Shown: positions 1 to 64,000 of the stretch, piece after piece | How the letters are laid out: every line of letters starts with the position of its first letter | Numbering within the stretch: the first letter of the stretch is position 1 | NCBI GenBank assembly: GCA_028693815.1 | Contig: JAQUUP010000004.1 | Coordinates: 29,683-93,682 of the forward strand | Source of the DNA: Candidatus Omnitrophota bacterium | Lineage (GTDB): Bacteria > Omnitrophota > Gorgyraeia > Zapsychrales > Aceulaceae | DNA length: 64,000 nucleotides | Reading direction: 5' to 3' | The notes under the pieces: model-generated | What the model saw: only the letters and a program-made list of their open reading frames with translations | Database searches by the model: none | Told to the model about the DNA's origin: nothing | Program-made: the position numbers and the translations under genes

Positions 1-396
1 CTGGATTCGAGTGAGCTTTTGCCTTTTCTATCCAGGGATGAAAGAGTTTTAAGCTCAGCTTTATTTATTGATAAAGGTTCGGATAAATTTGAAGTCGTAT
101 ATTTTGACGCGAATACAATAAAAATTAGAACAGATTTTGAAGAAAGAAAATTCCTAGTTTATAACGACAGTTATCTTCCTGACTGGCATGTTTTTGTTAA
201 CGGGGAAGAAAAGGAAGTTTTTCGTTCTAATATAGCTTTTAAAGGTGTGGTGTTGCCTGCAGGGAAAAATTTTGTTGAATTTAAGTATATGTTTTTAGGA
301 GATTCACGCGCGCACTTGATGATTCTGACTATGTTTAGCGTATTTTTTCTTGTGCTAATTTTTTCTTTATGGAATTTATCTAAAAAAAAGAAATAA
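1..396 (+). CDS. 3'-terminal part of a large membrane protein (YfhO-like C-terminus); the gene starts upstream of the window
   Basis: The frame is open from position 1 with no stop. The C-terminal motif ...YLPDWHVFVNGEEKEVFRSNIAFKGVVLPAGKNFVEFKY plus a final TM helix resembles YfhO-family C-termini. Confidence 0.5.
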   Translation: MDSSELLPFLSRDERVLSSALFIDKGSDKFEVVYFDANTIKIRTDFEERKFLVYNDSYLPDWHVFVNGEEKEVFRSNIAFKGVVLPAGKNFVEFKYMFLGDSRAHLMILTMFSVFFLVLIFSLWNLSKKKK

Positions 397-400
397 GCTT

Positions 401-1273
401 ATGAGTATTTTTATAAAATTAAAAGAAGTTTTTGTTAGATCAAAATTTATTTTTTCGAAGTTTTGGATTGTTTTCCTGTTTTTTTTAATTCTTTTTTACT
501 CTTTTGTTAACAACAAAACTAATTTTTATGAGATTAATGATTTAATTGATAAGGTACACATAGAGGAAGAAATAGGTTTTTATATTTCTGAAGGAACGGA
601 GATCGAGTCAGAAAGATTGCAAAAAGCTATTTGGTTCTATGATCTTTTAGGTGAGGCTATTGGTTTTGACGAATATGTTCTTGGCAATATTGCAGCATGT
701 TATTTTTGCCTTGGTGATTATAAAGACTCTATTAAATTTTACGATAAGGCAATTGCGATCAATCCTCGTTTGTATACTTTTTATTTCGACAAGGCTATTG
801 TTAATATGCGTTTGCAAGAATATGAAAAGTCTCTTGAGTTGTTTGGCATGGCTTTTCGCCAAATACCTGCTACTTTTAAATATTATTTTGATTTCTTTAA
901 AGATATAGCAAAAGAGAGGCGAGAACGTTTTCGCTTAGAAGGGAGACTCTGGACTCCCGAAAAGGTTAATTCTCTTTTAAGTGATGATTTTTATTTTATT
1001 GAAGAAAGGATAAAGGAAGATTTAGTTCTAATGGTTAAAGAATTAAACAAAATCGCGCTATCATCAAATGGTAATTCAAAATTGCAATTAGAGGCTGGAG
1101 AATTAAAGGATCGAATTGAGTTGTATCAAAGGACCACAGGGGCAGCTTTCTTGAATGCAGAGAGCAGATTAGAGCATGACAGCAACAGTCAAGGTGCTGG
1201 GATTGTCCATTTTAATTTCCAGAATTTTAGAACCATGCTCATGATGGCATCATTGATTGATTCTAGGATTTAA
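401..1273 (+). CDS. TPR-repeat protein with an N-terminal membrane anchor
   Basis: There is a hydrophobic N-terminus followed by TPR-like repeats (LGDYKDSIKFYDKAIAINP..., YEKSLELFGMAF). Confidence 0.6.
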   Translation: MSIFIKLKEVFVRSKFIFSKFWIVFLFFLILFYSFVNNKTNFYEINDLIDKVHIEEEIGFYISEGTEIESERLQKAIWFYDLLGEAIGFDEYVLGNIAACYFCLGDYKDSIKFYDKAIAINPRLYTFYFDKAIVNMRLQEYEKSLELFGMAFRQIPATFKYYFDFFKDIAKERRERFRLEGRLWTPEKVNSLLSDDFYFIEERIKEDLVLMVKELNKIALSSNGNSKLQLEAGELKDRIELYQRTTGAAFLNAESRLEHDSNSQGAGIVHFNFQNFRTMLMMASLIDSRI

Positions 1274-1329
1274 TAAAATATTTTTAATGAAATTTTAATT
1301 ATATAGATTATTTTCTTTTAAGCATTTAT

Positions 1330-1347
1330 TAGTGAAATAATTCACAG
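1330..1347. promoter_or_regulatory. Rex operator-like inverted repeat (copy 1), tAGTGAAATAATTCACag
   Basis: GTGAA-N4-TTCAC matches the Rex box core TTGTGAA-N4-TTCACAA. An identical 17-mer occurs again at 1466-1482. Confidence 0.55.
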
Positions 1348-1438
1348 TTAGTAATAATTCTGTAATTATGTAAGTTCTTTATCTGCAACATCTAACATCA
1401 TCTCATAAGATAATATAATAATTACTTGAAATATTTAC

Positions 1439-1466
1439 TTGACAAGTTTATATTTGATGCTATATT
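1439..1466 (+). promoter_or_regulatory. sigma70-like promoter TTGACA-16nt-TATATT upstream of rex
   Basis: TTGACA at 1439-1444 and TATATT at 1461-1466. The second Rex box overlaps the -10 and transcription start region. Confidence 0.5.
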
Positions 1467-1482
1467 AGTGAAATAATTCACT
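1466..1482. promoter_or_regulatory. Rex operator-like inverted repeat (copy 2), overlapping the -10 of the rex promoter
   Basis: It has the same TAGTGAAATAATTCAC sequence as copy 1, 19 nt upstream of the rex start, which is the arrangement expected for autoregulation. Confidence 0.55.
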
Positions 1483-1500
1483 TAAATATTGGGAGGTTTG

Positions 1501-2136
1501 ATGGATTTACCCGCTAATACAATTGAAAGAATCACAAAAATATATGGATATCTTGACGCATTAGCAGAGAGAGAAGTGGATTTTGTTTCTTCGAAAGAAT
1601 TGGCTGAGGCTGTGGGCACAACGGATCATACAATTCGAAAAGATGTTAGCCTTTTAAAAATTACAGGTTACACCAGAAAAGGGTATTGTGTTCGATCTTT
1701 AAAGGGCGAGCTAGCTAAAAAGCTCGAGCTTGATAAAGAGCGAAAGGCCTGTATTGTTGGTTTAGGCAGGCTTGGAACAGCGCTCTTAGACTATGAAAAG
1801 GCTAAACAGGATGGATTTAAGATTGTGGCAGGATTTGATTGCAGCATTAATAAGCTTGAGAGGATTCGTGCTTCGATTGATGTATTTTCGATGAGTGAGC
1901 TTGAAAACATCATTAAAGGCCGCAATATCGATCTTGGCATTATTACAGTGCCCGCTAAAGCTGCTCAAGAGGTAGCTGATCAGTTGATTGCAGCTGGAAT
2001 AAAAGGAATTCTTAATTTTTCTCCAGCAAAGATTGTTGTGCCAAAGAATATTATTTATGTGGATATGGATTTTACAAATGCTTTGCGTTTTATGGCAGTA
2101 AAGTTTATTACTAAAAAGGAAGCCCCGCGCCCTTGA
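1501..2136 (+). CDS. rex: redox-sensing transcriptional repressor Rex
   Basis: A winged-helix N-terminus is followed by a Rossmann fold (GLGRLGTALLDY...GFKIVAGFD) typical of Rex. The ATG at 1501 follows GGGAGG. Confidence 0.85.
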   Translation: MDLPANTIERITKIYGYLDALAEREVDFVSSKELAEAVGTTDHTIRKDVSLLKITGYTRKGYCVRSLKGELAKKLELDKERKACIVGLGRLGTALLDYEKAKQDGFKIVAGFDCSINKLERIRASIDVFSMSELENIIKGRNIDLGIITVPAKAAQEVADQLIAAGIKGILNFSPAKIVVPKNIIYVDMDFTNALRFMAVKFITKKEAPRP

Positions 2137-2215
2137 GAATCAGGGCTGGGGTAAATTCGCACAAATAACTTAACGCTCCATCGTAGTCGCGTAAGTTATG
2201 TGCTCATTTAAGAAA
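2123..2215 (+). repeat. structured hairpin element copy C: GC hairpin, then TAAATTCG, long imperfect hairpin, CTCATTTAAG
   Basis: It shares conserved ends and CTTRACG...CGTAAG internal boxes with the copies at 29911-29998 and 35180-35272. The stems differ in sequence but stay complementary. It lies directly 5' of the serC RBS. Confidence 0.6.
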
Positions 2216-2228
2216 GTGGAGGATTGAA

Positions 2229-3311
2229 ATGGCAAGAGTATACAATTTTAGTGCAGGACCAGCAACGTTACCAGAGGAAGTTTTAAAGAAAGCCGCAAGC
2301 GAAATGCTTGATTACAATGGATGCGGTATGTCTGTTATGGAAATGTCGCATCGAGGAAAAGAGTTTCAGAAGATTTTCGATACTGCTGAAGCGACTTTGC
2401 GAGAAATTATGGCAATCCCTGAAAATTATAAAGTTTTGTTTTTGCAGGGTGGGGCGTCTATGCAATTTGCTGCTGTTCCGCTAAATTTAATGACTAAGAA
2501 TAAAAAAGCAGATTATGTTCACACTGGCCAATGGACGAAAAAAGCAATTGCTGAAGCTAAGAAATTAGGCACGGTTAACGTGGTAGCCAGCTCTGAGGAC
2601 AAGAATTTTTCTTATATTCCAGAGCTTGATTCTAAAACATTTTCGAAAGATGCAGATTATTTTTATATTGTGACTAACAATACTATTTATGGAACATGTT
2701 ATAAAAATATTCCTGAAACAGGTAATGTGCCGATTATTGCGGATATGTCGTCTAATATTTTGTCAGAACCAATTGATGTGAAGAAATTTGGTGTTATTTT
2801 TGCGGGTGCGCAAAAGAATATTGGTCCTGCAGGCCTGACTCTTGTAATTATTCGTGAGGATTTAATCGGTAATGCTGCAGAGAATATACCAACATTACTT
2901 GATTATAAGGTGCAGGCGGATAATGGTTCTATGGCCAATACGCCACCTTGTTATGCTATTTATATGGCAGGGTTAGTTTTTGATTGGATTAAAAAACAAG
3001 GTGGATTGATTACAATGAAGAAAATTAATGAGGAAAAAGCAGCAATTCTTTATGATTTTATTGACCAGTCAAAACTTTTTAGTTGTCCAGTAGAAAAGAC
3101 AAGCCGATCATTGATGAATGTTCCGTTTGTTACGGGAGATGATGAATTAGATACTAAATTTATCTCGGAGGCAACCAAAAGAGGGCTTAAGGCCCTTAAG
3201 GGGCATCGTAGTGTAGGCGGCATGCGTGCAAGTATTTATAACGCAATGCCGATTCAAGGTGTTAAGGCGTTAGCTGAGTTTATGAAGGAATTTGAAACGG
3301 CAAATAAATAA
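2229..3311 (+). CDS. serC: phosphoserine aminotransferase
   Basis: The N-terminus NFSAGPATLPEEVL...HRGKEF and overall length match SerC. GGAGG lies upstream of the start. Confidence 0.9.
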   Translation: MARVYNFSAGPATLPEEVLKKAASEMLDYNGCGMSVMEMSHRGKEFQKIFDTAEATLREIMAIPENYKVLFLQGGASMQFAAVPLNLMTKNKKADYVHTGQWTKKAIAEAKKLGTVNVVASSEDKNFSYIPELDSKTFSKDADYFYIVTNNTIYGTCYKNIPETGNVPIIADMSSNILSEPIDVKKFGVIFAGAQKNIGPAGLTLVIIREDLIGNAAENIPTLLDYKVQADNGSMANTPPCYAIYMAGLVFDWIKKQGGLITMKKINEEKAAILYDFIDQSKLFSCPVEKTSRSLMNVPFVTGDDELDTKFISEATKRGLKALKGHRSVGGMRASIYNAMPIQGVKALAEFMKEFETANK

Positions 3312-3345
3312 GTTTATTAATTTTTAAAATTAAGAGAGGTTTAAC

Positions 3346-4521
3346 ATGTATAAAATAAAAACACTTAATAAGATTTCAGCAGAAGGATTAGCTGGTCTTC
3401 CTTTAGATCAATATGAAATCGGAACAGAGATTGCACAGCCAGATGCAATTATTCTTCGAAGTTTTAAAATGCATGATATGGAGCTTCCCGATTCTTTGTT
3501 GGCCGTAGGCCGCGCAGGAGCAGGAGTTAATAATATTCCAATTGAAAAATGTTCTGAAAAAGGAATTGTTGTTTTTAATACGCCAGGAGCGAATGCTAAC
3601 GCGGTTAAAGAGCTTGTTATTGTAGGCATGCTTTTAGCTTCTCGAGATATTGTTTCGGGCATTGTCTTTGCTCAGAGCTTGAAAGGAAAAGGAGGGCAGG
3701 TTCCTGCGTTAATCGAGGAAGGTAAAAAGAATTTTGCTGGGCAAGAAATTGCCGGCAAGACGTTAGGTGTTGTCGGTCTTGGTAAAATTGGCGTTATGGT
3801 CGCTAATGCAGCGCTTGATTTAGGCATGAATGTCATTGGATACGATCCTTTTATTTCGGTTGAATCTGCTTGGGGGTTATCAAGAGATGTTCAGAGGGCC
3901 GATGGGCTTGATGCGCTTATTGCGAATAGTGATTATATTTCTTTGCACACACCTTTAAGCAATGAAACTAAAGGCATGATTAGCGAAGAGAAATTTCTTC
4001 GAATGAAGAAAAATGTTCGTATTCTTAATTTTTCTCGCGGAGGTATTGTGAATAATGATGACTTAAAAACAGCGATTGAAAAAGGTATTGTTGCTCGTTA
4101 TGTGACAGATTTTCCAGATGACGAGCTTTTAAATATGGATAAAGTTATTGCGATTCCGCACCTTGGAGCATCAACGGCAGAGGCTGAGGGCAACTGTGCA
4201 ACGATGATCGTTAAGCAATTACGTGATTTTATTGAAACAGGAAAGATTAAGAATTCTGTGAATTTTCCAAATTGCAAGCTTGAGCAAGGCTCAGATTATC
4301 GGCTTGTGATTATGAATAAAAATATTCCTAATATGGTCGGACAGATTTCTTCGATTTTGGCTAAAGCTAATATTAACATTACTGAAATGTTGAACAAAAG
4401 CAAAGGTGATTATGCTTGTAATATTATTGACATTTCTGATGAGCCGAACGAAAAGCTTATCAAGTCGCTTTATGGTGTTCAGGGTGTTATCAAGGTTAGA
4501 GCGATTAATTTAAAGAAATAA
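3346..4521 (+). CDS. serA: D-3-phosphoglycerate dehydrogenase (short form with C-terminal ACT domain)
   Basis: A 2-hydroxyacid dehydrogenase NAD-binding core (GKTLGVVGLGKIG) is followed by an ACT-like tail. It is adjacent to serC. Confidence 0.85.
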   Translation: MYKIKTLNKISAEGLAGLPLDQYEIGTEIAQPDAIILRSFKMHDMELPDSLLAVGRAGAGVNNIPIEKCSEKGIVVFNTPGANANAVKELVIVGMLLASRDIVSGIVFAQSLKGKGGQVPALIEEGKKNFAGQEIAGKTLGVVGLGKIGVMVANAALDLGMNVIGYDPFISVESAWGLSRDVQRADGLDALIANSDYISLHTPLSNETKGMISEEKFLRMKKNVRILNFSRGGIVNNDDLKTAIEKGIVARYVTDFPDDELLNMDKVIAIPHLGASTAEAEGNCATMIVKQLRDFIETGKIKNSVNFPNCKLEQGSDYRLVIMNKNIPNMVGQISSILAKANINITEMLNKSKGDYACNIIDISDEPNEKLIKSLYGVQGVIKVRAINLKK

Positions 4522-4530
4522 AGGACTCCC

Positions 4531-5781
4531 ATGAGTCAGAACCAGGTTATCGTTATTGGCGCTGGACCCGCTGGCATGATGTCTGCTATTTCTGCTAGTC
4601 AGTTTGGCGCCAATGTTATTTTGGTTGAAAAAAATGCCGTATTAGGCCGCAAGCTTCTTTTTACCGGCAAAGGTCGATGTAATCTTACCAATAGATGTTC
4701 CTTTGATGAATTTCTAGAACGTTTTTCTAAAAATAATGGTCAATTTTTGCGTGATGCATTTAAGGTTTTATTTAATGAAGAGCTTATTGAATTCTTTGAA
4801 AAACGCGGTCTCCAGATGAAAACAGAACGTCAGCAGAGAGTTTTTCCTGAAACAGATAAATCAAGTAGTGTCGTACGAGTTTTGTCTGAGGAGCTTCGAA
4901 AGAAGAATATAAAAATTCGTTTTAGCACGATTGTTAAGAATATTTGGATTAACGGAAAAGGATGTGTTGCAGGTGTTGCCTTGTCTGATGGCAAGAAGAT
5001 TGAGTCAAGTAAAGTTATTTTGGCAACGGGTGGAGCGTCGTATCAATTTACTGGGTCTACGGGCGAGGGCTTTAAATTTGCTGAAAGATTAGGGCATAAG
5101 ATTGTTCCTTTGCGGCCGGGCTTGGTTGCTCTTGAGACAACGCAAAAAGAAATAAAAGCATTGTCAGGAGTTACACTTAGAAATATTAGGATTTATTTTG
5201 TTTCTGGAAAAAAAGAAATTGCCTCTTCTGTTGGGGAGCTTTTGTTTACAGAATTTGGGGTTTCTGGGCCTATTATTTTATCAATGAGCGGCATTGTTGT
5301 TGATTGGATTCAAGAAGGGCGCAAGGTTTTTGTTGAGGTTGATTTTAAGCCAGCACTTGCTTTTGAGCAACTGGATGCACGTTTTTTAAAGAATTTTAAG
5401 GATTCTCCCAAAAAAAACATTAAAAATGTTTTAAAAGATTTTTTGCCTCAGCGGTTGATTGATATTTTTCTTGAGAAGAGCAATATTTTGCCAGACAAGA
5501 GAGCTAATCAGATCACTCCCAAAGAACGTGAAAAGCTTATTTTGCTTTTTAAGCGCTTTCCCATAGAAATTAAAGAAAGTCTTCCGATGGAAGAAGCAAT
5601 GGTTACCCGTGGAGGGATTTCGCTTAAAGATATTAATCCTCGTACAATGGAGTCTAAAAGAGTAAAAGGGCTTTATTTTGCTGGCGAAATCATTGATGTG
5701 GACGGTGATACAGGTGGATTTAACCTGCAAGCGGCATTTTCAACTGGATATTTGGCTGGTAAATCTGCAGCTATTTCCTAA
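4531..5781 (+). CDS. HI0933/BaiN-family NAD(P)/FAD-dependent flavoprotein
   Basis: A GAGPAG FAD motif and a ...GRCNLTN... signature are characteristic of the HI0933-like family. Confidence 0.8.
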   Translation: MSQNQVIVIGAGPAGMMSAISASQFGANVILVEKNAVLGRKLLFTGKGRCNLTNRCSFDEFLERFSKNNGQFLRDAFKVLFNEELIEFFEKRGLQMKTERQQRVFPETDKSSSVVRVLSEELRKKNIKIRFSTIVKNIWINGKGCVAGVALSDGKKIESSKVILATGGASYQFTGSTGEGFKFAERLGHKIVPLRPGLVALETTQKEIKALSGVTLRNIRIYFVSGKKEIASSVGELLFTEFGVSGPIILSMSGIVVDWIQEGRKVFVEVDFKPALAFEQLDARFLKNFKDSPKKNIKNVLKDFLPQRLIDIFLEKSNILPDKRANQITPKEREKLILLFKRFPIEIKESLPMEEAMVTRGGISLKDINPRTMESKRVKGLYFAGEIIDVDGDTGGFNLQAAFSTGYLAGKSAAIS

Positions 5782-5859
5782 GCATATTGGATGTTTAATA
5801 AAAAAAGATTTTATGTTAAGATGCCTTCTAGTGTCTAAATAATTTAATTTTAATTTTGT

Positions 5860-5876
5860 AAAAAAAAAGGGGGGGG
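5860..5876 (+). repeat. homopolymer tract A9 G8 immediately 5' of a start codon
   Basis: The tract aaaaaaaaagggggggg ends 1 nt before the ATG at 5878. A near-identical A8G6 tract is at 17630-17643. Confidence 0.9.
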
Positions 5877-5877
5877 T

Positions 5878-6228
5878 ATGATGAGAAAATTCTTTTCATT
5901 CATTATTGCAATATTTTTTTGTTTAAGCGTTCAGAATGTTTTTGCGCATCCACCGGTTCGCGTTGATATTTCTTATGATGCACCAACAAAAACAGTGACA
6001 GCTGTGATTGTTCATCCTGTTGCAGATCCAAAAACGCATTATATCGAAAAAGTGGATGTTTCTGTTAATGGGAAAGAGATTATGGATGAGAAATTTACAT
6101 CTCAGCAGAATGCAAATTCTGACACTGTAACATATAAGCTCAAAGATGTTAAGCCTGGAGATGTTGTTGGGATTGAAGGGTATTGTAATATTTTTGGGAA
6201 AAAAGAAAGTACAATTACAATAAAATGA
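5878..6228 (+). CDS. small secreted protein of unknown function; predicted mature N-terminus begins with His (AHPP...)
   Basis: It has a signal peptide with a VFA-HPP cleavage context. No family was recognised. Confidence 0.55.
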   Translation: MMRKFFSFIIAIFFCLSVQNVFAHPPVRVDISYDAPTKTVTAVIVHPVADPKTHYIEKVDVSVNGKEIMDEKFTSQQNANSDTVTYKLKDVKPGDVVGIEGYCNIFGKKESTITIK

Positions 6229-6566
6229 AAGACAAAATAATCTTTAGCATTTTACGTGTTTCGCTAGGGGTAGTTTTTTTAGTTTTTGGTATCGGAAAGT
6301 TTACCGGAGATTATTGGGCTAGAAGCATGGAGGCTATGAGTATCGTTCAAGCGATGCCATGGAGTTCGCAATATTCTGTTTGGGCTTTTGGTGTCGTTGA
6401 GATTCTAACATCGGTACTTTTAATTTTTGGTTTTTTTGTGCGTTTTGCAGCTGTTTTAGCGGCACTTCAGCTTTTATTAATTTTGATTGTTTTACAGTTT
6501 CAGGAAGTTCGAGATGTTGGACTTTTGGGCATGGCAATATTTTTAGCTTTTTATGAAAAGAAATAG
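6225..6566 (+). CDS. DoxX-family membrane protein
   Basis: A small 4-TM protein with the DoxX-like pattern (LRVSLGVVFLVFGIGKF...). Confidence 0.7.
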   Translation: MKDKIIFSILRVSLGVVFLVFGIGKFTGDYWARSMEAMSIVQAMPWSSQYSVWAFGVVEILTSVLLIFGFFVRFAAVLAALQLLLILIVLQFQEVRDVGLLGMAIFLAFYEKK

Positions 6567-6580
6567 AAAGAGGTAGACGC

Positions 6581-7747
6581 ATGGCGACAGATCCAATTTG
6601 TGGAATGCAGGCAGATGAAAAAACCTCTCCCAAAATTTTTTATGAGAATAGGGAATATTTCTTTTGCAGTCAACGGTGTGCTAAGAAATTTATACAAGAA
6701 CACCATCTTTCTGAGGGGCAGATTATTGTTCCTGAAAAGAAAACGAGGTCTTTCTTAAAAAACAAAACTGTTGTTGTTTCTTTTGTTCTTGCTTTGATGA
6801 TTGCCCTCTCATTTATTCTTCCTATTCTAGAGCCTTTCCGAAAATCTTTTGGGATGTATTTTAAAACCATTTGGTGGGCGGTTTTAATTGGGCTTTTGAT
6901 AGGAGGGGTGATCGATTATTTTATTCCTAGAGAATATATTTCTTCAGCGCTTTCGACATCAAAAAGACAATCTATTATTCGAGCAGTTATTTTAGGATTC
7001 TTTATGAGTGTTTGTAGCCATGGAATTTTGGCTTTATCTATTCAGCTTCATAAAAAAGGTGCCTCAACGCCATCAGTGGTTGCTTTTCTTTTGGCTAGTC
7101 CTTGGGCGAATTTACCTTTAACAATTATGCTTATTGGATTCTTTGGTTTGGCGCAAGCATTGTATATTATCCTTGTTGCGATCTTTATTGCGATTGTGAC
7201 AGGGTTTATTTTTCAGTTTCTAGAATCTAAGGGATTGGTTGAGAAAAATATAAATAGCGTTGAGCTAGCAAGTGATTTTTCGATCACCAAAGATATGAAG
7301 AAGCGATTTAAAGAGTATCAATGGAGCACAAAGCAGCTTAAAGAAGATGTAAAAGGTATTTATAGAGGAGCTGTTTCGTTGTCTAACATGGTTTTATGGT
7401 GGATTCTGATCGGAATGGGAATGGCTAGTTTAGCAGGGGCCTATATTCCCGAAGGATTTTTTTATCAATATATGGGGCCGACTGTTTTAGGGTTGTTTGT
7501 TACGCTTGCGGTTGCAACCGTTTTAGAGGTTTGTTCTGAAGGTACGGCTCCGTTAGCATTTGAAATTTTTAGACAAACCGGAGCGTTGGGCAATAGCTTT
7601 GTATTTTTAATGGCGGGTGTTGCCACTGATTATACTGAAATTGGATTACTATGGCATAATGTTGGACGCAAAACCGCGATTTGGCTTCCGGTTGTGACAG
7701 TTCCTCAAATTATTGTTTTTGGTATTCTCGCCAATATAATTTTTTAA
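6581..7747 (+). CDS. YHS/TRASH-domain metal-binding module fused to a DUF318-type permease (SO_0444-like Cu/Zn efflux family)
   Basis: The N-terminus PICGM...YFFCSQRC is a YHS motif. It is followed by a multi-TM permease containing a Cys-x-His (CSHG) segment. Confidence 0.75.
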   Translation: MATDPICGMQADEKTSPKIFYENREYFFCSQRCAKKFIQEHHLSEGQIIVPEKKTRSFLKNKTVVVSFVLALMIALSFILPILEPFRKSFGMYFKTIWWAVLIGLLIGGVIDYFIPREYISSALSTSKRQSIIRAVILGFFMSVCSHGILALSIQLHKKGASTPSVVAFLLASPWANLPLTIMLIGFFGLAQALYIILVAIFIAIVTGFIFQFLESKGLVEKNINSVELASDFSITKDMKKRFKEYQWSTKQLKEDVKGIYRGAVSLSNMVLWWILIGMGMASLAGAYIPEGFFYQYMGPTVLGLFVTLAVATVLEVCSEGTAPLAFEIFRQTGALGNSFVFLMAGVATDYTEIGLLWHNVGRKTAIWLPVVTVPQIIVFGILANIIF

Positions 7748-7769
7748 AATTGAAATAATATTTCGATAA

Positions 7770-8909
7770 GTGAATAATCTTAAAACTCACCTTATTTGCC
7801 TTGAATGTCCTAATGGATGCAATTTGAATCTTGATTGGAAAGCAGATCACTTGGTGGCTGTTTCTGGTAACGAGTGCGCTAAAGGCATTGTATTTGTCTC
7901 GCATACTTTAAAAAAGAAGCATAATGCACATATTGTTGTTGAGGCGGCATCGAAACATTTTAGTAAAGAGGTTTTGTCTCAAATTGTCTCATCTTGGGAT
8001 CTTGTGCTTAGCCGCTTGCATTATGACATTATGATTCAAGGTAGTCCTGAGCGAAGTGTTTTTCGTGTTGTGATCGAAGACGATAAAAAAGATCGATATC
8101 TTTTAGAGGAGATTGCTCCCAAAACACTTAAAACAAAACAAAAAATTGTTCAAACACTCGATTTTTTATTTAATAAGAACCTTCGATACATTCAGCCCTT
8201 TTTGAAGAATAAAAATAATGATTGTATTATTTCGCATCAAAACAAGTTATGGCAGATGACCCCGTTTATTAAGGGCGCTTCACTTGATCGTCGAGAATAT
8301 ATGTATGATTATTGGCGCGGAGATCTTTTGGCTGATTTTTTAATTGAGCTTAAGAAAAAAACACAAGATGGAATGCTTTTGAAGGATGAAAAACAATTTT
8401 CTATCAAGAAATATGTTTATCGGTTATTGAGGGAAATTAAAGCTCACCAAAAAGATATTAAAAGAGAAGTTGATGCTGTTGTTTGCTTTCTTGAAAAAGA
8501 ATTTATGGCTGTTCATGACGAGCTTCCTGTTTGCTTTTGTCACGGAGACTATCACCCGATGAATATTGTTTGGGGTGACAATAAAATTGAGTATGTTATT
8601 GATTGGGAATTTTTAGGAAATAAGCCTGAGATTTATGATGTTTGTAATTTAATCGGGTGTGTTGGCGTGGAGCATCCTTCTAGCTTGTATGAAGGGCTAA
8701 TTATTCCTTTTATCAAGAAAATACGCGATTCAAAGATTTTTTCTGATATAAGTTTTCAATATTTGGTTGAATTTATAGTGGCGCTTCGTTTTGCCTGGCT
8801 TTCAGAGTGGCTGAGAAGAAAAGATCATCAGATGATAGAACTTGAATTGGCATACATGAATTTTTTAATTGAGCACAAAGAAGATCTTGAAAAAGTGTGG
8901 GGGATATAA
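7770..8909 (+). CDS. fusion of an N-terminal Cys-rich (CxxCPxGC...GNxC, DUF1667-like) domain to an APH/choline-kinase-type phosphotransferase
   Basis: The Brenner motif HGDYHPMNIVW and IDWEF are present. The N-terminal ~60 aa hold conserved Cys pairs. Confidence 0.65.
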   Translation: MNNLKTHLICLECPNGCNLNLDWKADHLVAVSGNECAKGIVFVSHTLKKKHNAHIVVEAASKHFSKEVLSQIVSSWDLVLSRLHYDIMIQGSPERSVFRVVIEDDKKDRYLLEEIAPKTLKTKQKIVQTLDFLFNKNLRYIQPFLKNKNNDCIISHQNKLWQMTPFIKGASLDRREYMYDYWRGDLLADFLIELKKKTQDGMLLKDEKQFSIKKYVYRLLREIKAHQKDIKREVDAVVCFLEKEFMAVHDELPVCFCHGDYHPMNIVWGDNKIEYVIDWEFLGNKPEIYDVCNLIGCVGVEHPSSLYEGLIIPFIKKIRDSKIFSDISFQYLVEFIVALRFAWLSEWLRRKDHQMIELELAYMNFLIEHKEDLEKVWGI

Positions 8910-8957
8910 AAGAATTCTTTTATTTAGAATAAGAGAACTAGGCAGAAAGCAATCGCG

Positions 8958-9209
8958 ATGTGGTACGTTTATATCTTGGAGACAAAAGATAAAAGATTTT
9001 ATACAGGCAGTACTAATGATGTTGATCGCCGGATGAAGATGCATGCAGAAGGCAAAGGTGCACGGTTTACGCGCATTTTTGGTTTTAAGAAACTTTTATA
9101 TACCGAAGCTTGTGGTGAAACGAGAGCCGAAGCGCTTAAGCGTGAAAGAGAAATTAAGAAGCTGACTAAAGAAAAAAAGGTAGAGCTTGTTTATGGCAAG
9201 ACAACTTAG
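8958..9209 (+). CDS. GIY-YIG nuclease-family small protein (UPF0213-like)
   Basis: The sequence YVYILETKDKRFYTGSTNDVDRRMKMH matches the GIY-YIG core. Confidence 0.75.
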   Translation: MWYVYILETKDKRFYTGSTNDVDRRMKMHAEGKGARFTRIFGFKKLLYTEACGETRAEALKREREIKKLTKEKKVELVYGKTT

Positions 9210-9212
9210 CGT

Positions 9213-10598
9213 TTATTTGATGTCGATTGTAAGGACAAAAATATCATCTTGAAATTCTTTGTCTTTAAAGAAATTAAGCTTTTCAATAAGTTTTTGATTA
9301 AAAATTCCTGCTGAAAGGGCAAAATGGTTTTGGATAAAATTTTCAAATCGTTCTGTGCCGAATTCCTCCATTTTCTGATTCTTTATTTCTGTAACTCCAT
9401 CTGTAAATAAGATAAGTTTATCTTTATTTAAAAATGATATTTTCTTTTCAAGTCCAGGCTCAGTATTTTCTTTTTCTGTCGGGATACCTAGAAGCATATT
9501 AAGGGATCCAAGCTTTTCAACTTTAGAGTCACGCGAGCGATAAAGATATTGACTAGGGTGTCCATGGTTAGCAAAGGTTAATTCCATTTTGCTAAAATCA
9601 AGGAGGCAACAAAATGCACTTAGAAACATGTGTATTTCTTTAAAATCGGTTTTAATAAAAGTGTTAAGACGTTCAAGCAGGATATTGGGATCTTGTGTTT
9701 CTTTAATAATGGTTTCGAACTCAGAATGAATGCGATTGACTAAAAGTGCGGCTGAAACGCCGTGACCGGTGACATCGCTAATGAAGAACAAAAGCTTATC
9801 ATCATCAATAAAATGAAACTTAGCGTAGTCTCCGCCAATATAGGACATAGGAAGATAGCTAACAGAAATATCAGCAAGGTTTGTGCTTATTGATTTTGGA
9901 ATCAGGGTTTTGTGAATACGCGTGGCAAGTTCAAGCTCTGTTTGCATTTGTTGATTTTTTAATTCAACTTCTTTTAAGAGAAGAAAGTTCTCAACATCGC
10001 GCGTGGTTTCTTTCTTCCGCACGACAAAACAAAGGAGTGCGGATAGTGACAGAAAAATAATCCCCATGGCCCAGGATTCATTTATTTCGGCGGATGTTTG
10101 GAGATAAGCGTAATGTGCAAAGATATAGAAGCTTACCAAGAGGTATAAGGCGAAATAGATTATGATAATGGGGATAATTTCAATTGCTGTCCAAGGCAAG
10201 ATAAAGCAGCCAACAAACAAAGAAAATAAGTGGGCCAAGACAACGTCATCGATGGTTGTTGGATACAAAACATCGAGATAGGACATAAAGCTAATAATAG
10301 CAAAGACAGTAAGGTAACCATAGAATTTAATAAGTGAAAGATTGGCTGTTTTTTTAGACGCGATTGAAAGAAGAAGTATAGTGAATGTTAGCGCCAGGAA
10401 GGCAGTGTATTCTATTGAATAAAATGTAAAATCGTATTGGTAAATAAGATACAAAATATCATGAATAACATATCCAGTAAGATAAAATCCTACTGTAAGA
10501 AAGAAAATGAGACGAATTCTTTCACGGAACAGAAAAACATTTTGTTGTTCAAACTCGCTTTGATATTGGATAGGAATTATTCTTTTCTTTTTAAACAT
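9213..10598 (-). CDS. membrane-anchored PP2C/SpoIIE-type serine phosphatase (RsbU-like) with multi-TM N-terminal sensor
   Basis: The C-terminal GDYAKFHFIDDDKLLFFISDVTGHGVSAAL motif follows 6-7 predicted TM helices. Confidence 0.75.
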   Translation of the reverse strand: MFKKKRIIPIQYQSEFEQQNVFLFRERIRLIFFLTVGFYLTGYVIHDILYLIYQYDFTFYSIEYTAFLALTFTILLLSIASKKTANLSLIKFYGYLTVFAIISFMSYLDVLYPTTIDDVVLAHLFSLFVGCFILPWTAIEIIPIIIIYFALYLLVSFYIFAHYAYLQTSAEINESWAMGIIFLSLSALLCFVVRKKETTRDVENFLLLKEVELKNQQMQTELELATRIHKTLIPKSISTNLADISVSYLPMSYIGGDYAKFHFIDDDKLLFFISDVTGHGVSAALLVNRIHSEFETIIKETQDPNILLERLNTFIKTDFKEIHMFLSAFCCLLDFSKMELTFANHGHPSQYLYRSRDSKVEKLGSLNMLLGIPTEKENTEPGLEKKISFLNKDKLILFTDGVTEIKNQKMEEFGTERFENFIQNHFALSAGIFNQKLIEKLNFFKDKEFQDDIFVLTIDIK

Positions 10599-10600
10599 TC

Positions 10601-11002
10601 TTATTCTTTATCAGCTAAAAGTTTTATCCAGACTTCTCTTGAACGAGGACCATCAAATTCTACAAAGAAAATGCCTTGCCATGTACCAAGCTGGATTTCC
10701 CCATTTTCAATAATGAAGTTCTGAGAAAAATTAATCAAGCTTCCTTTTATGTGTGCGTCTGAATTTCCTTCTATATGCTTAAAATTATTATCTTGAGGAA
10801 TGGTTTTTTGTAAAAAAGATAACATGTCGCGCTTGACATCTGGATCAGCATTTTCGTTAACCGTAATTCCAGCAGTTGTGTGTGGAGAAAAAACAGTTAA
10901 TAATCCTGAGTGAAATTTCTCTTGTGAGAGGTATTGCTGAATTTGAGGTGTGATATCAATAATTTGGTTGCGATGTTGTGTCGAGATTTTAATCATGTGC
11001 AT
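10601..11002 (-). CDS. YjbQ/UPF0047-family protein (secondary thiamine-phosphate synthase family)
   Basis: It is about 130 aa and contains the HTTAGITVNEN and NSDAHIKGSL signature segments. Confidence 0.8.
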   Translation of the reverse strand: MHMIKISTQHRNQIIDITPQIQQYLSQEKFHSGLLTVFSPHTTAGITVNENADPDVKRDMLSFLQKTIPQDNNFKHIEGNSDAHIKGSLINFSQNFIIENGEIQLGTWQGIFFVEFDGPRSREVWIKLLADKE

Positions 11003-11237
11003 AGATTAATTATATAATGCATTTTTTGTTTCTCAACATATTTTCTTTTAATATGATATGAGAAATTATTCTTAACTTTATTAAAGTCGTTGATTTCGAG
11101 AACTTAGACAGCAAGCGAGTTTTAAGAATATGATTTATCGTTTTTGCCTTGTTTCGCGTGAATGAGTGAAGTAAAATAAACAAAGAAATTCTTTAAAGAC
11201 TCTATGGTAAAAGTGTGCACTTAAAAAGGAGCTGATA

Positions 11238-11402
11238 ATGAAAATTGGTAAAAAAACAGTTAAGGTGTTCAAAATGAAAAATCGCAGAGGATACGCAGCG
11301 CTTTGTTGTGATCATTTGACAGAAGGAGCGACCCAGAATCAAGCTTTAGGCCGGATGGAAAAGGCCTTGCTAAGAACAGAAAGAAAGCTGAAGAAGAAAT
11401 AG
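11238..11402 (+). CDS. possible small ORF (54 aa, basic, CC pair) in a 585-bp intergenic region
   Basis: AGGAG lies 6 nt upstream of the ATG. There is no recognisable family, and the ORF falls below the 60-aa cutoff of the provided track. Confidence 0.25.
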   Translation: MKIGKKTVKVFKMKNRRGYAALCCDHLTEGATQNQALGRMEKALLRTERKLKKK

Positions 11403-11588
11403 ATTCTTTCAGAATGCTCCATAAAATGTCCAAAATGAGTAATTAAGTGGGAATTTTATCCTATCTCAATCGGAATATTGTATTTTTTACTCCACCTCAA
11501 AGTATTTGAAAAATAAAGACTTAGAATAATTTCTAATTATGGAACTTTTTGCTTTGTTCGTTTGTCTAAGTAAGTAGAAAGGAAGTTT

Positions 11589-12149
11589 ATGCAAGAGATT
11601 GCACAAGATATTTTGGAACGATCAGCCGCTGGTGATTTAGAGGCGTTTGAATCTCTTTATAAAGTCTCTAGCGGATTTGTTTATACCGTTGCTTTTCGTG
11701 TTTTGCATCGTCATCAGGATGCTGAAGAAATTACCCAGGATGTTTTTGTTAGCGTTTATAAAAATTTAGGGAAATTTGAATTTCGCTCATCTTTTAAAAC
11801 ATGGATTTATCGCATTACAATTAATGCAGCACTTAATCGGGCTAAAAAAAATTCTAAGGAAAGAAAAACCTCTGTTGTTTTGAATGATTATCAAATTGAT
11901 AGTGAAAGTTATAAAAATCATCAAGAGCAGATGGAAAAAGATTCTAGCGGTTTAGCTCAGGAACTTTTAGAAGTCCTTAATCCTGATCAAAAGGCTTGTG
12001 TTATTTTAAGAAGTATTGAGGGTTTGAGTTATCACGAAATTGCGGAATCTTTAAAGATTAAGATCAACACCGTTCGTACACGCTTAAAAAGAGCTAGAGA
12101 AAAAATGAGCGAGTATTATAAAAAGCGAGGTGATTATGATGAATTGTAA
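11589..12149 (+). CDS. ECF-subfamily RNA polymerase sigma-70 factor
   Basis: Region 2 (YKVSSGFVYTVAFRVL...AEEITQDVFV) and region 4 HTH (LSYHEIAESLKIKINTVRTRL) are both present. Confidence 0.85.
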   Translation: MQEIAQDILERSAAGDLEAFESLYKVSSGFVYTVAFRVLHRHQDAEEITQDVFVSVYKNLGKFEFRSSFKTWIYRITINAALNRAKKNSKERKTSVVLNDYQIDSESYKNHQEQMEKDSSGLAQELLEVLNPDQKACVILRSIEGLSYHEIAESLKIKINTVRTRLKRAREKMSEYYKKRGDYDEL

Positions 12150-12627
12150 AAATATTCGAAAATTATTGTTAACTGATTATGTTGATAACGAGACGAGTGA
12201 TTTAATGCGTAAAACTATTGAGAATCATCTGCTGGATTGCCAGAATTGCAGAGAATTTGCTTCAAGCACTAAAAAAGCTGTTTTTGATTCCTTCTCTGAA
12301 GTCGAGCGATTTTCTCCTCCGGCAGAATTGTGGCATAAAATAAAAGAAAAGATTGAACAAGACCCTAAAGAAAAGATGTTTTTCAACAATATTTATTTCT
12401 TTAAGAATATTAGAAATATCTTTATTTTATCTCGATTTGCAGTTGTTTTAGCGAGTATTTTAATAATTGTTTCGTTAGTTTTATTTATTAAAAACTCAAA
12501 TCAGAACGTAGCTCTTGAAAGCCAAGAAAAAGAAAATATTATTTATCTTGTATCTTTAGATCAAGAAATCAGCTCTGATTCTGATTCTGGAAGCTTGGGA
12601 ACAAGTATTGAAGAATATTTTTTATAA
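12130..12627 (+). CDS. anti-sigma factor with zinc-finger (HLLDCQNC, ZAS-like) and one TM helix
   Basis: It overlaps the 3' end of the sigma gene. It has an H-x3-C-x2-C motif and a TM segment. Confidence 0.6.
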   Translation: MIMMNCKNIRKLLLTDYVDNETSDLMRKTIENHLLDCQNCREFASSTKKAVFDSFSEVERFSPPAELWHKIKEKIEQDPKEKMFFNNIYFFKNIRNIFILSRFAVVLASILIIVSLVLFIKNSNQNVALESQEKENIIYLVSLDQEISSDSDSGSLGTSIEEYFL

Positions 12628-12677
12628 AAAGGAACTTTTTTAGATTTAAGGTTGTCTAAGATTATTGAAAGGGGGAA

Positions 12678-13214
12678 ATGGTTATGATTAACAGAAAAAA
12701 GATTATAGCTGGAGTTGTGGTAGTAATGTTTTTTGCTTGGACAAATATTGCACAGGCAAGGGGTCACAATGGAATGAAAAAAAATGGTCCTCGTACAGAA
12801 GTCCGGGGTCCAAGCGAGGAACAGATTCAGAAGATGGAGAAGAATCTAGGAATTACGGAGGATCAATCATTGCAGCTAAGAAGTCATCGTGAGGGACATC
12901 AGATAAAGATGGAAAGTCTTATGAAACAAATGAAAGAAAAACGTGAAGCGTTAAAGCAAGAGTTAGAAAAAGCAGATACAGATCAGGCGTCTGTTGAGGT
13001 TTTGTCAGCTGAACTAAAAAACGTGCAAGCGCAGATGGTTGACGAAAGGATTAATGGCATTTCAGAAGTAAAATCAATCTTGACACCTGAGCAATTTGAG
13101 GAGTTTAAAGGAAAAATGAATAAAAAAGAGCGTTTTCGTAAAGAAAAAAGTTGGAAAAAAGGTGACGCTGAAGAAGAGAGGATGCCATCGTCTCGATTTG
13201 ATGATGATTTTTAA
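12678..13214 (+). CDS. Spy/CpxP-family periplasmic protein (LTxxQ motifs)
   Basis: It has a signal peptide and repeated LTPEQ / ITEDQ motifs. Confidence 0.65.
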   Translation: MVMINRKKIIAGVVVVMFFAWTNIAQARGHNGMKKNGPRTEVRGPSEEQIQKMEKNLGITEDQSLQLRSHREGHQIKMESLMKQMKEKREALKQELEKADTDQASVEVLSAELKNVQAQMVDERINGISEVKSILTPEQFEEFKGKMNKKERFRKEKSWKKGDAEEERMPSSRFDDDF

Positions 13215-13231
13215 TAATAAATGAAAGAAAG

Positions 13232-13269
13232 AAAAAGGGCTCTGCTTAAATAAGCAGAGCCCTTTTTTG
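13232..13269. terminator. bidirectional rho-independent terminator between convergent genes
   Basis: A 12-bp hairpin GGGCTCTGCTTA / TAAGCAGAGCCC with a 2-nt (AA) loop is flanked by AAAAAG on the 5' side and TTTTTTG on the 3' side. Confidence 0.8.
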
Positions 13270-13279
13270 TCTATCTTTT

Positions 13280-13747
13280 TTATTTAAAAGTTTTTAGTGT
13301 TTCCCATGTTTTTGAGCCGACAACACTATCAGGCGTAAGTCCATTGTCCTTTTGAAAATTTGAAATTGCATTGATTGTGTTTGGTCCAATTTTTCCATCA
13401 ACATTGCCTTCATAGTATCCGGCGTTTTTTAAAGCGATTTGAATCTCTGCAGGAGTTGCGTTAACGCGAATGATACCAAGCCCATCTTTAGATTCAAGAA
13501 CTTCTGGTGAAAGTTTTTTTGGTTCAGTCAGTTTAGTTAGCTGATTGTTTTTTTCTTCGATTTGCTTTGTGAGACCATTAATTTTATCGTAAAGACGAGA
13601 AATTTCTTGATCTTTTTTATTAATATTATTTTCTAAAAGATGAACACGATTAGTGAGTTCATCGGTTTGAGGCTGATATTTTTGTGTTGTCTGACAGCCA
13701 GCAAAGATAAGTCCTGAAGCCATAAGCAGAAGAAGTATTTTTTTCAT
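13280..13747 (-). CDS. lipoprotein with C-terminal peptidoglycan-binding (PG_binding_1) domain
   Basis: There is a lipobox (LIFAGCQ), a coiled-coil region and a GYYEGNVDGKIGPNTINAISNFQKDNGLTPDSVVGSKTW domain. Confidence 0.7.
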   Translation of the reverse strand: MKKILLLLMASGLIFAGCQTTQKYQPQTDELTNRVHLLENNINKKDQEISRLYDKINGLTKQIEEKNNQLTKLTEPKKLSPEVLESKDGLGIIRVNATPAEIQIALKNAGYYEGNVDGKIGPNTINAISNFQKDNGLTPDSVVGSKTWETLKTFK

Positions 13748-13840
13748 GAGAGTCTCCTTGTGAATAAAAGTTAATAGGTAAGCTGATTGTAGTGCATAAA
13801 GAATTTTATTTCAAGAAACATTTTGTATACTAGAAAGATA

Positions 13841-13869
13841 TTGACAGTGCTTAAATTTGATTCTACTAT
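13841..13869 (+). promoter_or_regulatory. sigma70-like promoter TTGACA-17nt-TACTAT for the Cys-peptide/permease/arsC operon
   Basis: Consensus -35 and near-consensus -10 elements sit about 30 nt upstream of the RBS at 13891. Confidence 0.5.
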
Positions 13870-13901
13870 CAATAAATATTAATAATCGAAAGGAGCGCAT
13901 T

Positions 13902-14051
13902 ATGGGTTGCTGTGATCAAAAGAAGGAAAATTCTATTGTTAAATGGTTTAAAAATTTTATAGAGAAAATGGATAAGAAGATGGAGAAGGAAAGCCAGAAA
14001 AGATCTTGTTGTTCAGATAAAAAGGACGGAAGCGGATCATGCTGCGGGTAG
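13902..14051 (+). CDS. 49-aa peptide with three vicinal Cys pairs (MGCC..., ...CCSD..., ...CCG)
   Basis: AGGAG lies 6 nt upstream of the ATG at 13902. The peptide overlaps the downstream permease gene by 13 nt, so it is probably co-translated. Confidence 0.5.
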
Positions 14052-15004
14052 TTGTTGATTGGCTTGTTTATTCTTTGCTGAAGCTTGACCCAGCATCTCG
14101 CTGGGCAGGTGCTTTACATTTTTTTATTTACGATACAGTTAAAATTATGCTTTTGTTGTTTTTTATGATTGCTTTTTTTGGATTTTTACGCAGTTTTATT
14201 GATCAGCATCGAATTAAAGCTTGGCTTGTTGAAAAAAAGATCTTTGCCAATTTCTTTGCATCTCTTTTTGGTGCATTAACGCCTTTTTGTTCTTGTTCAT
14301 CAATCCCGATTTTTTTAAGTTTTGTTAAGTTAGGCGTTCCTTTAGGGGTTATGTTTTCTTTCTTGATTACATCGCCGCTGATCAATGAATATTTGGTTGT
14401 TTTGATGCTTGGATTTTTTGGATGGAAGATTACAAGTATTTACGTCTTTAGCGGAATGTTTATCGGAGTTTTTGTTGGGGCAATTCTTGGAAAACTTAAG
14501 CTTGAGAAATATTTAGTGAAAGATTTAATTGCAGATACAGCACAAGCATTGAACATTGTTGAATATCGCGGAATAAAACAGAGAATTTTGTTTGGTGTTA
14601 GTGAGGCGGTGAGTATTTTAAGGCGACTATGGTTTTGGATTATTGTTGGTGTTGGCGTTGGAGCATTGATTCATAATTATGTTCCTAAAGAGGCTATTGA
14701 TTCAGTACTTAGCCGAACAGGTATTTTTTCTGTTCCTATTGCAACAATTTTAGGCGTTCCAATGTACGGAAGTTGCGCGGCGATTGTGCCGATTGCTGTA
14801 GCTCTTTTTAAAAAAGGTGTGCCCTTAGGAACCGCACTTGCTTTTATGATGGCAACAAGTGCTTTGAGTCTTCCGGAGGCTATTATTTTAAGACGAGCAA
14901 TGAAGCTGCAGCTTATTGTTATTTTCTTTGGAATTACGACATTTGGTATTATTTTTACAGGATATTTATTTAATTTTTTGCAAACACTTCTAGTTCAATT
15001 TTAA
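14039..15004 (+). CDS. DUF318-type permease with [10 protein letters not shown] motif (ArsP-like organoarsenical efflux permease family)
   Basis: An eight-TM permease carrying the CSC motif characteristic of ArsP. It sits directly upstream of arsC. Confidence 0.7.
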
Positions 15005-15010
15005 AATTAT

Positions 15011-15427
15011 ATGAAGAAAAAAGTTTTATTTGTTTGTATTCATAATTCTGCGAGAAGTCAGATGGCAGAAGAAATTTTAAGAAAACTTGCATCTAATCGT
15101 TTTGAAGTTGAGAGCGCTGGACTTGAGCCAGGCGTTATCAATCCTTTGGTAGTTGAAGTCTTGAAAGAGCAGAAGATCGATATTTCGCATAAAAAAACAC
15201 AATCTGTCTCTAGTCTTATTGAGAGCGGGAAGAAGTATGATTATGTCGTTACGGTTTGTGATGAAGCTTCTGCTGAACGATGTCCTGTTTTTCCGGGAGA
15301 TGCGAAAAGGCTTCATTGGGGGTTTGAAGATCCATCGAAGCTTCAAGGAACGAATCAAGAAAAAATGCAAAAAATTAGCATAATTCGAGATCAGATCAAA
15401 GATAAAATTAAACAGTGGATTAATTAA
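15011..15427 (+). CDS. arsC: arsenate reductase, thioredoxin-coupled LMW-PTPase family
   Basis: A CIHNSARS P-loop (C-x5-R) is present. A downstream Cys pair (VCDEASAERCPVFPG) matches the Cys10/82/89 architecture. Confidence 0.8.
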   Translation: MKKKVLFVCIHNSARSQMAEEILRKLASNRFEVESAGLEPGVINPLVVEVLKEQKIDISHKKTQSVSSLIESGKKYDYVVTVCDEASAERCPVFPGDAKRLHWGFEDPSKLQGTNQEKMQKISIIRDQIKDKIKQWIN

Positions 15428-15455
15428 GAGCATTAATTCTAAAGGAGCTTGCGGG

Positions 15456-17567
15456 ATGTCTGTAAAACGATTTTCAACTTTTGAAGGCGTTTTTATTCCA
15501 AGTCTTTTAAGTATTTTTGGCGTTATTATGTACTTGAGGCTTGGTTGGGTTGTTGGGCAAGTTGGATTGTTTGGTGCTATTTTGATTATTTTGTTAAGCA
15601 ATATCATCAGTCTTTCAACGGGGTTGTCTGTTTCTTCGATTGTTACAAATATTCGCATTGGTCACGGCGGCGCATATTCCATCATTACAAAATCTTTAGG
15701 CGTCGAAGCAGGAGGTGCGATTGGATTGCCGCTTTATTTCGCACAAGCACTTTCTGTTGCTTTTTATGTTGTTGGTTTTACTGAATCTTGGATTTACGCA
15801 TTTCCACAGCATGATTTCTTGATGGTGTCATTAATTGTTTGGTTTTGTGTTTTGTTGGTTTCCTACTTTAGTGCACGATTGGCTTTTCGGTTGCAATATG
15901 GTGTTTTAGTTATTATCGCTATATCGCTTTTTTCTATATTTTTAAGTGCGACGACTGCCGGCGTTTCACAGCCTTTGCATTTTCCAAGATTCTCCGGTGA
16001 TTTCTTTAAAACATTTGCTGTTTTTTTTCCAGCGGTTGCAGGATTTATGGCAGGGCTTTCTATGTCTGGAGAATTAGAGGATCCAAAGAAAAGTATTCCT
16101 GCGGGAACCCTTTGGGCAATTTTTGTAAGTATTGTTGTCTATTTATGTTTGGCTTTTTGGTTTTGGAGTCATGCTTCCGCTGATTCACTCATAAATAATA
16201 CAGCATTGATTGTTGACTTGGGTCGCTGGCGAATCCCTATTCTTGCGGGAATCATGGGAGCAACTCTTTCGTCTGCTTTGAATATGTGTGTAACAGCGCC
16301 AAGGACATTGTTTGCGTTAAGTCAAAAAATGGGAATTCCTGCTTTAAAGCCATTTATTTATCGTAATCAGCAAGGGGAGCCAACCACAGCAATTCTTTTG
16401 ACCTCTTTTATTGCTTTGATTACAATTTTAGCTGGAACCCTTAATCAGGTTGCAAGCCTATTAACTATGTTTTTCCTGATTACATATGGCTTGATTAATC
16501 TTTCAGTTTTGATTGAACAAAGTATTGGCATTGCAAGCTTTCGTCCTTCTTTTAGAGTATCAAAACTTATTTCTTTTAGCGGTGCTTTGGGTTGTGTGAT
16601 TGTTATGTTTTTGATCGACTCTTTGTTTAGCGTGATCTCTATTGGCATTATTTTGATTTTGTATTTGTGGCTGATAAAAAAAGAAACAAAAAGATATTCT
16701 CCCGATGTTCGAAGCGGGCTTCTTATTTTTTTAGCAGAAAAAATGGCCAGGGCTGCAGCTCGATTGCCGTATTATCCTAAAATTTGGAAACCGAATGTTA
16801 TTGTTCCTGTTGAGGATATTGGAAGATTTTTTTCTTCAGTTCCATTGATTCATTCAATTATTTATCCGAGCGGGAGGCTTACAGCGTTTCAAATCTCAGA
16901 TAAAGAAAATAAAGAAAAAGATCGTCAGAAAATCTTCGAAGTCCTAGAGCCTTTCCGAGAAGATGGGATGTTGGTCGAAGCTCTTGTCGCGCAAGCGACT
17001 GACGTTGTTTTGGGGTCAGTGACGGTTTTACAGACAATTAAAAATACGCATTTTCCTCCTAATACATTTCTTTATCTATTGTCTAGTGATTCATCATCAG
17101 ATGAAAAAGCGCTTCAGATTATTCAACAAGCTTGTGTTGAAAATCTTGGCGTTATTATTTTAAAAGAAGGAGTTGAGGTTGAGTACCAGGAAGATCGAAT
17201 CATTAATCTATGGATTCGAAAAGGAAGTCCAAATATCGATCTTTCGATTTTAACAACATTACAACTTCAAAAAAATTGGGATGGATTTATTCGACTTTTG
17301 CAAATTGTTGATTCTAAAGAAGAGCAGGATGACGCTATTGCTTATCTGGTGCGTTTGGCAGAGCTGATGCGTCTTCCAGAAGGTGTTGATGTCCAGGTTT
17401 TAGTTGGTCAGTTTCCATTTATTTTGGAGCAGGCTCCTGTTGCGGATATTAATATTCTTGGAATGGCACAGAATCCAGATTTAGGCTTAATTCGAACAGT
17501 TTCAGATTTTGTTAAGACACCGGTTTTGTTCTTAAGGGATTCATCACATGAAAGTGCAACAGCTTAA
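15456..17567 (+). CDS. APC-superfamily transporter of the cation-chloride cotransporter (SLC12-like) type with a C-terminal cytoplasmic domain
   Basis: The N-terminal FEGVFIPSLLSIFGVIMYLRLGWVVGQ segment is near-identical to SLC12 TM1. There are 12 TM helices and a 250-aa soluble tail. Confidence 0.75.
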   Translation: MSVKRFSTFEGVFIPSLLSIFGVIMYLRLGWVVGQVGLFGAILIILLSNIISLSTGLSVSSIVTNIRIGHGGAYSIITKSLGVEAGGAIGLPLYFAQALSVAFYVVGFTESWIYAFPQHDFLMVSLIVWFCVLLVSYFSARLAFRLQYGVLVIIAISLFSIFLSATTAGVSQPLHFPRFSGDFFKTFAVFFPAVAGFMAGLSMSGELEDPKKSIPAGTLWAIFVSIVVYLCLAFWFWSHASADSLINNTALIVDLGRWRIPILAGIMGATLSSALNMCVTAPRTLFALSQKMGIPALKPFIYRNQQGEPTTAILLTSFIALITILAGTLNQVASLLTMFFLITYGLINLSVLIEQSIGIASFRPSFRVSKLISFSGALGCVIVMFLIDSLFSVISIGIILILYLWLIKKETKRYSPDVRSGLLIFLAEKMARAAARLPYYPKIWKPNVIVPVEDIGRFFSSVPLIHSIIYPSGRLTAFQISDKENKEKDRQKIFEVLEPFREDGMLVEALVAQATDVVLGSVTVLQTIKNTHFPPNTFLYLLSSDSSSDEKALQIIQQACVENLGVIILKEGVEVEYQEDRIINLWIRKGSPNIDLSILTTLQLQKNWDGFIRLLQIVDSKEEQDDAIAYLVRLAELMRLPEGVDVQVLVGQFPFILEQAPVADINILGMAQNPDLGLIRTVSDFVKTPVLFLRDSSHESATA

Positions 17568-17629
17568 CAAAAGACCTACATTTTTTCTTTAAATGCAGTA
17601 TAATAGAATAACTTTTCAACCATTTATTT

Positions 17630-17643
17630 AAAAAAAAGGGGGG
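17630..17643 (+). repeat. homopolymer tract A8 G6 immediately 5' of a start codon
   Basis: The tract aaaaaaaagggggg ends 5 nt upstream of the ATG at 17648. TATAAT lies at 17599-17604. Confidence 0.9.
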
Positions 17644-17647
17644 CGCA

Positions 17648-17938
17648 ATGAAGGAATTAGAAATAAATAAAAAACTTCGTTTTTGGCAGATCATTGTTTT
17701 AATTCAACTTATTTTGGTTATTTTTCTAGGGCTGTTAGTTTATGCACAAAAGTCAGATATAATTTCACAAAAAACATATATCAGTGTATTGCAAAATGGA
17801 ATAGCCGTTCGAGATCAAAACACTCGTATCTTGTCTAAACGACTTGTCGCTGCCATGACGCTTTTGCAATCAGCTGCACAAGAGATAACACAAGGTGGCG
17901 CTTTAACTCAAGAAGGAGCTGTGGGTCAACAGCAATAA
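17648..17938 (+). CDS. small membrane-anchored protein, unknown function
   Basis: A single N-terminal TM helix. No family was recognised. Confidence 0.45.
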   Translation: MKELEINKKLRFWQIIVLIQLILVIFLGLLVYAQKSDIISQKTYISVLQNGIAVRDQNTRILSKRLVAAMTLLQSAAQEITQGGALTQEGAVGQQQ

Positions 17939-18060
17939 GCATAACAGAAGAAAGCGTTTTTTCTTTAGTTTCTGAAGGCCTTCTTTTTTCTTATTTTTAT
18001 GCTATATTTAATTTAGGTGGATTCGTTCTTTGTAGTTGTTGTTCGGTATTTTTTTTCTAG

Positions 18061-18096
18061 CCCCGCCAGGGGATGATTTCTCTGGCGGGGTTTTTA
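18061..18096 (+). terminator. rho-independent terminator
   Basis: The hairpin CCCCGCCAG-loop-CTGGCGGGG is followed by TTTTT. Confidence 0.75.
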
Positions 18097-18212
18097 GTTA
18101 AATCAAAGCTTGTAAATTAAGAATTCATGTTAAAAGAAGCGACATTTTCTGTTTTATTTCAATATTCTTGAAGTATAATAAGGATATTTTTAAATCCTTA
18201 AGAGAGTTAAAT

Positions 18213-18911
18213 ATGATTCCAACAAAGAATTTAATTATTTTATTTAGCACTTTTGTTTTAGTTATTTTTTTAGTTCTTGTTTTCTTTTTTCCTTCTGAGG
18301 AAAAAAGAAAGAAGAAGAAAAAGAAAAAGGCTCTTGAGAAACAAATTTCGCCAGAAGAAAAAGAGTGGCAAGATACGGCTTTTAAACTAAAAAAACATAT
18401 TGAGAAACTAAACCAAGAAATTAATTTTCTTAAGATTGAGCAAAAGAAATCTTTTGATCAACTTAAAGAAGAAAAGCAGGCTACAGCGAAGCTTGAAGAA
18501 AAACTAAAAAGAGAAAAGAAATGGTTTATCGAGCAAGAAGCTTCTTTGGGTCAGCGCACTAACGATATGCGTAAGCTAAAAATGGAAATGGATCGCGCTC
18601 AAACGGAGCGAGAAAAAGAGTATTCTCTAAGGCTTGGAAGCGAGCGTGAAACTAGAGAGCTTAAAAAAGATATAGAAGAGGCTAACAAAGAAAGAAAAGA
18701 ATTGCTTTTAAAGGTTATGGAGCTAGAGTTTCAGCTTAAGTCGCAAAAGGAAGAGACCGCGGAGTTTAAAGCGGTTAATAAACAATTGCTTAAAGAAAAA
18801 GCGATTGAAGAAAAGCAGTGGATCGCAAAAGCTGAATTTGTAAAATTGGAAAAAATTCTTAAAGAAAAAGAAAAAGAAATTAAAAAGCTTCAAGAAGATC
18901 GGCATCGATAA
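18213..18911 (+). CDS. membrane-anchored K/E-rich coiled-coil protein
   Basis: The ATG at 18213 follows GAGAG. One TM helix is followed by a poly-Lys stretch and a long heptad-like charged region. The TTG at 18168 used in the track is less likely. Confidence 0.55.
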   Translation: MIPTKNLIILFSTFVLVIFLVLVFFFPSEEKRKKKKKKKALEKQISPEEKEWQDTAFKLKKHIEKLNQEINFLKIEQKKSFDQLKEEKQATAKLEEKLKREKKWFIEQEASLGQRTNDMRKLKMEMDRAQTEREKEYSLRLGSERETRELKKDIEEANKERKELLLKVMELEFQLKSQKEETAEFKAVNKQLLKEKAIEEKQWIAKAEFVKLEKILKEKEKEIKKLQEDRHR

Positions 18912-18916
18912 TCCTT

Positions 18917-20101
18917 ATGTTTTCCAAAAGAACCGAGTGGTCCTTAGAAAAAAATCCTCTTACCCTCTTGTTTGAAGATTTAAAGAATAAAAATCATGCA
19001 ATTTTTGATCTAACAATATCCAATCCTACAAAATGTGCTATCGATTATCCTCAAGATCAGATTTTGCAGGCACTTTGTGATAATAAGAATATTTTTTATG
19101 ATCCAGCATCATTTGGCTCTTTAGCTGCGCGCAAGACTGTTGCGTCTAATTCTCGGCAATCTGAATTTCTTATTGATCCTGATCAGGTCATCTTGACATC
19201 AAGCACAAGCGAGGCGTATTCTTTTTTATTTCGTTTGTTGTTAAATCCAGATGAGCATATTTTGCTACCGAGACCAAGTTATCCTTTGTTTGAATTTTTA
19301 GCTAATTTAAATGATGTTGAAGTTGATTTTTATCCTTTTGTTTATGACGAGGAGTGGAAAATAGACTGCGATGCACTGGAGGGGCTGATTAAGGGGACTA
19401 CAAAAGCTATTGTATTGGTTAATCCTAACAATCCGACTGGGTCTTTTGTAAAACCTGCTGAGCTAAAAAAGATTAATCAAATTTGCAAAGAAAATAATAT
19501 CTCTATTATTTGTGATGAAGTTTTTTTAGACTATGGATTTAAAGAGGACAAAGGTGCTTTGCATAGTTTATCTTCAAACAAAGAAGTTCTGACTTTTGTT
19601 TTAGGAGGACTATCAAAGGCGCTAGGCTTGCCGCAGATGAAGCTATCTTGGATTTTAACGTCAGGACCTGAGGATATGGTAAAAGAGGCGTTGAATCGTT
19701 TGGAAGTGATTGCAGACACGTATCTTTCGGTTTCAACTCCTTCTCAAAATGCGCTAGCGAAATGGTTTAATTTAAAGGCAGACATACAAGGGAAAATTAA
19801 AGATCGGTTGGCACATAATAAAGGTATTTTAAACGATATTTTCTTGGATAAAAATCATTTATGCCAAATACTGAAAGCTGATGGGGGATGGTATGCTGTT
19901 ATTAAAGTTTTGACTAATGTTCAGGAAGAGAGCTTTGTTTATAATCTTTTAAAGGAAAAACAGGTTTTTGTTCATCCAGGGTATTTTTTTGATTTTGAAG
20001 ATGAGCCTTATTTAGTCGTTAGTCTTTTAACTAATCCTGAGATATTTGAGCAGGGACTTCAGAGAATTGCATCGTACCTTGATTTGACTGTAAAACCATG
20101 A
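18917..20101 (+). CDS. class I/II PLP-dependent aminotransferase (alanine-transaminase-like)
   Basis: The LGGLSKALGLPQMKLSW PLP-lysine region and NPNNPTG motif are both present. Confidence 0.8.
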   Translation: MFSKRTEWSLEKNPLTLLFEDLKNKNHAIFDLTISNPTKCAIDYPQDQILQALCDNKNIFYDPASFGSLAARKTVASNSRQSEFLIDPDQVILTSSTSEAYSFLFRLLLNPDEHILLPRPSYPLFEFLANLNDVEVDFYPFVYDEEWKIDCDALEGLIKGTTKAIVLVNPNNPTGSFVKPAELKKINQICKENNISIICDEVFLDYGFKEDKGALHSLSSNKEVLTFVLGGLSKALGLPQMKLSWILTSGPEDMVKEALNRLEVIADTYLSVSTPSQNALAKWFNLKADIQGKIKDRLAHNKGILNDIFLDKNHLCQILKADGGWYAVIKVLTNVQEESFVYNLLKEKQVFVHPGYFFDFEDEPYLVVSLLTNPEIFEQGLQRIASYLDLTVKP

Positions 20102-20186
20102 TCAAGGAATAGGCTTGCAAACTTTTTTGTATTTGATAATATGTTAATATTATTATATATTCTTATAAATATTAATAGGGGGAGAA

Positions 20187-20663
20187 ATGGGGCAAAGACC
20201 ATCTTGGGATGAATATTTTCTGAAATTAGCTATGTTAGCCTCTGAAAGGGCTACTTGTCCGCGGATGCATTGTGGGTGTGTTCTTGTGAGGGATAAAAAC
20301 GTTATTGCTACTGGCTATAATGGATCGATTCCAGGGGATGACCATTGTGAGGATGTGGGCTGTTGGGTTGTTGAGAATCATTGTATTCGCACAAATCATG
20401 CGGAGATGAATGCTCTTATGCAAGCGGCCAAGAAGGGTCATGTTGTTGATGGTTCAACTGCATATGTGACAAATATGCCGTGCACGACTTGTGCGAAAGC
20501 ATTGATTGCTTCTGGCATCAAAAGGGTTGTTGTTTTTTCAGATTTTCATGATACATTGGCAGTTCAGTTCTTTAGAAAAGCCAATATCGCGATTGATAAG
20601 ATTGCTAAGCCATCGAATCAAATTGAGTATGATTTAGACAGCTATTCTTCGGCGAGGAAATAA
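20187..20663 (+). CDS. dCMP deaminase (CMP/dCMP deaminase zinc-binding family)
   Basis: The zinc site HAEMNAL...PCTTCA is present. Confidence 0.85.
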   Translation: MGQRPSWDEYFLKLAMLASERATCPRMHCGCVLVRDKNVIATGYNGSIPGDDHCEDVGCWVVENHCIRTNHAEMNALMQAAKKGHVVDGSTAYVTNMPCTTCAKALIASGIKRVVVFSDFHDTLAVQFFRKANIAIDKIAKPSNQIEYDLDSYSSARK

Positions 20664-20847
20664 TTTAAGAGATTCTTGATTGATATGATTTTTTTTGAAA
20701 CGAGGCAACCATTTAAAAGACAAGGTTGCCTTGTTTAGCGTAAAGAGAAGAATATAGAATATAAAATTTTAACAGTAGATGACGAGTCTACATTCTTAGC
20801 TGGACGATAAGATTTTCTGAGTAGAAAGAAAAAGGACAATTAAGCAT

Positions 20848-21651
20848 ATGAAATTATTTATTATTATTTTGGCTATTGTTGTTGCTTTTATTTCGTTTGT
20901 TCGCTATATCGAAAGAAAAAGTATTTTTTTTCCAGACAAAGATCTTGTGATGCATCCACATCATTTTCTTTCCGATGGTAAGGACGTCTATTTTGCAACA
21001 GAAGATGGAGTTATTTTAAATGGATGGTTCTTTAAAAATAATGATGCCTCAGCCACAGTTTTGTTTTTTCATGGAAACGCCGGAAACGTAAGCCATCGGT
21101 TAGAAAAAGTTTCAATGTTTTATAACATGGGATTGAATGTTTTTATTGTTGATTATCGTGGATACGGACGAAGTGGCGGGGCTCCAAGCGAGCAAGGGCT
21201 TTATCGAGATGCTAGGGCTGCCTACGACTATCTTTTAAGTCGTGATGACGTTAAGGCTAGAAGAATTATTGGTTACGGAGAGTCTTTGGGAGGGGCTGTT
21301 ATCATTGATTTGGCACAAAATCGTAAATTTGCTGCTTTAATTGTTGATTCGACTTTTCCGCGGATTGTTGACATGGCCAATTTGGTTTACCCGTATATTC
21401 CTGGATTTTTATTAACAATAAAAATGGATTCTTTAAGCAAAATTGAGACTATTGATGCTCCAACTTTATTTATTCACAGCTTTGATGATGAAATAGTTCC
21501 GATAAATCTTGGAAAAAAACTTTTTGATGCTGCGCAAGAACCTAAAAGGTTTCTAGATATAAACGGTAGTCATAATGATGGATATCGAAAATCGGCAGAG
21601 ACGTATATTGATGGCATTAAAGATTTTCTTGAAGATTGGAGGCTTATTTGA
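20848..21651 (+). CDS. alpha/beta-hydrolase (S9/BAAT-like)
   Basis: An N-terminal TM segment, HGNAGN and the nucleophile elbow GESLGG are present. Confidence 0.75.
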   Translation: MKLFIIILAIVVAFISFVRYIERKSIFFPDKDLVMHPHHFLSDGKDVYFATEDGVILNGWFFKNNDASATVLFFHGNAGNVSHRLEKVSMFYNMGLNVFIVDYRGYGRSGGAPSEQGLYRDARAAYDYLLSRDDVKARRIIGYGESLGGAVIIDLAQNRKFAALIVDSTFPRIVDMANLVYPYIPGFLLTIKMDSLSKIETIDAPTLFIHSFDDEIVPINLGKKLFDAAQEPKRFLDINGSHNDGYRKSAETYIDGIKDFLEDWRLI

Positions 21652-21680
21652 TAAATCATAGATTTTTACGAACATCTAAA

Positions 21681-22850
21681 ATGAAAATTTTAGGTCCAGA
21701 TTCTAAACCGATTACTTTAAAAGGTGTTAATTTAGGCGGATGGTTGATGATGGAAGGCTATATTATGCATGCGCCCAATGAAGGGGTGCAAAAGTTTAAA
21801 AGAAATTTTGCAAAGCAACTCGGATCGAATGCGCTTAGAACTTTTGAAAAAGAATTTATAAAAACATTTATTCAGGAAAAAGATATTAAGAATATCGCTC
21901 AACTTGGGTTTAATTGTATTCGTTTACCTTTTCATTATAAATTAGTTGAAAGCAAACCTTATCAGTATAGCAAAGAAGGCCTTCGGGCTATTGATCAAGT
22001 TATTGAATGGGCAAAGAAATATAATATTTACATAATCCTTGATTTGCATGCTGCCCCAGGATGTCAAAACCATGATTGGCATTCGGATAGCTTAGGAAAA
22101 GCTGATTTGTGGCGAAACGAGAGTTTTCAAAAGCGCACATATGCGCTTTGGGAATTTCTAGCGAGACGCTATAAAGATAATCCGACAGTTGCTGGATATG
22201 ATATTTTAAACGAGGCTGTTATTCACGATGCACAGAAATTAAATCGTTTTTATAAAGAGGTTATCAAGCGCATTCGTTGCGCTGATAAAAATCATATTCT
22301 TTTTGTTGAGGGGAATCTTTGGGCGACGAATATTGAATGTTTGGATAATTTTCAAGATGATAACTTGGTTTTAAGTATTCATTTTTATCATCCGATTGAT
22401 TTTTCTTTTAATTTTATGCCAAGGCTTTCTTATCCGTTGAAAAAAATATGGAATAAGACAATGCTTAAAAATATGGTTGAAAATTATGCGAATTTTGCAA
22501 AAAAGCGATCTTGCCCGATATTTGTTGGCGAGTTTGGGATTAATTATCGTTATGATCAATACGGGGAAGTAGGTTATTTACAATATATTCTTAATCTTTT
22601 CAAAAAGCATAAATTTCATTGGACCTATTGGACATATAAAGCGATCAAAAACGCACATTTTCCAGATGGGATATTTAGTTATTATCCAAATAGCCCTTGG
22701 GTTAATCGGCAAGGTCCAAAAATCGGCTGGGAAACCTATGTTGATTTGTGGTTAAAATCGAAAAAAGAAATAATTCAATCTTGGGACACAGAGCACTTTG
22801 ATCCTAATATAAAAGTTGTGGAGACTCTTAAGCATGCTGCCTGTGACTGA
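21681..22850 (+). CDS. glycoside hydrolase family 5 (cellulase-like), cytoplasmic
   Basis: The GH5 signatures CIRLPFHY, ILNEAV (acid/base) and FVGEFG (nucleophile) are present and there is no signal peptide. An alternative TTG start at 21648 has a better RBS. Confidence 0.75.
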   Translation: MKILGPDSKPITLKGVNLGGWLMMEGYIMHAPNEGVQKFKRNFAKQLGSNALRTFEKEFIKTFIQEKDIKNIAQLGFNCIRLPFHYKLVESKPYQYSKEGLRAIDQVIEWAKKYNIYIILDLHAAPGCQNHDWHSDSLGKADLWRNESFQKRTYALWEFLARRYKDNPTVAGYDILNEAVIHDAQKLNRFYKEVIKRIRCADKNHILFVEGNLWATNIECLDNFQDDNLVLSIHFYHPIDFSFNFMPRLSYPLKKIWNKTMLKNMVENYANFAKKRSCPIFVGEFGINYRYDQYGEVGYLQYILNLFKKHKFHWTYWTYKAIKNAHFPDGIFSYYPNSPWVNRQGPKIGWETYVDLWLKSKKEIIQSWDTEHFDPNIKVVETLKHAACD

Positions 22851-23640
22851 AATTATAAGTTTTGGCAATTTTCGCATCAAAGAAGTTGTTAAACTTCGTC
22901 AAAGAGCTACACGAGATGAGACAGGCCTGACAATTGTTGAAGGTCTTCGTGAAACAAGACGAGCTTTTGATGCAGGAATTGTTTGCCAGGATGTTTATTG
23001 TTCTCAGTGTTTTTTTGATCAAAACAAAGAAGATAGTTTTGTCGTTGAGCTGATGGAGAGGGTAGAAAATATTTTTTGTGTCAAAGATAAAGTTTTTGAA
23101 AAGATTTGTTTTGGAAATCGAAATGAAGGTATTCTGGTTGTGTGCAAACAGCCTCAGTATAAATTTTCTGATTTGAAGTTGTCTAAGAATCCTCTTGTTA
23201 TTGTTCTTGAATCACTTGAGAAGCCAGGAAACTTAGGTGCGATTTTGCGGACTTGTGATGGTGCTGGCGTTGAGGCGATTATTGTTTGCGATCAAGTGAC
23301 TGATATTTACAACCCGAATGTTGTTCGATCGAGTACGGGAGTTATTTTCTCAATCCCAATTGTGAGAACAACAAGTCAAGAAGCTGTTCAGTTTTTAAAA
23401 GAAAAAAAGATAAGTATTTGCGCAACTTTTTTAGAATCAGAAAAGAAGTATACTCAGATAGACATGAACAAACCAATAGCAATTGTTGCAGGAAGCGAGC
23501 AAAGAGGGCTTGATAATTTTTGGCGTCAAGCGGCCGATGATTTTGTTTTTATTCCAATGGTAGGGCAAGCTGATTCTCTCAATGTCTCTGTTGCAACATC
23601 GATTGTGCTTTATGAAGCCGTCCGTCAACGAAACAAATAA
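22834..23640 (+). CDS. TrmH/SpoU-family RNA 2'-O-methyltransferase
   Basis: It has the SPOUT motifs LESLEKPGNLGAILRTCDGAG and SLNVSVATSIVLYE. Confidence 0.8.
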   Translation: MLPVTEIISFGNFRIKEVVKLRQRATRDETGLTIVEGLRETRRAFDAGIVCQDVYCSQCFFDQNKEDSFVVELMERVENIFCVKDKVFEKICFGNRNEGILVVCKQPQYKFSDLKLSKNPLVIVLESLEKPGNLGAILRTCDGAGVEAIIVCDQVTDIYNPNVVRSSTGVIFSIPIVRTTSQEAVQFLKEKKISICATFLESEKKYTQIDMNKPIAIVAGSEQRGLDNFWRQAADDFVFIPMVGQADSLNVSVATSIVLYEAVRQRNK

Positions 23641-24346
23641 TATCCGCTTACAAGTTTTCTTATCGCGTTGTGGTGTTTGTTCGAGGCGTAATGCGATGGA
23701 GCTTATTCAATCGGGCAAAGTGTCGGTTAACGATCGTATTGTCTTTGAGCCATCGACACCTGTTGATCCCCAAAAAGACAAAGTATGTGTTGATAAAAAG
23801 TTGATTTCTTCAAAGCAATATGAGTATATTCTTTTAAACAAGCCAGCTGGATATACGACGACGTCAAAAGATCCTTTTGCAAAGAAAACTGTTTTTGATC
23901 TTTTGCCTAAAGAATTTAAAAAGTTAAATCCTGTCGGACGCCTAGATAAAGACACAGAGGGATTGCTTATTTTTACTAATGATGGCGATCTTGCTTATAA
24001 ATTAACACACCCAAAATTTAATATTGATAAGGTTTATAAAGTAATTATTGTTGGGCAGCTTAAGCCAGAAAGTCGAGCTGTGTTAGAGAAAGGCGTTGTT
24101 TTAGATGGAAAGAAAACAGCGACATGTAAAATTTCTGATATTCGAGTATCCGACAATCAAACAACGCTATTGATTAAGATTCATGAAGGAAGAAAGAGGC
24201 AAGTACGTTTGATGTTTGGCCAAATAAAGCACTTTGTTCGATATTTAAAGCGAGAAGAGCAAGGGCCTGTAAAGTTAGGTTCATTAAAATTAGGAAAATG
24301 GCGACAATTAACTTCGCAAGAGTTAAGAAGTCTTAAGGCCTTATGA
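23612..24346 (+). CDS. pseudouridine synthase, RsuA/RluB family, with N-terminal S4 domain
   Basis: An S4 motif (IRLQVFLSRCGVCSRR) and the catalytic RLDKDTEGLLIFTNDG are present. The start is uncertain between 23582 and 23612. Confidence 0.8.
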   Translation: MKPSVNETNNIRLQVFLSRCGVCSRRNAMELIQSGKVSVNDRIVFEPSTPVDPQKDKVCVDKKLISSKQYEYILLNKPAGYTTTSKDPFAKKTVFDLLPKEFKKLNPVGRLDKDTEGLLIFTNDGDLAYKLTHPKFNIDKVYKVIIVGQLKPESRAVLEKGVVLDGKKTATCKISDIRVSDNQTTLLIKIHEGRKRQVRLMFGQIKHFVRYLKREEQGPVKLGSLKLGKWRQLTSQELRSLKAL

Positions 24347-26283
24347 TTACAATTACAAATCTCTCTAAGAATTTTACAAACCGAACATTGTTTAATGATG
24401 TTTCAATTAGTATTTATCCCAATGAAAAAATTGGTCTGACAGGCCCTAACGGCGCTGGAAAAACAACATTATTTTCTATTATTCGTGGGGAAATGGAAGC
24501 GACTGGCGGAGAAGTCCAGATACAAAAGAATTTAAATATTGGATATTTACCTCAAGAAACTTCTTTTCGTTCAGACCGGACTGTTATCGAAGAACTAACA
24601 TCTGGTGATGACCGAATGATTGTGCTGAAAAAGGAAAAAAGAAAACTTGAGGATGAAAATAGAGCCGATAGCATGCGTTATGGTGATGTTTTAGATGAGC
24701 TAGAGCAGTTAGGTGTTTATGATCTTGAACATCGGGCAGAAAAAATTCTTTCTGGACTTGGATTTCATGAAAGAGATTTTAACAAGCCAGTGTGTCATCT
24801 GAGTGGCGGTTGGCAGATGCGGACACTTTTAGCGAAGCTTTTGACGTATCAATATGATTTACTTTTATTAGATGAGCCTACGAATTATCTTGATTTAAAT
24901 GCAACTCTCTGGCTTAAAGATTTTTTAAGTCATTATCAGGGAACGTTTGTTATTATTTCGCATGATAAAATATTTCTAGATGATGTAACAAATTATAATA
25001 TTGTTTTAGAAAATGCACGCATTGTAAAGGTTAAGGGAAATTATTCGGATTACGAAGAGTCGAAAGTTCAAGAAGAAGCCACCCTTGAGAAAAAGCAGCG
25101 TATCATAGAAAAAAAGAAACAACAGCTAGAACGTTTTTGTGATCGTTTTCATGCACAGCCAAACCGCGCATCTGCTGTGCGTAACAAGCGAAAAATGATT
25201 GAGCGTATGGAAACAGTTGAAATTGAAGGTAGGCGGAAAAGTATTAAAGGTTTTGAATTTTCTGATACAAAGCGAAGTGCTTACAATGTGATTACATTGG
25301 AAAATGTTTCAAAATCATATGGCGAGACAAATGTTTATCAAGGCTTAGATTTTGAAATTATTCGAGGACAAAAGGTTTGTTTGGTTGGAGAAAATGGAGC
25401 CGGAAAGTCTACTCTTTTAAAAATGTTAGCAGGTGTTCTTGATATTGATCAGGGCAATCGTCGTGTAGGTCAAAATGTGGATATTGGATATTTTTCTCAA
25501 ACTCGTTTGGATGTTTTGAATCCGAACCGAACAGTTTTAGAAGAGGTGTCTGTAACTTCGCAGGGAAGAGTTCGAGCGCAAGAAGTGCGCAGTCTTTTAG
25601 GACTTTTTAATTTTCATGGGGATGATGTTTTTAAAACAATACGAATTTTATCTGGAGGGGAAAAAAGCCGTGTTATTTTAGCGAAGCTTTTGATCGATCC
25701 GCCAAACTTTATTTTATTAGATGAGCCAACAACGCATTTAGATATTGATGGGGTTGAAGCGTTGACAAAAGCTTTTAGGGCATATGAAGGTACGCTTTGC
25801 TTTATTAGTCATGATTTATTTTTTGTTAAACAAATTGCAGACCATATTGTAGAAGTTAATTATGGTCAATTAAAGCAATTTCATGGTAGGCTCGATTATT
25901 ATCTTGAAAAACGAGGTCTGATCGATGAGAAATTGGCACAAGATAAAAAGAAAATAAAGCACGAGAAGAAAAAAGAAACGAAGCAGAATAAGGAACAAGA
26001 AAAATCTAGTTCTGTTGTTGAACAGCTTCACAAAAAACATAAGGAAGCTTTAAATAAGATTGCTAATAATAAGAAAGAAATTAAAGAATTAGAAAAAGAA
26101 AAACAAGAGCTGGAAACAGAAAGCTATGTTAAGGCGCGCGTTCTTTCTGATCCCCACAGCCAAAGAGATGGCGAAACGCTTAAAAGTTATGGAAAGCGTT
26201 TAAAGTTTATTCATCAGCGTATTCGAGAGATTGAATCGCTTATTGAGCGTTTAATTAAAGAAAATCGTGAAATAAATAGTTAA
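24343..26283 (+). CDS. ABC-F family ATPase (two tandem ABC domains, no TMD) with C-terminal coiled coil
   Basis: There are two Walker A motifs (GPNGAGKTT, GENGAGKST), two signature motifs (LSGGWQ, LSGGEKSR) and no TM segment. Confidence 0.9.
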   Translation: MITITNLSKNFTNRTLFNDVSISIYPNEKIGLTGPNGAGKTTLFSIIRGEMEATGGEVQIQKNLNIGYLPQETSFRSDRTVIEELTSGDDRMIVLKKEKRKLEDENRADSMRYGDVLDELEQLGVYDLEHRAEKILSGLGFHERDFNKPVCHLSGGWQMRTLLAKLLTYQYDLLLLDEPTNYLDLNATLWLKDFLSHYQGTFVIISHDKIFLDDVTNYNIVLENARIVKVKGNYSDYEESKVQEEATLEKKQRIIEKKKQQLERFCDRFHAQPNRASAVRNKRKMIERMETVEIEGRRKSIKGFEFSDTKRSAYNVITLENVSKSYGETNVYQGLDFEIIRGQKVCLVGENGAGKSTLLKMLAGVLDIDQGNRRVGQNVDIGYFSQTRLDVLNPNRTVLEEVSVTSQGRVRAQEVRSLLGLFNFHGDDVFKTIRILSGGEKSRVILAKLLIDPPNFILLDEPTTHLDIDGVEALTKAFRAYEGTLCFISHDLFFVKQIADHIVEVNYGQLKQFHGRLDYYLEKRGLIDEKLAQDKKKIKHEKKKETKQNKEQEKSSSVVEQLHKKHKEALNKIANNKKEIKELEKEKQELETESYVKARVLSDPHSQRDGETLKSYGKRLKFIHQRIREIESLIERLIKENREINS

Positions 26284-26284
26284 T

Positions 26285-26536
26285 ATGAAATTAAAAGCCG
26301 ATCTTCATGATATTTTCTCAGATGGACACAGGCTTGAGAGCACGCTTGCCGGCATTATGGAAGAGGCTCAAGAAAAACGGGTAAAGCTTGTTGAGATCAT
26401 TCCTGGAAAAGGATCGGGACAGCTTAAAAAACATGTTTTAAAATTTTTGGAAAAGAATTATAAGAACATTTATCATCGAATAGAAAAAGACGATAAGAAT
26501 TGGGGCCGAATTTTTGTTCATTTTCGTTGGAAGTAA
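26285..26536 (+). CDS. Smr-domain small protein
   Basis: The sequence DLH...VKLVEIIPGKGSGQLKKHV matches the Smr core. Confidence 0.7.
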   Translation: MKLKADLHDIFSDGHRLESTLAGIMEEAQEKRVKLVEIIPGKGSGQLKKHVLKFLEKNYKNIYHRIEKDDKNWGRIFVHFRWK

Positions 26537-26570
26537 ATTGGTTTTTTAGGATTTAAAAGGAGAAAAGAAA

Positions 26571-26957
26571 ATGCGCTACATTATATTTCTTTTGTTGTTT
26601 AGTTTTTTATTCTCGGGTTGCGGTATTTTTCATGTTCAAGAAATTATGCGCATTAAAGCCGTGTCCGCTAATATGGATGAGCAGCAGAAATATGTGGATG
26701 CTAAGAATGAAGAGTTTGAAAAGCTCCTCAAGATCGTCAAGGAAGGAAAGATATCGAATTATAAAACTCAAAAAGATTTTGTTAAAGAGTTCGGCGATCC
26801 TGTTTTTAGCAAGCAACTTTCGAAACAAGAAGAATATTCTGAAGTTTGGCTTTATCGATATTGCGATAAAATGTTCGGGTCTGAAAAAGTGTATTTGTAT
26901 TTTGATGATGCAGGAAACTTAATAAAATGGGAACATCGATTACCAAAGTCGCAATAA
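26571..26957 (+). CDS. lipoprotein, unknown function
   Basis: It has a signal peptide with an LFSGCG lipobox. Confidence 0.5.
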   Translation: MRYIIFLLLFSFLFSGCGIFHVQEIMRIKAVSANMDEQQKYVDAKNEEFEKLLKIVKEGKISNYKTQKDFVKEFGDPVFSKQLSKQEEYSEVWLYRYCDKMFGSEKVYLYFDDAGNLIKWEHRLPKSQ

Positions 26958-27592
26958 GAAAAATTTATCAAAAACTTTTTTCTATTTTTGGTCCACAAAA
27001 ATGGTGGCCTGCCAAGACTCGCCTGGAGGTTATTATTGGCGCAATTCTCGTTCAGAACACTAATTGGAGTAATGCGGAAAAGGCGATTGACAATTTGCGT
27101 AAACGCCAGCTATTGTCCGTAGAGAAATTAAAAAGTATTAGTGTTCAAAAGCTTGCTTTGGTTATCAAGCCTGCTGGATATTTTCGTGTTAAAGCAAAAC
27201 GATTAAAGAATTTTATTTATTTTCTTTTCAAAGAATTTGATGGCAGTCTCAATAAAATGGCTAAGGAGAAAAGTCAATTATTGCGCCAGAGACTTTTATC
27301 TGTTAATGGCATAGGACCGGAGACTGCAGACTCAATTATTTTGTATGCGTTTAATAAGCCTGTTTTTGTTGTGGATGCATATACAAAAAGGATTTTCTCT
27401 CGTCATCAATTTGTTAAAAGTACTGTAGACTACCAGACTCTCCAGAACTTATTTCTAGAGAGCCTGGCGGTCAATACAACGATGTTTAATGAATATCACG
27501 CATTGATTGTTTATCTGGGAAAAACATTTTGTAAGCCTAAAAAACCGCTATGCTCACTGTGTCCGCTCAGAGATTTTCTTCACGTGGTTTAA
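26927..27592 (+). CDS. HhH-GPD endonuclease III-like DNA glycosylase family protein
   Basis: It has the sequence GAILVQNTNW...GIGPETADSIILYAFNKPVFVVDAYTKRIF and a C-terminal Cys cluster. Confidence 0.75.
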   Translation: MGTSITKVAIRKIYQKLFSIFGPQKWWPAKTRLEVIIGAILVQNTNWSNAEKAIDNLRKRQLLSVEKLKSISVQKLALVIKPAGYFRVKAKRLKNFIYFLFKEFDGSLNKMAKEKSQLLRQRLLSVNGIGPETADSIILYAFNKPVFVVDAYTKRIFSRHQFVKSTVDYQTLQNLFLESLAVNTTMFNEYHALIVYLGKTFCKPKKPLCSLCPLRDFLHVV

Positions 27593-28125
27593 GAGACGAG
27601 TAAAGATTGATCTTTGAAAGATGAAAAATTTTCCCTCAAAACATCTCTTAAGTGTTCGTCAAATAAAATAACAGTTTGATAGATAGGCTCAGCTGATGCT
27701 GTATTTTTTTGCGATGATCGAAGAATTTGTGATTTAAATCGAATATTTTTTCCAAATCGTTTGCTTGGAAAAATAATTTTTATTTCAACAGAGGCGTTTC
27801 TTTTTAGGCAAGAATGAGTTTCGCATGAAACACCAAGAAGGCTGATATTTTTTGAAGATGTTTTGATAATGATGTTATCAAATATAATTTCGATAGGAAA
27901 ATTAACATTAAAACGTCGGTAGCGTCTTTTTTCTAAGAAAATATCTATTTCTTGAGAAGCGCCTAGTCGTGCAATTTTCCAAGTGTGACCATATTTGTTG
28001 ATCCAATCAAGCGCAGCTGTTGCAAATCCGATTTCTTTTTTACGTTTTTCACTCTCAATCCATTTGTGCTTGCGGATTTCCATAAGTGCTAAATTATCTT
28101 TTAGAAATGAATATTTCTTTTGCAT
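27589..28125 (-). CDS. PilZ-domain protein (putative c-di-GMP receptor)
   Basis: An RRYRRF motif and a D-x-S-x-x-G-like motif (KNISLLGVS) are present. It is the only minus-strand gene in this block. Confidence 0.55.
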   Translation of the reverse strand: MQKKYSFLKDNLALMEIRKHKWIESEKRKKEIGFATAALDWINKYGHTWKIARLGASQEIDIFLEKRRYRRFNVNFPIEIIFDNIIIKTSSKNISLLGVSCETHSCLKRNASVEIKIIFPSKRFGKNIRFKSQILRSSQKNTASAEPIYQTVILFDEHLRDVLRENFSSFKDQSLLVS

Positions 28126-28292
28126 TTCGCCTCCTTTCTTAGGGGTTCGATAAATGATGAAGAATGATTATAGCAATCGAAAAATTGAATTCAAGGGTTA
28201 AAACAAATATTTTAAAAATAAAATTTAGAGTTTATAATAAAAATAAGATTCAACAGTCATTCAGAGGAAACAGAAGGAAAAACAATTTATAT

Positions 28293-29453
28293 ATGCTTGT
28301 AAAAACGATTGTACATATTGATATGGATGCTTTTTTTGCATCTGTTGAACAGGCTGATAATCCTGCATTAAAGGGTAAGCCGGTTGTCATCGGAGCAGAC
28401 CCGAAGCATGGCAAAGGCCGTGGCGTTGTTTCGACATGTTCTTATGAAGCAAGAAAGTTTGGCATTCATTCGGCGATGCCGATATCAGCGGCATATCAAA
28501 AGTGTCCTCATGCGATATTCTTGCCGGGTCGAATGTCTCGTTATCGCGAGATTTCAGATCATGTTTTTAGAATCCTTTATGATTTTACTCCAGACATTGA
28601 GCCGATTAGTATCGACGAAGCTTTCCTGGATATTACAGGAACACGTCGTTTGCACGGAACGGCTGTAAAGACATGTTTAAAAATAAAAGAACGGATTAAT
28701 AAAGAGACAGGCTTGACCGCCTCTGTTGGCATTGCTCCTATAAAGATGGCAGCAAAGATTGCCTCAGATCTTTGCAAGCCTGATGGCATTCTTGAGATTA
28801 AAAAAGATAAGATGTTAGATTTTTTGTGGCCACTTCCCATTGAAAAATTGTGGGGCGTAGGACCTAAAACAAAAATATATCTAAATAAACTTGGCATTCA
28901 AACAATTAAGGATTTAGCCAAGCATTCCAGGCAAGAGCTTTGTCAGAAACTTGGTGAGTCTGGAGATCATTTTTATTATTTGGCAAACGGCATTGATCCG
29001 CGCGGTGTTGAGTTGGAAGGAGAGACAAAGTCTGTTAGTCATGAGCATACTTTTGAAATTGACACGAAAGACAAAGAAGTTTTATATAAAATATTATTAT
29101 ATTTAAGTGAAAAAGTTTCTCGTCGTTTAAGACTTGAGGGGCTGAAAGGGAAGACGGTTACAATCAAAGTACGATATGAAGGCTTTCAAACATATACGCG
29201 TGCAGCGACGCTTGGTTTTTCAACGAATTTTGTTGATAACATTTATCAAAAAGCAAAAGAGTTGTTTGAGGGATTTTATTCTGCATCAAATAAAGTGCGC
29301 TTAATTGGCGTTAAGGTTTCTAATTTTAAGAATTTGTATGTTCAAGAGAATTTGTTTGAGGATCAGACGGATAAGAAAAAAGAGTGTATTCATAAGGCGG
29401 TTGATTCTATTAAGGATAAATATGGCGAGAAGTCTATTCATCGAGCAGCATAA
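28293..29453 (+). CDS. dinB: DNA polymerase IV (Y-family)
   Basis: The N-terminus starts IVHIDMDAFFASVEQ and the length is typical of DinB. The start is taken at the ATG at 28293 rather than the 28164 start used in the ORF track. Confidence 0.9.
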   Translation: MLVKTIVHIDMDAFFASVEQADNPALKGKPVVIGADPKHGKGRGVVSTCSYEARKFGIHSAMPISAAYQKCPHAIFLPGRMSRYREISDHVFRILYDFTPDIEPISIDEAFLDITGTRRLHGTAVKTCLKIKERINKETGLTASVGIAPIKMAAKIASDLCKPDGILEIKKDKMLDFLWPLPIEKLWGVGPKTKIYLNKLGIQTIKDLAKHSRQELCQKLGESGDHFYYLANGIDPRGVELEGETKSVSHEHTFEIDTKDKEVLYKILLYLSEKVSRRLRLEGLKGKTVTIKVRYEGFQTYTRAATLGFSTNFVDNIYQKAKELFEGFYSASNKVRLIGVKVSNFKNLYVQENLFEDQTDKKKECIHKAVDSIKDKYGEKSIHRAA

Positions 29454-29456
29454 AAA

Positions 29457-29879
29457 ATGCTTTACAGAAATGGTGAGTTTAAGGATACTATATACCATAT
29501 GAAAAATATTGTTATTCATATAGGGGATTTAGAAATTCGGGCTAAATTAAACGGTTCTCAAACTGCGGGTCTTATTTGGGATAGTCTTCCGATTAAATCG
29601 TTTACAAGTCTCTGGGGCGAGGAAATTTATTTTCAGATACCGGTCAAATGTGATTTGGAGGAAGGTTTTTCGTCAGAGGCAGCGGAAATAGGAGATTTGG
29701 GATATTGGCCTGAGGGAGATTGTTTTTGTATATTTTTTGGCCCTACGCCAATTAGCAAACCAGGAGAGATTCGTCCGGCAAGCAATGTTAATATTGTTGG
29801 AAAGATTGAAGCTGATTGGCAGGTTTTAAAGTCTGTTGGTGAGAATGAGACCGTTCTCATTGAAGAAGATGGTCAATAA
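29457..29879 (+). CDS. cyclophilin-like-fold protein (DUF3830-like)
   Basis: The sequence GDLGYWPEGDCFCIFFGPTPIS...RPAS matches the DUF3830 core. The start may instead be the ATG at 29499. Confidence 0.65.
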   Translation: MLYRNGEFKDTIYHMKNIVIHIGDLEIRAKLNGSQTAGLIWDSLPIKSFTSLWGEEIYFQIPVKCDLEEGFSSEAAEIGDLGYWPEGDCFCIFFGPTPISKPGEIRPASNVNIVGKIEADWQVLKSVGENETVLIEEDGQ

Positions 29880-29910
29880 ATAAAGTTTCAAAATTTAAAG
29901 TTTTAATATT

Positions 29911-29998
29911 CCGACACGTTGCACGTGTGGGATAAATTCGTGCGGCTGGCTTGACGTTGCCTTAAGGGCTTCCGTAAGCCAGGCATTCATTTAAGGAG
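29911..29998 (+). repeat. structured hairpin element copy A, directly abutting the rmuC RBS
   Basis: A short hairpin ACACGT-TGC-ACGTGT is followed by TAAATTCG, a long imperfect hairpin (GGCTGGCTTGACG...CGTAAGCCAGGC) and TCATTTAAGGAG. The AGGAG lies 7 nt before the ATG. Confidence 0.6.
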
Positions 29999-30003
29999 TA
30001 TTT

Positions 30004-31092
30004 ATGCAAATTTCTGTATGGGTTTTAATCGGGTCTGTTGCCGCTATTGTTGTTTCATTTGTTGTGTCGATTCTTATATTAAAGGAAATCGTTCGTAAAG
30101 AAGTGCGTCAGGAATTTGATTTTTCAAGAGGGCAACTTCAGGAAAAGTCAGAGACAGAAATGGAAATTAAGAAACAAGCTGTTGAAAGCTCTGTCAAAGA
30201 TTTAAAAGAATCGATTGATAAGTATGCCCAGATGGTGCATCGTTTCGAAAAAGATCGTGATGAAAAATATGGAAGCCTTGCTAATGAGCTTAAGAATACT
30301 TCGCAGGCAACCGTTCGATTGCAGGAAACGACAAGTCAATTAACAAATGTTTTGGGGAATAACCAAAAGCGTGGCGAGTGGGGTGAACGAATGGCAGAGG
30401 ACATTATCCAGCTCTGCGGACTTCGCGAAGGGGTTAATTATAAAAAACAAGCTAAAATTGATTCTTCTGGAACTAAGCCAGATTATACCTTTTTGCTTCC
30501 TAATAAGCATAAAATTAATATGGATGTAAAGTTTCCTCTGAGCAATTATCAGCAGATGGTCAACGCTGAAGATGTTAATCAAAAAGATATGCATAAAAAG
30601 CAATTTTTGTCTGACGTTAAACAGCGGCTTAAGGAGATTCAGAATCGATCATATATTAATCCTGCAGAAGGAACGCTTGATTTTGTGTTGGTTTTTATTC
30701 CTAATGAGCAAGTTTTTGGTTTTATTCAGGAGAATTTTCCAGGGTTGGTGGATGAGGCATTAAAGCAAAAGGTTGTTTTATGCTCACCTTTTACTTTGTA
30801 TTCGATGCTTTCTGTTATTCGTCAGGCGTTTGAGAATTTTTATTATGAAAAAGCGACAAAAGAAATTATTCGTATGATTGATCTTTTTGTTAAGACATAC
30901 GCTACGTTCAAAGAACGCTTTGCGTCATTGGGCGATGCAATGAAAAAAACTGTTCATCTGTATGCGGATATCCGCGACAAAAGCTTTAAGAATTTAGATA
31001 CAAAGATTAATCGCATCGAAGATTTTAAAAAGGGAAAAATGTCCTCTTCAGAGGAACCTCTTATTATTGATGTCAAAGAAGAAGGTGAGTAG
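30004..31092 (+). CDS. rmuC: DNA recombination protein RmuC
   Basis: An N-terminal TM helix and coiled coil are followed by the RmuC core (GEWGERMAEDII...). Confidence 0.8.
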   Translation: MQISVWVLIGSVAAIVVSFVVSILILKEIVRKEVRQEFDFSRGQLQEKSETEMEIKKQAVESSVKDLKESIDKYAQMVHRFEKDRDEKYGSLANELKNTSQATVRLQETTSQLTNVLGNNQKRGEWGERMAEDIIQLCGLREGVNYKKQAKIDSSGTKPDYTFLLPNKHKINMDVKFPLSNYQQMVNAEDVNQKDMHKKQFLSDVKQRLKEIQNRSYINPAEGTLDFVLVFIPNEQVFGFIQENFPGLVDEALKQKVVLCSPFTLYSMLSVIRQAFENFYYEKATKEIIRMIDLFVKTYATFKERFASLGDAMKKTVHLYADIRDKSFKNLDTKINRIEDFKKGKMSSSEEPLIIDVKEEGE

Positions 31093-31094
31093 AA

Positions 31095-31802
31095 TTGTCT
31101 GTTGTTCGTTATTCTAAAATCTTTCCAAAGTCAGTGGTTGCTTTGACAACCGACCGAGGATGTGATTTTTTCTTTTCTAAAAGTACTCCCAACCTAACTC
31201 ATAAACAAAAGATGTTTTTCGTTCGACACAAAGTTAAAGGTGTTAATAATTTTTATAATATCCAACAAATCCATGGCAAACGTGTTATTCTTGCAAAAAA
31301 GAAAGATTTTAATAATCAAAAAAGTATTCCGAAAGCGGATGCTTTGGTAACAAACGAAAAAGGCGTTGTGCTAGCGGTCCGAACAGCGGATTGCATTCCT
31401 TTGTTTTTATTTGACCCTAAAAACAAGGCCCTTGGTTTAATTCATGGAGGCTGGCGATCGATTAAAAAAGAGATTGTCGCAGTGACCATAAAAATAATGA
31501 CGGTTAAATACAAAACAAGGTCAAAAGATCTCAAGGTTGCTTTTGGGCCATCGATTCGAGCTTGTTGCTTTGAAGTTGAAAAAAGCTTTTTGAAGAAATT
31601 CCCAACGTCGGCAGTAGAAAAGAATGGCAAATATTACGTTGATCTGGTTTCAGTTGCAAAAAAGCAGCTCAAAGGCCTAGGTGTTCAGCAAAAGAATATT
31701 TTTGATGTTAAAATATGCACGTGTTGCAACCATCAATTCTTTTCTTTTCGTCGGGGAGATACTTCTTCTGGAAGAATAGCTTCTGTAGCTGTGCTTACGT
31801 AA
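31095..31802 (+). CDS. PgeF/YfiH-family (Cu-oxidase_4, DUF152) protein
   Basis: It has the motif ADCIPLFLFDPKNKALGLIHGGWRS. It probably starts at the TTG at 31095. Confidence 0.75.
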   Translation: MSVVRYSKIFPKSVVALTTDRGCDFFFSKSTPNLTHKQKMFFVRHKVKGVNNFYNIQQIHGKRVILAKKKDFNNQKSIPKADALVTNEKGVVLAVRTADCIPLFLFDPKNKALGLIHGGWRSIKKEIVAVTIKIMTVKYKTRSKDLKVAFGPSIRACCFEVEKSFLKKFPTSAVEKNGKYYVDLVSVAKKQLKGLGVQQKNIFDVKICTCCNHQFFSFRRGDTSSGRIASVAVLT

Positions 31803-31891
31803 GGTTAATTTTGGTAATAAACCGTTTGTAAAACAATCGCTTTAAGATAGAATAAGTCACAGATAGAATTATTAATGATTAGGTTTTGGAA

Positions 31892-32206
31892 ATGAATATC
31901 GTTATTTTAATTACGGCAAAGAATCAGAGAGAAGCAAAAAAGATTTCTAGTAAACTTCTAGAAAAAAAGCTTGTGGCTTGTTGTAACATCATTAAAGGTG
32001 TTCAGTCGTTTTTTTGGTGGAAGGGTAAGATCGATTCGGCTAGCGAGGTCATGCTGGTTTTAAAAACAAAAAAGAGTCTTTTTTTAAAAATTGTTAGTAC
32101 GGTTAAAAAACTTCATAGTTATGAAACGCCTGAGATTATTGCTTTGCCAATTGTTGCAGGTGATAAGAGTTATTTAAAATGGATCAATGCGTCTGTAGAC
32201 GTATAA
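31892..32206 (+). CDS. cutA: divalent-cation tolerance protein CutA
   Basis: It is about 105 aa with the CutA1 pattern (VACCNIIKGVQSFFWWKGKI...YETPEIIALPI). Confidence 0.8.
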   Translation: MNIVILITAKNQREAKKISSKLLEKKLVACCNIIKGVQSFFWWKGKIDSASEVMLVLKTKKSLFLKIVSTVKKLHSYETPEIIALPIVAGDKSYLKWINASVDV

Positions 32207-32220
32207 AACGGGAGAAAGAA

Positions 32221-32718
32221 ATGAAAACATTTGGACGTATTTTTATTGTTTGTGCTTTAATTGTTTTTGCATTTAGTTTTTCAAATGTGTCAGGACAGTT
32301 TTTTGGTCTTCAGAATCCTCTCGTAGGGGAGCCGGCACCTGATTTTAGACTTTCAACTCTTAGCAAAGATTCTGTTAGTTTTTCTGAGTATCGCAATGGA
32401 GGAAGAGCGATTGTATTTTTTTGGGCAACATGGTGTCCTCATTGTCGAACAGCGCTAAGAGATTTGAGTCTTAAAAAAGATATGATTGAGCAAAAACAAA
32501 TTAAAATTGCTCTTGTTGATGTTGGAGAAAGTGGTGCTAAGGTTGAATCTTATCTTAGAAAAAATAACATTAATCTTGATGTTTTTTTAGATAAAGATTC
32601 TTCTGTTGCAGAGGCGTATGCTGTTTCGGGAGTTCCAAGTTTTTATTATGTTGATTCCGACGGTACGGTGACTGCCGTTAATCATGGTTTGCCGCAGGAT
32701 CTTGAAAGTCTTTTTTAA
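32221..32718 (+). CDS. periplasmic TlpA/ResA-like thiol-disulfide oxidoreductase
   Basis: A signal peptide and the thioredoxin active site WATWCPHC are present. Confidence 0.8.
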   Translation: MKTFGRIFIVCALIVFAFSFSNVSGQFFGLQNPLVGEPAPDFRLSTLSKDSVSFSEYRNGGRAIVFFWATWCPHCRTALRDLSLKKDMIEQKQIKIALVDVGESGAKVESYLRKNNINLDVFLDKDSSVAEAYAVSGVPSFYYVDSDGTVTAVNHGLPQDLESLF

Positions 32719-32722
32719 AGAT

Positions 32723-34219
32723 TTAAGAATTAGTCTTTTTTTGTTCTTCTTTGAGTTTCTTGATATTATCAATAAGATTTGATTTTTGTCTTAGCTGATC
32801 TAAGAAGTTTTTAAATGCCGTATTCTTTTTTTCTTCAAGCAATTGTGTTTTTAATTCTTCCTTCTTTTCTTCAAACGCATTTTCGTCAATCGGGACAAAT
32901 GCATTCAAGTAAACAATGCAATATCCAGTGCTTATTTCTGTTGGATCGCTGAGGCGATTTCCTGCGGTTAGTGCAAAAGCGGCTTTGTGAAAGTTTTGCG
33001 CAGTTCCAATACCAGGGAGGTATTGTCCTCGAGTAAAAGGGGCTGGTTTTTCAGCTTTTAGTTCAAGCTGTTTTGCCGCGACATCAAAAGTTTGATTAGA
33101 CTTATCTTCAAATGATTTTTTTATTTTCTCTAAAACATCTTCAGATTTCTTTTTTGCTAATTCTTTAGATTTGTCATACGCCAGAGCTTCTTTGACTTTG
33201 TCTTTTACTTGATCAAGCTCAGGAACATAGGGTTCTTTTTGTTCTTTAAGTTTTAAGACATAGAATCCTTTGGATGTTTTGATAGGGCCGGCAATCGATT
33301 CTGGTTTTATGCTCAGGGCCTCTTGAAAGATTTCTAGTGGCCAGCCGAGATTAAGATTTGGGTTTTCTTGACTAAAGAATCCGCTTTCCTGAACTTTAAG
33401 ATCATATTTCTTTGCTAAATCTAGAAAGTCGATATTGTCGCTGTTAAGATCTAGGGTAAGATTGTCAGCTTGACTCTCGATATTTATTTTTTGTTCATCT
33501 GTTGCATCCTTCGGGTATTCAAGCGCTAAATACTCAACATTGATCATAGGAGGAGTTTTAAAATTATTTTGATGTGCTTGATAATAAGAGGCAATTTCTT
33601 CATCTGTTGATTGAACATTCTTTTGATATTCCAAGAATGGAATTAGAACATAAGAAATATCGATTTTCTCATTTTGATTCTTGTAAGCTTCAAGCGCTTC
33701 CTCATCCGATACAGTCATAAGGTCTGTTTCTTGCTCGTAAATTTTTGTAAATACAAGAGAGCCTCGAATTCCTTCTTCAAAATCACGAGGGCTACATTTA
33801 AAGACATATTGAACAATTTGATTGTATAGAGCTGGATCAAATTTTCCATCTCTTTTAAAAAATCCGAGATTAGCAATAGTTTTGATTACTTCATTGTTCG
33901 CGATTTTAATTTTTCGTTTTTTTCCTTCGCGCAGAAGAATAAGTCTATCCCAAGCCTCAGATTCTAGATCAAGGAAATTTTTGATCTTAAAGAAATTTTC
34001 TCCATAACGCATAATGGCTTGATTTTGGACATGCATTAAAGCATCTTGAAAGTCTTCCATTGAGATCTTTTTTCCAGAAATCTCTCCTGCGTATCGAATA
34101 GAATTTGGCTGCATCAAAGAGGAAGAAATACCAAAGAAAACAAAGGACACCGTGATCATGACGGCCATAATCCATAAAAGTTTCTTGGCGACACCTTTTT
34201 TACGTAGAATTTTTAACAT
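32723..34219 (-). CDS. ppiD: periplasmic chaperone/peptidyl-prolyl isomerase PpiD-like
   Basis: An N-terminal anchor, a SurA-like N domain and a parvulin-like region (KTSKGFYVLKLKE) are present. Confidence 0.75.
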   Translation of the reverse strand: MLKILRKKGVAKKLLWIMAVMITVSFVFFGISSSLMQPNSIRYAGEISGKKISMEDFQDALMHVQNQAIMRYGENFFKIKNFLDLESEAWDRLILLREGKKRKIKIANNEVIKTIANLGFFKRDGKFDPALYNQIVQYVFKCSPRDFEEGIRGSLVFTKIYEQETDLMTVSDEEALEAYKNQNEKIDISYVLIPFLEYQKNVQSTDEEIASYYQAHQNNFKTPPMINVEYLALEYPKDATDEQKINIESQADNLTLDLNSDNIDFLDLAKKYDLKVQESGFFSQENPNLNLGWPLEIFQEALSIKPESIAGPIKTSKGFYVLKLKEQKEPYVPELDQVKDKVKEALAYDKSKELAKKKSEDVLEKIKKSFEDKSNQTFDVAAKQLELKAEKPAPFTRGQYLPGIGTAQNFHKAAFALTAGNRLSDPTEISTGYCIVYLNAFVPIDENAFEEKKEELKTQLLEEKKNTAFKNFLDQLRQKSNLIDNIKKLKEEQKKTNS

Positions 34220-34460
34220 AAATAACTCCGATTGTTTATTTTGTTCCTGTGAATCGCGCGATTTAGCGTAATAAGGCAGGATTTTTTAATTAATTTTCTT
34301 AAAATTATACAAAATTTTTAATAAGAATCAGTATAGCTTTAGGTAGTGCGTTTGGCAAGGGGTTTTCCGCTAAAAATGAGGCTATTAGCACGCCTGGGCG
34401 GTTCCTGGCAAAAGGTCTAAAATATGCTATACTTTAAAAAATTTCTACTTATATAAAGAT

Positions 34461-37400
34461 ATGAATAAAAATATATTAAAGAATAGACCTTTTTTAAGGG
34501 CGATTTCCCTATTTGTTATTTTGGCTTTTGGGGAGAGCGTGCTTATTCCTCAATATGTTCCTAAGGTTTTGGCGCAGAGTGCTTTAGGAGTTCCTTCTTC
34601 AGGTGCAGTTATTCATTTAAGTCAGCCATTTACGCCTGTTATTTTTAGGGGTTTAAAGGTTTTCCCAAAAGATCCCCTAAGATTTGATTTTATTGTTGAT
34701 CGTGCTGATTCTAAGCTTGAAAAGGAAGAATTTAAGTCTGAAACCGAAAAATTAATTCGTTACTTTTTGGCATCTTTGACAATTCCTGAAAAAGACCTTT
34801 GGGTTAATCTTTCTCCGTATGAGCAAGACCGCATTATTCCACGAAGTCTTGGAAAAACAGAGATGGGAAAAGATATGCTAGCTCAAGATTATTTGCTAAA
34901 GCAAATCACAGCTTCTTTGATTCACCCAGAGGGTGACACAGGCAAGAAGTTTTGGCAACGAGTTTATAGTCGGGCTTATCAAGAATATGGCACAACTGAA
35001 ATTCCTGTGGACACGTTTAACAAGGTTTGGATTATGCCTCAAAAGGCTGTTGTTTATGAATTTGGAGATCGGGCTTTTGTGCTTGAGAGCAAGCTAAAGG
35101 TAATGCTGGAAACAGACTATTTGGCAATGCAAGAAGATAGAAGGGAGAGGATGGAAGATAGAGGAGGTGTTCCGATTTTGACTGCTGGGTCGCAGTCAAA
35201 ACGGAATAAATTCGCGCAGGCTGACTTGACGTCGACTCAAAGTCTCCGTAAGTCAGGCGCTCATTTAAAAAGCAAGTTAGCCTCTGACATTATCCGCGAT
35301 ATTGTTATTCCCGAATTAGAAAGCGAAGTCAATTTTGGTGAGAATTTTGCGCAATTGCGCCAAATCTATCATTCCATGATTTTGGCAGCATGGTTTAAAA
35401 AGAAACTTAAAGGATCGATCCTCAATCAAGTTTATGCGGATCAGAACAAAATTAAAGGCGTTGATTTAGTTGAAGAGAATGTTTCGCAAGAAATTTATGA
35501 TCAATATTTACAAGCATTTAAAAAAGGTGTTTGTGATTTTATTAAAGTCGAACATGATCCATATACGAATAAGAATATTCCAAGAAAATATTTTTCCGGC
35601 GGTATCGAATGGGTGGCATCAAGTAATATTGAATATGTTACAAATATTTCGAGTCAGCCGCCTGTTTGGGTGTCGAGCTCAAGCCTTGAAGGTGTTGATT
35701 TGAATCTCAAGCCGGTTTTCGATGCTCCTGATCAAGAAGCAGGATCTAATATCGTAGATCTAATTTCGGCTTTAAGCTTAGCTGGATATCCTCAAAAAAA
35801 GAATCAACAAAGAAATATTGTTTTGATTGGTTCAATAGATAGTCTTGAAAGCGCAATCTTTCTTTCAAATAAGTTTCCAAAATCAATTATTTATGTTGTT
35901 GAGGAAGATGAACAGTTTTTTGAAGAGCTTAAAAAGCAGCTTAAAGAAGTTGATGACGATCAAAATACGACAGGCATTCAGTTGATCCATGCGCATCCTT
36001 CAGATGTTTCGGATTCTTTGGCTAACGAAATGATTGATTTGGTTTTGATGGACAGTCATGTTGATTATTATGGATACATACAAAATGAACTTCCTGATAT
36101 TTTAAAAGAAATTAAACGTATCCTAAAACCAAAGGGCATTTTTTGTGCTGATTCTATTTCTTATTTTAAAGAAGCAAAACAAGATCTTGAAGTTCTAGGG
36201 TTTTTTTATTCGCAGCCATCTGAAAAAAAATATAAGGATTGGATTTTGGTTGCTGAGAAAAAGATTTCTTCATCTGTCACCGATTCCGCGCAGTCTGTTA
36301 TCTCGGATCTTAAAAAGGACTTGGGTCAAGGACCGTGGGTTTTTTATGCGTTTGGCGAAGTTCCTCATATTTATTGGGATGATAATTTGGATATTGAATT
36401 TTTTAAGAAAAAACAACAAGATTTTCTTAGATCCGCAACGCAATTGTCAAAATCAATTCCTTTTGAATTTGATCTAATACAGAGAGGAAGACTAGATTCT
36501 TTTACTATTGAGCTTCTTAAGAATGCCTATGATGCCCTTTTAGCTGTTTGGGACAAGGAGCTGCCTCAAAAGAATATTGCTTTGAAAAACTATATTCCAC
36601 AAGTAATGTTTGATATGAGTATTGATGATGACTCTTTGATTATTTCGGTTTACGATAATGGAATCGGTGACACAGCAAGTCGAGAGATTTTTACAAAACA
36701 TAAGAATCAAAAAGCTAACGAAGGGAAACGTTATTGTTATCTTGGCGGCGGTGGCTGGGGATTAATAAAGGTGCAGTATATCAAAAGTCTTTATAAAGGG
36801 GATTTTTCCTTAACGCTTGGAAACCGATCTAGCCGTTTTACACATGCAAAGATTACTATTCCTTTATCTAAGCTTGTTATCAAAAACAATGAAAAATTAG
36901 ATAAGCTAAGCTCCTTTTTTATAAAATCTGACTCTGCGCAAGCGAAAGGCAACAAGATTTCTTCGCCTACAACCGACCCCGCGCAGGTGGTCTCAAGCGG
37001 AATCCTTTTACCGGTTGACATCGAAAAAGAAAAACAGGGTTTTATTTCAGATTGGAATAAGTATTATCAGGATGGACTTGGCGCTGAAAAAATGAAGCTG
37101 ATGGTGGAAAAATCTAAAGGGGTCATGTCGATTTATGATTTTATAAAGATATGGATGGTAAAAAGCAAAAAGACGCTCGGAGGATATTCCTTGGGTATCA
37201 ATGAAGAATCTTATTTTGGATTTTGCGATTTGGCTGGACTCACAAATCATTATGAAGGCTATAAAGAGATGGAAATAACGTTTTTTGGGAATCCAGATCA
37301 CAGGTATATCCAAAAAATTTCAGCCACAGGAAAACCAATCGTTTTCTTTATTCCTAAAAACATTTTTACCTATTCAGACAATTATGCACAGCATACAAAA

Positions 37401-40400
37401 ACCGAAATGAGATATTTGCTTGAAAATTTTTCTTATTTAGAAAACGTTTATTTCGTCTTTGGAGCTTATGAGATTATTCCCCAAGAATATGAAGAAGAAT
37501 GGATGGAGAAATGTCCAATCCGGCTTAGCGGAAGAGAATGGTATGCAAAGCTTATCGAGAAGGTTTTTTCTGATGTGAACGACGTACGACGAACATCGAG
37601 CGACGCCCGCCTGCCGGCGAGGCAGGATTCACGCTTCACGATCGGCGAAGCTGCCGCCGACCTGCCTGACCGGCAGGCAGGCTCCGCGCAGGCGGGGGGA
37701 AAGTCCGCAGCCAATAACGAAAGTAAGTCAATCATCTCATCATCGATAGGGGTCAGGATGACTCAAGAAAAATTTAGTCATGAGCTGGGAAGACCTTTAA
37801 GTGAAGGTGAGTGGGCTCTTGTTGATGCGCTTTGGAGAATTGTGCCCTCTTCTAATGAGCAAAATCAATCTCTTTCTATCTGGAAGAGGGTGCGCAATCA
37901 GAAAATCTTTTCTAAAAAAGCATCAAGACCACGTTCTGCAGATGAGGATATTTTAGATATTTTTAGAAAGATGGATTTGGTGTTTAGAGGCGATGCTAAG
38001 CAAAAAAAGGATTTTATTTATCAAATGGAAAATTATGTTCATTTGTATTTAGAGAAAGAAAAGAATTTTGAAGGTTTGGAGCCTTTTGAGTTGCTAAAAA
38101 CGGTGTTAGCTCAAGCTAATCAGTCTCGGCCTTTGGATCGGACATTGATCGTGTTGAGCGATGTAATCGACAGAGGATTAATTAAGTCTGAAGAAACTAT
38201 CGTTGGAATTGCTGAGAAATTTCATTCTGATCCATCTCAATGGAAAGATATTCCTGATCAAAGCTCAAAAAAGAAGTCTATAATCGGGAGAAAACCGGTG
38301 GTTTTGTTGGTTGATGATAATCCAGGCCAGATCAGAGAGCTTAAGGTTTCTTTGGAGAATGCGGGATATGATGTTGACTTTGCCATGGCACCTGAAACAG
38401 GATTGAAGAAAATTGAGGAATCAATCCCTGATCTTATTGTCACCGATTGGGAAATGGCGCCTTTCATGGATGGCATAACATTTATTAAGAGACTTAAAAA
38501 ATCTTATCCAGATATTCCGGTTGTCTTTAGGTCAGGTGACGTTGGAGATGGTGATGACAGCCGTAGCATGCGAGGGAGTTTTATTTTAGCTGCGTTTGAT
38601 AATGTTGTTGCTGTTTCTGGGAAGTTTCGCGAAGAAGATGTCGCATTTCAAAAGATTCAAGAATTCGTCAAAACCTCCAGCCCGATGGGTGATCAGGTAT
38701 CGATAGATCTTGATATGGAAAAACCGCAAAAAGGATCTGTTTACGTAGGAAACGATGAAGTTTTTCCTAAAGCGGTGAGAGAATTTTTAGGAGACAGAAG
38801 AGTTTTGGTTATGGAAAATATATGCGATCAAGAGGTGGATGCGCAAACTCTTTCTTTGGCTCCTAAAAAGATAGACAATCCTGTTGCGCTTAGAGTGATT
38901 GTTGTAAGGTCAGCAGATAATCTGGAGGATAAAAAGCCTCTTTGCAATGTCTTTGTTTTGGATGCCTCAGATAAAGATGCTCCTATGTTGGCGTATTCAA
39001 GCATGAAGATGAACACGGAAGAAGGCTATTATATGCAGACATGGTCGAAAAGGACAGCTCCTTTTAGTATTCCAAGACAAGCTTTTATTCAACGGTCAAT
39101 AGTTTTATTGTTAGCTAAGGGAGGCATAAAGGAGCATAGATCTGATACTGAGGGAGGCTTGCAAAATGATCGATCTAACGATAGATATCTTAATATGAAG
39201 AACGATTCTCGCCTTGAGGTCATTGCTGATAAGGGCTATATTGTTAGATATATTGGTGCTTCGAGTGGTTTGATGGGGGATGGAAATGCTGAAGACAGTG
39301 ATCAGGATTTGCATATAACGGAGGCGCTTCGAAAAAAAATATCAGAAAGTGGCATGGTTAAGGCGTTTTCGGAAACCGAATTTTTTGAGGATCAAAGGAT
39401 TAAGAATGAAGATGATTTAATTGAGGCCCTTAATAAACATTCTCAAGGAGTATTTGATATTAGAGAGTTTAAGCAAAGAGAGTTTTTAGAAGACGTTTAT
39501 GCGTTTGGACCACGCGGAGAAAGACATAACAAAGTAGTTGAGGAATTAGGATTTATCCACTATATGACATCTTTAGAGCCATATAATTTTGTTTTTTCTC
39601 ATTTAATTAAGAAATTAATTCAGGAAAAATCTAAAATTGTTTTTTTTGTTGGCAGAAATCTTGATCAGCAACATTTCACGAAGCTTACAACTGAAGAGTT
39701 GAGATTGCTTTTTGATAAAGAGGGATCCATAGAAAATGTTTATTTTGTTTTTGGTCTTTATGATCCTTTGCCTAATGTTGAGAATGCGTATCAAATAAAA
39801 GAAGATTCTCATGATGATGTAACAGTCGAAATAGAAAAAGGGAGCGAGGACAGGGATCATCGGGTAGTGAAGAAACGCAGAGCCTTTCCCAAAACAGTTG
39901 CCAATGAAAAAGCTGTTAAGAAAATTGAAGAATTTTTAAAAACTGAAAAAGGATTTATCCAATATGTTCTTGATTTTGTGGAGAAAGAAAATGGTCTTAC
40001 TTACTGGTTCTCCGATGGTTTTATCGCCTATCTTAAGAAAAGATTAGAAAAAGAATTTTCAATAAACATAACAACGCGAATGCTTGTCGATTTGTTTGGG
40101 CTTAATTCGGGTCTCTATAGCCTAGGGTTAAATGATAAGAATTTGAAAACAGGAGGAATTAGGGATAGCACCCGAGATGTTTTGATGAGTGATTTTATGA
40201 GCCATCAAGGGCCAGAGGCAGAAAAATCAAAACGATATTTTATTGAATTATGTTCAAATAAATATGTTCAAAAAATGTTTAAAAATCTTGAGCCAGGAGC
40301 GGTATCGATTAGGGATGGTGTTACGCTTTTTGATTATTTGCTTAAACGTCTAAAAGAAAGTTTTTCAGGCTACGTTATCGATTTTATCAATTCAGGTGGA

Positions 40401-43400
40401 AATTCTTTTTGGGATTTAAAAGGTTCACAAGGACTTTATGCCTATTCAAAGAAAAGGCTTGAGCAACACTTAGGTGGAGAGATAACAAATCTCATGTATT
40501 CTAATTTGCTAGGTTTTTCTTTTCCTAGTTCAGAAAAAAGGCGCCTTACAGGTGTTATATATAGTAAAACAAGAGATTTGATAGTTGCAAGATTTAGGCT
40601 TGAAGGAGAAGCGAGAAAAGGCATAGATAAAATTTATGAAAATCAAACAAGAAATATCGATGAGGAAAAGCTGCGCACAATAAGATTAAAATCAAAAGCT
40701 GAGAATTATATTCGGGGAGGGGCGTTTGAGAAGTATGTAGTTGATTATATTAAGAAATATGGATCAGGAGTTTTTGCAGATACTAAGGGGAAAGAAGGTT
40801 TTTATTTTTATGCTAAAGAAAGAGTAGAGCTTGATCTCAACGCCAAGATAGATGATTTGCTTTTTAATCGTATTTTAGGGGTTAAATTTAATTTATCAAA
40901 GAAAAAGAGATTTCATACAAGATCTATGCTGATGAACCTTAAAAAGATCGATCTGATATGCAATAAATTTAATATCGACAAAAAAATTAAGAAATATTTA
41001 AAAGGTATATGTTTTCAGAGTAGAGAGGGGAAAAAAGCTATTCTTAATGACTTTTATGTCCCATATTTTAAAGAAAAGCTTGAAGAATATTTAAAGCGAG
41101 GGGATCAGAATATTGTAAGCCTTTTTGGGAAAGATGGATTTTTTTACTATCTTTTTACTAGGGGATCTTTTTTATTGGAAGCGCACGCGCAATTTCTTGG
41201 TGTTGAAGAGGATGTTTTGGCTAATTTAATGGAAGGAAACATCGAAGGGTCCATTCTCGATGAATTAAAATCGATTCCGATTACCATAGGTCTCAGCGCT
41301 AAATTGAAAAATATATTTTTGAATCTTTTAGAAGAAGAAAAGGAAAACAAAAAGTTTTCTGGCATAACTAATTTAAAGGAGTTCGCTTTTGGTCCCAAAA
41401 GGCAGGTTTTAGAATCGGTAGCTTCTAGCGTTGTTACGCTTAGAGACGGCAGCACGATTCCTGAGAGCGTGTATCGAAATGTGCGTGATGCTCTTGGCTT
41501 GCCAGACAACAGAAATCCTGAAAAGAAGTATTTTACAATTTTTCAGGGTGGCAGCAGTGATGAGGCAATAAGGATTTTGAGCCTAATTGCTTCTAAAGAA
41601 AATTTTAATAAAAATGATTTTTTAAATTTAGCGATGGGTGGCAACCGGGATTTGTTTAAAGATATTTTGCGTTATTTAGCAGAAAAAAATTTGGTTGTTT
41701 TTAGTGGAAAGTTTGAAGACAATATAAAATTTGATCGAGATAGCAGCTTGTCTATGGATAGCACAGTTGCGCTCTTGATTCGCGCAAGCATTGATACGAG
41801 CGGAGACCCTTTCAGAGGAACTACATATTTTGCTTTTCAAGATCCGCTTTCGCAGGATAGTAGTAAGATTTCTTCTCCCACCATTGACCTCGCGCAGGCC
41901 ATGACGGCAGGGGAAAAAACGAGTTCATCAGGTATCAAGCTTATCGATTCGAAATCGGTCAAGCAAGCCATTGAAGAGGCGAGTCCGTTCGATATTCAGG
42001 TTAATGGTCAAAAGATCCCCATTTATTTGTATTGTAATTTTTCTGATGATCTTAGGGCATACAAAAAGAATGTTGTTTCGTTGATGATCCAAGCGATGCC
42101 TTTTGGCAGGAATGTCCGTTCTCAAGAATACAGAGAGGGGATTGAGGGTCACCCGGCGCTTTCGAACCTTTTGAATATTTCATCTGATCTTGGAGAGCTT
42201 GAGAGAGGTGGGTTTTTTGGTTTACTAACTGCGTCCCTTGAGCAAAGATCTGATGGAAGCGTGGTTTTGTATTTTGAAGAGAATCAGTTTTCGAGCAATT
42301 TTAAGCGCATTAAGCCGGGTAGTGCGCGCAAAGCATATGAGGAGTGGGTTCCTCGAGCTCATAAACATCTCATTGATGTTTTAAAGAAAAATTTTAATGT
42401 GGTAGATGTATATGCGCTTTCCAAAGACGTTATCCATGAACATTATAAGAATGACCGCATTAGTAAGGCGCGGCTGAAAGGTGTATTTAAAAAAGACGCG
42501 GATGCGATCTGGAATGATCTTGTCGACCATCAATGGATTTTTTCATATTCTGTTGACGGATATGACATCGCGCGCGTTAATCCTGTGCCGCCTCAAGGCC
42601 GTGAAAGATTGGCCGGAGATTGGGATATGGAGAGATTAGATCGCTTTTTAAGTACTCCTCAATCGAAGGTGAGCGGAGAGAATTTAAGAGAAGCTTATAG
42701 CCTCCCTTATAATAGACCAGAGTGGCGACGCGTGACCATGCCTCTTCCTGAGGCTTTACGTTTCCAATGGGGAAACTCATTTTGGGGAAACACCGCAATA
42801 GTTGGCGATGTTGAACTTTATCATTATGAGCCGATGGGGGATGAGGCGCAAGGCAACAAGATTTCTTCGCCCACCTCCATTGACCCCGCGCAGGGAGGGA
42901 AAACTTCCTCTCCAACATTAGCTGAAATGCTTGTAGCATCGGAAGGGATTCCAAAATTTTTAATGGAAACGGCAAAAAGCGTTCTTTTTGAGAATGACGA
43001 GAAAATTAAGGAATTTTTAGGTATAGAGCAGATTAGAAGTGTTCGGTGTCGACCTTATTTTTTACATACACCATTGAGCCTTTTAGTTTTTACATTTGAG
43101 ACTGAAAAAGGACAAAGATCAATTTATGTTAAGCGTAAATGCTCTGACTTTGAACAAGAGCTTACTCTTGACGCTTCTCGGGAAGAGGTCTTTCCTCCAA
43201 GTATGATTTTAAATGAGTCCGATGGCAGAAAGGCACTGTTTATTCGAGGAATAGATGATGGGGCTTCTTTGGAAAAAGTTAAAAAAGACCCCGATTGGAA
43301 GAAGTTCTTTTTGAACAATGAAGAACATTTCGTTAAAAAAATAGGAAATCAATACGGAAAATTAAATAAAAAGGCAGATGTTATGCATCACGATGTTCTT

Positions 43401-45158
43401 CTAAGGCATATATTTATTACAAAAAATAAAAAGGTATTCTTAATTGATTTAACAACAGAAGATGATGATGGAAATCCGATGTCGTCTAGATGGAGGGGCA
43501 TGCTCCACTATCTAGGCGAGGATCTTTATAAGGTAAAAGGAAAAATTTTTAGTTTTGTCCGCGATCTTTATTCGAGCGACTTGGTTTCTGGAAAAATGTT
43601 ATTTAATGATTTTAAAAAGAAAGAAAATTTTTATCAACAGTGGGTTCAAGGAGGATATGACGAAATACCTGAAGAGGTTAATAGGCCCAGTAAAGAAAAG
43701 AATCCCTATTTTCCGGGGAAAGAAGAAATTGCCTCCAGCCCCGCTCAGGTAGGAGAGAGAGTTATTTCTCTGGATGATTATAGTAAGGGTGATTCAGATA
43801 TTCAAGGAAAAGCAGGTCAGTCGGCTGTCTATTTTTCCGAAGACGGGAAACATGTTTTAAAGATATTTAACAAAGATTTGGTTAAAAAGTATGTAAGTGA
43901 TGGCGAAATTTCCGATGCACATGTAGTTATTATGGCTAAAATTATATTGAATCTCTCTGAAGAAATGAAAAGAAAGTTCATGGACTCAAAAATAAAAATT
44001 GTAGTTCCTGAGCTTGTAAGAATCAAAAATGGTCCTTTGGCCCTTTTGTCAAAAAGAATAAAAGGGGGAGAGCCGTCTTTCTTAGATCGAGGAGCAGTTA
44101 AGAAGATAAGTGAATTTCGCGAACGGATTTCCGGCCTTCTTGCGTTTCCTATTCAGGACAGAAGAGAATTAGATTACACAAATTTTTTAATTGATGAGCT
44201 CACAGGGCAAATTTATTGTATTGATTTGATTGACATGATTAGCTTGTTCTACATTCTTGATCAGATCGAAGAGAAACCTTTTGACGACCTGGATCGGATT
44301 AGTAAAAGATTTATAAAAGATGATTTTGATAAAAAATCCATCTCCTTACCCATCGGCAAAGCCATCTCCGACCCCGCGCAGGCAGGGGATGGTGATCGTA
44401 GTCAAACGCTTGTGCAACGCTTTACAGGTAATTCTGTCATGGCAACTATTTCACAACGTAATAATGATGTGATCCAATTTATTAAGAATTTTCTTGAAAG
44501 CGATTCTATTTTTATAAAGGAAGCCATTAACCAAGGTGAGAATTTCTCAGATGAAGAAGTTAATAGTAGATGGAAGAAGATTTTAGAAGATTTTAGCAAA
44601 GATTTAGGCCCAAATCAGATTGTTGATAATTTAAAAGATTTTTTAAACATAGAAACGATAGGAAATTATGATATTCATCAAATGATATCTCATCAGATAA
44701 CGATTGCGCTAGGGGCCCTTGAGACTTTAACGGCCATTAAAAAGAAAAAGCCTGAAAAATGGACGGATCAAGAATATAACGCCGCGGTAGCCGAATGGGA
44801 GACAAGGGTAAAAGATTACGGCTTCCAAGCTTATATTACTTTGCGCGCTATTGAACTTGCTGCAAGAGAGGAAAAAATATCCTCTGTTTTCATAAACCAA
44901 ACAACCGGCGGTATTGATTTTGATCGAGACAATTGGGAGCTGGAGACTAGAGGCGAAGGAATTGAATTTGAGATTCCAGCGGAGCTTCAAGGGGTTAATT
45001 TTGATGAAATTCAAGGTTTTGTGCCTGTTATCATTAATATTGTGCCAATCACAAATATTTTGCTGATTCTCGGATTAAGTGAAAAAGATATTAAGAATCT
45101 TAAGTGGGCACAAGAGTTGCAAGTTGCAGATAAGCCTAGGGAATTAAGTCTGCTTTAG
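34461..45158 (+). CDS. giant 3565-aa multidomain protein: N-terminal signal/anchor, CCoAOMT-like SAM-methyltransferase core, GHKL ATPase, CheY-like receiver, duplicated unknown module, two atypical kinase-like cores
   Basis: A single open frame of 10,698 nt. Motif-level domain assignments are given in the findings. A promoter-like TGGCAA-17-TATACT lies upstream. Confidence 0.8.
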   Translation: MNKNILKNRPFLRAISLFVILAFGESVLIPQYVPKVLAQSALGVPSSGAVIHLSQPFTPVIFRGLKVFPKDPLRFDFIVDRADSKLEKEEFKSETEKLIRYFLASLTIPEKDLWVNLSPYEQDRIIPRSLGKTEMGKDMLAQDYLLKQITASLIHPEGDTGKKFWQRVYSRAYQEYGTTEIPVDTFNKVWIMPQKAVVYEFGDRAFVLESKLKVMLETDYLAMQEDRRERMEDRGGVPILTAGSQSKRNKFAQADLTSTQSLRKSGAHLKSKLASDIIRDIVIPELESEVNFGENFAQLRQIYHSMILAAWFKKKLKGSILNQVYADQNKIKGVDLVEENVSQEIYDQYLQAFKKGVCDFIKVEHDPYTNKNIPRKYFSGGIEWVASSNIEYVTNISSQPPVWVSSSSLEGVDLNLKPVFDAPDQEAGSNIVDLISALSLAGYPQKKNQQRNIVLIGSIDSLESAIFLSNKFPKSIIYVVEEDEQFFEELKKQLKEVDDDQNTTGIQLIHAHPSDVSDSLANEMIDLVLMDSHVDYYGYIQNELPDILKEIKRILKPKGIFCADSISYFKEAKQDLEVLGFFYSQPSEKKYKDWILVAEKKISSSVTDSAQSVISDLKKDLGQGPWVFYAFGEVPHIYWDDNLDIEFFKKKQQDFLRSATQLSKSIPFEFDLIQRGRLDSFTIELLKNAYDALLAVWDKELPQKNIALKNYIPQVMFDMSIDDDSLIISVYDNGIGDTASREIFTKHKNQKANEGKRYCYLGGGGWGLIKVQYIKSLYKGDFSLTLGNRSSRFTHAKITIPLSKLVIKNNEKLDKLSSFFIKSDSAQAKGNKISSPTTDPAQVVSSGILLPVDIEKEKQGFISDWNKYYQDGLGAEKMKLMVEKSKGVMSIYDFIKIWMVKSKKTLGGYSLGINEESYFGFCDLAGLTNHYEGYKEMEITFFGNPDHRYIQKISATGKPIVFFIPKNIFTYSDNYAQHTKTEMRYLLENFSYLENVYFVFGAYEIIPQEYEEEWMEKCPIRLSGREWYAKLIEKVFSDVNDVRRTSSDARLPARQDSRFTIGEAAADLPDRQAGSAQAGGKSAANNESKSIISSSIGVRMTQEKFSHELGRPLSEGEWALVDALWRIVPSSNEQNQSLSIWKRVRNQKIFSKKASRPRSADEDILDIFRKMDLVFRGDAKQKKDFIYQMENYVHLYLEKEKNFEGLEPFELLKTVLAQANQSRPLDRTLIVLSDVIDRGLIKSEETIVGIAEKFHSDPSQWKDIPDQSSKKKSIIGRKPVVLLVDDNPGQIRELKVSLENAGYDVDFAMAPETGLKKIEESIPDLIVTDWEMAPFMDGITFIKRLKKSYPDIPVVFRSGDVGDGDDSRSMRGSFILAAFDNVVAVSGKFREEDVAFQKIQEFVKTSSPMGDQVSIDLDMEKPQKGSVYVGNDEVFPKAVREFLGDRRVLVMENICDQEVDAQTLSLAPKKIDNPVALRVIVVRSADNLEDKKPLCNVFVLDASDKDAPMLAYSSMKMNTEEGYYMQTWSKRTAPFSIPRQAFIQRSIVLLLAKGGIKEHRSDTEGGLQNDRSNDRYLNMKNDSRLEVIADKGYIVRYIGASSGLMGDGNAEDSDQDLHITEALRKKISESGMVKAFSETEFFEDQRIKNEDDLIEALNKHSQGVFDIREFKQREFLEDVYAFGPRGERHNKVVEELGFIHYMTSLEPYNFVFSHLIKKLIQEKSKIVFFVGRNLDQQHFTKLTTEELRLLFDKEGSIENVYFVFGLYDPLPNVENAYQIKEDSHDDVTVEIEKGSEDRDHRVVKKRRAFPKTVANEKAVKKIEEFLKTEKGFIQYVLDFVEKENGLTYWFSDGFIAYLKKRLEKEFSINITTRMLVDLFGLNSGLYSLGLNDKNLKTGGIRDSTRDVLMSDFMSHQGPEAEKSKRYFIELCSNKYVQKMFKNLEPGAVSIRDGVTLFDYLLKRLKESFSGYVIDFINSGGNSFWDLKGSQGLYAYSKKRLEQHLGGEITNLMYSNLLGFSFPSSEKRRLTGVIYSKTRDLIVARFRLEGEARKGIDKIYENQTRNIDEEKLRTIRLKSKAENYIRGGAFEKYVVDYIKKYGSGVFADTKGKEGFYFYAKERVELDLNAKIDDLLFNRILGVKFNLSKKKRFHTRSMLMNLKKIDLICNKFNIDKKIKKYLKGICFQSREGKKAILNDFYVPYFKEKLEEYLKRGDQNIVSLFGKDGFFYYLFTRGSFLLEAHAQFLGVEEDVLANLMEGNIEGSILDELKSIPITIGLSAKLKNIFLNLLEEEKENKKFSGITNLKEFAFGPKRQVLESVASSVVTLRDGSTIPESVYRNVRDALGLPDNRNPEKKYFTIFQGGSSDEAIRILSLIASKENFNKNDFLNLAMGGNRDLFKDILRYLAEKNLVVFSGKFEDNIKFDRDSSLSMDSTVALLIRASIDTSGDPFRGTTYFAFQDPLSQDSSKISSPTIDLAQAMTAGEKTSSSGIKLIDSKSVKQAIEEASPFDIQVNGQKIPIYLYCNFSDDLRAYKKNVVSLMIQAMPFGRNVRSQEYREGIEGHPALSNLLNISSDLGELERGGFFGLLTASLEQRSDGSVVLYFEENQFSSNFKRIKPGSARKAYEEWVPRAHKHLIDVLKKNFNVVDVYALSKDVIHEHYKNDRISKARLKGVFKKDADAIWNDLVDHQWIFSYSVDGYDIARVNPVPPQGRERLAGDWDMERLDRFLSTPQSKVSGENLREAYSLPYNRPEWRRVTMPLPEALRFQWGNSFWGNTAIVGDVELYHYEPMGDEAQGNKISSPTSIDPAQGGKTSSPTLAEMLVASEGIPKFLMETAKSVLFENDEKIKEFLGIEQIRSVRCRPYFLHTPLSLLVFTFETEKGQRSIYVKRKCSDFEQELTLDASREEVFPPSMILNESDGRKALFIRGIDDGASLEKVKKDPDWKKFFLNNEEHFVKKIGNQYGKLNKKADVMHHDVLLRHIFITKNKKVFLIDLTTEDDDGNPMSSRWRGMLHYLGEDLYKVKGKIFSFVRDLYSSDLVSGKMLFNDFKKKENFYQQWVQGGYDEIPEEVNRPSKEKNPYFPGKEEIASSPAQVGERVISLDDYSKGDSDIQGKAGQSAVYFSEDGKHVLKIFNKDLVKKYVSDGEISDAHVVIMAKIILNLSEEMKRKFMDSKIKIVVPELVRIKNGPLALLSKRIKGGEPSFLDRGAVKKISEFRERISGLLAFPIQDRRELDYTNFLIDELTGQIYCIDLIDMISLFYILDQIEEKPFDDLDRISKRFIKDDFDKKSISLPIGKAISDPAQAGDGDRSQTLVQRFTGNSVMATISQRNNDVIQFIKNFLESDSIFIKEAINQGENFSDEEVNSRWKKILEDFSKDLGPNQIVDNLKDFLNIETIGNYDIHQMISHQITIALGALETLTAIKKKKPEKWTDQEYNAAVAEWETRVKDYGFQAYITLRAIELAAREEKISSVFINQTTGGIDFDRDNWELETRGEGIEFEIPAELQGVNFDEIQGFVPVIINIVPITNILLILGLSEKDIKNLKWAQELQVADKPRELSLL
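35180..35272 (+). repeat. structured hairpin element copy B, located in-frame inside the giant ORF
   Basis: The hairpin GACTGC-TGGGTC-GCAGTC is followed by TAAATTCG, a long hairpin (GCAGGCTGACTTGACG...CGTAAGTCAGGCGC) and TCATTTAAAAAG. It is translated as ...KRNKFAQADLTSTQSLRKSGAHLKSK... Confidence 0.6.
37570..37720 (+). repeat. GC-rich (about 70% GC) island with two perfect GC hairpins, in-frame inside the giant ORF
   Basis: The hairpins are CCTGCC-GGCGA-GGCAGG and CCTGCCTG-ACCGG-CAGGCAGG, embedded in an otherwise ~35% GC gene. The island encodes ...SSDARLPARQDSRFTIGEAAADLPDRQAGSAQAGG... Confidence 0.7.
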
Positions 45159-45276
45159 AGATGCGTAATTTTTCCTCTTTACAACTGATACCCTCAAATG
45201 TATAATGCAACCTATTCAATTTCTGATATATTAAATAATGCTATTTATATTTATTTTTTAAAAGAAAGCTTAAGTA

Positions 45277-46152
45277 ATGAAAAAATTGAAATTAGGGCTA
45301 CCTAAGGGAAGCTTGCAAGAATCTACGATCAATGTTTTTGAACGCGCTGGATTTAAAGTTCGCATGTCAAGTCGTTCATATTTTCCTGTGATTGATGATG
45401 ACGAGATTGAGATTGTGTTGTTGCGTGCGCAAGAAATGTCGCGATACGTGGAAGACTCAGCCCTTGATTGTGGGATTACAGGCAATGATTGGATTGAAGA
45501 AAATGGATCGGATATTGTACGTTTAGCAGATCTTCTTTATGCGAAGCAAAGTGCGTCAAAAGTACGTTGGGTCGTCGCTGTTCCAGAATCATCTAAAATT
45601 AAGACAGTCAAAGATTTGCAAGGCAAGCGTATCGCTACAGAGCTTGCGAATGCCACAAAAAAATATTTGAAGAAAAATAAAGTAAAAGCAGAGGTTGAAT
45701 TTAGCTGGGGTGCAACGGAAGCTAAGGTGGCATCGGGTTTGGTTGACGCAATTGTTGAGCTGACAGAAACAGGCAGTAGCCTTAAGGCCAACAAGCTTCG
45801 CATTATTTCAACTGTGTGTGAGTCTGCGACACAATTTATTGCTAATAAAAAATCATATCAAGACTCCTGGAAAAGAAAAAAGATGGAGCAAGTGGTCATG
45901 CTTTTAAAGGGTGCCTTGGATGCCGAGAGCATGGTGGGTTTGAAGATGAATGCACAAGAAAACGATCTTAATAAAATTTTAAAAGTGCTTCCAGCGCTTC
46001 AAAATCCGACGGTGTCACCATTGGCGAAAGAAGGTTGGGTTGCGATCGAAACAGTGATTCGAGAAAATGTTGTTCGTATTTTGATCCCAGAGCTTAAAAG
46101 CGCTGGAGCTTGTGGTATTATTGAATATCCATTAAACAAATTGATTAACTAA
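45277..46152 (+). CDS. hisG: ATP phosphoribosyltransferase, long form with C-terminal regulatory domain
   Basis: The N-terminus [23 protein letters not shown] and the 291-aa length match the long form. Confidence 0.85.
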
Positions 46153-46171
46153 ATTAAGGAACAGTTGTCTT

Positions 46172-46273
46172 ATGCCTTGTGGAAAAAAGAAAAAAAGAAA
46201 AAAGATTACTACGCATAAAAGAAAAAAATTAAGAAAATCTTTGCGTCATTTGAAAAAACGTGACCATAAATAA
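46172..46273 (+). CDS. 33-aa extremely basic peptide, candidate bS22-like (DUF1713/AURKAIP1-type) ribosomal protein
   Basis: The peptide MPCGKKKKRKKITTHKRKKLRKSLRHLKKRDHK has an RBS-like AAGGAA upstream. It falls below the ORF-track cutoff. It resembles the mycobacterial bS22 pattern KKRRKRMSKKKHRKLLRR. Confidence 0.4.
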   Translation: MPCGKKKKRKKITTHKRKKLRKSLRHLKKRDHK

Positions 46274-46279
46274 TTTTTA

Positions 46280-47260
46280 ATGAGATTTTTTATTAGAAGA
46301 ATTTTTATTTGGATAAGCATATTCGGACTTTGCATGGCAGGGTTTTTAAGCCCTGCCATTGCTGTTGAATCACGAGATGCAAAGGCTCGTGCGCTTGCGC
46401 ATTATACGATGGGATTGATCCATGATTGGAATGGATCTGTCGACGAAGCGATCGAGGAATATCAAAAATCGATTCGCATTGAGCAAGATAATTATGCGAC
46501 TCATTTAAAGCTTGGATCAAATTATGGCCGAGTTGGCGATTTTGAAAAAGCGGTGAAGGAATTAGAAATTGCATCAGACCTTAATCCAAAAGATATTCAA
46601 GCCCACTATCTTTTGGCTCTCATTTATTCCTCTCAATCAAAAGAAGTTCAGGCCACAAATGAATACGAAATTATTTTAACGCGCATTGCTGAAGAAAATC
46701 CAGAAAGCCCAGAGGCGATTGCGTTTTTAGGTCAGCTTTATTATTCCGAAGGAAAAACAAAAAAAGCCATTGAGCAGTTTGAAAAAATTATTTTGATTGA
46801 GCCAAATAATGCAGAAATTTTATCTATTTTAGGTTCGCTTTATTTAGAGGTTCAACAAAGAAAAAAAGCCATTGATTTTTTTAAGCGTGCGATCGCTATT
46901 GATCCGATTCATGACGGAAGTCTAAATTCTTTAGGGTATTTGTATGCCGAAGATGGAATCAATATTGATGAGGCGATTGATTTGATTCAGCGCGCGTTGA
47001 CGGTTGATCCAGAAAATGGTGCTTATCTGGATAGTTTAGGATGGGCTTATTATAAAAAAGGTGATTATGAAAAGGCTCTTTTATTTTTAGAAAGAGCTGC
47101 AAAATTTATTGAAGATCCTGTTATTTATGATCATATCGGAGATGTCTATTTAAAGATGAATAAGCCAAAGAGTGCGGTTCGTTTTTGGCAAAAATCAGTG
47201 GATATGTTGCCTGATCAAAAAGAAGTTTTGAAGAAAATACAAAAGATACAAAGCCATTAG
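46280..47260 (+). CDS. secreted TPR-repeat protein
   Basis: It has a signal peptide and multiple TPR motifs. Confidence 0.7.
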   Translation: MRFFIRRIFIWISIFGLCMAGFLSPAIAVESRDAKARALAHYTMGLIHDWNGSVDEAIEEYQKSIRIEQDNYATHLKLGSNYGRVGDFEKAVKELEIASDLNPKDIQAHYLLALIYSSQSKEVQATNEYEIILTRIAEENPESPEAIAFLGQLYYSEGKTKKAIEQFEKIILIEPNNAEILSILGSLYLEVQQRKKAIDFFKRAIAIDPIHDGSLNSLGYLYAEDGINIDEAIDLIQRALTVDPENGAYLDSLGWAYYKKGDYEKALLFLERAAKFIEDPVIYDHIGDVYLKMNKPKSAVRFWQKSVDMLPDQKEVLKKIQKIQSH

Positions 47261-47280
47261 ATTTTAGCGAATTTAAATTT

Positions 47281-48138
47281 ATGAAAAGCATTTGCCTGCG
47301 ATCTCCCGCCAAATTAAACCTTTCTTTGCATGTTGTCAGCAAAAGACCAGATGGTTATCATAATCTTTCAACTCTTTTTGAGAAAATTAATCTGTTTGAT
47401 GACATTCGCTTGAGCTTGCGAGCGGATAAAAGAATTCGTATTTTTTGTGATCATCCGAGTGTTCCAAAAGGTCCTAAGAACTTAGTGTACAAGGCAGCTG
47501 AAATGCTTCGAAAAGATTGCCAAGTCTCAATTGGCATTGATATTCACATTAAAAAACGCATTCCTGTCGCAGCCGGGTTGGCTGGAGGATCTAGCAATGC
47601 GGCCACAGTTCTTTTGGGTCTTAATCAGATTTGGGGTTTGAAATTGACTGAAAACCAACTTGTTTGTTATGCCAAGCGAATTGGAAGTGATGTGCCATTA
47701 TTTATATATAAATATATATGGGCTTTAGGAGTCGAGCGCGGGGATTGTATTAAAAACGTCAATTTGAGCAATAAAATGTGGCATATTTTGATTATTCCTG
47801 GCATAAAAGTGTATTCACAAGAGGTATTTAGGGCATTTAAAATGAAGTTGACAAAGAGAAAAGATAATGCTACTATTCTTACTCGTGCGTTGAGAGAAGG
47901 GGCTTATCAGAAGGTTAGCCAGCTTCTTTTAAATGATTTGGAGGCAGCTATTGTGCATGCCCATCCACAATTATTAAAAATAAAGAATAATATAGAATAT
48001 ATGACCGGACTTAATATGTGTTTTTCCGGTAGCGGGCCTTCAATTTTTGGTATTGTTGAATCAGAAAAAGAGGCAAAGAAGATGCAATCTATATTATCAG
48101 CTCGCTATAAACAAGTATTTGTTGTTAGGACATTGTAA
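47281..48138 (+). CDS. ispE: 4-diphosphocytidyl-2-C-methyl-D-erythritol kinase
   Basis: A GHMP kinase motif (PVAAGLAGGSSNAAT) and the N-terminal KLNLSLHV are present. Confidence 0.85.
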   Translation: MKSICLRSPAKLNLSLHVVSKRPDGYHNLSTLFEKINLFDDIRLSLRADKRIRIFCDHPSVPKGPKNLVYKAAEMLRKDCQVSIGIDIHIKKRIPVAAGLAGGSSNAATVLLGLNQIWGLKLTENQLVCYAKRIGSDVPLFIYKYIWALGVERGDCIKNVNLSNKMWHILIIPGIKVYSQEVFRAFKMKLTKRKDNATILTRALREGAYQKVSQLLLNDLEAAIVHAHPQLLKIKNNIEYMTGLNMCFSGSGPSIFGIVESEKEAKKMQSILSARYKQVFVVRTL

Positions 48139-48170
48139 ATTTAGCCTGTAACTTAGGCAAGGAGGCAACA

Positions 48171-48614
48171 ATGGAAATAACAGAAATTCGAGTATTCTTA
48201 AAAGACGGACAAGACAAGAAGCTCAAAGCATACACAACAGTTACTTTTGATGATTGTTTTGTCGTTCGGAATATTAAGGTTATTCAGTCGACAAATGGGC
48301 TTTTTATTGCGATGCCTTCACGTAAGGTGAGGTTATCGTGTCCTAAATGTCATTTTAGAAATGAAATAGGTAGTAAGTTTTGTAATCATTGCGGTGCTGG
48401 ATTAAGTGTTAAGAATGTTTCGGCGGCTACGCCTGAAGATTCAAAAGCAGAGCATCGTGATATCGCGCATCCTGTTACGAAAGAGTTTCGTGATCAACTG
48501 CAAAAAAAAGTTTTAGAAGCATATGAAAAAGAAGTGGGATCTAGTAGCGCAAAGGAAAAAAAGCCTTTAGAAGAAGACGTTGCAGATAGTATTTTAGGGA
48601 CTGAAGATTATTAA
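48171..48614 (+). CDS. spoVG: SpoVG-family protein with an inserted CxxC...CxxC zinc ribbon
   Basis: The SpoVG core MEITEIRVF...NGLFIAMPSRKV ... EHRDIAHPV is interrupted by RLSCPKCHFRNEIGSKFCNHCGAG. Confidence 0.8.
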   Translation: MEITEIRVFLKDGQDKKLKAYTTVTFDDCFVVRNIKVIQSTNGLFIAMPSRKVRLSCPKCHFRNEIGSKFCNHCGAGLSVKNVSAATPEDSKAEHRDIAHPVTKEFRDQLQKKVLEAYEKEVGSSSAKEKKPLEEDVADSILGTEDY

Positions 48615-48631
48615 AAGAAGGTTTTAAATAT

Positions 48632-48702
48632 TGCCCGGTGGTGTAATGGTAACACACAAGAATTTGGATCTTGCGTTTCAGGTTCGAGCCCTGGCTGGGC
48701 AG
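48632..48702 (+). tRNA. tRNA-Gln (anticodon TTG)
   Basis: A cloverleaf was folded by hand. The acceptor stem is TGCCCGG/CTGGGCA with a U1-A72 pair. The D stem is GTGT/ACAC. The anticodon stem is CAAGA/TCTTG with loop ATTTGGA. The T arm is TCAGG-TTCGAGC-CCTGG. CCA is not encoded, and a T7 run follows. Confidence 0.75.
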
Positions 48703-48723
48703 TTTTTTTAAAGAAGTATAACC

Positions 48724-49986
48724 ATGGTTCAAACTGGCTCGATTATTTTGGCTGCAGGTAAGGGGACCCGGATGAATTCCGAGGAACCAAAAGTTTTGCA
48801 TAGCGTTTGTGAGCGAGCGATGATTGATTATGTGGTTGATACGGCTAAAGCAGCTAGTTCGAAGATATGTATTGTTTTGGGTCACGGGCACGAGCTCATT
48901 GAAAAGAAGTTTGGATCAGATATCCATATAGCGCTTCAAGAGAAGCTTTTAGGTACAGCTGATGCCATTAAATCTGCGCAATCTTGTTTTAAAAATTTTA
49001 AGGGTGATATTTTAGTTTTATGCGGAGATGTGCCACTTTTGAAAGTGGCAAGCGTTCGAAAGCTTTTAGTTGCCCATCAAAGATCTAAGGCTGCGTGTAC
49101 GTTTTTAAGCGCAGAACTTAAGAACCCTAAAGGGTATGGACGGGTTATCCGTAAAAATGGAAATAATGTGGTTGCAATTCGCGAAGATAAAGATGCAACG
49201 CCAAAAGAAAAGTCTATTTGTGAAATTAATACAGGGCTTTATTGTTTTAAGGCGCAGGATTTGTTTGACGGCTTGAAGAAGATTGCAGTAAATAAAAAAA
49301 AGAATGAATATTACCTAACAGATATTATTTCTGTTTTTGTTAAAGAGAATAAAGATGTTCGCGTTATAAAGTTAGACAATCCTGCAGAAGGATTAGGCAT
49401 CAATACGCGCAAAGATCTCGCAGAGGCAAATCGTATTTTGAACAAAAGAACGTTAGATAAATTAATGGATCAAGGTGTTACGATTGTTGATCCGAACACA
49501 ACCTATATTGGAGCAAACGTTAAGGTTGGACAGGATACCATTGTTTATCCGTTTGCATTTATTGAAAATGATGTTGTTATTGGCAAACGATGTAAACTAG
49601 GTCCATTTTGCCATATTCGTCCTCAGTCTCGTATTAAAGATGGTGCTCAGATTGGGAACTTTACTGAAGTGTCTCGATCAACAGTTGGCGAACAAAGCTT
49701 GATGAAACATTTTGGATTTTTAGGTGATACGGTTGTTGGTAAAAAGGTTAATATTGGTGCAGGTGTTGTGACCGCAAATTATGATGGAATAAAAAAGAGT
49801 AAAACGGTGATTGGTGATCAAGCTTTTATTGGGTCAGATTCGATTTTAGTGGCTCCTGTTAAGATTGGCAAAAAAGCTATGACAGCGGCTGGATGTGTTG
49901 TCCCTAAAAATAGAAATGTTCCCAATGGAAAAACAATGGTTGGAGTTCCTGGAAGAATAAAGTCGAAAGGAAAGACGAATGAATAA
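48724..49986 (+). CDS. glmU: bifunctional UDP-N-acetylglucosamine pyrophosphorylase / glucosamine-1-phosphate N-acetyltransferase
   Basis: An N-terminal nucleotidyltransferase motif (LAAGKGTRM) is followed by C-terminal left-handed beta-helix hexapeptide repeats. Confidence 0.9.
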   Translation: MVQTGSIILAAGKGTRMNSEEPKVLHSVCERAMIDYVVDTAKAASSKICIVLGHGHELIEKKFGSDIHIALQEKLLGTADAIKSAQSCFKNFKGDILVLCGDVPLLKVASVRKLLVAHQRSKAACTFLSAELKNPKGYGRVIRKNGNNVVAIREDKDATPKEKSICEINTGLYCFKAQDLFDGLKKIAVNKKKNEYYLTDIISVFVKENKDVRVIKLDNPAEGLGINTRKDLAEANRILNKRTLDKLMDQGVTIVDPNTTYIGANVKVGQDTIVYPFAFIENDVVIGKRCKLGPFCHIRPQSRIKDGAQIGNFTEVSRSTVGEQSLMKHFGFLGDTVVGKKVNIGAGVVTANYDGIKKSKTVIGDQAFIGSDSILVAPVKIGKKAMTAAGCVVPKNRNVPNGKTMVGVPGRIKSKGKTNE

Positions 49987-50917
49987 ATTAGCAATTATTA
50001 CAGGTAACGCTAACCCTGAATTAGCAAAAGAAATTTGTCAGCATCTCGGGATATTTTTGACAAAAGCGCTTGTTGGACGTTTTAGCGAAGGTGAGATTCG
50101 AGTCCATATTGAAGAAAATGTTCGTGGAAAAGATGTCTTTATTGTTCAGTCAACGTGTCGTCCGACAAATGATAATTTTATGGAACTTTTAATTTTAATT
50201 GATGCGATTAGGCGTGCATCGCCTAGACGAATTACAGCGGTGCTTCCGTATTATGGATATGCAAGACAAGATAGAAAAGATCAACCAAGAGTTCCAATTA
50301 CGGCTAAGCTTGTCGCTAATCTTATTACTGGTGCTGGGGCTGATCGCGTGTTGACAATGGATCTACATGCAAGCCAGATTCAAGGTTTTTTTGATATCCC
50401 AGTCGACCATGTTTATGCGATTAATACGATTAGCGAATATTTTATTAACAAGAAAATGAAAGATTTAGTGGTTGTTTCTCCTGATGTCGGTGGCATTAAA
50501 ATGGCGCGGGCTTATGCTAAAAAATTATCTGCAGATTTAGCCATTGTTGACAAGAGACGAGATAGCCCAGAAAAAACAGAAGTTATGCATATTTTGGGTG
50601 ATGTGAAAGGTAAGAAAGTTGTTTTGGTGGATGATATTATCGCAACTGCCGGTTCGTTGGTTGAGGCGATTGAAGAGCTGAAAAAACGAGGCGTTATTGA
50701 AGCGTATGCGGCTGTAAGTCATGGCGTTTTGTCCGGGGATGCGTTAAAAAGAATTGAAGAATGTGACATTTTAAAAGAGGTTGTAATTACCAATAGTATT
50801 CCTCTGGAAGATTCTAAAAAGAATCCAAAGATAAAAGTTTTAAGTGTTGCTGCTTTGTTGGCAGAAGCGATTAAGAGAACTCATAACGAAGAATCTATTA
50901 GTTGCTTATTTGATTAA
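49979..50917 (+). CDS. prs: ribose-phosphate pyrophosphokinase
   Basis: The PRPP-binding motif VLVDDIIATAGS is present and the N-terminal pattern is conserved. Confidence 0.9.
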   Translation: MNKLAIITGNANPELAKEICQHLGIFLTKALVGRFSEGEIRVHIEENVRGKDVFIVQSTCRPTNDNFMELLILIDAIRRASPRRITAVLPYYGYARQDRKDQPRVPITAKLVANLITGAGADRVLTMDLHASQIQGFFDIPVDHVYAINTISEYFINKKMKDLVVVSPDVGGIKMARAYAKKLSADLAIVDKRRDSPEKTEVMHILGDVKGKKVVLVDDIIATAGSLVEAIEELKKRGVIEAYAAVSHGVLSGDALKRIEECDILKEVVITNSIPLEDSKKNPKIKVLSVAALLAEAIKRTHNEESISCLFD

Positions 50918-50954
50918 TCAAAAGTGAAAAATAAGAAGGCGGGTAGATGACAAA

Positions 50955-51650
50955 ATGGAAGAAATAAAATTAGACGTACAAATTAGAAGTCAAATAGGAA
51001 AAGAAGGTTCTCAAAAAGTTCGTAAGGAAGATTGTATTCCGGCGATTGTTTATGGTGAGCATAAAGATCCAACTGCGATTAAGGTTGATCGTAGGTCATT
51101 TGAGCGCATTAGGCGTGAGCATCGAGGAGAAAGCGTTGTTTTTCATTTAAATGTTTTAGATGGTGAAAAAAAGTTACGCGATTATGCAGCTCTTGTTAAA
51201 GAGGTTCAGCATCATCCAGTGAGCGATTCCCTTTTGCATATTGATTTTATTCGTATTTCTTTGACAGAAAAAATTGAGGTTAAAATACCAATTCATGTTC
51301 AAGGTGATGCTGTTGGTGTCAAGAAAAACGGTGGATCTGTGGATCACCATCTTCGGGAAATTGATGTTATTTGTTTGCCGACAAAAATTCCTTCGCATAT
51401 TGATGTTGATGTTTCTGATCTTGATATTCATGATGCGCTTCATGTTAAAGATCTTGTTTTTCCAGAGGGTGTTGTGACAGAACATGACTTGGAGTCTATT
51501 GTTGTTTCGATTGCTCCTCCGATGAGAGAGATTGAAGAAGAGCCTTCTGAAGAGGACGCGACGACAGAACCTGAAGTTATTAAAGAGAAGAAAAAAGAAG
51601 CTGCTTCTGAAAAAGCAGATTCTGAAAAAGAAGAAAAATTAGAAGGTTAG
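50955..51650 (+). CDS. rplY: 50S ribosomal protein L25 / general stress protein Ctc, with acidic C-terminal tail
   Basis: An L25 N-domain (RSQIGKEGSQKVRKEDCIPAIVYG) is present, followed by an acidic C-terminal tail. It sits in the glmU-prs-ctc-pth order. Confidence 0.85.
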   Translation: MEEIKLDVQIRSQIGKEGSQKVRKEDCIPAIVYGEHKDPTAIKVDRRSFERIRREHRGESVVFHLNVLDGEKKLRDYAALVKEVQHHPVSDSLLHIDFIRISLTEKIEVKIPIHVQGDAVGVKKNGGSVDHHLREIDVICLPTKIPSHIDVDVSDLDIHDALHVKDLVFPEGVVTEHDLESIVVSIAPPMREIEEEPSEEDATTEPEVIKEKKKEAASEKADSEKEEKLEG

Positions 51651-51654
51651 CCGC

Positions 51655-52248
51655 TTGTCTCAAAGTTATCTTATTATTGGGTTAGGAAACCCTGGAAAAG
51701 AGTATCAATTTACGCGGCATAATTTTGGATTTTTAGTTGTTTCAGAATTAGCAGAAAAGTATAAAATAAAATTTATTCGAAGTTCAAAATACCAAGGTTT
51801 TTTGGGCCATGGCAATATTGAAGGAAAAGATGTTTTTTTGCTGTTACCCCAAACGTATATGAATTGTTCTGGTGTTTCTGTTCGAAAGGTTGTTGAGGAT
51901 AAAGAAATTGCGCAACAGAATCTTTTGGTTGCGTATGATGATTTTCATATTGATTTTGGTTCTTTGCGTATACGAAACAAAGGAAGTGCTGGCGGACATA
52001 ACGGACTTCAGTCGATTATTGATAAGTTGATGACACAAGAGTTTTCGCGATTAAGACTTGGTGTTGGATCGCCGAATGGAAAGAAGAGTGCAACCGATTT
52101 TGTTCTTTCTGATTTTAGCGCGAGAGAAAAAAAACAGCTAGATGAGCAAATACAAAAAGCTGTTAGTTGTTTTTTGGTTTTTTTAAAAGAAGGAATAAGT
52201 CAGGCAATGGCCATATTTAACAAAAGGAATAAAAATGAAGAAGTATGA
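51655..52248 (+). CDS. pth: peptidyl-tRNA hydrolase
   Basis: The motif LIIGLGNPGKEY...HNFGF is present. A TTG start is used. Confidence 0.85.
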   Translation: MSQSYLIIGLGNPGKEYQFTRHNFGFLVVSELAEKYKIKFIRSSKYQGFLGHGNIEGKDVFLLLPQTYMNCSGVSVRKVVEDKEIAQQNLLVAYDDFHIDFGSLRIRNKGSAGGHNGLQSIIDKLMTQEFSRLRLGVGSPNGKKSATDFVLSDFSAREKKQLDEQIQKAVSCFLVFLKEGISQAMAIFNKRNKNEEV

Positions 52249-52564
52249 ATTAGTTGTTATCCTAGATGCTCACTTAAGTCAGGATGAAAAAGAAAAGGTT
52301 ATTAAGGCAGCTGCTGATGGTATCGCCAAAGGCGAAGGTAAGGTGATCAATAGTCAAGTTTGGCTAGAGAAGCATAAGTTTACATTTAAAATTAAGAATC
52401 GGACAGAAGGAACATATTATCTGATTAATTTTGAAAGTAAGCAAGCTTCTGTGATAAAGATCCATAAGATTTTGAGCGCAAACGAAGATATTCTTCGCTT
52501 TGTGATTACTAATGTTGAGTCGAAATCCAGCGGTGAGTCGAAATCTAATGCTGAGTCGAAATAA
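52235..52564 (+). CDS. rpsF: 30S ribosomal protein S6
   Basis: The N-terminus YELVVILDAHLSQDEKEKVI...W is S6-like. It is followed by ssb and rpsR. Confidence 0.85.
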   Translation: MKKYELVVILDAHLSQDEKEKVIKAAADGIAKGEGKVINSQVWLEKHKFTFKIKNRTEGTYYLINFESKQASVIKIHKILSANEDILRFVITNVESKSSGESKSNAESK

Positions 52565-52585
52565 GGAAAAGAGAGGAATAAAGGA

Positions 52586-53026
52586 ATGGCGAGTTTAAAC
52601 AAAATATTTTTAATTGGAAATTTAACAAAAGACCCTGAATTGCGTTATACGCCTAACGGTGTTGGAGTTGTCAATTTACGCGTTGCGGTGAATCGAAAAT
52701 ATCGCGATCGAGCCTCAGGAGAGCTAAAAGAAGAAACATGTTTTATTACAGTAACGGCTTGGGACAAGCAAGCAGAAGCATGTAATCAGTATTTGGCAAA
52801 AGGGAGTCCTATTTTTGTTGAAGGAACACTTCAATCGCGTTCATGGGAAACAAATGATGGGCAAAAAAGAAATACTATTGAAGTTAGGGCTGAGCGAGTT
52901 CAATTTTTAGGTTCTTCAAAAGATTCTGCATTAAAAGGTGAAGAAAGCCTTGATGCAGATACTCAGGTAGAAGATTCTCTGAAGCCAGAGAATATTTCTT
53001 GGGATGAAGAAGAAAATGCAGTTTAA
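52586..53026 (+). CDS. ssb: single-stranded DNA-binding protein
   Basis: An OB-fold N-terminus ([22 protein letters not shown]) and an acidic C-terminal tail (DEEENAV) are present. Confidence 0.9.
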
Positions 53027-53040
53027 AAAAGGAAAAAATA

Positions 53041-53310
53041 ATGCTAAGAAAAAAAGATGATAAAAAGAAATTAGATCGAAAGAAGGTCGCTCGACGTCCA
53101 CGCGTTCGAATTGGTCTTCCGAAGGATACAAAAATTGACTATAAGAGTATTGATTTGTTGTTAAGAGTCACGACAACAAATGGCAAAATTATGTCTCGAC
53201 GATTTACCGGGGCAAATTCAAAGCAACAGCGGGATCTAACAAAAGCGGCAAAGCAAGCTAAATTTTTAGCTCTTGTTCCTGTCGGATCATCAAAGAGGTT
53301 TTTAAAATGA
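53041..53310 (+). CDS. rpsR: 30S ribosomal protein S18
   Basis: The S18 core [26 protein letters not shown] is present. Confidence 0.85.
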
Positions 53311-53750
53311 AAGTTATTTTATCACAAAGCATAGATAAGCTAGGAAAAGTCGGGGATGTCATAAAGGTTAAAGATGGTTTTGCTCGAAATTTTCTAATTC
53401 CTCAAAAACAAGCCTATCTTGCAACGGCTCAGAATTTAAAGAGGGTTGAAAAACAAAAAGCAAAGCATCAAGCTGAAGCATTAGAGAGAAAAGCACAGGC
53501 AGAAGAATTTTCAAAGAAATTGTCAGGTGTTTCTTGTACGATTAATGTTGAAGTTAACGATTTAGAAAAATTGTATGGAGCTATTTCAGAGACTGATATT
53601 GCCAAAGCAATTAATGATGAAGGTTTTGACATTAACAAAAAAGATATTGTGATCGAGCAGCCAATTGAAGAGTTGGGCATTTTTGAAGTTGGTGTTCGTG
53701 TCCATCCAGAGGTAACAGCAAAAGTTAGAGTATGGGTAACCAAGAAATAA
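53307..53750 (+). CDS. rplI: 50S ribosomal protein L9
   Basis: The N-terminus [32 protein letters not shown] is L9-like. Confidence 0.9.
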
Positions 53751-55114
53751 AAACCGCACGTAACTCTCAGGATGTTTTTCAATCTTTTGCAGATGGAAAA
53801 GTAACGCCTCAGAATATTGAGGCAGAGAAATCAGTGCTAGGATCAATGATGATTGATCAAGAGGCCATTGGTTTAGCTGCAGAAAATTTGAGCGCTGAAT
53901 CTTTTTATGAGTTTTCTCATCAACGAATTTTTGATGCGATTTTAAAACTTTACAATGATCGAAGAAATGTTGATCTTATTACACTTTCTGACGAACTAAA
54001 ATCTCAGGGAATTTTAGATGAAGTTGGGGGTGTTAGCTACTTAACAGTATTGATTGATTTGGTTCCTTCTTCGGCTAACATTGAGCATTATGCGCGCATT
54101 GTTAAAGAAAAAAATATCCAGCGACAACTTATTAAAAATGCAACACAAATTATTGCCGAGAGTTATAAGCCGGGAGTTGACATTGATGAGCTTGTGGATG
54201 GCGCTGAAAAGCTTATTTTTCAGATTGCAACAGCACGTCTTAAGCAAGATGCTATGCATATTAAGGAGCTCATTAAAGAGACCATCGAAACAATTGATAA
54301 TTTGTACCAACGAAAAGAATATATTACTGGTATTTCAACAGGTTTTACTGAATTTGACAAAATGACTTCTGGCCTTCAGAAGTCAGATTTGGTTATTGTG
54401 GCTGGGCGTCCATCTATGGGAAAAAGTTCATGGGCGATGAATGTGGCAGAATATGCTGCAGTAGAAAATGGAGCGGGAGTTGCGATTTTTAGCTTGGAAA
54501 TGTCAAAAGAACAACTTGTTCAACGTATGCTTTGTTCTCATGGACGCGTTGATGCGCATAAGGTTCGAAGTGGATTCTTGCTTCCATCAGATTGGCCCAA
54601 GCTAACAGCAGCTGCAGGAAAATTATCAGCGGCACCTATTTTTATTGATGATACGCCAGCGATTTCTGTTTTGGAGTTACGTACAAAGGCAAGACGATTG
54701 AAGGCAAGCCATGATATTCAACTTATTATTGTTGATTATTTGCAGCTAATGCGAGGAAGTGCGCGCGCGGATAGCCGGCAACAGGAAATTTCTGATATTT
54801 CTCGATCACTTAAAGCTCTTGCGCGTGAAATTAGCGTTCCTGTTATTGGCATTAGTCAGCTTTCTCGTGCTGTAGAAAGTCGACAAGACCATAGGCCGCA
54901 GCTTTCTGATCTTCGTGAATCTGGCGCGATCGAACAAGATGCAGATCTTGTTGTTTTGCTTATGCGCGAGGAATATTATAATCCTACCGAAGAAAACAGA
55001 GGCATCGCTGAAATAATTATTGCGAAACAAAGAAATGGACCTGTTGGAACAAATAAGGCGACATTTATTAAAGAATATATGAAATTTGAGAATTTAGCAA
55101 CCAGATCTGAATAA
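53732..55114 (+). CDS. dnaB: replicative DNA helicase DnaB
   Basis: The N-terminal PQNIEAEKSVLGSMMID, a Walker A motif (GRPSMGKSS) and the RecA-like motifs are present. Confidence 0.9.
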   Translation: MGNQEIKTARNSQDVFQSFADGKVTPQNIEAEKSVLGSMMIDQEAIGLAAENLSAESFYEFSHQRIFDAILKLYNDRRNVDLITLSDELKSQGILDEVGGVSYLTVLIDLVPSSANIEHYARIVKEKNIQRQLIKNATQIIAESYKPGVDIDELVDGAEKLIFQIATARLKQDAMHIKELIKETIETIDNLYQRKEYITGISTGFTEFDKMTSGLQKSDLVIVAGRPSMGKSSWAMNVAEYAAVENGAGVAIFSLEMSKEQLVQRMLCSHGRVDAHKVRSGFLLPSDWPKLTAAAGKLSAAPIFIDDTPAISVLELRTKARRLKASHDIQLIIVDYLQLMRGSARADSRQQEISDISRSLKALAREISVPVIGISQLSRAVESRQDHRPQLSDLRESGAIEQDADLVVLLMREEYYNPTEENRGIAEIIIAKQRNGPVGTNKATFIKEYMKFENLATRSE

Positions 55115-55130
55115 GCAGAGAGGACGTGTG

Positions 55131-57542
55131 ATGAAAAAGATATTTTGCCTAATGATTTTTTGCTGTTTAGGATTAGCGCTAACAAGTTTTTGTTTTGCTC
55201 AGTATGATACGGCAGAAAGCAAAATGGATGATTCTCTTTTAGAAGAACAAAAGGGTGAAACTCCTGCAAAAAAACAAATGGATGAATTTCTTTCAGAAGA
55301 GCAAGCAGATCAGGATAAAACGTCTAAAATCGTTAAGGTTATTGATATTCAAGGAAATAAAACAATTGGTACAACCGCTATTTTAGCAAAAATTAAAATA
55401 CGAGTTGGAGATGAGTATTCATCAAATATTGCTGGAGATGATATTAAAAGACTTTTTAATACTGGATATTTTTCTGATGTTGCTATTGAAAAAGAAGATT
55501 ATGAAGGTGGTGTAAAAGTTATTATTTATTTAACGGAAAAGCCTGTGATCGATAAAATTACATTTTCAAAGACAACTTATTATAGTACGCGTGCATTGAC
55601 ATTAAAAATTGAGAGCAAAGAAGGACGTTTCTTTGACCGAAAGAATTTGAAAGAAGACAAAAAGATTATAGCAGATTTGTATGCCAAGAAAGGTTTGACA
55701 GATGTTGTCATTGACGTTGATGTAACGACTGATGAGCAGAACAGCAAGGTGACGCTTCATTATATTATTGAGGAAGGCCAGCGGGTTAAGATTAAAAAGA
55801 TTAATATTTCAGGAAATAAATTTTTTAGCTATAAACAAATAATCCGTGCGATAAAAACTAGGGCAGATTCTCTTTTTACTTCTGGGTATTTAAAGAGTGA
55901 TATTTTAGAAGAAGACATGGAGCGTATCGCATTTCTTTATGCGGATGATGGCTTTTTAGATGCAAAAGCGACATATGCTATTGAACAGGTTGAAAAATCA
56001 AAACTGATTATCAACATTAGCGTTGAAGAAGGAAAACAGTATTTTGTTGGGGATATCGTTTTTGAAGGTAATGACATTGTTTTTACAGATAAAGAAATTG
56101 TTGAGGCCTTAGGAGAGCTAAAGTCAGATGAGACGTTTACGCCTAAAAAAATGGACGAAGCAATTTCTCGTCTTAATTCGAATTATTTTGATAAAGGATA
56201 TATCTTTGTTAATATTCAGGACGCAACTTCGATTAATCCTGAAACAGGAAAAGTGGATGTGCGTCTTAACATCCAAGAGGGTGATATTGCGTATGTGAAT
56301 AAAATCAATATTCAAGGAAATACAAGGACGAGAGATATCGTTGTTCGTCGTGAATTGCGCTTAAAGCCAGGAGATGTTTTTGATGGGGCTAAGCTGCGTC
56401 GCAGCAAAGAGCGTTTGAAGAATTTAGGATATTTTGAAGAAATTGATTATGACGTTCAAGATACGTCTTATTCGAATAAAAAAGATTTAGTTGTTCAGGT
56501 TAAGGAGGCTAAAACAGGGAGTTTTAGTTTTGGTGGCGGATATAGTACCGTCGATCAATTGGTTGGTTTTTTTGAGATTGAACAAAAGAATTTTGATTTT
56601 GCAAATTGGCCAACATTCACAGGAGGAGGTCAGGATATTTTGGTTCGTGCCGAACTTGGTTCTGTGCGTAATAATGCACGTTTAAGCTTTACCGAGCCAT
56701 GGATTTTTGATTATCCAATATCAGGTGGGTTTGATCTTTACCAAACAAAAACTGATCGTGAGTCAGACACAGGCTATGCGTATGACGAAGAGCGAACTGG
56801 AGGCGATCTTCGCCTTGGAAAACAGCTAACAGAATATTTGTCTGCAGGGACAGTATATCGCATGGAAGAAATCACAATTAGTAATTTGGATACGAGTGCT
56901 GGTTCTGAGTTGCAAAAAGAGGTTGGAACAAATACGATAAGTTCGTTAAGTTTTAGTTTAACGCATGATTCTCGCGATAATATTTTTAGTCCAACAAAAG
57001 GACTTGTTTTAGGGGGAACTTTTGATTATGCGGGTGGATTTCTAGGAGGTGACAAGAATTTTTATCGCATCCAAACAAGGACAAGTTATTTGGTCCCGAT
57101 ATTAGATGATACAGTTTTAGAATTTCGCCTAAGAACGGGATTGGTTACTGCTTTTGGTGATTCTGACGAGGTTCCAATTTATGAACGTTTTTTTGCTGGT
57201 GGAGCCAGGACAATCCGAGGGTATGACGAAAGAAAGGTTGGTCCTCTTGATTCAGCAACAAATGATCCTATTGGAGGAGATAGCTTGTTGATTTTCAATG
57301 TTGAATACACTATTCCTTTGGTTGATTTTATTAAACTTGCAACATTTTTTGATGTTGGTAACGTTTGGACAGATATGGAAGACTTTGGAACAGGAGATTT
57401 AAAATCAGGAACAGGTTTAGGGCTTCGGATCAAGACGCCAATTGGCCCGATTAATTTAGATTACGGATATCCTCTCAATGATGTGTCAGGAGAAGATGAC
57501 AGAACAGGAAAGTTTTATTTCAGCATTAGTCGATCGTTTTAA
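55131..57542 (+). CDS. bamA: outer-membrane protein assembly factor BamA (Omp85)
   Basis: A signal peptide, POTRA repeats, and a C-terminal beta-barrel ending in a terminal Phe are present. Confidence 0.85.
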   Translation: MKKIFCLMIFCCLGLALTSFCFAQYDTAESKMDDSLLEEQKGETPAKKQMDEFLSEEQADQDKTSKIVKVIDIQGNKTIGTTAILAKIKIRVGDEYSSNIAGDDIKRLFNTGYFSDVAIEKEDYEGGVKVIIYLTEKPVIDKITFSKTTYYSTRALTLKIESKEGRFFDRKNLKEDKKIIADLYAKKGLTDVVIDVDVTTDEQNSKVTLHYIIEEGQRVKIKKINISGNKFFSYKQIIRAIKTRADSLFTSGYLKSDILEEDMERIAFLYADDGFLDAKATYAIEQVEKSKLIINISVEEGKQYFVGDIVFEGNDIVFTDKEIVEALGELKSDETFTPKKMDEAISRLNSNYFDKGYIFVNIQDATSINPETGKVDVRLNIQEGDIAYVNKINIQGNTRTRDIVVRRELRLKPGDVFDGAKLRRSKERLKNLGYFEEIDYDVQDTSYSNKKDLVVQVKEAKTGSFSFGGGYSTVDQLVGFFEIEQKNFDFANWPTFTGGGQDILVRAELGSVRNNARLSFTEPWIFDYPISGGFDLYQTKTDRESDTGYAYDEERTGGDLRLGKQLTEYLSAGTVYRMEEITISNLDTSAGSELQKEVGTNTISSLSFSLTHDSRDNIFSPTKGLVLGGTFDYAGGFLGGDKNFYRIQTRTSYLVPILDDTVLEFRLRTGLVTAFGDSDEVPIYERFFAGGARTIRGYDERKVGPLDSATNDPIGGDSLLIFNVEYTIPLVDFIKLATFFDVGNVWTDMEDFGTGDLKSGTGLGLRIKTPIGPINLDYGYPLNDVSGEDDRTGKFYFSISRSF

Positions 57543-57570
57543 TATATAATTAATTAATAAGGAGGTTTTT

Positions 57571-58074
57571 ATGAAAAAAGTTATTGGTTTGTTCTTGGCA
57601 ATGATTTTAGCATTATCATTAACAACGGTTAGCTATGCACAGTCTTCTCTTAGAATTGCATATGTTAATCTGAGTCGTGTTTTTGATGAATATTCTAAAA
57701 CAAGTAATTATGATCAAACGTTAGAAAAGAAGAGCACAGAATATCAAAAGGAACGAAACAAAAAGCTTGAGAAAATTCAAGAAGCAGAGCGTAAACTTGT
57801 TTTGCTTAAAGAGGAAGAAAAAGAAAAATTAAAAATAGAAATTGATAAGAATAAAAATGATCTTATTGAGTTTGATCGTGAGAAACAAACAGATTTGCGC
57901 AAAGAGCGTGATGAGAAAATTCGTGAAATCTTGTTAGAAATTGAAGAAGTTGTTAAGGTTTATGCCGAGAAGGAAAAATACGATATTATTTTAAACGATC
58001 GTGTTTTAATTTATGGTAGTAAAGAATTAGAGATCACTGAAAAAGTTTTGGATATTCTTAACAAAAAGAATTAA
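57571..58074 (+). CDS. skp: OmpH/Skp-family periplasmic chaperone
   Basis: A signal peptide and a charged coiled-coil body are present. It lies between bamA and lpxD. Confidence 0.8.
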   Translation: MKKVIGLFLAMILALSLTTVSYAQSSLRIAYVNLSRVFDEYSKTSNYDQTLEKKSTEYQKERNKKLEKIQEAERKLVLLKEEEKEKLKIEIDKNKNDLIEFDREKQTDLRKERDEKIREILLEIEEVVKVYAEKEKYDIILNDRVLIYGSKELEITEKVLDILNKKN

Positions 58075-58200
58075 TAGGCGCTGTTTATCGACCTTTGTTC
58101 CACCAGAAGATGTATGGAAGTTAAAATATTTTGGTCTTTCTTTGGAAAGCAAAGGATGTTGATATTAGTTCTATTTTATTTCTTTGGAAAAGATTGATAA

Positions 58201-59232
58201 ATGCAAAAAACTCTTGCTGAAATCGCACAGCTAATTGATGGAAAAGTCTTGGGAGATGAAAAGGTTTTTGTTACAGGTATCTCCGGAATTAAAGAGGCCA
58301 GGGAGGGAGATATCACCTTTGTGGCTGACCCAAAGTATTTTCCTTTAATCGAAGAGACAAAAGCTTCGGCGATTATCGTGTCTGAAAATATTTTATCAAC
58401 AAAGAAAAATTTGATTTGCACAAAAGATCCATCTTTTGCATTTTCTAAGCTAGCAGTTAGTGTTGTTGGTGATTTGTCTCATCATATTCAAGGTATTCAT
58501 CCAACAGCTGTTATTGCAGATGATGCTGTGATTGGCAAAAATGTCTGCATTGGCCCTCATGCGGTTATTCAAAGTAAAGTTGAAGTTGGAGACAATAGTA
58601 TTGTCTATAGCGGATGCTTTATCGGATATGAGACTAAGATCGGAACAAAATGTTTGATTTATCCGAATGTGACAATCCGAGAGCGAGCTATGATCGGCAA
58701 TAACGTGATTATTCATTCCGGAACAGTGATCGGATCTGATGGTTTTGGATTTAATGAAGTTGGCGGCGCGCATGAAAAGATTCCTCAAATTGGGACTGTT
58801 GTGATTGAAGATGATGTGGAGATTGGTTCTAACGTCACTGTTGATCGTGCGCGATTTGATAAGACGTTTATTGGCAAAGGGACAAAAATTGATAATTTGG
58901 TTCAGATTGCACATAATGTTACCATTGGCCGTCATTGTATTATTATTTCACAAACAGGTATTTCTGGTAGTGTTCAATTAGGAGATCGAGTGACGATTGC
59001 TGGTCAAGTCGGCATTGCTGGACATTTAACAATAGGGGAAGGAACTATTGTTGCTGCCCGTTCAGGCGTGACAAAATCAATTGCTCCCAAAATGATTGTT
59101 TCGGGATTTCCGGCTAAGCCACATGATAAGGCAAAAAGAATTAATGCTGCGGTTCAGCGTTTACCCGAATACGTGAAGACCATTAATGATTTGAAAAAAA
59201 GAATTGAAATTCTTGAACAAAATCAGAAATAA
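58201..59232 (+). CDS. lpxD: UDP-3-O-acylglucosamine N-acyltransferase
   Basis: The N-terminus [15 protein letters not shown] is followed by a hexapeptide-repeat beta-helix. Confidence 0.85.
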
Positions 59233-59240
59233 CAATAGAT

Positions 59241-60575
59241 ATGAATCGAAAACAAAAAACAATTAAAAAAGAAGTTTCTGTTGAGGGCATTGGTCTTCAT
59301 ACAGGAAAAAAGGTAAAGCTTCTTTTTAGACCAGCAGAAAAGAATACAGGGATTCAGTTTGTAAGAGTTGATCTTGCCGAGCATCCGGTGATTGAGGCAA
59401 ATTGTTCAGCTATTGTTGATGGAAAGGGAATGCCGCGCTGTACTTCTATTGGTAGAGACGGAGTTATTATTCATACTGTTGAACATGTGATGGCAGCGCT
59501 TTATGGCATGGAAATTGATAATATTATTATTGAAATTAACGGAGAGGAATTGCCAGGGCTTGATGGAAGTTGTATTGAGTTTTTAAAAGCTTTGAAGGTT
59601 GTTGGTGTTGTTGAACAAGATGCGCTAAAGGAAGTTTTTGAAGTTAAAGAGCCGATTTGGGTTGAAGACAAAGGGGCTTCTATTTTTATTGTTCCTTCAG
59701 ATAGTTTTAGAATTTCATATACGTTGGATTATGATCACCCTGCTTTGTCTGCTCAAGTTTTTAATAAAAAGATTGATGGGACAATTTTTGAAGAACAAAT
59801 TGCTTGCTCGAGAACTTTTTGTTTAGAAAGTGAGGCGAAAGCGCTTCAAGAAAAAGGATTGGGAAAAGGCGCTAATTATACAAATACGCTTGTTGTTGGG
59901 GATGATGGCGTTAAGGAGAATACGCTTCGCTCTCCTGAAGAATTTGCTAGACATAAAGTTTTAGATTTTATTGGAGACTTGTATCTTTTAGGAATGCCGA
60001 TTTGTGGGCATGTGGTTGCTATGAAAAGTGGGCATAATTTAAATCGAAAGCTTTTGCAAAGAATTTCTGAACAAAAAGAAAAATATGCTTCTCAATTTGT
60101 AGAAACGGGCCATGAATTCGCTGGTAAGACGGTTCTTGATATTAACGATATACAGAAAATATTGCCACATCGTTATCCTTTCTTGTTTGTAGATCGCGTT
60201 GTTGAGCTTGAGCCCGGAAAGCGAGCTGTTGCTATTAAGAATGTAACTGCAAATGAAGGATTTTTTCAGGGACATTTTCCTGGAAAACCTGTTATGCCAG
60301 GAGTTCTTATGGTTGAGGCGATGGCGCAAGTTGGAGGTATTGCCGTATTAACAGATCCTCAGAATAAAGGCAAGTTGGCTCTTTTTATGGCAATTGATAA
60401 AGTTAAGTTTAGAAAAGTTGTAGAACCTGGCGATCAACTTGTTTTTGAAGTCGATGTGATGCGATGCAAATCTCGCATTGCGCAGGTTAGGGGTGTTGCT
60501 AAAACAGGTGACAAGGTTGTTGTTGAGGCAGAATTAATGTTTTCATTTACGGATTTTTCTTATTTAGACAATTGA
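59241..60575 (+). CDS. lpxC-fabZ: fused UDP-3-O-acyl-GlcNAc deacetylase / 3-hydroxyacyl-ACP dehydratase
   Basis: The N-terminal LpxC domain spans about 1-300. The C-terminal FabZ hotdog domain has HRYPFLFVDRV...FFQGHFPGKPVMPGVLMVEAMAQ. Confidence 0.85.
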   Translation: MNRKQKTIKKEVSVEGIGLHTGKKVKLLFRPAEKNTGIQFVRVDLAEHPVIEANCSAIVDGKGMPRCTSIGRDGVIIHTVEHVMAALYGMEIDNIIIEINGEELPGLDGSCIEFLKALKVVGVVEQDALKEVFEVKEPIWVEDKGASIFIVPSDSFRISYTLDYDHPALSAQVFNKKIDGTIFEEQIACSRTFCLESEAKALQEKGLGKGANYTNTLVVGDDGVKENTLRSPEEFARHKVLDFIGDLYLLGMPICGHVVAMKSGHNLNRKLLQRISEQKEKYASQFVETGHEFAGKTVLDINDIQKILPHRYPFLFVDRVVELEPGKRAVAIKNVTANEGFFQGHFPGKPVMPGVLMVEAMAQVGGIAVLTDPQNKGKLALFMAIDKVKFRKVVEPGDQLVFEVDVMRCKSRIAQVRGVAKTGDKVVVEAELMFSFTDFSYLDN

Positions 60576-60577
60576 TC

Positions 60578-61351
60578 ATGAAAATACATAAAACAGCGAT
60601 TATCCATTCTAAGGCAAAAATAGACAAAACAGTCATTGTAGGACCTTATGCGTCTATTGGGGAAGGTGTTGTTTTATCTGATGGTGTAAAAATAGGGCAG
60701 GGTTGTGTCGTCCAAGGAAATACAACGATAGGAAAGAATTGTACATTGTTTACAGGGGCAGTTATTGGAAGCATTCCTCAGGATCGAAAATATAAGGAAG
60801 AGGAAAAGACTTATCTTGAGATTGGAGAAGATAATATTTTTCGTGAGTATGTAACTGTTAATCCTGGAACAGGCGAAGGCGGAAAAACTGTTATTGGAAA
60901 CAATAATCTTTTGATGGCCTATTCTCATGTGGCGCATGATTGTGTTATTGGAGATAATTGTACGCTTGCTAATGTTGGAACTCTTGCTGGTCATGTAACA
61001 TTAGAAGATGGAGCTGTCGTCGGTGGTTTGACGGCTATTCATCAATTTGTTCGATTAGGAAAGCTTTCAATTATTGGTGGATGTTCTAAGGTTGTGCAAG
61101 ATATTCCGCCTTTTTCAACGTGCGATGGGCATCCAGCGCGTGTGTATGGATTGAATTCTATTGGCTTAAAGCGCGCCAATTTTTCTTTAGAAATAGTGAG
61201 ACTTTTAAAGCAAGCTTTTAAATTATTATTTTTTTCTAATTTAATAAAAAAGCATGCTGTTGAAGAAATCAAAAAGAAAGTTTCGCTTACTGAGGAAATT
61301 CAGCATCTTATTAATTTTGTTGAGAGTTCCAAAAGAGGACTTTGCAGTTAA
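60578..61351 (+). CDS. lpxA: acyl-ACP--UDP-GlcNAc O-acyltransferase
   Basis: The N-terminus IHKTAIIHSKAKIDKTVIVGPYASIGEGV is followed by hexapeptide repeats. An ATG sits 2 codons after an in-frame TTG. Confidence 0.85.
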   Translation: MKIHKTAIIHSKAKIDKTVIVGPYASIGEGVVLSDGVKIGQGCVVQGNTTIGKNCTLFTGAVIGSIPQDRKYKEEEKTYLEIGEDNIFREYVTVNPGTGEGGKTVIGNNNLLMAYSHVAHDCVIGDNCTLANVGTLAGHVTLEDGAVVGGLTAIHQFVRLGKLSIIGGCSKVVQDIPPFSTCDGHPARVYGLNSIGLKRANFSLEIVRLLKQAFKLLFFSNLIKKHAVEEIKKKVSLTEEIQHLINFVESSKRGLCS

Positions 61352-62178
61352 TGGATAAAGAAAATAAAGAAAATAAAAAGAATCTTGGGCTCATTGCGGG
61401 AAACGGAAAGTTTCCCTTTCTTTTTGCTCGCGAGGCTCGACGACAAGGATGCCGAGTGACAGCGGTTGCGATTAAAGGAGATACGTCTATTTTGCTCACG
61501 CCGTTTGTTGATAAGATTTTTTGGTCAGGGGCAGGAGAACTTAAAAAACTTTTTGAATTTTTTAAAAGTGAAAACATCGAAGATGTGGTTATGGCAGGTC
61601 AGGTAAGCCAAAGAAATCTTTTTGATGAGAATCTTCCGATTGATGAGGAGTTCAAAAATCTTTTTGATGCAATTAAGGATCGAAAAGCAGATACTATTTT
61701 TTCTGCGATAGCAGATGCTTTAAAGCAAAATGGAATGATGCTTTTAGATTCGACTGTATTTTTGAAAGATTATTTAGCTTCAAAAGGAACGATTACTAAA
61801 AGGGGCCCGAGTCAACAAGAGCTTGATGACATTGAGTTTGGAGTTATTATTGCAAAACAGATGGGAGAGCTAGATGTTGGACAGACTGTTGTGATAAAAG
61901 ATAAGGCGATTGTTGCGATTGAAGCGATGGAAGGAACAGATCAGGCAATTTTGCGTGGAGGAAGAATTGCGCAAAAAAAAGCTGTTGTAGTTAAAGCAAG
62001 TAAGCCGAATCAAGATTTACGATTTGATGTTCCGGTGGTAGGCGCAAGAACAATAAAAAATATGATTAAAGCAAAAGCTTCTTGTCTTGCGATTGAGGCT
62101 GGAAAGACGATTGTGATTGACGAAGATCGCTGTTTGCGATTAGCGAATAAGCATAATATTTGCATTGTGGGTATATAA
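61342..62178 (+). CDS. lpxI: UDP-2,3-diacylglucosamine hydrolase LpxI (DUF1009)
   Basis: The motif GLIAGNGKFP is present and the gene sits in the lipid A cluster. Confidence 0.75.
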   Translation: MQLMDKENKENKKNLGLIAGNGKFPFLFAREARRQGCRVTAVAIKGDTSILLTPFVDKIFWSGAGELKKLFEFFKSENIEDVVMAGQVSQRNLFDENLPIDEEFKNLFDAIKDRKADTIFSAIADALKQNGMMLLDSTVFLKDYLASKGTITKRGPSQQELDDIEFGVIIAKQMGELDVGQTVVIKDKAIVAIEAMEGTDQAILRGGRIAQKKAVVVKASKPNQDLRFDVPVVGARTIKNMIKAKASCLAIEAGKTIVIDEDRCLRLANKHNICIVGI

Positions 62179-62208
62179 AAATTTTTAGGAATATTGAAGT
62201 TTTGTTTT

Positions 62209-62235
62209 GGGCCACTTTCGCTGCGAAAGTGGCCC
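62209..62235. other. perfect 12-bp GC-rich stem-loop after lpxI (possible terminator, lacks a 3' U-tract)
   Basis: The hairpin is GGGCCACTTTCG-CTG-CGAAAGTGGCCC. The T-rich run is on the 5' side only. Confidence 0.5.
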
Positions 62236-62251
62236 AAACTATGAAATTTTA

Positions 62252-62280
62252 TTGACAGAAAAGGTCTCGTATGGTCTAAT
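62252..62280 (+). promoter_or_regulatory. sigma70-like promoter TTGACA-17nt-TCTAAT for the thi operon leader
   Basis: Consensus -35 and -10-like elements sit just upstream of the TPP aptamer. Confidence 0.5.
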
Positions 62281-62293
62281 CAGTTAACATAAA

Positions 62294-62406
62294 ACCGGGG
62301 AGGGCGCCAGGACGCTTCTGAGAACGCTGTGATGTAGACAGAAGACCCGTTATTCTGCCGTTTAAAGCAGATTTTACCTGATCTGGATAATGCCAGCGTA
62401 GGGAGA
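62294..62406 (+). promoter_or_regulatory. TPP (THI-box) riboswitch aptamer
   Basis: GGGGAGGGCGCC, CTGAGA, ACCC and ACCTGATCTGGATAATGCCAGCGTAGGGA match the conserved TPP aptamer segments. It is upstream of thiE-thiS-thiG. Confidence 0.85.
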
Positions 62407-62421
62407 AAAAGTAGTTCTATT

Positions 62422-62456
62422 TTCCACTTCAGATCAGAAGTGGAATTTCTTTTTTC
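62422..62456 (+). terminator. riboswitch expression-platform terminator
   Basis: The hairpin TTCCACTTC-AGATCA-GAAGTGGAA is followed by TTTCTTTTTT. Confidence 0.75.
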
Positions 62457-62539
62457 ATCTACCTTGTAGGTTTTTTGAAGAGAAGATGTAAAGAAAGCCC
62501 AACGTAAGTTGGGTTCTTTAAGAGAGCATAAAAATAATA

Positions 62540-63181
62540 ATGCAAAAACTCAAAGACCATAGCTTATATTTCGTTACTGGAGAAGAATATAGCGGTTCAA
62601 AAACAACTAAAGAAGTTGTGCTAGACGCGATTTTGGGCGGAGTTGATATTGTTCAGATGCGGGAGAAGAAAAAGTCTAAAAATGAGCTTTTGGCTTTGGG
62701 CCAAAAGCTTAAAGAAATTTGCCAGATTAATAATGTTCTTTTTATTGTCAATGACGATCCTTTTTTGACCAAAGAACTTAATGCTGATGGGGTTCATTTG
62801 GGTCAGCAGGATATTGAAAAATATCCTATTGAACAGGCGCGGGCTATTTTAGGTAATGAAAGAATAATTGGTGTCTCAACGCATTCGATTGAACAATTTC
62901 AAAATGCACAAAATCAGGATTGCGATTATTTAGCTTTTGGCCCAATTTTCTATACAAAAACAAAAGATTATTTTATTGGCCTTAATGATGTTAAGAATGT
63001 TTTAGAAGTTGCCCGAAAGCCTGTTGTGTTTATTGGTGGGATTAATCTAGAGAATATTGATTGTCTTCTGGAAGAAGGGGCAAGAAACATCGCTGTGATT
63101 CGTTGTATTGCAGCGTCGGAGGATGTTGTGAAAAGTACAAAAGAATTAAAGAACAAAATTATGCGAAAGGCTAAAAGATGA
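62540..63181 (+). CDS. thiE: thiamine-phosphate synthase
   Basis: The ThiE TIM-barrel motifs VNDD...GVHLGQQD...GVSTHS are present. Confidence 0.85.
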   Translation: MQKLKDHSLYFVTGEEYSGSKTTKEVVLDAILGGVDIVQMREKKKSKNELLALGQKLKEICQINNVLFIVNDDPFLTKELNADGVHLGQQDIEKYPIEQARAILGNERIIGVSTHSIEQFQNAQNQDCDYLAFGPIFYTKTKDYFIGLNDVKNVLEVARKPVVFIGGINLENIDCLLEEGARNIAVIRCIAASEDVVKSTKELKNKIMRKAKR

Positions 63182-63378
63182 AAGTTCGCATTAATGGAAA
63201 AGAAGAAAATATAGAGGTTGAACTAACATTGTTAGCTCTTTTAGAGCAAAGAGGTTTGAGTCAAAAGAAAATTGTTGTTGAGCACAACGCAAAGATTGTA
63301 GATCGAGAAGATCTGTCTTCTTTGGCAATTAAAGAAGATGATGTTATTGAAATTATTAGTTTTGTTGGAGGAGGTTAA
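63178..63378 (+). CDS. thiS: sulfur-carrier protein ThiS
   Basis: It is 66 aa and ends ...FVGGG. Confidence 0.8.
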
Positions 63379-63380
63379 AA

Positions 63381-64000
63381 GTGAATGATATTTTAAAGAT
63401 TGCGGATCAAAATCTTGAAAGTCGTTTGTTTATTGGGACGGGGAAATTTCCAAGTAAAAAGATTATTAAAGATGTTTTAGAAACTTCAGGTGCGTCTGTT
63501 GTGACTGTTGCGCTCAGGCGCGTTGATCAAGATTCAGAGGATGAAAATATTTTAGATTATATTCCGAAAAGTTGTTTGTTGATGCCAAATACATCTGGAG
63601 CTCGCAACGCTGAGGAGGCGATTCGTATTGCACGTCTTTCTAAGGCTGTTGGTTGTGGCAATTGGATAAAGATTGAAATTATTTCGGATAATAAATATTT
63701 GCTTCCTGATAATTTTGAAACAATTAAGGCAACAGAAATTTTATCGAAAGAAGGATTTGTGGTTCTGCCTTATATGAGTCCTGACTTGATGGCTGCAAAA
63801 AGATTGGTTGATGCTGGTGCAAAAGCTGTGATGCCTTTGGGTGCACCGATTGGGAGTAATCGGGGACTTAAAACAAAAGAGTTGGTTCGCATCATGGTTA
63901 ATGAAATAAACATTCCGGTTATTGTTGATGCTGGCATTGGAAGTCCGACGCAAGCGGCTGAGTGCATGGAACTTGGGTGCGATGCTGTTTTAGTCAATAC
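63381..64000 (+). CDS. thiG: thiazole synthase ThiG (3' end outside window), GTG start
   Basis: The sequence [22 protein letters not shown]...IVDAGIG is ThiG-like. Only the GTG frame is open, as the ATG 4 nt downstream hits a stop. GGAGG lies 6 nt upstream. Confidence 0.8.

Follow-up and report, generated by a model that had tools for sequence, protein, structure and literature searches.

An uncatalogued, probably mobile family of short structured repeats at gene junctions of Candidatus Omnitrophota

The 64,000-nucleotide stretch of Candidatus Omnitrophota DNA analysed here (the window) carries three hairpins of similar build, located 5' of serC, 5' of rmuC and inside a giant open reading frame, which raises the question of whether these represent RNA switches that control the adjoining genes or copies of a repeat that has moved into these sites. 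The Omnitrophota have not been cultured; most are ultra-small, their genomes are compact and contain giant genes, and to our knowledge their mobile DNA is essentially undescribed. As is argued below, the three hairpins are not an RNA switch dedicated to the adjoining genes; they probably belong to an uncatalogued, Omnitrophota-specific family of short, non-coding and non-autonomous mobile repeats.

A search with the pattern TAAATTCG-N35-65-CATTTAA returned three plus-strand matches in the window, at 2152-2211, 29933-29994 and 35207-35268, where 0.01 matches would be expected by chance and where none of 100 shuffled sequences contained three or more. Together with direct reading of the sequence, this confirms the earlier claim, made from the letters alone, of three copies with shared boxes. 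The layout common to the three is TAAATTCG, N9-10, CTTRACG, N14-16, CGTAAG, N7 and YTCATTTA, i.e., the 3' variable arm measures 7 nt and not approximately 9 nt as had been estimated, and the variable arms are complementary within each copy except for a conserved purine bulge of 2-3 nt (AA, GG or AGG). The hairpins of all three copies outperform shuffled sequences in folding (z = -2.5 to -3.4 for the sense strand and -3.2 to -5.9 for the antisense strand). Covariance model R1, run over the whole window with filters off, recovered the three copies only, at 61-81 bits, and found neither a fourth nor a partial copy; since nothing else convincing was returned, the additional partial copy of the sequence-only reading is not confirmed. 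The next model match, at 13230-13268 (E = 1.2), was rejected as an ordinary terminator-like hairpin.

The repeat unit proved to be larger than the ~62 nt first assigned to it, since the hairpin found upstream of each copy is part of the unit, which therefore measures about 105-110 nt and consists of a variable hairpin, H1, followed by a conserved hairpin, H2. The upstream hairpin had been described as perfect at each copy; it is indeed present at all three and perfect at two, while that at 2123-2151 is imperfect. A Shine-Dalgarno (SD)-like motif is found to the left of H1; it reads AAGGNAAT, with AATAATAATGA taking its place in one lineage. Of 110 copies, 95% have a fold of <= -10 kcal/mol in the 45 nt preceding H2, and 60 copies possess a six-base H1 loop reading UAGGCC, UAGGUC, UGGGCC or UUGGCC, with the UAGGYC type being usual. 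H2 directly follows 57 of 66 such H1 loops, so the modules rarely travel alone. H2 is 60-72 nt long with the 5' foot GGA-TAAATTCG, and is built from its base upwards as a 5-bp outer helix P1 (TAAAT/ATTTA), an internal loop (UC/UC, without variation), a helix of 4 bp, a bulge (GG or AGG), a helix of 7 bp with CUU/AAG at its end, the box CTTGACG/CGTAAG, which contributes a G.U (or A-U) pair and a bulged A followed by CG/CG, often a second UC/UC loop, and a variable tip; the spacer between the CTTGACG and CGTAAG boxes ranges from 13 to 28 nt across copies. The ends of H2 form imperfect inverted repeats (TAAATTCG... / ...CTCATTTA), so that H2 alone possesses a terminal inverted repeat, whereas the whole H1+H2 unit gained at rmuC does not. 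Variants of the family carry extra small GC hairpins, or are ‘mini’ forms that retain only the frame TAAATTC...TCATTTA. A small ORF encoded by the unit was also considered and was rejected, since the sole open sense frame through H2 is closed by indels in other copies.

The first intergenic insertion, copy A, occupies 29886..29995 on the plus strand between the stop codon of a cyclophilin-like gene (29877-29879) and the SD sequence of rmuC, and comparison of the filled site with empty ones defines a unit of 110 nt, with boundaries placed to within 3 nt on either side because of AAG/TAA microhomology. It is composed of an A/T-rich left arm of the H1 module (29886-29909) preceding H1, H1 itself (29910..29932; TCC-G-ACACGT-TGC-ACGTGT-G-GGA; fold -12 kcal/mol, z = -4.0), and H2 with its boxes (29933..29993; pattern match; R1 score 70.7 bits, E = 5e-16). 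Directly 3' of the copy, at 29993..30006 on the same strand, are the rmuC SD sequence AAGGAG (29993-29998) and start codon ATG (30004-30006); the SD shares only A 29993 with the conserved helix, and the distance from the end of the element to the ATG at 30004 is 10 nt. In four relatives (L095-L098) that share the gene order for about 20 kb around rmuC, and whose RmuC proteins are 63-89% identical, the cyclophilin-like/rmuC spacer measures 15, 14, 9 and 3 nt, versus 124 nt in the window, and no copy of the element was detected with R1 in 84 kb of these four syntenic relatives. The RmuC encoded in the window is 89% identical to that of Ca. Aceula lacicola. For example, a relative's junction reads TAA-AATAAAGGAGTGGT-ATG, while that of the window reads ATAAAG, then the 110-nt insert ending ...CATTTAAG, and then GAGTATTT-ATG, and to judge from this alignment the ancestral spacer would have been roughly ATAAAGGAGTnTTT.

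Copy C (2114..2211, plus strand) lies at the 3' end of an ORF at 1489-2136 and 5' of serC. Its left-end motif AAGGAAG (2116..2122), recognized in alignments, corresponds to the SD-like family consensus AAGGNAAT, and is followed by the imperfect H1 (2123..2151; CCCCGCGCCC...GGGCTGGGG; fold -16.7 kcal/mol, z = -3.6) and by H2 (2152..2210; pattern match; R1 score 60.9 bits, E = 2e-13). As had been noted from the sequence, copies A and C run into the SD and start codon of the next gene, represented in copy C by GGAGG before the ATG at 2229. Whether the serC site is empty in relatives was answered through a protein search and contig look-ups, a metagenome scan with SerC having returned mostly distant, non-Omnitrophota serC loci. 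The site is empty in three relatives (L179, L180 and L181), with a spacer of 15 nt in L180; relatives with 86-87% SerC identity exhibit either a 15-nt spacer or an unrelated one of 48 nt, and a third relative (82% SerC identity) carries a possible GC-rich remnant. Ca. Aceula meridiana (L182) possesses a degenerate, shortened copy at the same junction. The upstream ORF extends into copy C, its stop codon TGA (2134-2136) being located inside the H1 loop, and both in the window and in Ca. Aceula meridiana this ORF reads into H1, which alters the C-terminus of its product (...KFITKKEAPRP* in the window versus ...KFITKQ* in L180).

Copy B (35169..35270, plus strand) is inserted in frame in the giant ORF 34461-45158, where it is translated as VPILTAGSQSKRNKFAQADLTSTQSLRKSGAHLK. 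Its H1 (35170..35206; TTCCGATTTTGACTGC-TGGGTC-GCAGTCAAAACGGAA; fold -20.1 kcal/mol, z = -5.3) carries the loop UGGGUC, which a loop census showed to be typical of the family, and is followed by H2 (35207..35267; pattern match; R1 score 81.3 bits, E = 7e-19). The host region is an N-terminal domain, itself with more than 1600 homologues, and copy B adds an in-frame extra of ~34 residues to a variable linker between two conserved blocks. Homologues possess an unrelated linker of about 25 residues in its place, and the insert is absent from the positional orthologues in L095 and L096, whose linkers are short and unrelated as well, and from most of ~20 aligned homologues. An Aceula protein (L025) carries the copy B insert plus one extra H1 module of 17 residues (51 nt), nested with ATAA on both flanks; this nested module is of the same kind as that of copy A, left arm included.

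Comparison of these loci with their relatives shows the copies of the window as lineage-specific insertions at two intergenic sites and one in-frame site. The junctions of filled and empty sites carry TA, TAA or AAG on both sides, and target duplications of 0-3 bp fit them equally well. Elsewhere, near-identical copies were found within one metagenome-assembled genome (MAG), and tandem arrays of units were observed at four loci (L002, L014, L083 and L091). As read from such alignments, units are shown to have inserted recently and to have formed tandem or nested arrays, and to have decayed or been lost at other sites.

The family extends well beyond the window. A scan of one genome per species, for which only the 5' two-thirds of the pattern was used, returned 93 stretches, nearly all of which possess the expected 3' end and derive from MAGs labelled Candidatus Omnitrophota; some matching stretches carry the submitter label ‘uncultured Planctomycetia/Planctomycetales’. 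Stretches confirmed by the covariance model occur in at least 37 species-representative MAGs, nearly all labelled Omnitrophota, and R1 identified 111 matches in 685 kb of scanned loci, next to unrelated genes. Twelve pattern matches from other phyla lack the 3' end and received no R1 score, and are thus considered chance matches. Single MAGs contain at least 10-12 copies by the strict pattern, the window itself containing three in 64 kb. No match was found among IMG/VR viral contigs. The element had not been assigned to a known RNA family by eye, and Rfam 15 likewise returned no family at it, neither at the gathering threshold on the window nor at E <= 10 on L002, which carries two copies; a search of the full-text Omnitrophota literature identified no description of the H1+H2 element.

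Among 84 strict copies, 42 end no more than 18 nt from a start codon: in 26 copies an SD sequence immediately follows the element, with the start codon 7-18 nt away, while 16 copies have their final A overlapping or directly adjoining the ATG. An upstream stop codon is usually located just before the left motif, so that the unit fills the whole intergenic gap. The copies are oriented ~4:1 co-directionally with the flanking genes and with the G-rich strand, and as GC skew and coding direction are themselves correlated (r = 0.78) the orientation bias is inseparable between them. Antisense copies adjoin real genes (rpsL, rho and an IMPDH-like gene), where the terminal TTA of the element provides the TAA stop codon of the neighbouring gene, and copies are also found at convergent gene ends.

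The sequence-only reading had also claimed that the arms are preserved by covariation rather than by sequence conservation, and this holds for a set of 83 distinct copies from other genomes. The search pattern fixed the boxes and not the stems, and stem pairing therefore constitutes independent evidence. In these 83 copies, 96.3% of H2 pair cells form a standard pair, versus 18-40% if the partners are slid by 1-3 columns, and 187 double-sided changes were counted versus 43.5 +/- 8.2 in shuffles, with none of 500 shuffles reaching 187. The variable positions of H2 show 4-6 pair types each, and the box pair C27-G54 is replaced by U-A in variants. The boxes are conserved across GC contents of 36-59%, with compensatory changes in every lineage. 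Covariation by itself does not show RNA function, however. G.U pairs (21) occur no more often than A.C mismatches (15), a result that says little about the strand of folding and does not favour RNA; the constraint is thus symmetric between the strands, and fits a DNA hairpin, or a fold used in either orientation, at least as well as an RNA.

Taken together, the empty intergenic sites in relatives, the more than 100 copies next to unrelated genes, the in-frame insertion into a linker and the fact that roughly one copy in two ends 18 nt or less from a start codon support the second of the two possibilities raised by the sequence-only reading, i.e., a small palindromic mobile element found at gene starts. 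We infer that the unit is moved by a trans-acting enzyme encoded elsewhere, and that this enzyme probably recognizes H2 as a folded hairpin or cruciform. If H2 is read as a folded hairpin, its arms would be expected to remain Watson-Crick complementary, without an excess of G.U, and with only the boxes fixed. By analogy with the logic of REP/RAYT, IS200/IS605 or attC systems, such a hairpin-reading enzyme would best explain the covarying arms with fixed boxes, and it also fits the missing inverted repeats of the whole unit. A tblastn search of 1.26 Mb of genome fragments, with approximate IS608 TnpA and E. coli RAYT sequences as queries, returned no Y1/RAYT homologue at E < 0.1. Insertions that survive would be those at TA- or TAA-containing junctions between a stop codon and an SD or ATG, which leave or supply a working ribosome-binding site (RBS). 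As spacers measure only about 3-35 nt (mostly 10-35 nt in the window), survival would be limited to stop-codon/SD or ATG junctions, and this filter would account for the close contact with SDs or start codons and for the ~4:1 orientation without a dedicated regulatory role. The unit would be co-transcribed with its neighbours, and we propose that its compact fold may make it tolerable.

An alternative that concerns the mechanism of movement only is that H2 is a cut-and-paste MITE, flanked by TA and bounded by terminal inverted repeats (AATTCGnnn / nnnCTCATT), which is mobilized by an IS630/Tc1-like DDE transposase with TA duplication, the H1 modules representing separate nested insertions. A TA-duplicating DDE transposase acting on H2 is possible because H2 begins and ends with TA, as do Correia, ERIC and RUP elements, and because both empty sites carry TA or TAA at the junction; the imperfect inverted repeats at the ends of H2 and the ATAA on both sides of the nested H1 module in L025 point in the same direction. 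Nevertheless, the piece gained at rmuC is H1 and H2 together (110 nt), the two modules rarely separate, and a transposase that reads double-stranded inverted repeats needs no complementarity between the arms, yet these stay complementary. Moreover, the duplication is ambiguous, and no cognate IS was encountered: in ~0.8 Mb of Omnitrophota sequence (genome fragments), no long element bounded by H2 ends was found, and a search for H2 ends 150-4000 nt apart returned only a segmental duplication in L077. We therefore consider this mechanism conceivable but doubtful.

A second alternative holds that a once-mobile element was domesticated and now provides RNA punctuation within operons. In this view an RNase specific for double strands would cut the irregular H2 duplex of ~25 bp, or the duplex would stop exonucleases or Rho, and the stability or translation of the flanking cistrons would thereby be uncoupled. 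This would account for the exact filling of the stop-to-SD gap, for the predominantly co-directional orientation with genes, and for boxes, internal loops and bulges that are conserved throughout the phylum, with Correia/RNase III and ERIC/RNase E as precedents (PMC2229807). It is also suggested by the 16-copy subfamily that abuts the ATG, in which the only SD-like sequence (AGGTG, AGGGG or AAGGA) resides in the 3' arm of H2, 7 nt upstream of the ATG, where it is expected to be base-paired (predicted unpaired probability of 0.16 for the -14..-5 window). Such a buried SD implies, if the predicted fold is correct, some way of opening or cutting H2, and in the punctuation scheme cleavage would free it from the 3' arm. 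On the other hand, sites are gained, lost and degraded between close relatives, so that each copy by itself seems dispensable; some copies are antisense or intragenic; and the constraint is equal on both strands, fitting DNA as well as RNA. Domestication as punctuation thus appears unlikely.

The phylum-wide boxes and compensatory changes nonetheless exceed the needs of a decaying selfish element and could reflect a host RNA function. In a broader and still less likely scenario, H2 would be the recognition hairpin of an Omnitrophota-wide structure-specific system, being either a substrate for a mobilization enzyme or a host RNA-processing signal. In the first form, a single-strand enzyme of the HUH or tyrosine type could read the 60-nt bulged hairpin; in the second, H2 could act as operon punctuation, i.e., as a double-strand RNase site or self-cleaving fold by which cistrons are separated, and which could release the SD that is buried in the stem of the ATG-abutting subfamily.

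The other possibility put forward by the sequence-only reading, namely a cis-acting riboregulator, riboswitch or RNA thermometer that hides the downstream RBS, is very improbable and is largely refuted for the window. The fold is stable and covarying, roughly one in two copies has its 3' end in contact with an SD or start codon, and in the 16-copy subfamily the -14..-5 region lies inside the H2 stem. The SDs of rmuC and serC are, however, located just 3' of the conserved helix P1 and are not predicted to be sequestered, with unpaired probabilities of 0.67 and 0.44, respectively, for the SD window; across the 26 copies with an external SD the mean predicted value is 0.55. Orthologous rmuC and serC genes in relatives lack the element, the neighbours are unrelated (serC, rmuC and a giant surface-type protein in the window; rpsL and rho elsewhere), and copies are found inside an ORF, in antisense orientation and at convergent gene ends. 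Furthermore, Rfam yields no match, G.U pairs are not enriched, and no expression platform (terminator or SD sequestration) was found, the ATG-abutting subfamily excepted. Least probable of all is a carried transcription signal, whether a promoter of the sigma-70 type (TTGACG ... TAAGTN) or an intrinsic terminator/attenuator. CTTGACG does resemble a -35 hexamer, with CGTAAGT located 15-18 nt downstream in many copies, and the A/U-rich AUUUA comes after the hairpins. However, consensus scans of the three window copies flagged neither promoter-like nor terminator-like sites, the box spacer is variable, and the final T that is invariant in -10 hexamers is missing from TAAGTC. Moreover, neither hairpin is followed by a run of U, and within an operon a terminator right before an SD would shut off the gene downstream.

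The element marks recent genome change between close Omnitrophota relatives, rewrites the C-termini of proteins and extends large surface-type proteins by additional peptide segments. Gene callers as well as RNA-motif screens can be misled by it, as it exhibits real covariation without being a riboswitch, while its defined, conserved hairpin provides a handle for seeking the mobilizing or processing enzyme. It would also serve as an example of how genome compactness can confine mobile DNA to the junctions between stop codons and Shine-Dalgarno sequences.

Small bacterial mobile repeats are known that measure 100-200 bp, form long stem-loops, occupy intergenic as well as in-frame intragenic positions and possess 5'-TA...TA-3' termini (PMC2229807). 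Among these, the Correia/NEMIS elements of Neisseria are multicopy, intergenic and co-transcribed sequences of about 105-155 bp with a long irregular hairpin and TA termini, of which short forms are found in frame inside ORFs, and whose hairpin serves in RNA form as a substrate for RNase III and changes how stable the adjacent mRNA is (PMC2229807). The Omnitrophota unit resembles them in size, intergenic sites, irregular hairpin, TA at the ends of H2 and in-frame copies. Correia elements, however, possess sequence-conserved TIRs of 24-26 bp and a clear TA duplication, in contrast to the short boxes and freely covarying arms seen here, and do not have a second, non-symmetric hairpin such as H1; there is no evident sequence similarity, and the host phylum differs. 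The ERIC/IRU elements of Enterobacteria and Vibrio are imperfect palindromes of ~127 bp in transcribed intergenic regions of operons, with sequence conservation across genera, orientation-dependent effects on mRNA decay and known in-frame ORF fusions (PMC2229807). ERIC, however, is a single long palindrome of fixed consensus. The Omnitrophota unit is assembled from modules (types of H1, H2, mini-H2 and tandem arrays), and it sits far closer to the SD or start codon. The RPE of Rickettsia are palindromic repeats of 105-146 bp that are located in frame in conserved protein genes as well as intergenically, and that encode a tolerated peptide (PMC2229807). Copy B, as a ~34-residue insert in a variable linker, behaves like an RPE, although only one of the three window copies is intragenic, a single H2 reading frame is open, the sequence is unrelated, and the hosts are free-living or epibiotic Omnitrophota as opposed to Rickettsia.

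With respect to structure-recognized sequences, integron attC sites are characterized by outer and inner paired boxes, an unpaired spacer, extrahelical bases and a variable loop within 57-141 nt, and the layout of H2 is of the same kind. Unlike attC, the element consensus lacks RYYYAAC/GTTRRRY boxes, and its copies bound no cassette array, being flanked by syntenic housekeeping genes with no integrase in the neighbourhood. REP/BIME sequences are short extragenic palindromes with covarying stems and a conserved short tag; they are biased in strand or orientation, and an HUH Y1 enzyme (RAYT/TnpA-REP) presumably mobilizes them in the form of folded single strands. The Omnitrophota unit shares with these, and with IS200/IS605 ends, its covarying stems, orientation bias and lack of whole-unit terminal inverted repeats, but it does not carry the 5' GTAG/CGTC tag, its H2 measures 60-72 nt compared to 20-40 nt for REP, and BIME clusters of alternating orientation were not seen among its copies. 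In behaviour the element resembles the Correia/NEMIS, ERIC, RPE and REP repeats, although its sequence and precise architecture differ from those of each, and on these analogies it is best filed alongside them.

Insertion of the repeat unit, i.e., the putative mobile repeat of Omnitrophota that comprises a left-end motif, a variable hairpin (H1) and a conserved boxed hairpin (H2), has rewritten the C-terminus of the CoA-binding/Rex-like ORF located upstream of serC (window 1489-2136). The encoded protein terminates in ...KFITKKEAPRP* in the window versus ...KFITKQ* in a relative whose site is empty, and the stop codon of this ORF is now located within the H1 loop of the repeat unit. Across the family, a six-base H1 loop reading UAGGCC, UAGGUC, UGGGCC or UUGGCC is present in 60 of 110 copies (e.g., window 35186-35191). 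The GGCC core of these loops is self-complementary, as is GGUC if wobble pairs are permitted, and loop-loop pairing between the H1 loops of different units is therefore conceivable.

Several arrangements of the unit were observed at loci of other genomes. Tandem arrays of two to three units with a period of ~100 nt are located at L002:5034-5199, L014:6709-6968, L083:6256-6511 and L091:2746-2910, where the inner units are devoid of the terminal CTCATTTA and lead directly into the left end of the next unit, AATAATAATGA, these junctions bearing on the true end of the mobile unit. So-called 'mini' variants (L014:6276, L083:5341 and L182:2943-3000) retain H1 and the outer frame TAAATTC...TCATTTA, while a short GC-rich hairpin replaces the whole boxed H2 core. 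At L025:551-685, an element resembling the copy within the giant ORF is interrupted, between its GGAATAA and ATTCG, by a nested H1 module of 51 nt of the type found in the copy upstream of rmuC (ACACGT hairpin and A/T-rich left arm); this module has ATAA on both of its flanks and preserves the reading frame, adding 17 aa. Furthermore, a segment of ~628 nt is duplicated at L077:2407-3252, each copy of which contains two different repeat units, the first being flanked by the 18-nt direct repeat TCGTTCGGCAATCCACCT.

The giant ORF (window 34461-45158) encodes 3565 aa, of which the N-terminal domain of ~380 aa returned no Pfam match. This domain has more than 1600 homologues (E <= 1e-10), the named matches being from Omnitrophota throughout, with the exception of one from Auribacterota, and is joined to widely differing C-terminal regions, among which are methyltransferase, kinase, ankyrin and glycosyltransferase domains. 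Of the homologues, P0017 (e.g., ...ESQSQE..SAEDGSASGGNP...) and that at L098:14681-16000 (e.g., ...QQPN..LSNPLTLKSS...) each carry further low-complexity segments twice, duplicated in frame in the linker that contains the repeat unit in the giant ORF and ~100 aa beyond, which may represent a second family of in-frame repeats.

The GC skew is strongly positive throughout the window (1-64000; +0.13 to +0.29), nearly all long ORFs lie on the + strand, and the GC content is 34-38% versus ~40-50% for the repeat units. The convergent ORFs 12678-13214 (+) and 13280-13747 (-) are separated by a perfect GC-rich hairpin (13230-13268) with an A-run and a T-run on its flanks, which does not belong to the repeat family and has the appearance of an ordinary intrinsic terminator of the bidirectional type.

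Follow-up and report, generated by a model that had tools for sequence, protein, structure and literature searches.

Results

A single long gene beside ppiD and hisG

The window (the whole stretch of DNA analysed, 64,000 nucleotides) contains one gene of unusual length. Its neighbours, as an earlier sequence-based note had described, are a minus-strand gene for a PpiD/SurA-like rotamase and, downstream, hisG. The same note's single uninterrupted frame, encoding 3565 aa, was also borne out: translation meets no internal stop codon, and so long a reading frame cannot have arisen by chance in DNA of 37% G+C. An identical protein, MDD3374565.1, comes from an Omnitrophota MAG and is listed by NCBI under the title 'MAG: response regulator [Candidatus Omnitrophica bacterium]'; the note's suggestion of Omnitrophota was thus correct. 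Promoter and terminator scans gave results no better than chance, and an Rfam search of the gene returned no family, intron or ribozyme. The features discussed below are collected in Table 1.

Table 1. Features of the gene and its product, in order along the window.
Feature	Residues (aa)	Position in window	Strand	Remarks
Whole gene		34461..45158	+	3565 codons plus stop
Predicted Sec signal peptide	1-38	34461..34574	+	Hydropathy and family statistics
Conserved N-terminal 'handle' domain	39-422	34575..35726	+	Invariant WVNLSP.E and RKYFSGG motifs
In-frame element of ~100 nt, two hairpins	236-268	35163..35260	+	RNA fold z = -5.5
Class I SAM-methyltransferase-fold module	430-600	35748..36260	+	Methyltransf_11 match
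Junction 1: KKISSSVTDSAQ		36258..36296	+	
GHKL (HATPase_c-like) module	681-805	36501..36875	+	All matches below curated thresholds
Junction 2: SDSAQAKGNKISSPTTDPAQ		36927..36989	+	
In-frame G+C-rich island, junction-type CCGCGCAGG at end		37597..37700	+	Fold z = -2.6
CheY-like receiver domain	1278-1400	38292..38660	+	Pfam and PDB matches
Module of unknown function	1414-1598	38700..39254	+	65% identical to P0008 residues 3638-3822
Three to four tandem repeats of ~125 aa	1827-2180	39939..41000	+	Windowed search; also in P0002 and P0010
Junction 3: KISSPTIDLAQAM		41865..41903	+	
Junction 4: QGNKISSPTSIDPAQGGKTSSPT		42849..42926	+	
Kinase-like module	2870-3070	43068..43670	+	Kdo/WaaP-like stretch 2925-2998
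Junction 5: IASSPAQV		43728..43751	+	
Second putative kinase-like module	3097-3262	43749..44246	+	Motif order only
Junction 6: ISDPAQAG		44364..44387	+	
Conserved C-terminal 'handle'	3472-3565	44874..45155	+	KISS, GGIDF, FVPVIINIVPITNILLILGL, charged end ELSLL

Conserved ends define a very large family

The protein belongs to a 'handle-cargo-handle' family, very large and specific to Omnitrophota, that is absent from Pfam and NCBIfam. A conserved head (a signal peptide and a domain of ~380 aa) and a tail of ~95 aa bracket independent modules, and all that the protein shares with 119 homologues of 2-5.4 kaa lies within residues 1-400 and 3470-3555. The earlier note had called the architecture unprecedented and knew of no described family, and it had overlooked the conserved ends that define the protein. 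By its head and tail, the protein falls instead into a family comprising at least 6747 clusters (50% identity). Of the 8376 clusters that the head profile matched, 6747 reached E<=1e-30, the match always lying at residues ~3-370. Species-representative genomes contain at least 582 head loci, and the best 80 of these lie in MAGs named Omnitrophota, Omnitrophica or Aceula, or else 'uncultured Planctomycetales' or 'uncultured bacterium'. Paralogy is extensive, with four to five or more head-bearing copies per genome, and the length of members that carry both handles runs from 731 aa to over 5400 aa.

Hydropathy confirmed the hydrophobic N-terminus noted before (residues 10-33), which has the make-up of a Sec signal peptide: a K/R-rich n-region, an h-region at residues 11-29 and a predicted cleavage site at VLA↓Q. 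Across 219 family members, Q occupies position +1 in 88% and a small or aliphatic residue position -3 in 77%, with a net charge of +3.4 ahead of the h-region and a median site position of 36. These signal-peptide and topology calls are heuristics rather than the output of a trained SignalP-type predictor. The whole protein has only two hydrophobic segments by hydropathy, with no strong one after the N-terminus until residue 3517. Residues 6-422 match the family head profile at E 1e-174 (the profile alignment included this protein's own head), and identity to the 119 homologues is 44-65%. The ~380-aa head domain found no relative in Pfam, NCBIfam or PDB; since its structural model is of medium confidence, the label 'no known fold' is provisional.

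The tail is common to 111 of 120 proteins and always C-terminal. Its family consensus, GGIDxN ... GFxPVIINIxPxTN..LLGL followed by a charged end, corresponds here to residues 3484-3565, and the hydrophobic stretch within it (residues 3520-3539) is merely moderately hydrophobic in most of the 120 proteins. AlphaFold modelled the tail as extended and non-globular (pLDDT 74, pTM 0.27). A search with the tail alignment retrieved nothing beyond short fragments and a handful of small ORFs, with no link to giants of more than 10 kaa.

The cargo is replaced wholesale at one locus

Among close relatives, the module array is swapped wholesale at one chromosomal locus. In the syntenic orthologue from Ca. 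Aceula lacicola (L003), PpiD is 75% and the head 70% identical to their counterparts here, and similarity ends exactly at residue 422, with none beyond. Two further loci, L001 and L010, have the same synteny and different interiors. Elsewhere in the family, single-cargo members carry, for example, Pkinase, methyltransferase, DnaJ or DUF218, and the cargos of paralogues include DnaJ, PGK, TIM, PGI and PfkB, some scoring strongly (Pkinase, E 5e-23; TIM, E 4e-25). About 14 of 120 homologues (~12%) have an extra hydrophobic segment straight after the head.

The modules of this protein range from a clear receiver to kinase-like cores

The mid-protein receiver claimed earlier was fully confirmed: Response_reg (PF00072) matches residues 1281-1360 with 55.1 bits against a cut-off of 30.2 (E 1e-14), many PDB response regulators match the segment, and the DD pair (VDDNP), Asp (TDW), S (RSG) and K (GKF) are present. 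The class I methyltransferase stood in part. Scanned as a separate segment, residues ~466-577 reach 25.9 bits for Methyltransf_11 against a cut-off of 21.2, but in the whole-protein scan the score drops just below it, to 20.1 bits. Its motif I is degenerate (LIGSIDS, without the GxGxG glycines), and the module is 27% identical to residues 1328-1483 of P0002 (such labels denote homologous proteins). For the GHKL module, the HATPase_c profile is covered from position 9 to 109 of 111 (residues 681-802, E 1e-3), but the 19.9 bits lie under the gathering cut-off of 26.4. NCBIfam gave weak matches to histidine kinases and HtpG, and a two-sequence profile matched the ATP-binding domain of YycG (E 1.6e-3). 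Judged from such sequence matches, a GHKL fold is plausible. The statement that no HisKA domain accompanies it was correct, neither the whole protein nor its segments having a HisKA-type Pfam match at E<=10.

Two kinase-like cores had been proposed near the C-terminus. The one containing HHDVLLRHIFI...VFLIDL resembles Kdo/WaaP (PF06293) over residues 2925-2998 with E 9e-4, but its 19.1 bits fall under the cut-off of 21.3. Its catalytic loop, HHDVLLRH, has His where Asn is usual; the module is homologous to residues 3507-3713 of P0034, and an ASSP junction closes both. The other, HVLKIF...YCIDLIDM (residues 3097-3262), had zero matches in Pfam, NCBIfam and PDB. It is 37-39% identical to residues 1154-1323 of P0007, and the kinase-like motif order (GxxGxSxVY, VLK, N, ID) is kept between the two, with Asn in P0007 at the position aligned with the catalytic-loop Asp of the present module. 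Searching the PDB with two-sequence profiles of both kinase-like modules gave no kinase. On their sequences, several of the enzyme modules look degenerate.

The duplicated modules and recurring linkers of the earlier note were recovered. Residues 950-1007 resemble 1716-1771, and internal repeats surfaced in a windowed search, whole-protein self-BLAST having given none. The module at residues 1414-1598, shared with a different giant (P0008), has KTSSPMGD at its upstream border and GASSG at its downstream border. Pfam searches of the whole protein and its segments detected no GT, GH, peptidase, NUDIX or SecA domain and no adhesin-type repeats (Ig, cadherin, dockerin, beta-helix).

Short junction motifs delimit the modules

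Between the modules stand short recurring motifs, which the earlier note had seen and described as low-complexity linkers; the recurrence is real, but they are specific junction motifs, a meaning that it had missed. At least six ISSP/D.AQ junctions occur in this protein. Junction motifs lie on either side of Pfam domains: the receiver of P0085 (3703-3818) sits between motifs at 3693 and 3824, and that of P0034 (1953-2054) between motifs at 1947 and 2080. They also match the ends of modules common to different giants. The variants differ by lineage, from ISSPT-x-D-x-AQ in this protein to ASSPV in P0034 (17 copies) and D.AM in P0044, P0070 and P0085 (10-16 copies). Over 120 proteins, D-x-A-M was observed 283 times against 32 expected.

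The junctions of this gene are also conserved as DNA, including synonymous positions of their codons. Junction alanines are encoded by GCG in 8 of 9 cases (28% gene-wide); for CAG the figure is 9 of 9 (34% gene-wide) and for CCC 4 of 4 (13% gene-wide). The motif YCGCGCAGG has seven copies in the window, six of them inside this gene, where 0.21 would be expected. Such nucleotide conservation could simply come from recent duplication.

Several other readings of the junctions were considered and rejected. A Chi-like genome-wide signal does not fit a DNA motif with six of its seven copies within this one gene. Retained start codons of fused genes, as a role for D-x-A-M, do not fit other lineages, which use ASSPV or ASSDI without Met, and an acid-labile Asp-Pro bond does not fit either, x being other than Pro in most family members. 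Signal peptidase I was discarded as the junction protease on general knowledge, Asp at -3 being regarded as disfavoured for this enzyme.

Discussion

Relation to known giant and modular proteins

The mix of methyltransferase, HATPase_c and receiver had been called unprecedented. Two preprints already report it for Omnitrophota giants: PF08241, PF02518 and PF00072 are among the commonest domains of multi-enzyme giants and fall in their two largest domain co-occurrence modules (bioRxiv 10.64898/2026.06.07.730766), and the same combination appears in bioRxiv 10.1101/2023.11.21.568195. The protein is like the Archaeovorin-type giants (10.1101/2023.11.21.568195; 10.64898/2026.06.07.730766; Seymour et al. 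2023, PMC10066038) in belonging to Omnitrophota and in carrying the three domains on one polypeptide, and GNAT, HAD and sugar-metabolism enzymes occur both in those giants and in paralogues of this protein. The same texts describe frequent signal peptides, poorly conserved sequences and suspected post-translational cleavage, the cleavage points being stated as unknown in one preprint. They also describe lengths of at least 10,000 or at least 30,000 aa, tens to hundreds of TM helices, and C39/S8 peptidase and SecA-like domains; this protein, in contrast, has 3565 aa, no internal TM helix and no C39/S8 or SecA-like domain. Against the definition in the West-Roberts et al. preprint (more than 30,000 aa, numerous TM helices), its 3565 aa and two hydrophobic segments place it outside the Archaeovorin type. 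The repertoire described there is one of methyltransferases, glycosyl transferases and hydrolases, peptidases and NUDIX, with SecA-like and C39/S8 domains; the present protein has a methyltransferase-fold module together with the HATPase_c-like and receiver modules. In the sections and terms covered by our search, the two Omnitrophota giant-protein preprints contain no mention of a conserved head or tail or of junction motifs, and both kinds of feature, the handles and the junctions, seem to be novel.

Hybrid two-component sensor kinases also combine a GHKL ATPase fold and a receiver on one polypeptide. Unlike them, this protein has no HisKA/DHp domain, and the 470 residues between its GHKL module and its receiver are occupied by unrelated modules and a junction motif.

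The MARTX toxins (Vibrio RtxA family) have conserved N- and C-terminal regions around a strain-variable effector array that is exchanged by recombination; the effector domains are released by processing between domains, and the toxins leave by type I secretion with no Sec signal peptide. The bracketing of a variable array by conserved ends is similar here, as an analogy only and with no sequence relationship, whereas a Sec signal peptide is predicted and neither glycine-rich repeats nor a cysteine protease domain were detected. In TpsA, CdiA and other polymorphic toxins, behind the signal peptide lies a conserved N-terminal domain that the export partner recognises, the distal part is variable, and in CdiA the VENN motif marks the point of cassette swap. 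This protein shares a predicted signal peptide, the conserved N-terminal domain, the variable part and a short demarcation motif, but has no TPS/Haemagg_act domain, beta-helix repeats or toxin-immunity pair, and it has many junctions, not a single one, and a conserved tail besides. Pfam and NCBIfam searches of the whole protein and its segments gave no TpsA, autotransporter, T9SS CTD, MARTX or sortase/exosortase signature.

A proposed exported carrier of exchangeable cargo

The explanation that we favour, with middling confidence, is a Sec-exported, cassette-built multi-enzyme carrier that has the handles as its constant parts and is possibly processed at its junctions. Sec would export the polypeptide, and signal peptidase would cut at the predicted site. 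The two handles may then interact with a common partner, be it an anchor in the envelope, a machine for secretion or translocation, or the respective other handle. The cargo, as the variable part, would be displayed at, or delivered from, the surface of ultra-small, host-dependent cells, with the junction motifs acting as recombination joints at which cassettes are exchanged, as polyprotein cleavage sites that release modules, or both. Export had already been suggested in the earlier note, and it is compatible with the conserved predicted Sec-type signal peptide and with the lack of a strong hydrophobic segment before the tail. The cargo types, however, are normally cytoplasmic (SAM-, ATP- or phosphorelay-dependent here, glycolytic or J-domain in paralogues) and therefore fit export poorly unless they act inside another cell, and in the homologues with an extra hydrophobic segment after the head, the cargo would return to the cytoplasm. 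A bolder form of the proposal, which we offer tentatively and consider rather unlikely, makes head and tail the parts that are recognised in a previously unrecognised platform for export or delivery, common to the whole phylum. This platform would carry cassettes of cytoplasm-type enzymes out of the ultra-small Omnitrophota cells and perhaps into those of a host or prey. The junctions would then be recombination joints as well as cleavage sites of a co-evolving protease, and the proteins would be bacterial polyproteins.

If the N-terminal segment remained as an uncleaved anchor, the protein could be a cytoplasm-facing, membrane-tethered signalling or enzyme scaffold, an unorthodox two-component or kinase hub. 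The intact acidic pocket and phospho-acceptor Asp of the receiver speak for this, as do the cytoplasmic cofactors required by every recognisable module, the DnaJ, PGK, TIM, PGI and PfkB cargos of paralogues and the second hydrophobic segment of ~12% of homologues; according to one preprint, 46% of long Omnitrophota proteins are predicted to be TM-only with their bulk in the cytoplasm (10.64898/2026.06.07.730766). However, an n-region of +3.4 followed by a conserved AxA↓Q predicts an N-in orientation and export of the remainder, no second hydrophobic segment occurs here before residue 3517, and there is no HisKA/DHp domain with which to form a histidine kinase. A scaffold also leaves unexplained why one head and tail should be found on thousands of unrelated cargos, and overall we think it doubtful.

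We hold it less probable still that the protein forms a surface coat or adhesin after export, in which eroded pseudo-enzyme modules would serve as binding or structural units with no part in catalysis or signalling. For giant ORFs of Omnitrophota, an adhesin or coat function has been suggested (PMC10066038), and the marginal HMM scores of the methyltransferase, GHKL and kinase modules, the absence of the motif I glycines and the substitutions in the kinase-like catalytic loops (Asn to His in one module, Asp to Asn in the homologue of the other) are in keeping with it; the receiver and many paralogue cargos, by contrast, score strongly as bona fide enzymes, and adhesin-type repeats were not detected here. 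Finally, an assembly chimera, or ordinary genes fused through sequencing errors, might be suspected in a MAG-derived gene with short repeated junctions, but the repeats are at most 36 nt long, the family head stands at the start and the family tail at the end as in 170 other full-length members, and the layout recurs in syntenic orthologues from three other MAGs, so that we regard an artefact as extremely improbable.

Entry points to the biology of Omnitrophota giants

Omnitrophota are abundant, uncultured nanobacteria with a probably parasitic or predatory way of life. For the question of how their giant multi-enzyme proteins work, this gene is a small, tractable representative. The head domain, present in at least 6700 protein clusters and outside Pfam, NCBIfam and PDB, offers a concrete entry point, and the conserved tail a second. 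The junction motifs, which mark where modules meet, provide a third: existing metaproteomes can be screened for neo-termini at these sites. The complete replacement of cargo at one syntenic locus is a pattern typical of conflict or host-interaction genes.

Hairpin-forming elements within the frame

Two in-frame elements stand out at the nucleotide level. The G+C-rich island reaches 77% G+C and contains two CCTGCC...GGCAGG hairpins. The ~100-nt hairpin element falls within a variable loop of the head handle domain; the peptide that it encodes is missing from the closest orthologue, L003, and occurs with 69-79% identity in P0005, P0019 and P0077.

The giant protein is one of a large family with constant ends and variable interiors

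A search with the whole giant protein as query returned at least 1100 homologues, of which the 120 best were examined in detail. These are 1960–5414 aa long, and every organism name among them is Omnitrophica, Omnitrophota or Candidatus Aceula, which is placed within Omnitrophota. By BLAST coverage, only residues 1–400 and about 3470–3555 are common to the giant protein and its homologues, the first always at the subject's N-terminus (the head) and the second always at its C-terminus (the tail). Between these two 'handles', the interiors (the cargo) carry very different Pfam domains from one protein to the next, including methyltransferases, GNAT, HATPase_c, receivers, M48 plus ABC1, HAD, PGK, PGI, TIM, FBPase, PEP-utilising enzymes and others. 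A head profile (alignment A1), run against a library of 1.84 billion proteins clustered at 50% identity, matched 8376 clusters (6747 with E ≤ 1e-30), with all matches among those listed at residues ~3–370. Species-representative genomes hold at least 582 head loci, the best 80 of which all lie in Omnitrophota-type MAGs, each genome having at least four or five copies.

Proteins with both handles span 731 to more than 5400 aa, and the shortest hold a single cargo (e.g. a Ser/Thr kinase, methyltransferase, DUF218 or J-domain). At one MAG locus (L002, 10001–23278), two members of 2154 and 2223 aa stand in tandem, head to tail; the second bears Peptidase_M48 plus ABC1, a pairing that recurs in many paralogues (e.g. 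P0004, P0029, P0063, P0092 and P0108). The earlier note had taken the architecture to lack a described family and had suggested looking for giant homologues in related MAGs. Such homologues abound: the architecture is not unique, and the giant protein is a typical member of a remarkable family that is essentially uncharacterised.

Cargo is replaced at a syntenic locus

In Ca. Aceula meridiana (locus L001), the AhpC-PpiD(−)-giant-HisG position is occupied by a family member of 4783 aa. The order AhpC-PpiD(−)-giant also occurs in Ca. Aceula lacicola (L003) and at a further MAG locus (L010), where the compared flanks cover the upstream part only. At L003, PpiD is 75% and the head 70% identical to ours, similarity to the giant protein stops exactly at residue 422, the end of the head, and the next 970 residues have no match anywhere in the giant protein. 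The 4783-aa orthologue aligns only at the head (55%), tail (49%), methyltransferase (27%) and one repeat module (44%). The proteins at all three loci are positional orthologues with conserved flanks and, apart from the few aligned modules of L001, unrelated interiors, while another module of the giant protein is 65% identical to one in an otherwise different 5096-aa giant. Given this loss of interior similarity and the module shared with a different giant, the interior, to judge from the alignments, acts as an array of exchangeable cassettes flanked by constant ends.

Short recurring motifs stand at module borders

What had been described as low-complexity linkers proved to be a specific repeated junction motif, (K)ISSPT-x-D-x-A-Q, present whole or in part. 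Across the 120 proteins, D-x-A-M was observed 283 times (32 expected), with 10–16 copies in P0044, P0070 and P0085, and other members have their own variants (ASSPV 17 times in P0034; ASSDI in P0015). Motifs lie on both sides of the receivers of P0085 (3703–3818; motifs at 3693 and 3824) and P0034 (1953–2054; motifs at 1947 and 2080), PfkB and GNAT domains are bracketed likewise, and modules common to different giants start or end at junction motifs. The rule is imperfect, because an SSP copy at position 690 of P0034 falls inside a TIM match.

The junctions of the giant gene use GCG for 8 of 9 Ala (28% gene-wide), CAG for 9 of 9 Gln (34%), CCC for 4 of 4 Pro (13%) and GAC for 4 of 5 Asp (22%). 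YCGCGCAGG occurs seven times in the window, six of them in the giant gene, against 0.21 expected, and the Ca. Aceula meridiana orthologue has one copy. This conservation at synonymous positions would reflect either a recent spread or gene conversion of the junctions or else selection acting on DNA or RNA as such.

Features of the giant gene, its product and the window
Feature	Window position	Residues	Remark
Giant ORF (+)	34461–45158	1–3565
N-terminal hydrophobic segment		10–33
Predicted signal-peptidase site		38–39	GCG CAG, the same two codons as the junctions
Insert in variable loop of head	35163–35260	236–268	in frame, ~100 nt
Junction motif copies		600–612, 823–843, 2469–2481, 2797–2822, 3090–3097, 3302–3309	(K)ISSPT-x-D-x-A-Q, whole or in part
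Related junction forms			KTSSPMGD after receiver; KISSVF just before tail
Junction conserved as DNA	36975–36992, 37680–37697, 41886–41903, 42882–42899, 43737–43754, 44370–44387		GACCCCGCGCAGG; codons rare in giant gene
G+C-rich island	37597–37700		in frame
Receiver		1281–1360
Module shared with 5096-aa giant		1414–1598
First kinase-like core		2925–2998
Second kinase-like core		3097–3262
C-terminal hydrophobic segment		3517–3541
C-terminal element		3559–3565	ELSLL
SpoVG homologue	48171–48614		147 aa

The ends suggest export and a shared partner

The giant protein has only two hydrophobic segments, one near each end. Among 219 family members, net charge before the first is +3.4, and the putative cleavage site has a median position of 36; position +1 is Gln in 88% and position −3 is small or aliphatic in 77%, Ala at −1 having anchored the search pattern. 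From general rules rather than a trained predictor, we infer that a Sec signal peptide is removed by signal peptidase I. Most members show only moderate hydrophobicity in the C-terminal stretch. In about 12% of homologues (e.g. P0011, P0017, P0018, P0019, P0055 and P0061), a further hydrophobic segment follows the head directly and would place their cargo on the opposite side from that predicted for the giant protein.

The consensus of the tail is GGIDLNxxxLxLxxxGxG..F..P...I.GFxPVIINIxPVTNLPLLLGL; a charged stretch with the frequent ending E(L/I)S(L/Y)L comes after it. The AlphaFold model of the tail is extended and non-globular (pLDDT 74, pTM 0.27). Many members also carry, at or close to the extreme C-terminus, a third small conserved element, (E/K)E(L/I/V)S(L/Y)L, with forms such as KELSYLN, RELSLLKD and KEVSLLN in homologues. 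Six ORFs of 80–115 aa on long contigs (72–155 kb) encode little beyond the tail (P0254, P0284, P0303, P0319, P0351 and P0363), and could be free-standing tail proteins or frameshift-split remnants of giant genes.

Head and tail stay at ~50% and ~30% identity, respectively, in thousands of proteins that are otherwise unrelated, which calls for a shared interaction. We propose that the giant protein would be exported by Sec and cut at VLA|Q, that head and tail would engage a common partner, that the cargo would be displayed at, or delivered from, the cell surface, and that junctions may be recombination joints, cleavage sites or both. This overall reading, an exported handle-cargo-handle carrier with exchangeable modules, has about an even chance of being right; export alone is probable, and processing at the junctions is suggested only tentatively.

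Cargo domains and competing explanations

Among the domains first noticed by eye, the CheY-like receiver is firm (Pfam E 1e-14, with many NCBIfam and PDB response regulators matching), and Pfam scans of the whole protein and its segments bore out the absence of HisKA. The methyltransferase passes the Methyltransf_11 cut-off when its segment is scanned alone (25.9 vs. 21.2 bits) but falls just under it when the whole protein is scanned, and its glycine-rich motif I is degenerate. For the GHKL module all tests agree in direction and all stay below curated thresholds: HATPase_c reaches 19.9 bits (cut-off 26.4), yet spans profile positions 9–109 of 111, histidine-kinase and HtpG matches are weak, and a two-sequence profile matches the YycG ATP-binding domain (E 1.6e-3). 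Of the two claimed kinase-like cores, the first has a sub-threshold Kdo/WaaP match; for the second no supporting profile was found, and it shows only a kinase-like motif order, conserved with the homologous module of another giant.

The main difficulty for the overall reading lies in the cytoplasmic type of the cargo domains, which supports two rivals. One, a membrane-tethered scaffold facing the cytoplasm, we consider unlikely. The other, a coat of eroded pseudo-enzymes, draws in addition on the marginal HMM scores and degenerate catalytic motifs; we regard it as distinctly improbable. An assembly artefact is very unlikely, and the gene is real. As the earlier note claimed, the frame runs uninterrupted through 3565 codons; its product is identical to NCBI MDD3374565.1 ('MAG: response regulator [Candidatus Omnitrophica bacterium]', on a 106-kb contig).

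Relation to known systems

In functional layout, the giant protein recalls MARTX toxins and TpsA/CdiA polymorphic toxins, whose ends are constant, whose cassettes can be swapped and which carry a demarcation motif. Pfam and NCBIfam searches of the whole protein and its segments found none of their defining domains; the resemblance is one of analogy, not membership. Among described proteins, the nearest counterparts are the multi-enzyme giants of Omnitrophota. Giant ORFs occur throughout the phylum (Seymour et al., PMC10066038). PF08241, PF02518, GNAT, HAD and PF00072 are reported among the commonest domains of proteins of at least 10 kaa, 94% of which have a signal peptide or TM helices (10.64898/2026.06.07.730766). 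For the 'Archaeovorins', a group defined in a further preprint, cleavage into smaller products is suspected there, at points stated to be unknown (10.1101/2023.11.21.568195). The portions of these papers covered by a limited literature search say nothing of conserved handles at the two ends, of junction motifs or of a 0.7–5 kaa size class. The value of the handle-cargo-handle proteins lies in these family-level features, which make it directly testable whether Omnitrophota giant proteins are processed, where, and what holds them.

Gene neighbourhood and in-frame elements

The surroundings are a housekeeping neighbourhood, as had been noted: RmuC, a Cu-oxidase_4 protein, AhpC/TSA and a minus-strand PpiD/SurA-like rotamase lie upstream, in that order, and HisG, a TPR protein, a GHMP kinase, SpoVG, a GlmU-like protein and PRPP synthetase downstream. 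An Rfam scan found no Rfam families, introns or ribozymes within the gene, and promoter-like and terminator-like sites occur no more often than in shuffled sequence. In the SpoVG homologue, the 82-position SpoVG profile is stretched across residues 1–120, with a zinc-ribbon match (57–78) inserted mid-way. GC skew is positive in all 2-kb bins of the window (0.12–0.29) and nearly all ORFs share the plus strand, the pattern expected of a long leading-strand stretch.

The insert in the head contains two strong hairpins (fold z = −5.5). Its peptide is 69–79% identical in the distant paralogues P0005, P0019 and P0077, against ~50% for the surrounding domain, and is missing from L003, the closest orthologue; the insert resembles a small mobile or structured element that coding sequence tolerates. 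The island reaches 77% G+C in a gene of 37% and has two CCTGCC...GGCAGG hairpins, a pattern found nowhere else in the window, with flanking inverted repeats; it encodes the low-complexity ARLPARQD...ADLPDRQAGSAQAGG.

Follow-up and report, generated by a model that had tools for sequence, protein, structure and literature searches.

How does a structured element that is found in the 5' leaders of genes come to lie within one, without breaking its reading frame? The window (the whole stretch of 64,000 nucleotides of Omnitrophota DNA that was analysed) presents such a case. Within a giant ORF lies a hairpin element that the initial annotation took to be the same as one found in 5' UTRs elsewhere. 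It was suggested to be a small mobile palindromic element rather than a purely regulatory RNA, or alternatively to mark an internal regulatory or start site.

A two-hairpin element within the giant ORF

The features of the host gene and of the element are these:

34461..45158, + strand: giant ORF, host of the element; 3565 aa, uninterrupted
35169..35261, + strand: inserted element core; 93 nt = 31 codons, V237-A267
35169..35207, + strand: hairpin P1; 17 pairs, loop UGGGUC; the variable module of the family
35207..35214, + strand: single-stranded linker TAAATTCG; invariant in 34 aligned copies
35214..35260, + strand: hairpin P2; core CUUGACG/CCGUAAG (invariant), bulged A, internal loop of pyrimidines; covariation in the outer and apical stems
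35261..35272, + strand: tail TCATTTAAAAAG; counterpart of the TCATTTAAGGAG(G) found ahead of start codons when the copy is intergenic

The observation of a hairpin element in frame in the giant ORF is correct. The ORF is intact, its translation includes ...SQSKRNKFAQADLTSTQSLRKSGAHLKSKLAS... as the initial annotation quoted it, and the element supplies residues V237-A267, VPILTAGSQSKRNKFAQADLTSTQSLRKSGA. Across the element the sole open reading frame is the one in use. The extent first given, 35180-35272, has the right end, but its start falls within P1, 11 nt past the true one at 35169. The giant protein comprises a conserved N-terminal domain of ~400 aa (the N-domain), a response-regulator receiver domain and a methyltransferase-like stretch. 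The in-ORF element is predicted to fold with -44 kcal/mol over 101 nt (z = -6.2), and 0/200 shuffled sequences were as stable. P2 was also considered by the familiar criteria as a K-turn and as a hammerhead core. It lacks the tandem GA pairs of the first and the CUGAUGA...GAAA of the second, and both readings were set aside.

We built a covariance model, R1, from 36 copies of the element and applied it to the window. It matched the in-ORF copy over the full model length (35201-35262, 84.2 bits, E = 3e-21), together with two further copies:

29909..29998, + strand: intergenic copy, 5' leader of an RmuC-family gene; P1 29909-29932, TAAATTC, P2 29940-29986, then TCATTTAAGGAG
2122..2222, + strand: intergenic copy, 5' leader of ORF 2229..3311; P1 2122-2151, P2 2159-2203, tail TCATTTAAGAAAGTGGAGG

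These score 70.0 bits (29927-29988) and 42.0 bits (2146-2205). The RmuC-family ATG lies at 30004, 16 nt downstream of the first match, and the ATG at 2229 lies 24 nt downstream of the second. Apart from the three copies, nothing in the window was found at E <1. The claim that the same element occurs in 5' UTRs elsewhere is therefore borne out by two leader copies. P1 of the 2122..2222 copy overlaps the TGA stop (2134-2136) of ORF 1489..2136. The pattern TTGACG-N-CCGTAAG occurs twice where 0.02 occurrences are expected, and the resemblance between the copies is thus not due to chance. The P1 columns of the in-ORF copy align with P1 of other family copies; its variant of the P1 stem is confined to copies within ORFs. 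With the family model the in-ORF copies score 84.2 and 82.9 bits, compared with 25-70 bits for intergenic copies of the same loci. In Rfam 15 the sole match to the whole window at the gathering threshold was tRNA, and a search at E up to 10 over the two copies first found returned eukaryotic lncRNA models and leuA-Halobacteria at noise level.

Repeats in metagenomes can produce chimeric joins, and the arrangement might be an assembly artefact, or ordinary coding sequence with a chance likeness to a UTR element. Yet the two flanks follow on from each other within a single conserved domain, the same arrangement is seen in five independent records, and the R1 match has 84.2 bits (E = 3e-21). We regard the prospect as negligible.

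The tail bears on the question of an internal promoter or translation start, giving a shorter product of the giant gene. In intergenic copies the tails run directly into a Shine-Dalgarno sequence and start codon, and in the giant ORF there is a GGAGG (35163-35167) 10 nt upstream of an in-frame TTG at 35178. However, the tail reads AAAAAG and not AAGGAG, so that the Shine-Dalgarno part of TCATTTAAAAAG is degenerate, and a start codon is absent after it. The TTG is buried in the 17-pair stem of P1, and the GGAGG is replaced by AAGGAT in two other carriers, loci L044 and L047. There is no sigma-70-like promoter in or adjoining the element, and scans for sigma-70 promoters and intrinsic terminators over 34200-36200 found none within it. 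The shorter product would moreover split a domain that homologues always have in one piece. The internal start put forward earlier is thus highly improbable. Taken by eye as a -35 box, the TTGACG of P2 has a best correctly spaced -10 candidate that agrees at only 2/6 positions, and this reading was set aside.

The tail may in part be original target sequence, judging from the GCATTTTTAAAATCC found there in L043, a relative that lacks the element. Being neither intergenic nor followed by a TCATTTAAGGAGG tail, the in-ORF copy is an atypically placed member of the family.

The repeat family across Omnitrophota

A genome scan gave 42 loci, ~40 of them real, nearly all titled Omnitrophota or Omnitrophica, and some genomes have many family copies. 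There are 59 copies beyond the three of the window, 54 of which lie between genes; among the 56 copies that were scored first, 54 are intergenic. Copies inside ORFs are rare (6/62 records) and all lie at one linker of one protein domain family. The gene upstream has the orientation of the element in 47/54 cases (p = 2e-8), and the gene downstream in 42/49 (p = 4e-7). About half of the copies end TCATTTAAGGAGG-N-ATG (GGAGG-N-ATG). The downstream genes, identified from translations, are unrelated housekeeping genes, including tpiA (twice), rplI, rpmF, rpmE, amt and ahcY, and also ATP synthase subunits, rmuC and ribosomal proteins. Tandem arrays of up to 3 near-identical units occur. The hairpin modules are swapped and repeated, each being followed by (G/C)UAAAU, and both module swapping and copy-number change are seen at orthologous sites.

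The structure is supported by covariation. In P2 95.7% of cells are paired and compensatory change is found in 10/17 pairs, compared with 0/500 shuffles; for P1 and P2 together both sides have changed in 20/30 pairs, a count that was reached by 1/500 shuffles. The linker TAAATTCG is invariant in the 34 aligned copies although it was no part of the search pattern. The orthologous intergenic copies of L004 and L020 have 100% identity over ~120 nt, compared with ~88% in their coding flanks. This would be in keeping with constraint on the nucleotides as a trait of the whole family.

Strand-specificity, intercistronic location, covariation and the abutment to Shine-Dalgarno sequences together point to a role at the RNA level. 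The proposal of a mobile element rather than a regulatory RNA therefore posed a false choice. In the sequence examined no terminal duplications and no transposase were found. The family shares conserved, covarying structure with riboswitches and gene-specific cis-regulatory leaders. Its downstream genes do not form a coherent set, and its tandem arrays differ from the single copy that is usual in such leaders. Our search of the literature on palindromic repeats, giant genes and RNA motifs in Omnitrophota or Omnitrophica found no description of the element, and the two-hairpin cassette seems to be a previously uncatalogued repeat family of Omnitrophota.

In its normal context the cassette begins with an AT-rich left box, often including the upstream stop codon, and continues with P1, the single-stranded UAAAUUCG and P2 with its invariant bulged-A core. 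It ends with UCAUUUAAGGAGG, 5-9 nt upstream of the next start codon, and the genes on either side are usually co-oriented. Its likely role there would be that of a stable hairpin insulator or stabiliser adjoining the ribosome-binding site, and its AU-rich single strands might be nuclease sites. We have here a covarying repeat family, absent from Rfam, that adjoins the ribosome-binding sites of many Omnitrophota housekeeping genes. Given this location it probably has consequences for the expression of genes, the processing of operons and the annotation of these genomes, and R1 can be used to mask or annotate it.

Several known repeats share some of these properties. REP and BIME elements of enterobacteria and pseudomonads are transcribed within mRNAs and affect mRNA stability. 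Like the present family they are extragenic hairpin repeats, often in operons, and form mosaics of hairpin modules and linker motifs. REPs are found in either orientation and are associated with RAYT (Y1) transposases, whereas the orientation of the Omnitrophota family is strongly one-sided (47/54, 42/49), there is no RAYT nearby, and the unit is longer (~100 nt) with two hairpins. The transcripts of Correia and ERIC elements are cut by RNase III or RNase E. ERIC, Correia/NEMIS and BOX resemble the present element as repeats of ~100-150 nt with long transcript hairpins close to gene starts. Intragenic copies of ERIC and BOX that create in-frame peptides have been reported (PMC10969869). All of these have terminal inverted repeats that form one long hairpin, with TA duplications in the case of Correia, whereas the Omnitrophota element has two separate hairpins, an invariant single-stranded linker and a 3' Shine-Dalgarno sequence, and no duplications were seen with it. 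MIRUs are 40-100-nt tandem repeats in the intercistronic regions of operons, with a copy number that varies between strains. Their unit ends also relate to the upstream stop codon and the downstream start. To our knowledge MIRUs are not defined by conserved covarying hairpins, and have not been reported as two-hairpin units.

An exact in-frame insertion at a permissive site

The locus L043 is syntenic with the window, having the upstream CutA1, AhpC-like and SurA-like genes and the N-domain in common with it, but the element is missing there. The L043 linker has 20 codons, compared with 51 in the window, a difference of exactly 31 codons (93 nt); within the giant proteins only the N-domain is common to window and L043, and this is the single presence/absence comparison in the gene. 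As identity with the empty relative around the site is only ~70%, the ends of the insertion are not exactly fixable. The element is absent from 24/24 aligned homologues. Comparison of related genes for presence or absence and for a length divisible by three, the check that had been proposed at the outset, therefore comes out in favour of an insertion.

The same site carries the element in frame in L011 and L044-L047. These are two alleles of Aceula-like genomes, one of them in four records, and have a 144-nt version of the insert. The 51-nt difference from the 93 nt of the window lies between two copies of the GGRATAA linker motif. In other paralogues the same linker holds other hairpin-rich in-frame inserts, for example in L049, and in L048 a 123-nt repeat lies in frame within two linkers.

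The site is one that tolerates change. In the predicted structure residues 236-269 have pLDDT <50 and are flanked by confident helices, and the insert coincides with this stretch. A PDB fold search with the N-domain model gave no match at E <= 0.001. Among 5.8e9 protein clusters none has three 5-residue words in common with the translated element; the giant protein of the window and the L011 protein are also absent from that set.

Traces of an insertion mechanism were sought. No direct repeat of the kind left by target-site duplication flanks 35169-35261 or the L044/L047 copies, in a comparison where the empty site is ~70% identical, and the sequence examined has no clear terminal inverted repeats. 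Many intergenic copies have a left box ...AATGA and a right tail TCATT..., a complementarity of only 5 nt that is absent from the in-ORF copy of the window. No transposase adjoins any copy. A single Y1_Tnp gene was noticed in L048, an unrelated Omnitrophota locus; a tblastn search with it found no relative in the window or in loci L001-L049.

The arrangement resembles that of the Rickettsia palindromic elements (RPEs). RPEs are short palindromic repeats (~100-150 nt) in many copies, which can lie in frame within genes without destroying the protein (PMC10969869). The likeness is one of layout: a palindrome of ~100-150 nt lies in frame and the ORF remains intact. Of the RPE copies first described, nearly half lie within ORFs, and these belong to many unrelated genes, whereas the Omnitrophota in-ORF copies occupy one site of one domain family (6/62 records). 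Unlike RPEs, the present family shows strand-specificity, an intercistronic location and a tie to the ribosome-binding site, and it belongs to another phylum. The analogy that the initial annotation drew is thus a fair one with respect to the insertion itself, 93 nt or 31 codons in an unbroken ORF. This is the part of its interpretation that stands; the choice between mobile element and RNA, and the internal start, do not. In-frame palindromic insertion, best known from Rickettsia, is now seen in an unrelated uncultured phylum, together with an empty site and an explanation in terms of a disordered linker. It is thereby a more general source of new peptide segments.

Conservation of the in-ORF copies

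The elements of the window and L047 are identical at 97/100 positions, compared with 66% in the flanks (P = 2e-14). All third codon positions are identical (34/34), compared with 48% in the flanks (P = 2e-11). The block of high identity is exactly the element, the flanks on both sides having <=78% per 100 nt. Thus we do not find a segment carried by all orthologues with ordinary synonymous variation, which had been named as the result that would speak against an insertion. The in-ORF copy is far too conserved in its DNA for ordinary coding sequence, and the discordance between 97% and 66% leaves two explanations, constraint at the nucleotide level and lateral spread. It provides a concrete, testable case of RNA-level selection in a coding region or of element-specific lateral spread.

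The comparison of L044 with L047 is different. The flanks are 95% identical and the element 93% (137/148); the L044 element has three changes that break pairs and has lost a codon from its tail. The 11 changes seen compare with 0.7 expected at the window-L047 rate (P = 2e-10), and the peptide is not conserved, with ~8 amino-acid changes out of 11 nt changes. In three-way site patterns the window has two states in common with L044 and one private change.

One explanation is that the element is a selected RNA module within the coding sequence. It might meet the same factor or nuclease as the intercistronic copies, or cause ribosome pausing after the signal peptide and the first half of the N-domain emerge, the peptide being incidental. 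The identities of window and L047 (97/100 against 66% in the flanks, and 34/34 third positions) favour this, as does the retention of all P1 and P2 pairs in these two copies, which have the top family scores. The 100% identity of L004 and L020 against ~88% in their flanks points the same way, and the two states common to the window and L044 argue against a very recent copy from L047. Yet the L044-L047 element is less conserved (93%) than its flanks (95%), with pairs broken in L044 and 11 changes where 0.7 are expected. L043 and all other aligned homologues manage without the element, and the sequence names no function. We therefore give selection of this kind less than an even chance. A broader proposal extends to the whole phylum: an undescribed RNA cassette serving as a standard intercistronic unit, comprising a stop-codon box, a protective hairpin, the invariant UAAAUUCG, a bulged-A hairpin recognised by protein and a ready-made ribosome-binding site. 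The giant-ORF copy would then be a translated functional RNA held by nucleotide selection. This is a tentative idea that we lean against.

Alternatively the element, or a patch bearing it, might have moved between N-domain paralogues or genomes, by site-preferring insertion or short-tract conversion, and then drifted neutrally. The exact coincidence of the high-identity block with the element, between flanks of <=78%, would be expected of such spread. L044 and L047 have mosaic N-domains, with 83-100% identity per 100 nt, and unrelated downstream regions, showing that recombination among N-domain genes happens. The swapping of modules and the changes in copy number seen at orthologous sites are also in keeping with lateral spread, as is the star-like N-domain tree, in which the window is slightly nearer to the element-less L043 (72.5%) than to L011 (70.2%). 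However, the metagenome scan found no donor copy with the same P1 stem outside ORFs, and the other copies in Aceula-like loci are very divergent (25-35 bits). The two states that the window shares are with L044 and not L047, and a conversion of ~100 nt within flanks of 66% identity has no obvious mechanism. Lateral spread is on balance somewhat unlikely.

We favour the reading of 35169-35261 as a tolerated in-frame insertion, similar to those of RPEs, of a new intercistronic two-hairpin cassette, with a probability of roughly 0.7. The near-identity of window and L047 argues against a neutral, vertically inherited passenger, which would be expected to have decayed. The scores of the in-ORF copies, which exceed those of intergenic copies, also count against the favoured reading, as does the lack, in the sequence examined, of target-site duplications, clear terminal inverted repeats or a transposase that would betray the mechanism of insertion. 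On the tolerated-insertion reading the cassette would have entered coding sequence in one lineage of a large family of N-domain proteins. It lies in a hypervariable, structurally disordered linker and is read in its one stop-free frame, and its length is divisible by three. The insert would later have changed by in-frame modular indels only (93 vs 144 nt). The peptide is probably a neutral passenger, with the cassette acting at the RNA level in its normal context. The ribosome would read through the element, and the protein would gain 31 residues in a loop tolerated by the fold. FAQADLTSTQSLR is a predicted tryptic peptide of the read-through product.

The in-frame element and its copies in the window

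The giant ORF (34461..45158, + strand) encodes a protein of 3565 aa in a window of 36% G+C, and the peptide quoted in the initial annotation is present in its translation. The element inserted within it has two hairpins, joined and followed by short segments.

Components of the element in the giant ORF
35169-35207, + strand: hairpin P1, 17 pairs
35207-35214, + strand: single-stranded linker TAAATTCG
35214-35260, + strand: hairpin P2
35261-35272, + strand: tail TCATTTAAAAAG

Folding over 101 nt gives -44 kcal/mol with a z-score of -6.2; no sequence among 200 shuffles was equally stable. The original observation stands apart from its 5' limit, which had been set at 35180, 11 nt inside P1.

An internal regulatory or start site had been suggested as an alternative. 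The element has no sigma-70-like promoter or terminator-like site, and no Shine-Dalgarno (SD)-like motif with a following start codon lies 3' of its tail. The sole nearby SD-like motif is GGAGG at 35163-35167, 10 nt ahead of an in-frame TTG at 35178. This TTG is within the P1 stem, and AAGGAT replaces GGAGG in L044 and L047, two Aceula-like loci with the element at the same site. An internal start is very unlikely.

A look-alike at 29931-29990 surfaced in a scan for stable local folds. On alignment to the in-ORF element it has the same architecture, with compensatory changes in P2. Scanning the window with R1, a covariance model built from 36 copies, with filters off, gave exactly three copies.

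R1 matches in the window
35201-35262: in the giant ORF, 84.2 bits
29927-29988: leader of an RmuC-family gene, 70.0 bits; the ATG of the gene is 16 nt past the match
2146-2205: 42.0 bits; ATG at 2229, 24 nt past the match

The element is therefore found elsewhere in the window, as had been proposed, and each of these two further copies precedes an ATG. P1 of the copy at 2146-2205 overlaps the TGA stop codon of the upstream ORF. Rfam 15 has no family for any of the three.

A family of intercistronic hairpin repeats

We searched for the family using the pattern CTTGACG-N8-22-CCGTAAG-N6-12-TCATTTAA, with one genome per species. This gave 42 loci of which ~40 are real, more than 10 of them from a single genome, and the titles are nearly all Omnitrophota or Omnitrophica. 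In the usual arrangement, read from the 5' end, an AT-rich left box TAAATAATAATGA, which often takes in the upstream gene's stop codon, is followed by hairpin P1, which varies, and then by the linker (C/A)UAAAUUCG and hairpin P2. Last comes the tail CUCAUUUAAGGAGG, and a few bases past its SD there is a start codon. TAAATTCG is invariant in 34 aligned copies, and was not demanded by the search pattern. In an alignment of 36 sequences 95.7% of P2 cells are paired, with compensatory change in 10 of the 17 pairs. Neither the observed pairing nor the covariation score was reached by any of 500 shuffles, and slid controls gave 21-41% pairing. P2 is thus very well supported. Taking P1 and P2 together, 20 of 30 pairs have changed on both sides, a count matched by only 1 of 500 shuffles.

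R1 identified 56 copies over ~308 kb of family loci. In the context count of 56, which includes the three window copies and sets aside three weak matches, 54 lie between ORFs. They are co-oriented with the upstream ORF in 47 of 54 cases (p = 2e-8) and with the downstream ORF in 42 of 49 (p = 4e-7). Two or three units may also stand in tandem, repeating every ~100 nt. The genes directly downstream, as read from their translations, are mutually unrelated; they include triosephosphate isomerase (in two different genomes), ribosomal proteins L9, L31 and L32, an ammonium transporter, S-adenosylhomocysteine hydrolase and a dehydrogenase E2 subunit, with S16, ATP synthase subunits and shikimate dehydrogenase somewhat farther away.

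In related genomes, conservation of the element at orthologous intergenic sites can exceed that of the coding flanks. Between L004 and L020 it is 100% identical over ~120 nt, compared with ~88% for the flanks. At other orthologous sites P1 has been swapped and P2 is identical (L016 and L038), or the number of units differs (one in L001, two in L025). Because of the strand bias and covariation the data point to a role in the transcript, and the copy-number change and module swapping give the family the dynamics of a repeat. Taken together, these properties define the family as an intercistronic hairpin repeat that is modular and strand-specific. No description of it was found in the literature searched.

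Some family loci have further features. L006 (6660-6990) and L036 (6180-6520) each have three near-identical units in tandem, period ~100 nt, between a stop codon and the SD of the next gene, which in L006 encodes an ammonium transporter. Another small hairpin module, CCCCGCCAAAAnnCGGCGGGATAAAT, takes the place of P1 or stands beside it in L024, L026, L028 and L007, at times twice running, and (G/C)UAAAU closes every module. L002 and L039, titled 'uncultured Planctomycetia bacterium', have full-scoring copies (74 and 81 bits); either the family reaches beyond Omnitrophota, or these bins are mislabelled.

The insertion site and evolution of the in-ORF copy

The first ~400 aa of the giant protein form the N-domain, which is found at the start of over 1400 Omnitrophota proteins whose C-terminal parts differ greatly. 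We found no Pfam family for this domain, and its structure model had no fold match in the PDB at E <= 0.001. The middles of these proteins are unrelated (kinase, NUDIX, HAD, ankyrin, HEAT, mannanase), and a C-terminal motif GGIDxxP...PVIINIxP...FLGI is common to the giant protein and several homologues among P0001-P0120.

Regions of the giant ORF
34461-35700: N-domain
44950-45158: C-terminal motif

Alignment with 24 homologues places the element between LKVMLEEDYLAL and IVREIxIPEIEKEVNEGKNF, in a linker variable in length and sequence; the element peptide is absent from all 24. The closest homologue, P0012, is on contig L043, where the upstream genes are those of the window (CutA1, AhpC-like and SurA-like, on the minus strand) and nucleotide identity is 67% over 2.4 kb. 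An R1 search found no copy in L043. In a codon alignment the linker has 20 codons in L043 and 51 in the window, and the 31-codon difference, GTT CCG ... GGC GCT (35169-35261), is exactly P1, linker and P2. Because L043 has GAT GCA TTT TTA AAA TCC beside the empty site, like the usual 3' tail of the element, the tail in the window may be partly original sequence. The frame in use is the only one of the three sense frames of the 93-nt element without stop codons. The insert forms residues 237-267; in an AlphaFold2 model of residues 1-450, residues 236-269 have pLDDT <50 and are flanked by confident helices (217-233 and 267-292).

Other paralogues have other hairpin-rich in-frame inserts in the equivalent linker. 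In L049 this linker, between EEDYVAMS and VIKEILIPE, is 195 nt long and made of GC-rich hairpins (-69 kcal/mol) that are translated in-frame. In the N-domain gene of L048, two different linkers each hold, in-frame, one copy of a 123-nt direct repeat (81% identical).

Direct repeat in L048, copies 315 nt apart containing hairpin CCGCCTCTGGCGG
3112-3234: first copy
3427-3549: second copy

The insertion site is thus a permissive loop in which hairpin-rich inserts accumulate.

Two further observations concern these contigs. A Y1_Tnp (IS200/RAYT-type) transposase gene occupies 1-577 of the short L048 contig. L043 (ENA ERZ27316756 k141_186742) has an in-frame TAA at ~3383-3388 in the conserved N-domain (...WFKDRLK*SILSQIY...), and gene callers split its giant-gene relative into products of 287 and 5096 aa; the gene may be a pseudogene, or the stop may be recoded or due to an error in sequencing.

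The element also lies in-frame at this position in an N-domain gene of L011 (Candidatus Aceula lacicola), one of the genome matches. Searching metagenomes for the particular P1 stem of the in-ORF copy yielded four matches: the L011 allele three times and, in L044, a diverged allele. All four are in-ORF at this site, and intergenic copies lack this stem. The Aceula-type insert is 144 nt, with an additional 51 nt (17 codons) between GGAATAA and GGGATAA. Given this position, the 93- and 144-nt versions are related through a modular, in-frame indel flanked by repeats of the linker motif. The extra stretch and its P2 are 78.6% identical to the RmuC-leader copy over 117 nt. The three N-domains (window, L043 and L011) are similarly distant from one another when the linker is left aside, with aa identities of 72.5%, 70.2% and 69.0%. 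Past the N-domain there is no similarity between the window ORF and the Aceula-type genes or L043, and these are not its full orthologues.

Conservation of the element and its flanks
Window vs L047 (same allele as L011): element 97/100, flanks 66%, P = 2e-14
Window vs L011, third codon positions: element 34/34, flanks 48%, P = 2e-11
L044 vs L047: element 137/148 (93%), flanks 95%

The initial annotation had named, as evidence against an inserted element, orthologues that all carry the segment with conserved amino-acid sequence and the synonymous variation typical of ordinary coding DNA. Third positions show no such variation between the window and L011, and by that test the element does not behave as ordinary coding DNA. 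The comparison of L044 with L047 is different. In L044 three changes break pairs, one is compensatory, and the tail has lost one codon. At the rate between the window and L047, 0.7 changes would be expected between L044 and L047, and 11 were observed (P = 2e-10), of which ~8 alter the peptide. Most private changes are in L044, with one in the window and two in L047; two states are common to the window and L044. These three alleles fit two readings. In one, strong constraint acts on the nucleotides in the lineages of the window and L047 and is relaxed in L044. In the other, the element spread among N-domain genes at about the time when L044 and L047 split, and then drifted. Under either reading the peptide itself is not conserved. 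The family itself, along with the excess conservation of the in-ORF copy, is the most useful product of the analysis.

The insertion of a palindromic repeat in-frame, tolerated in a loop, is real, and the analogy drawn with Rickettsia palindromic elements is apt as to this outcome. The Omnitrophota family differs, however, in being essentially intercistronic and strand-specific, in having a ribosome-binding site at its end, and in that only a single site in coding sequence has been entered. The mechanism of insertion is not evident.

Other features of the window

Within the giant ORF, 37591-37700 (+ strand) has 67-77% G+C, with several hairpins (~-65 kcal/mol over 140 nt), and is translated as ...DARLPARQDSRFTIGEAAADLPDRQAGSAQAGG.... 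Near-identical relatives of its hairpin CCTGCCTGACCGGCAGGCAGG lie in L014 (929) and L039 (5637), and the stretch is a candidate for another hairpin repeat, distinct from the first, inserted in-frame in the giant gene. A coding motif AAGATTTCTTC...GACCCCGCGCAGG, giving (K/N)KISSPxxDPAQ, is present at five places along the protein and could be an inter-module linker or processing motif.

Positions of the (K/N)KISSPxxDPAQ motif
36258-36293: motif
36951-36986: motif
41862-41897: motif
near 42858: motif
near 44346: motif

Between ORFs, very stable GC-rich hairpins followed by T runs at 13221-13280, 18051-18110 and 62191-62250 look like ordinary intrinsic terminators.
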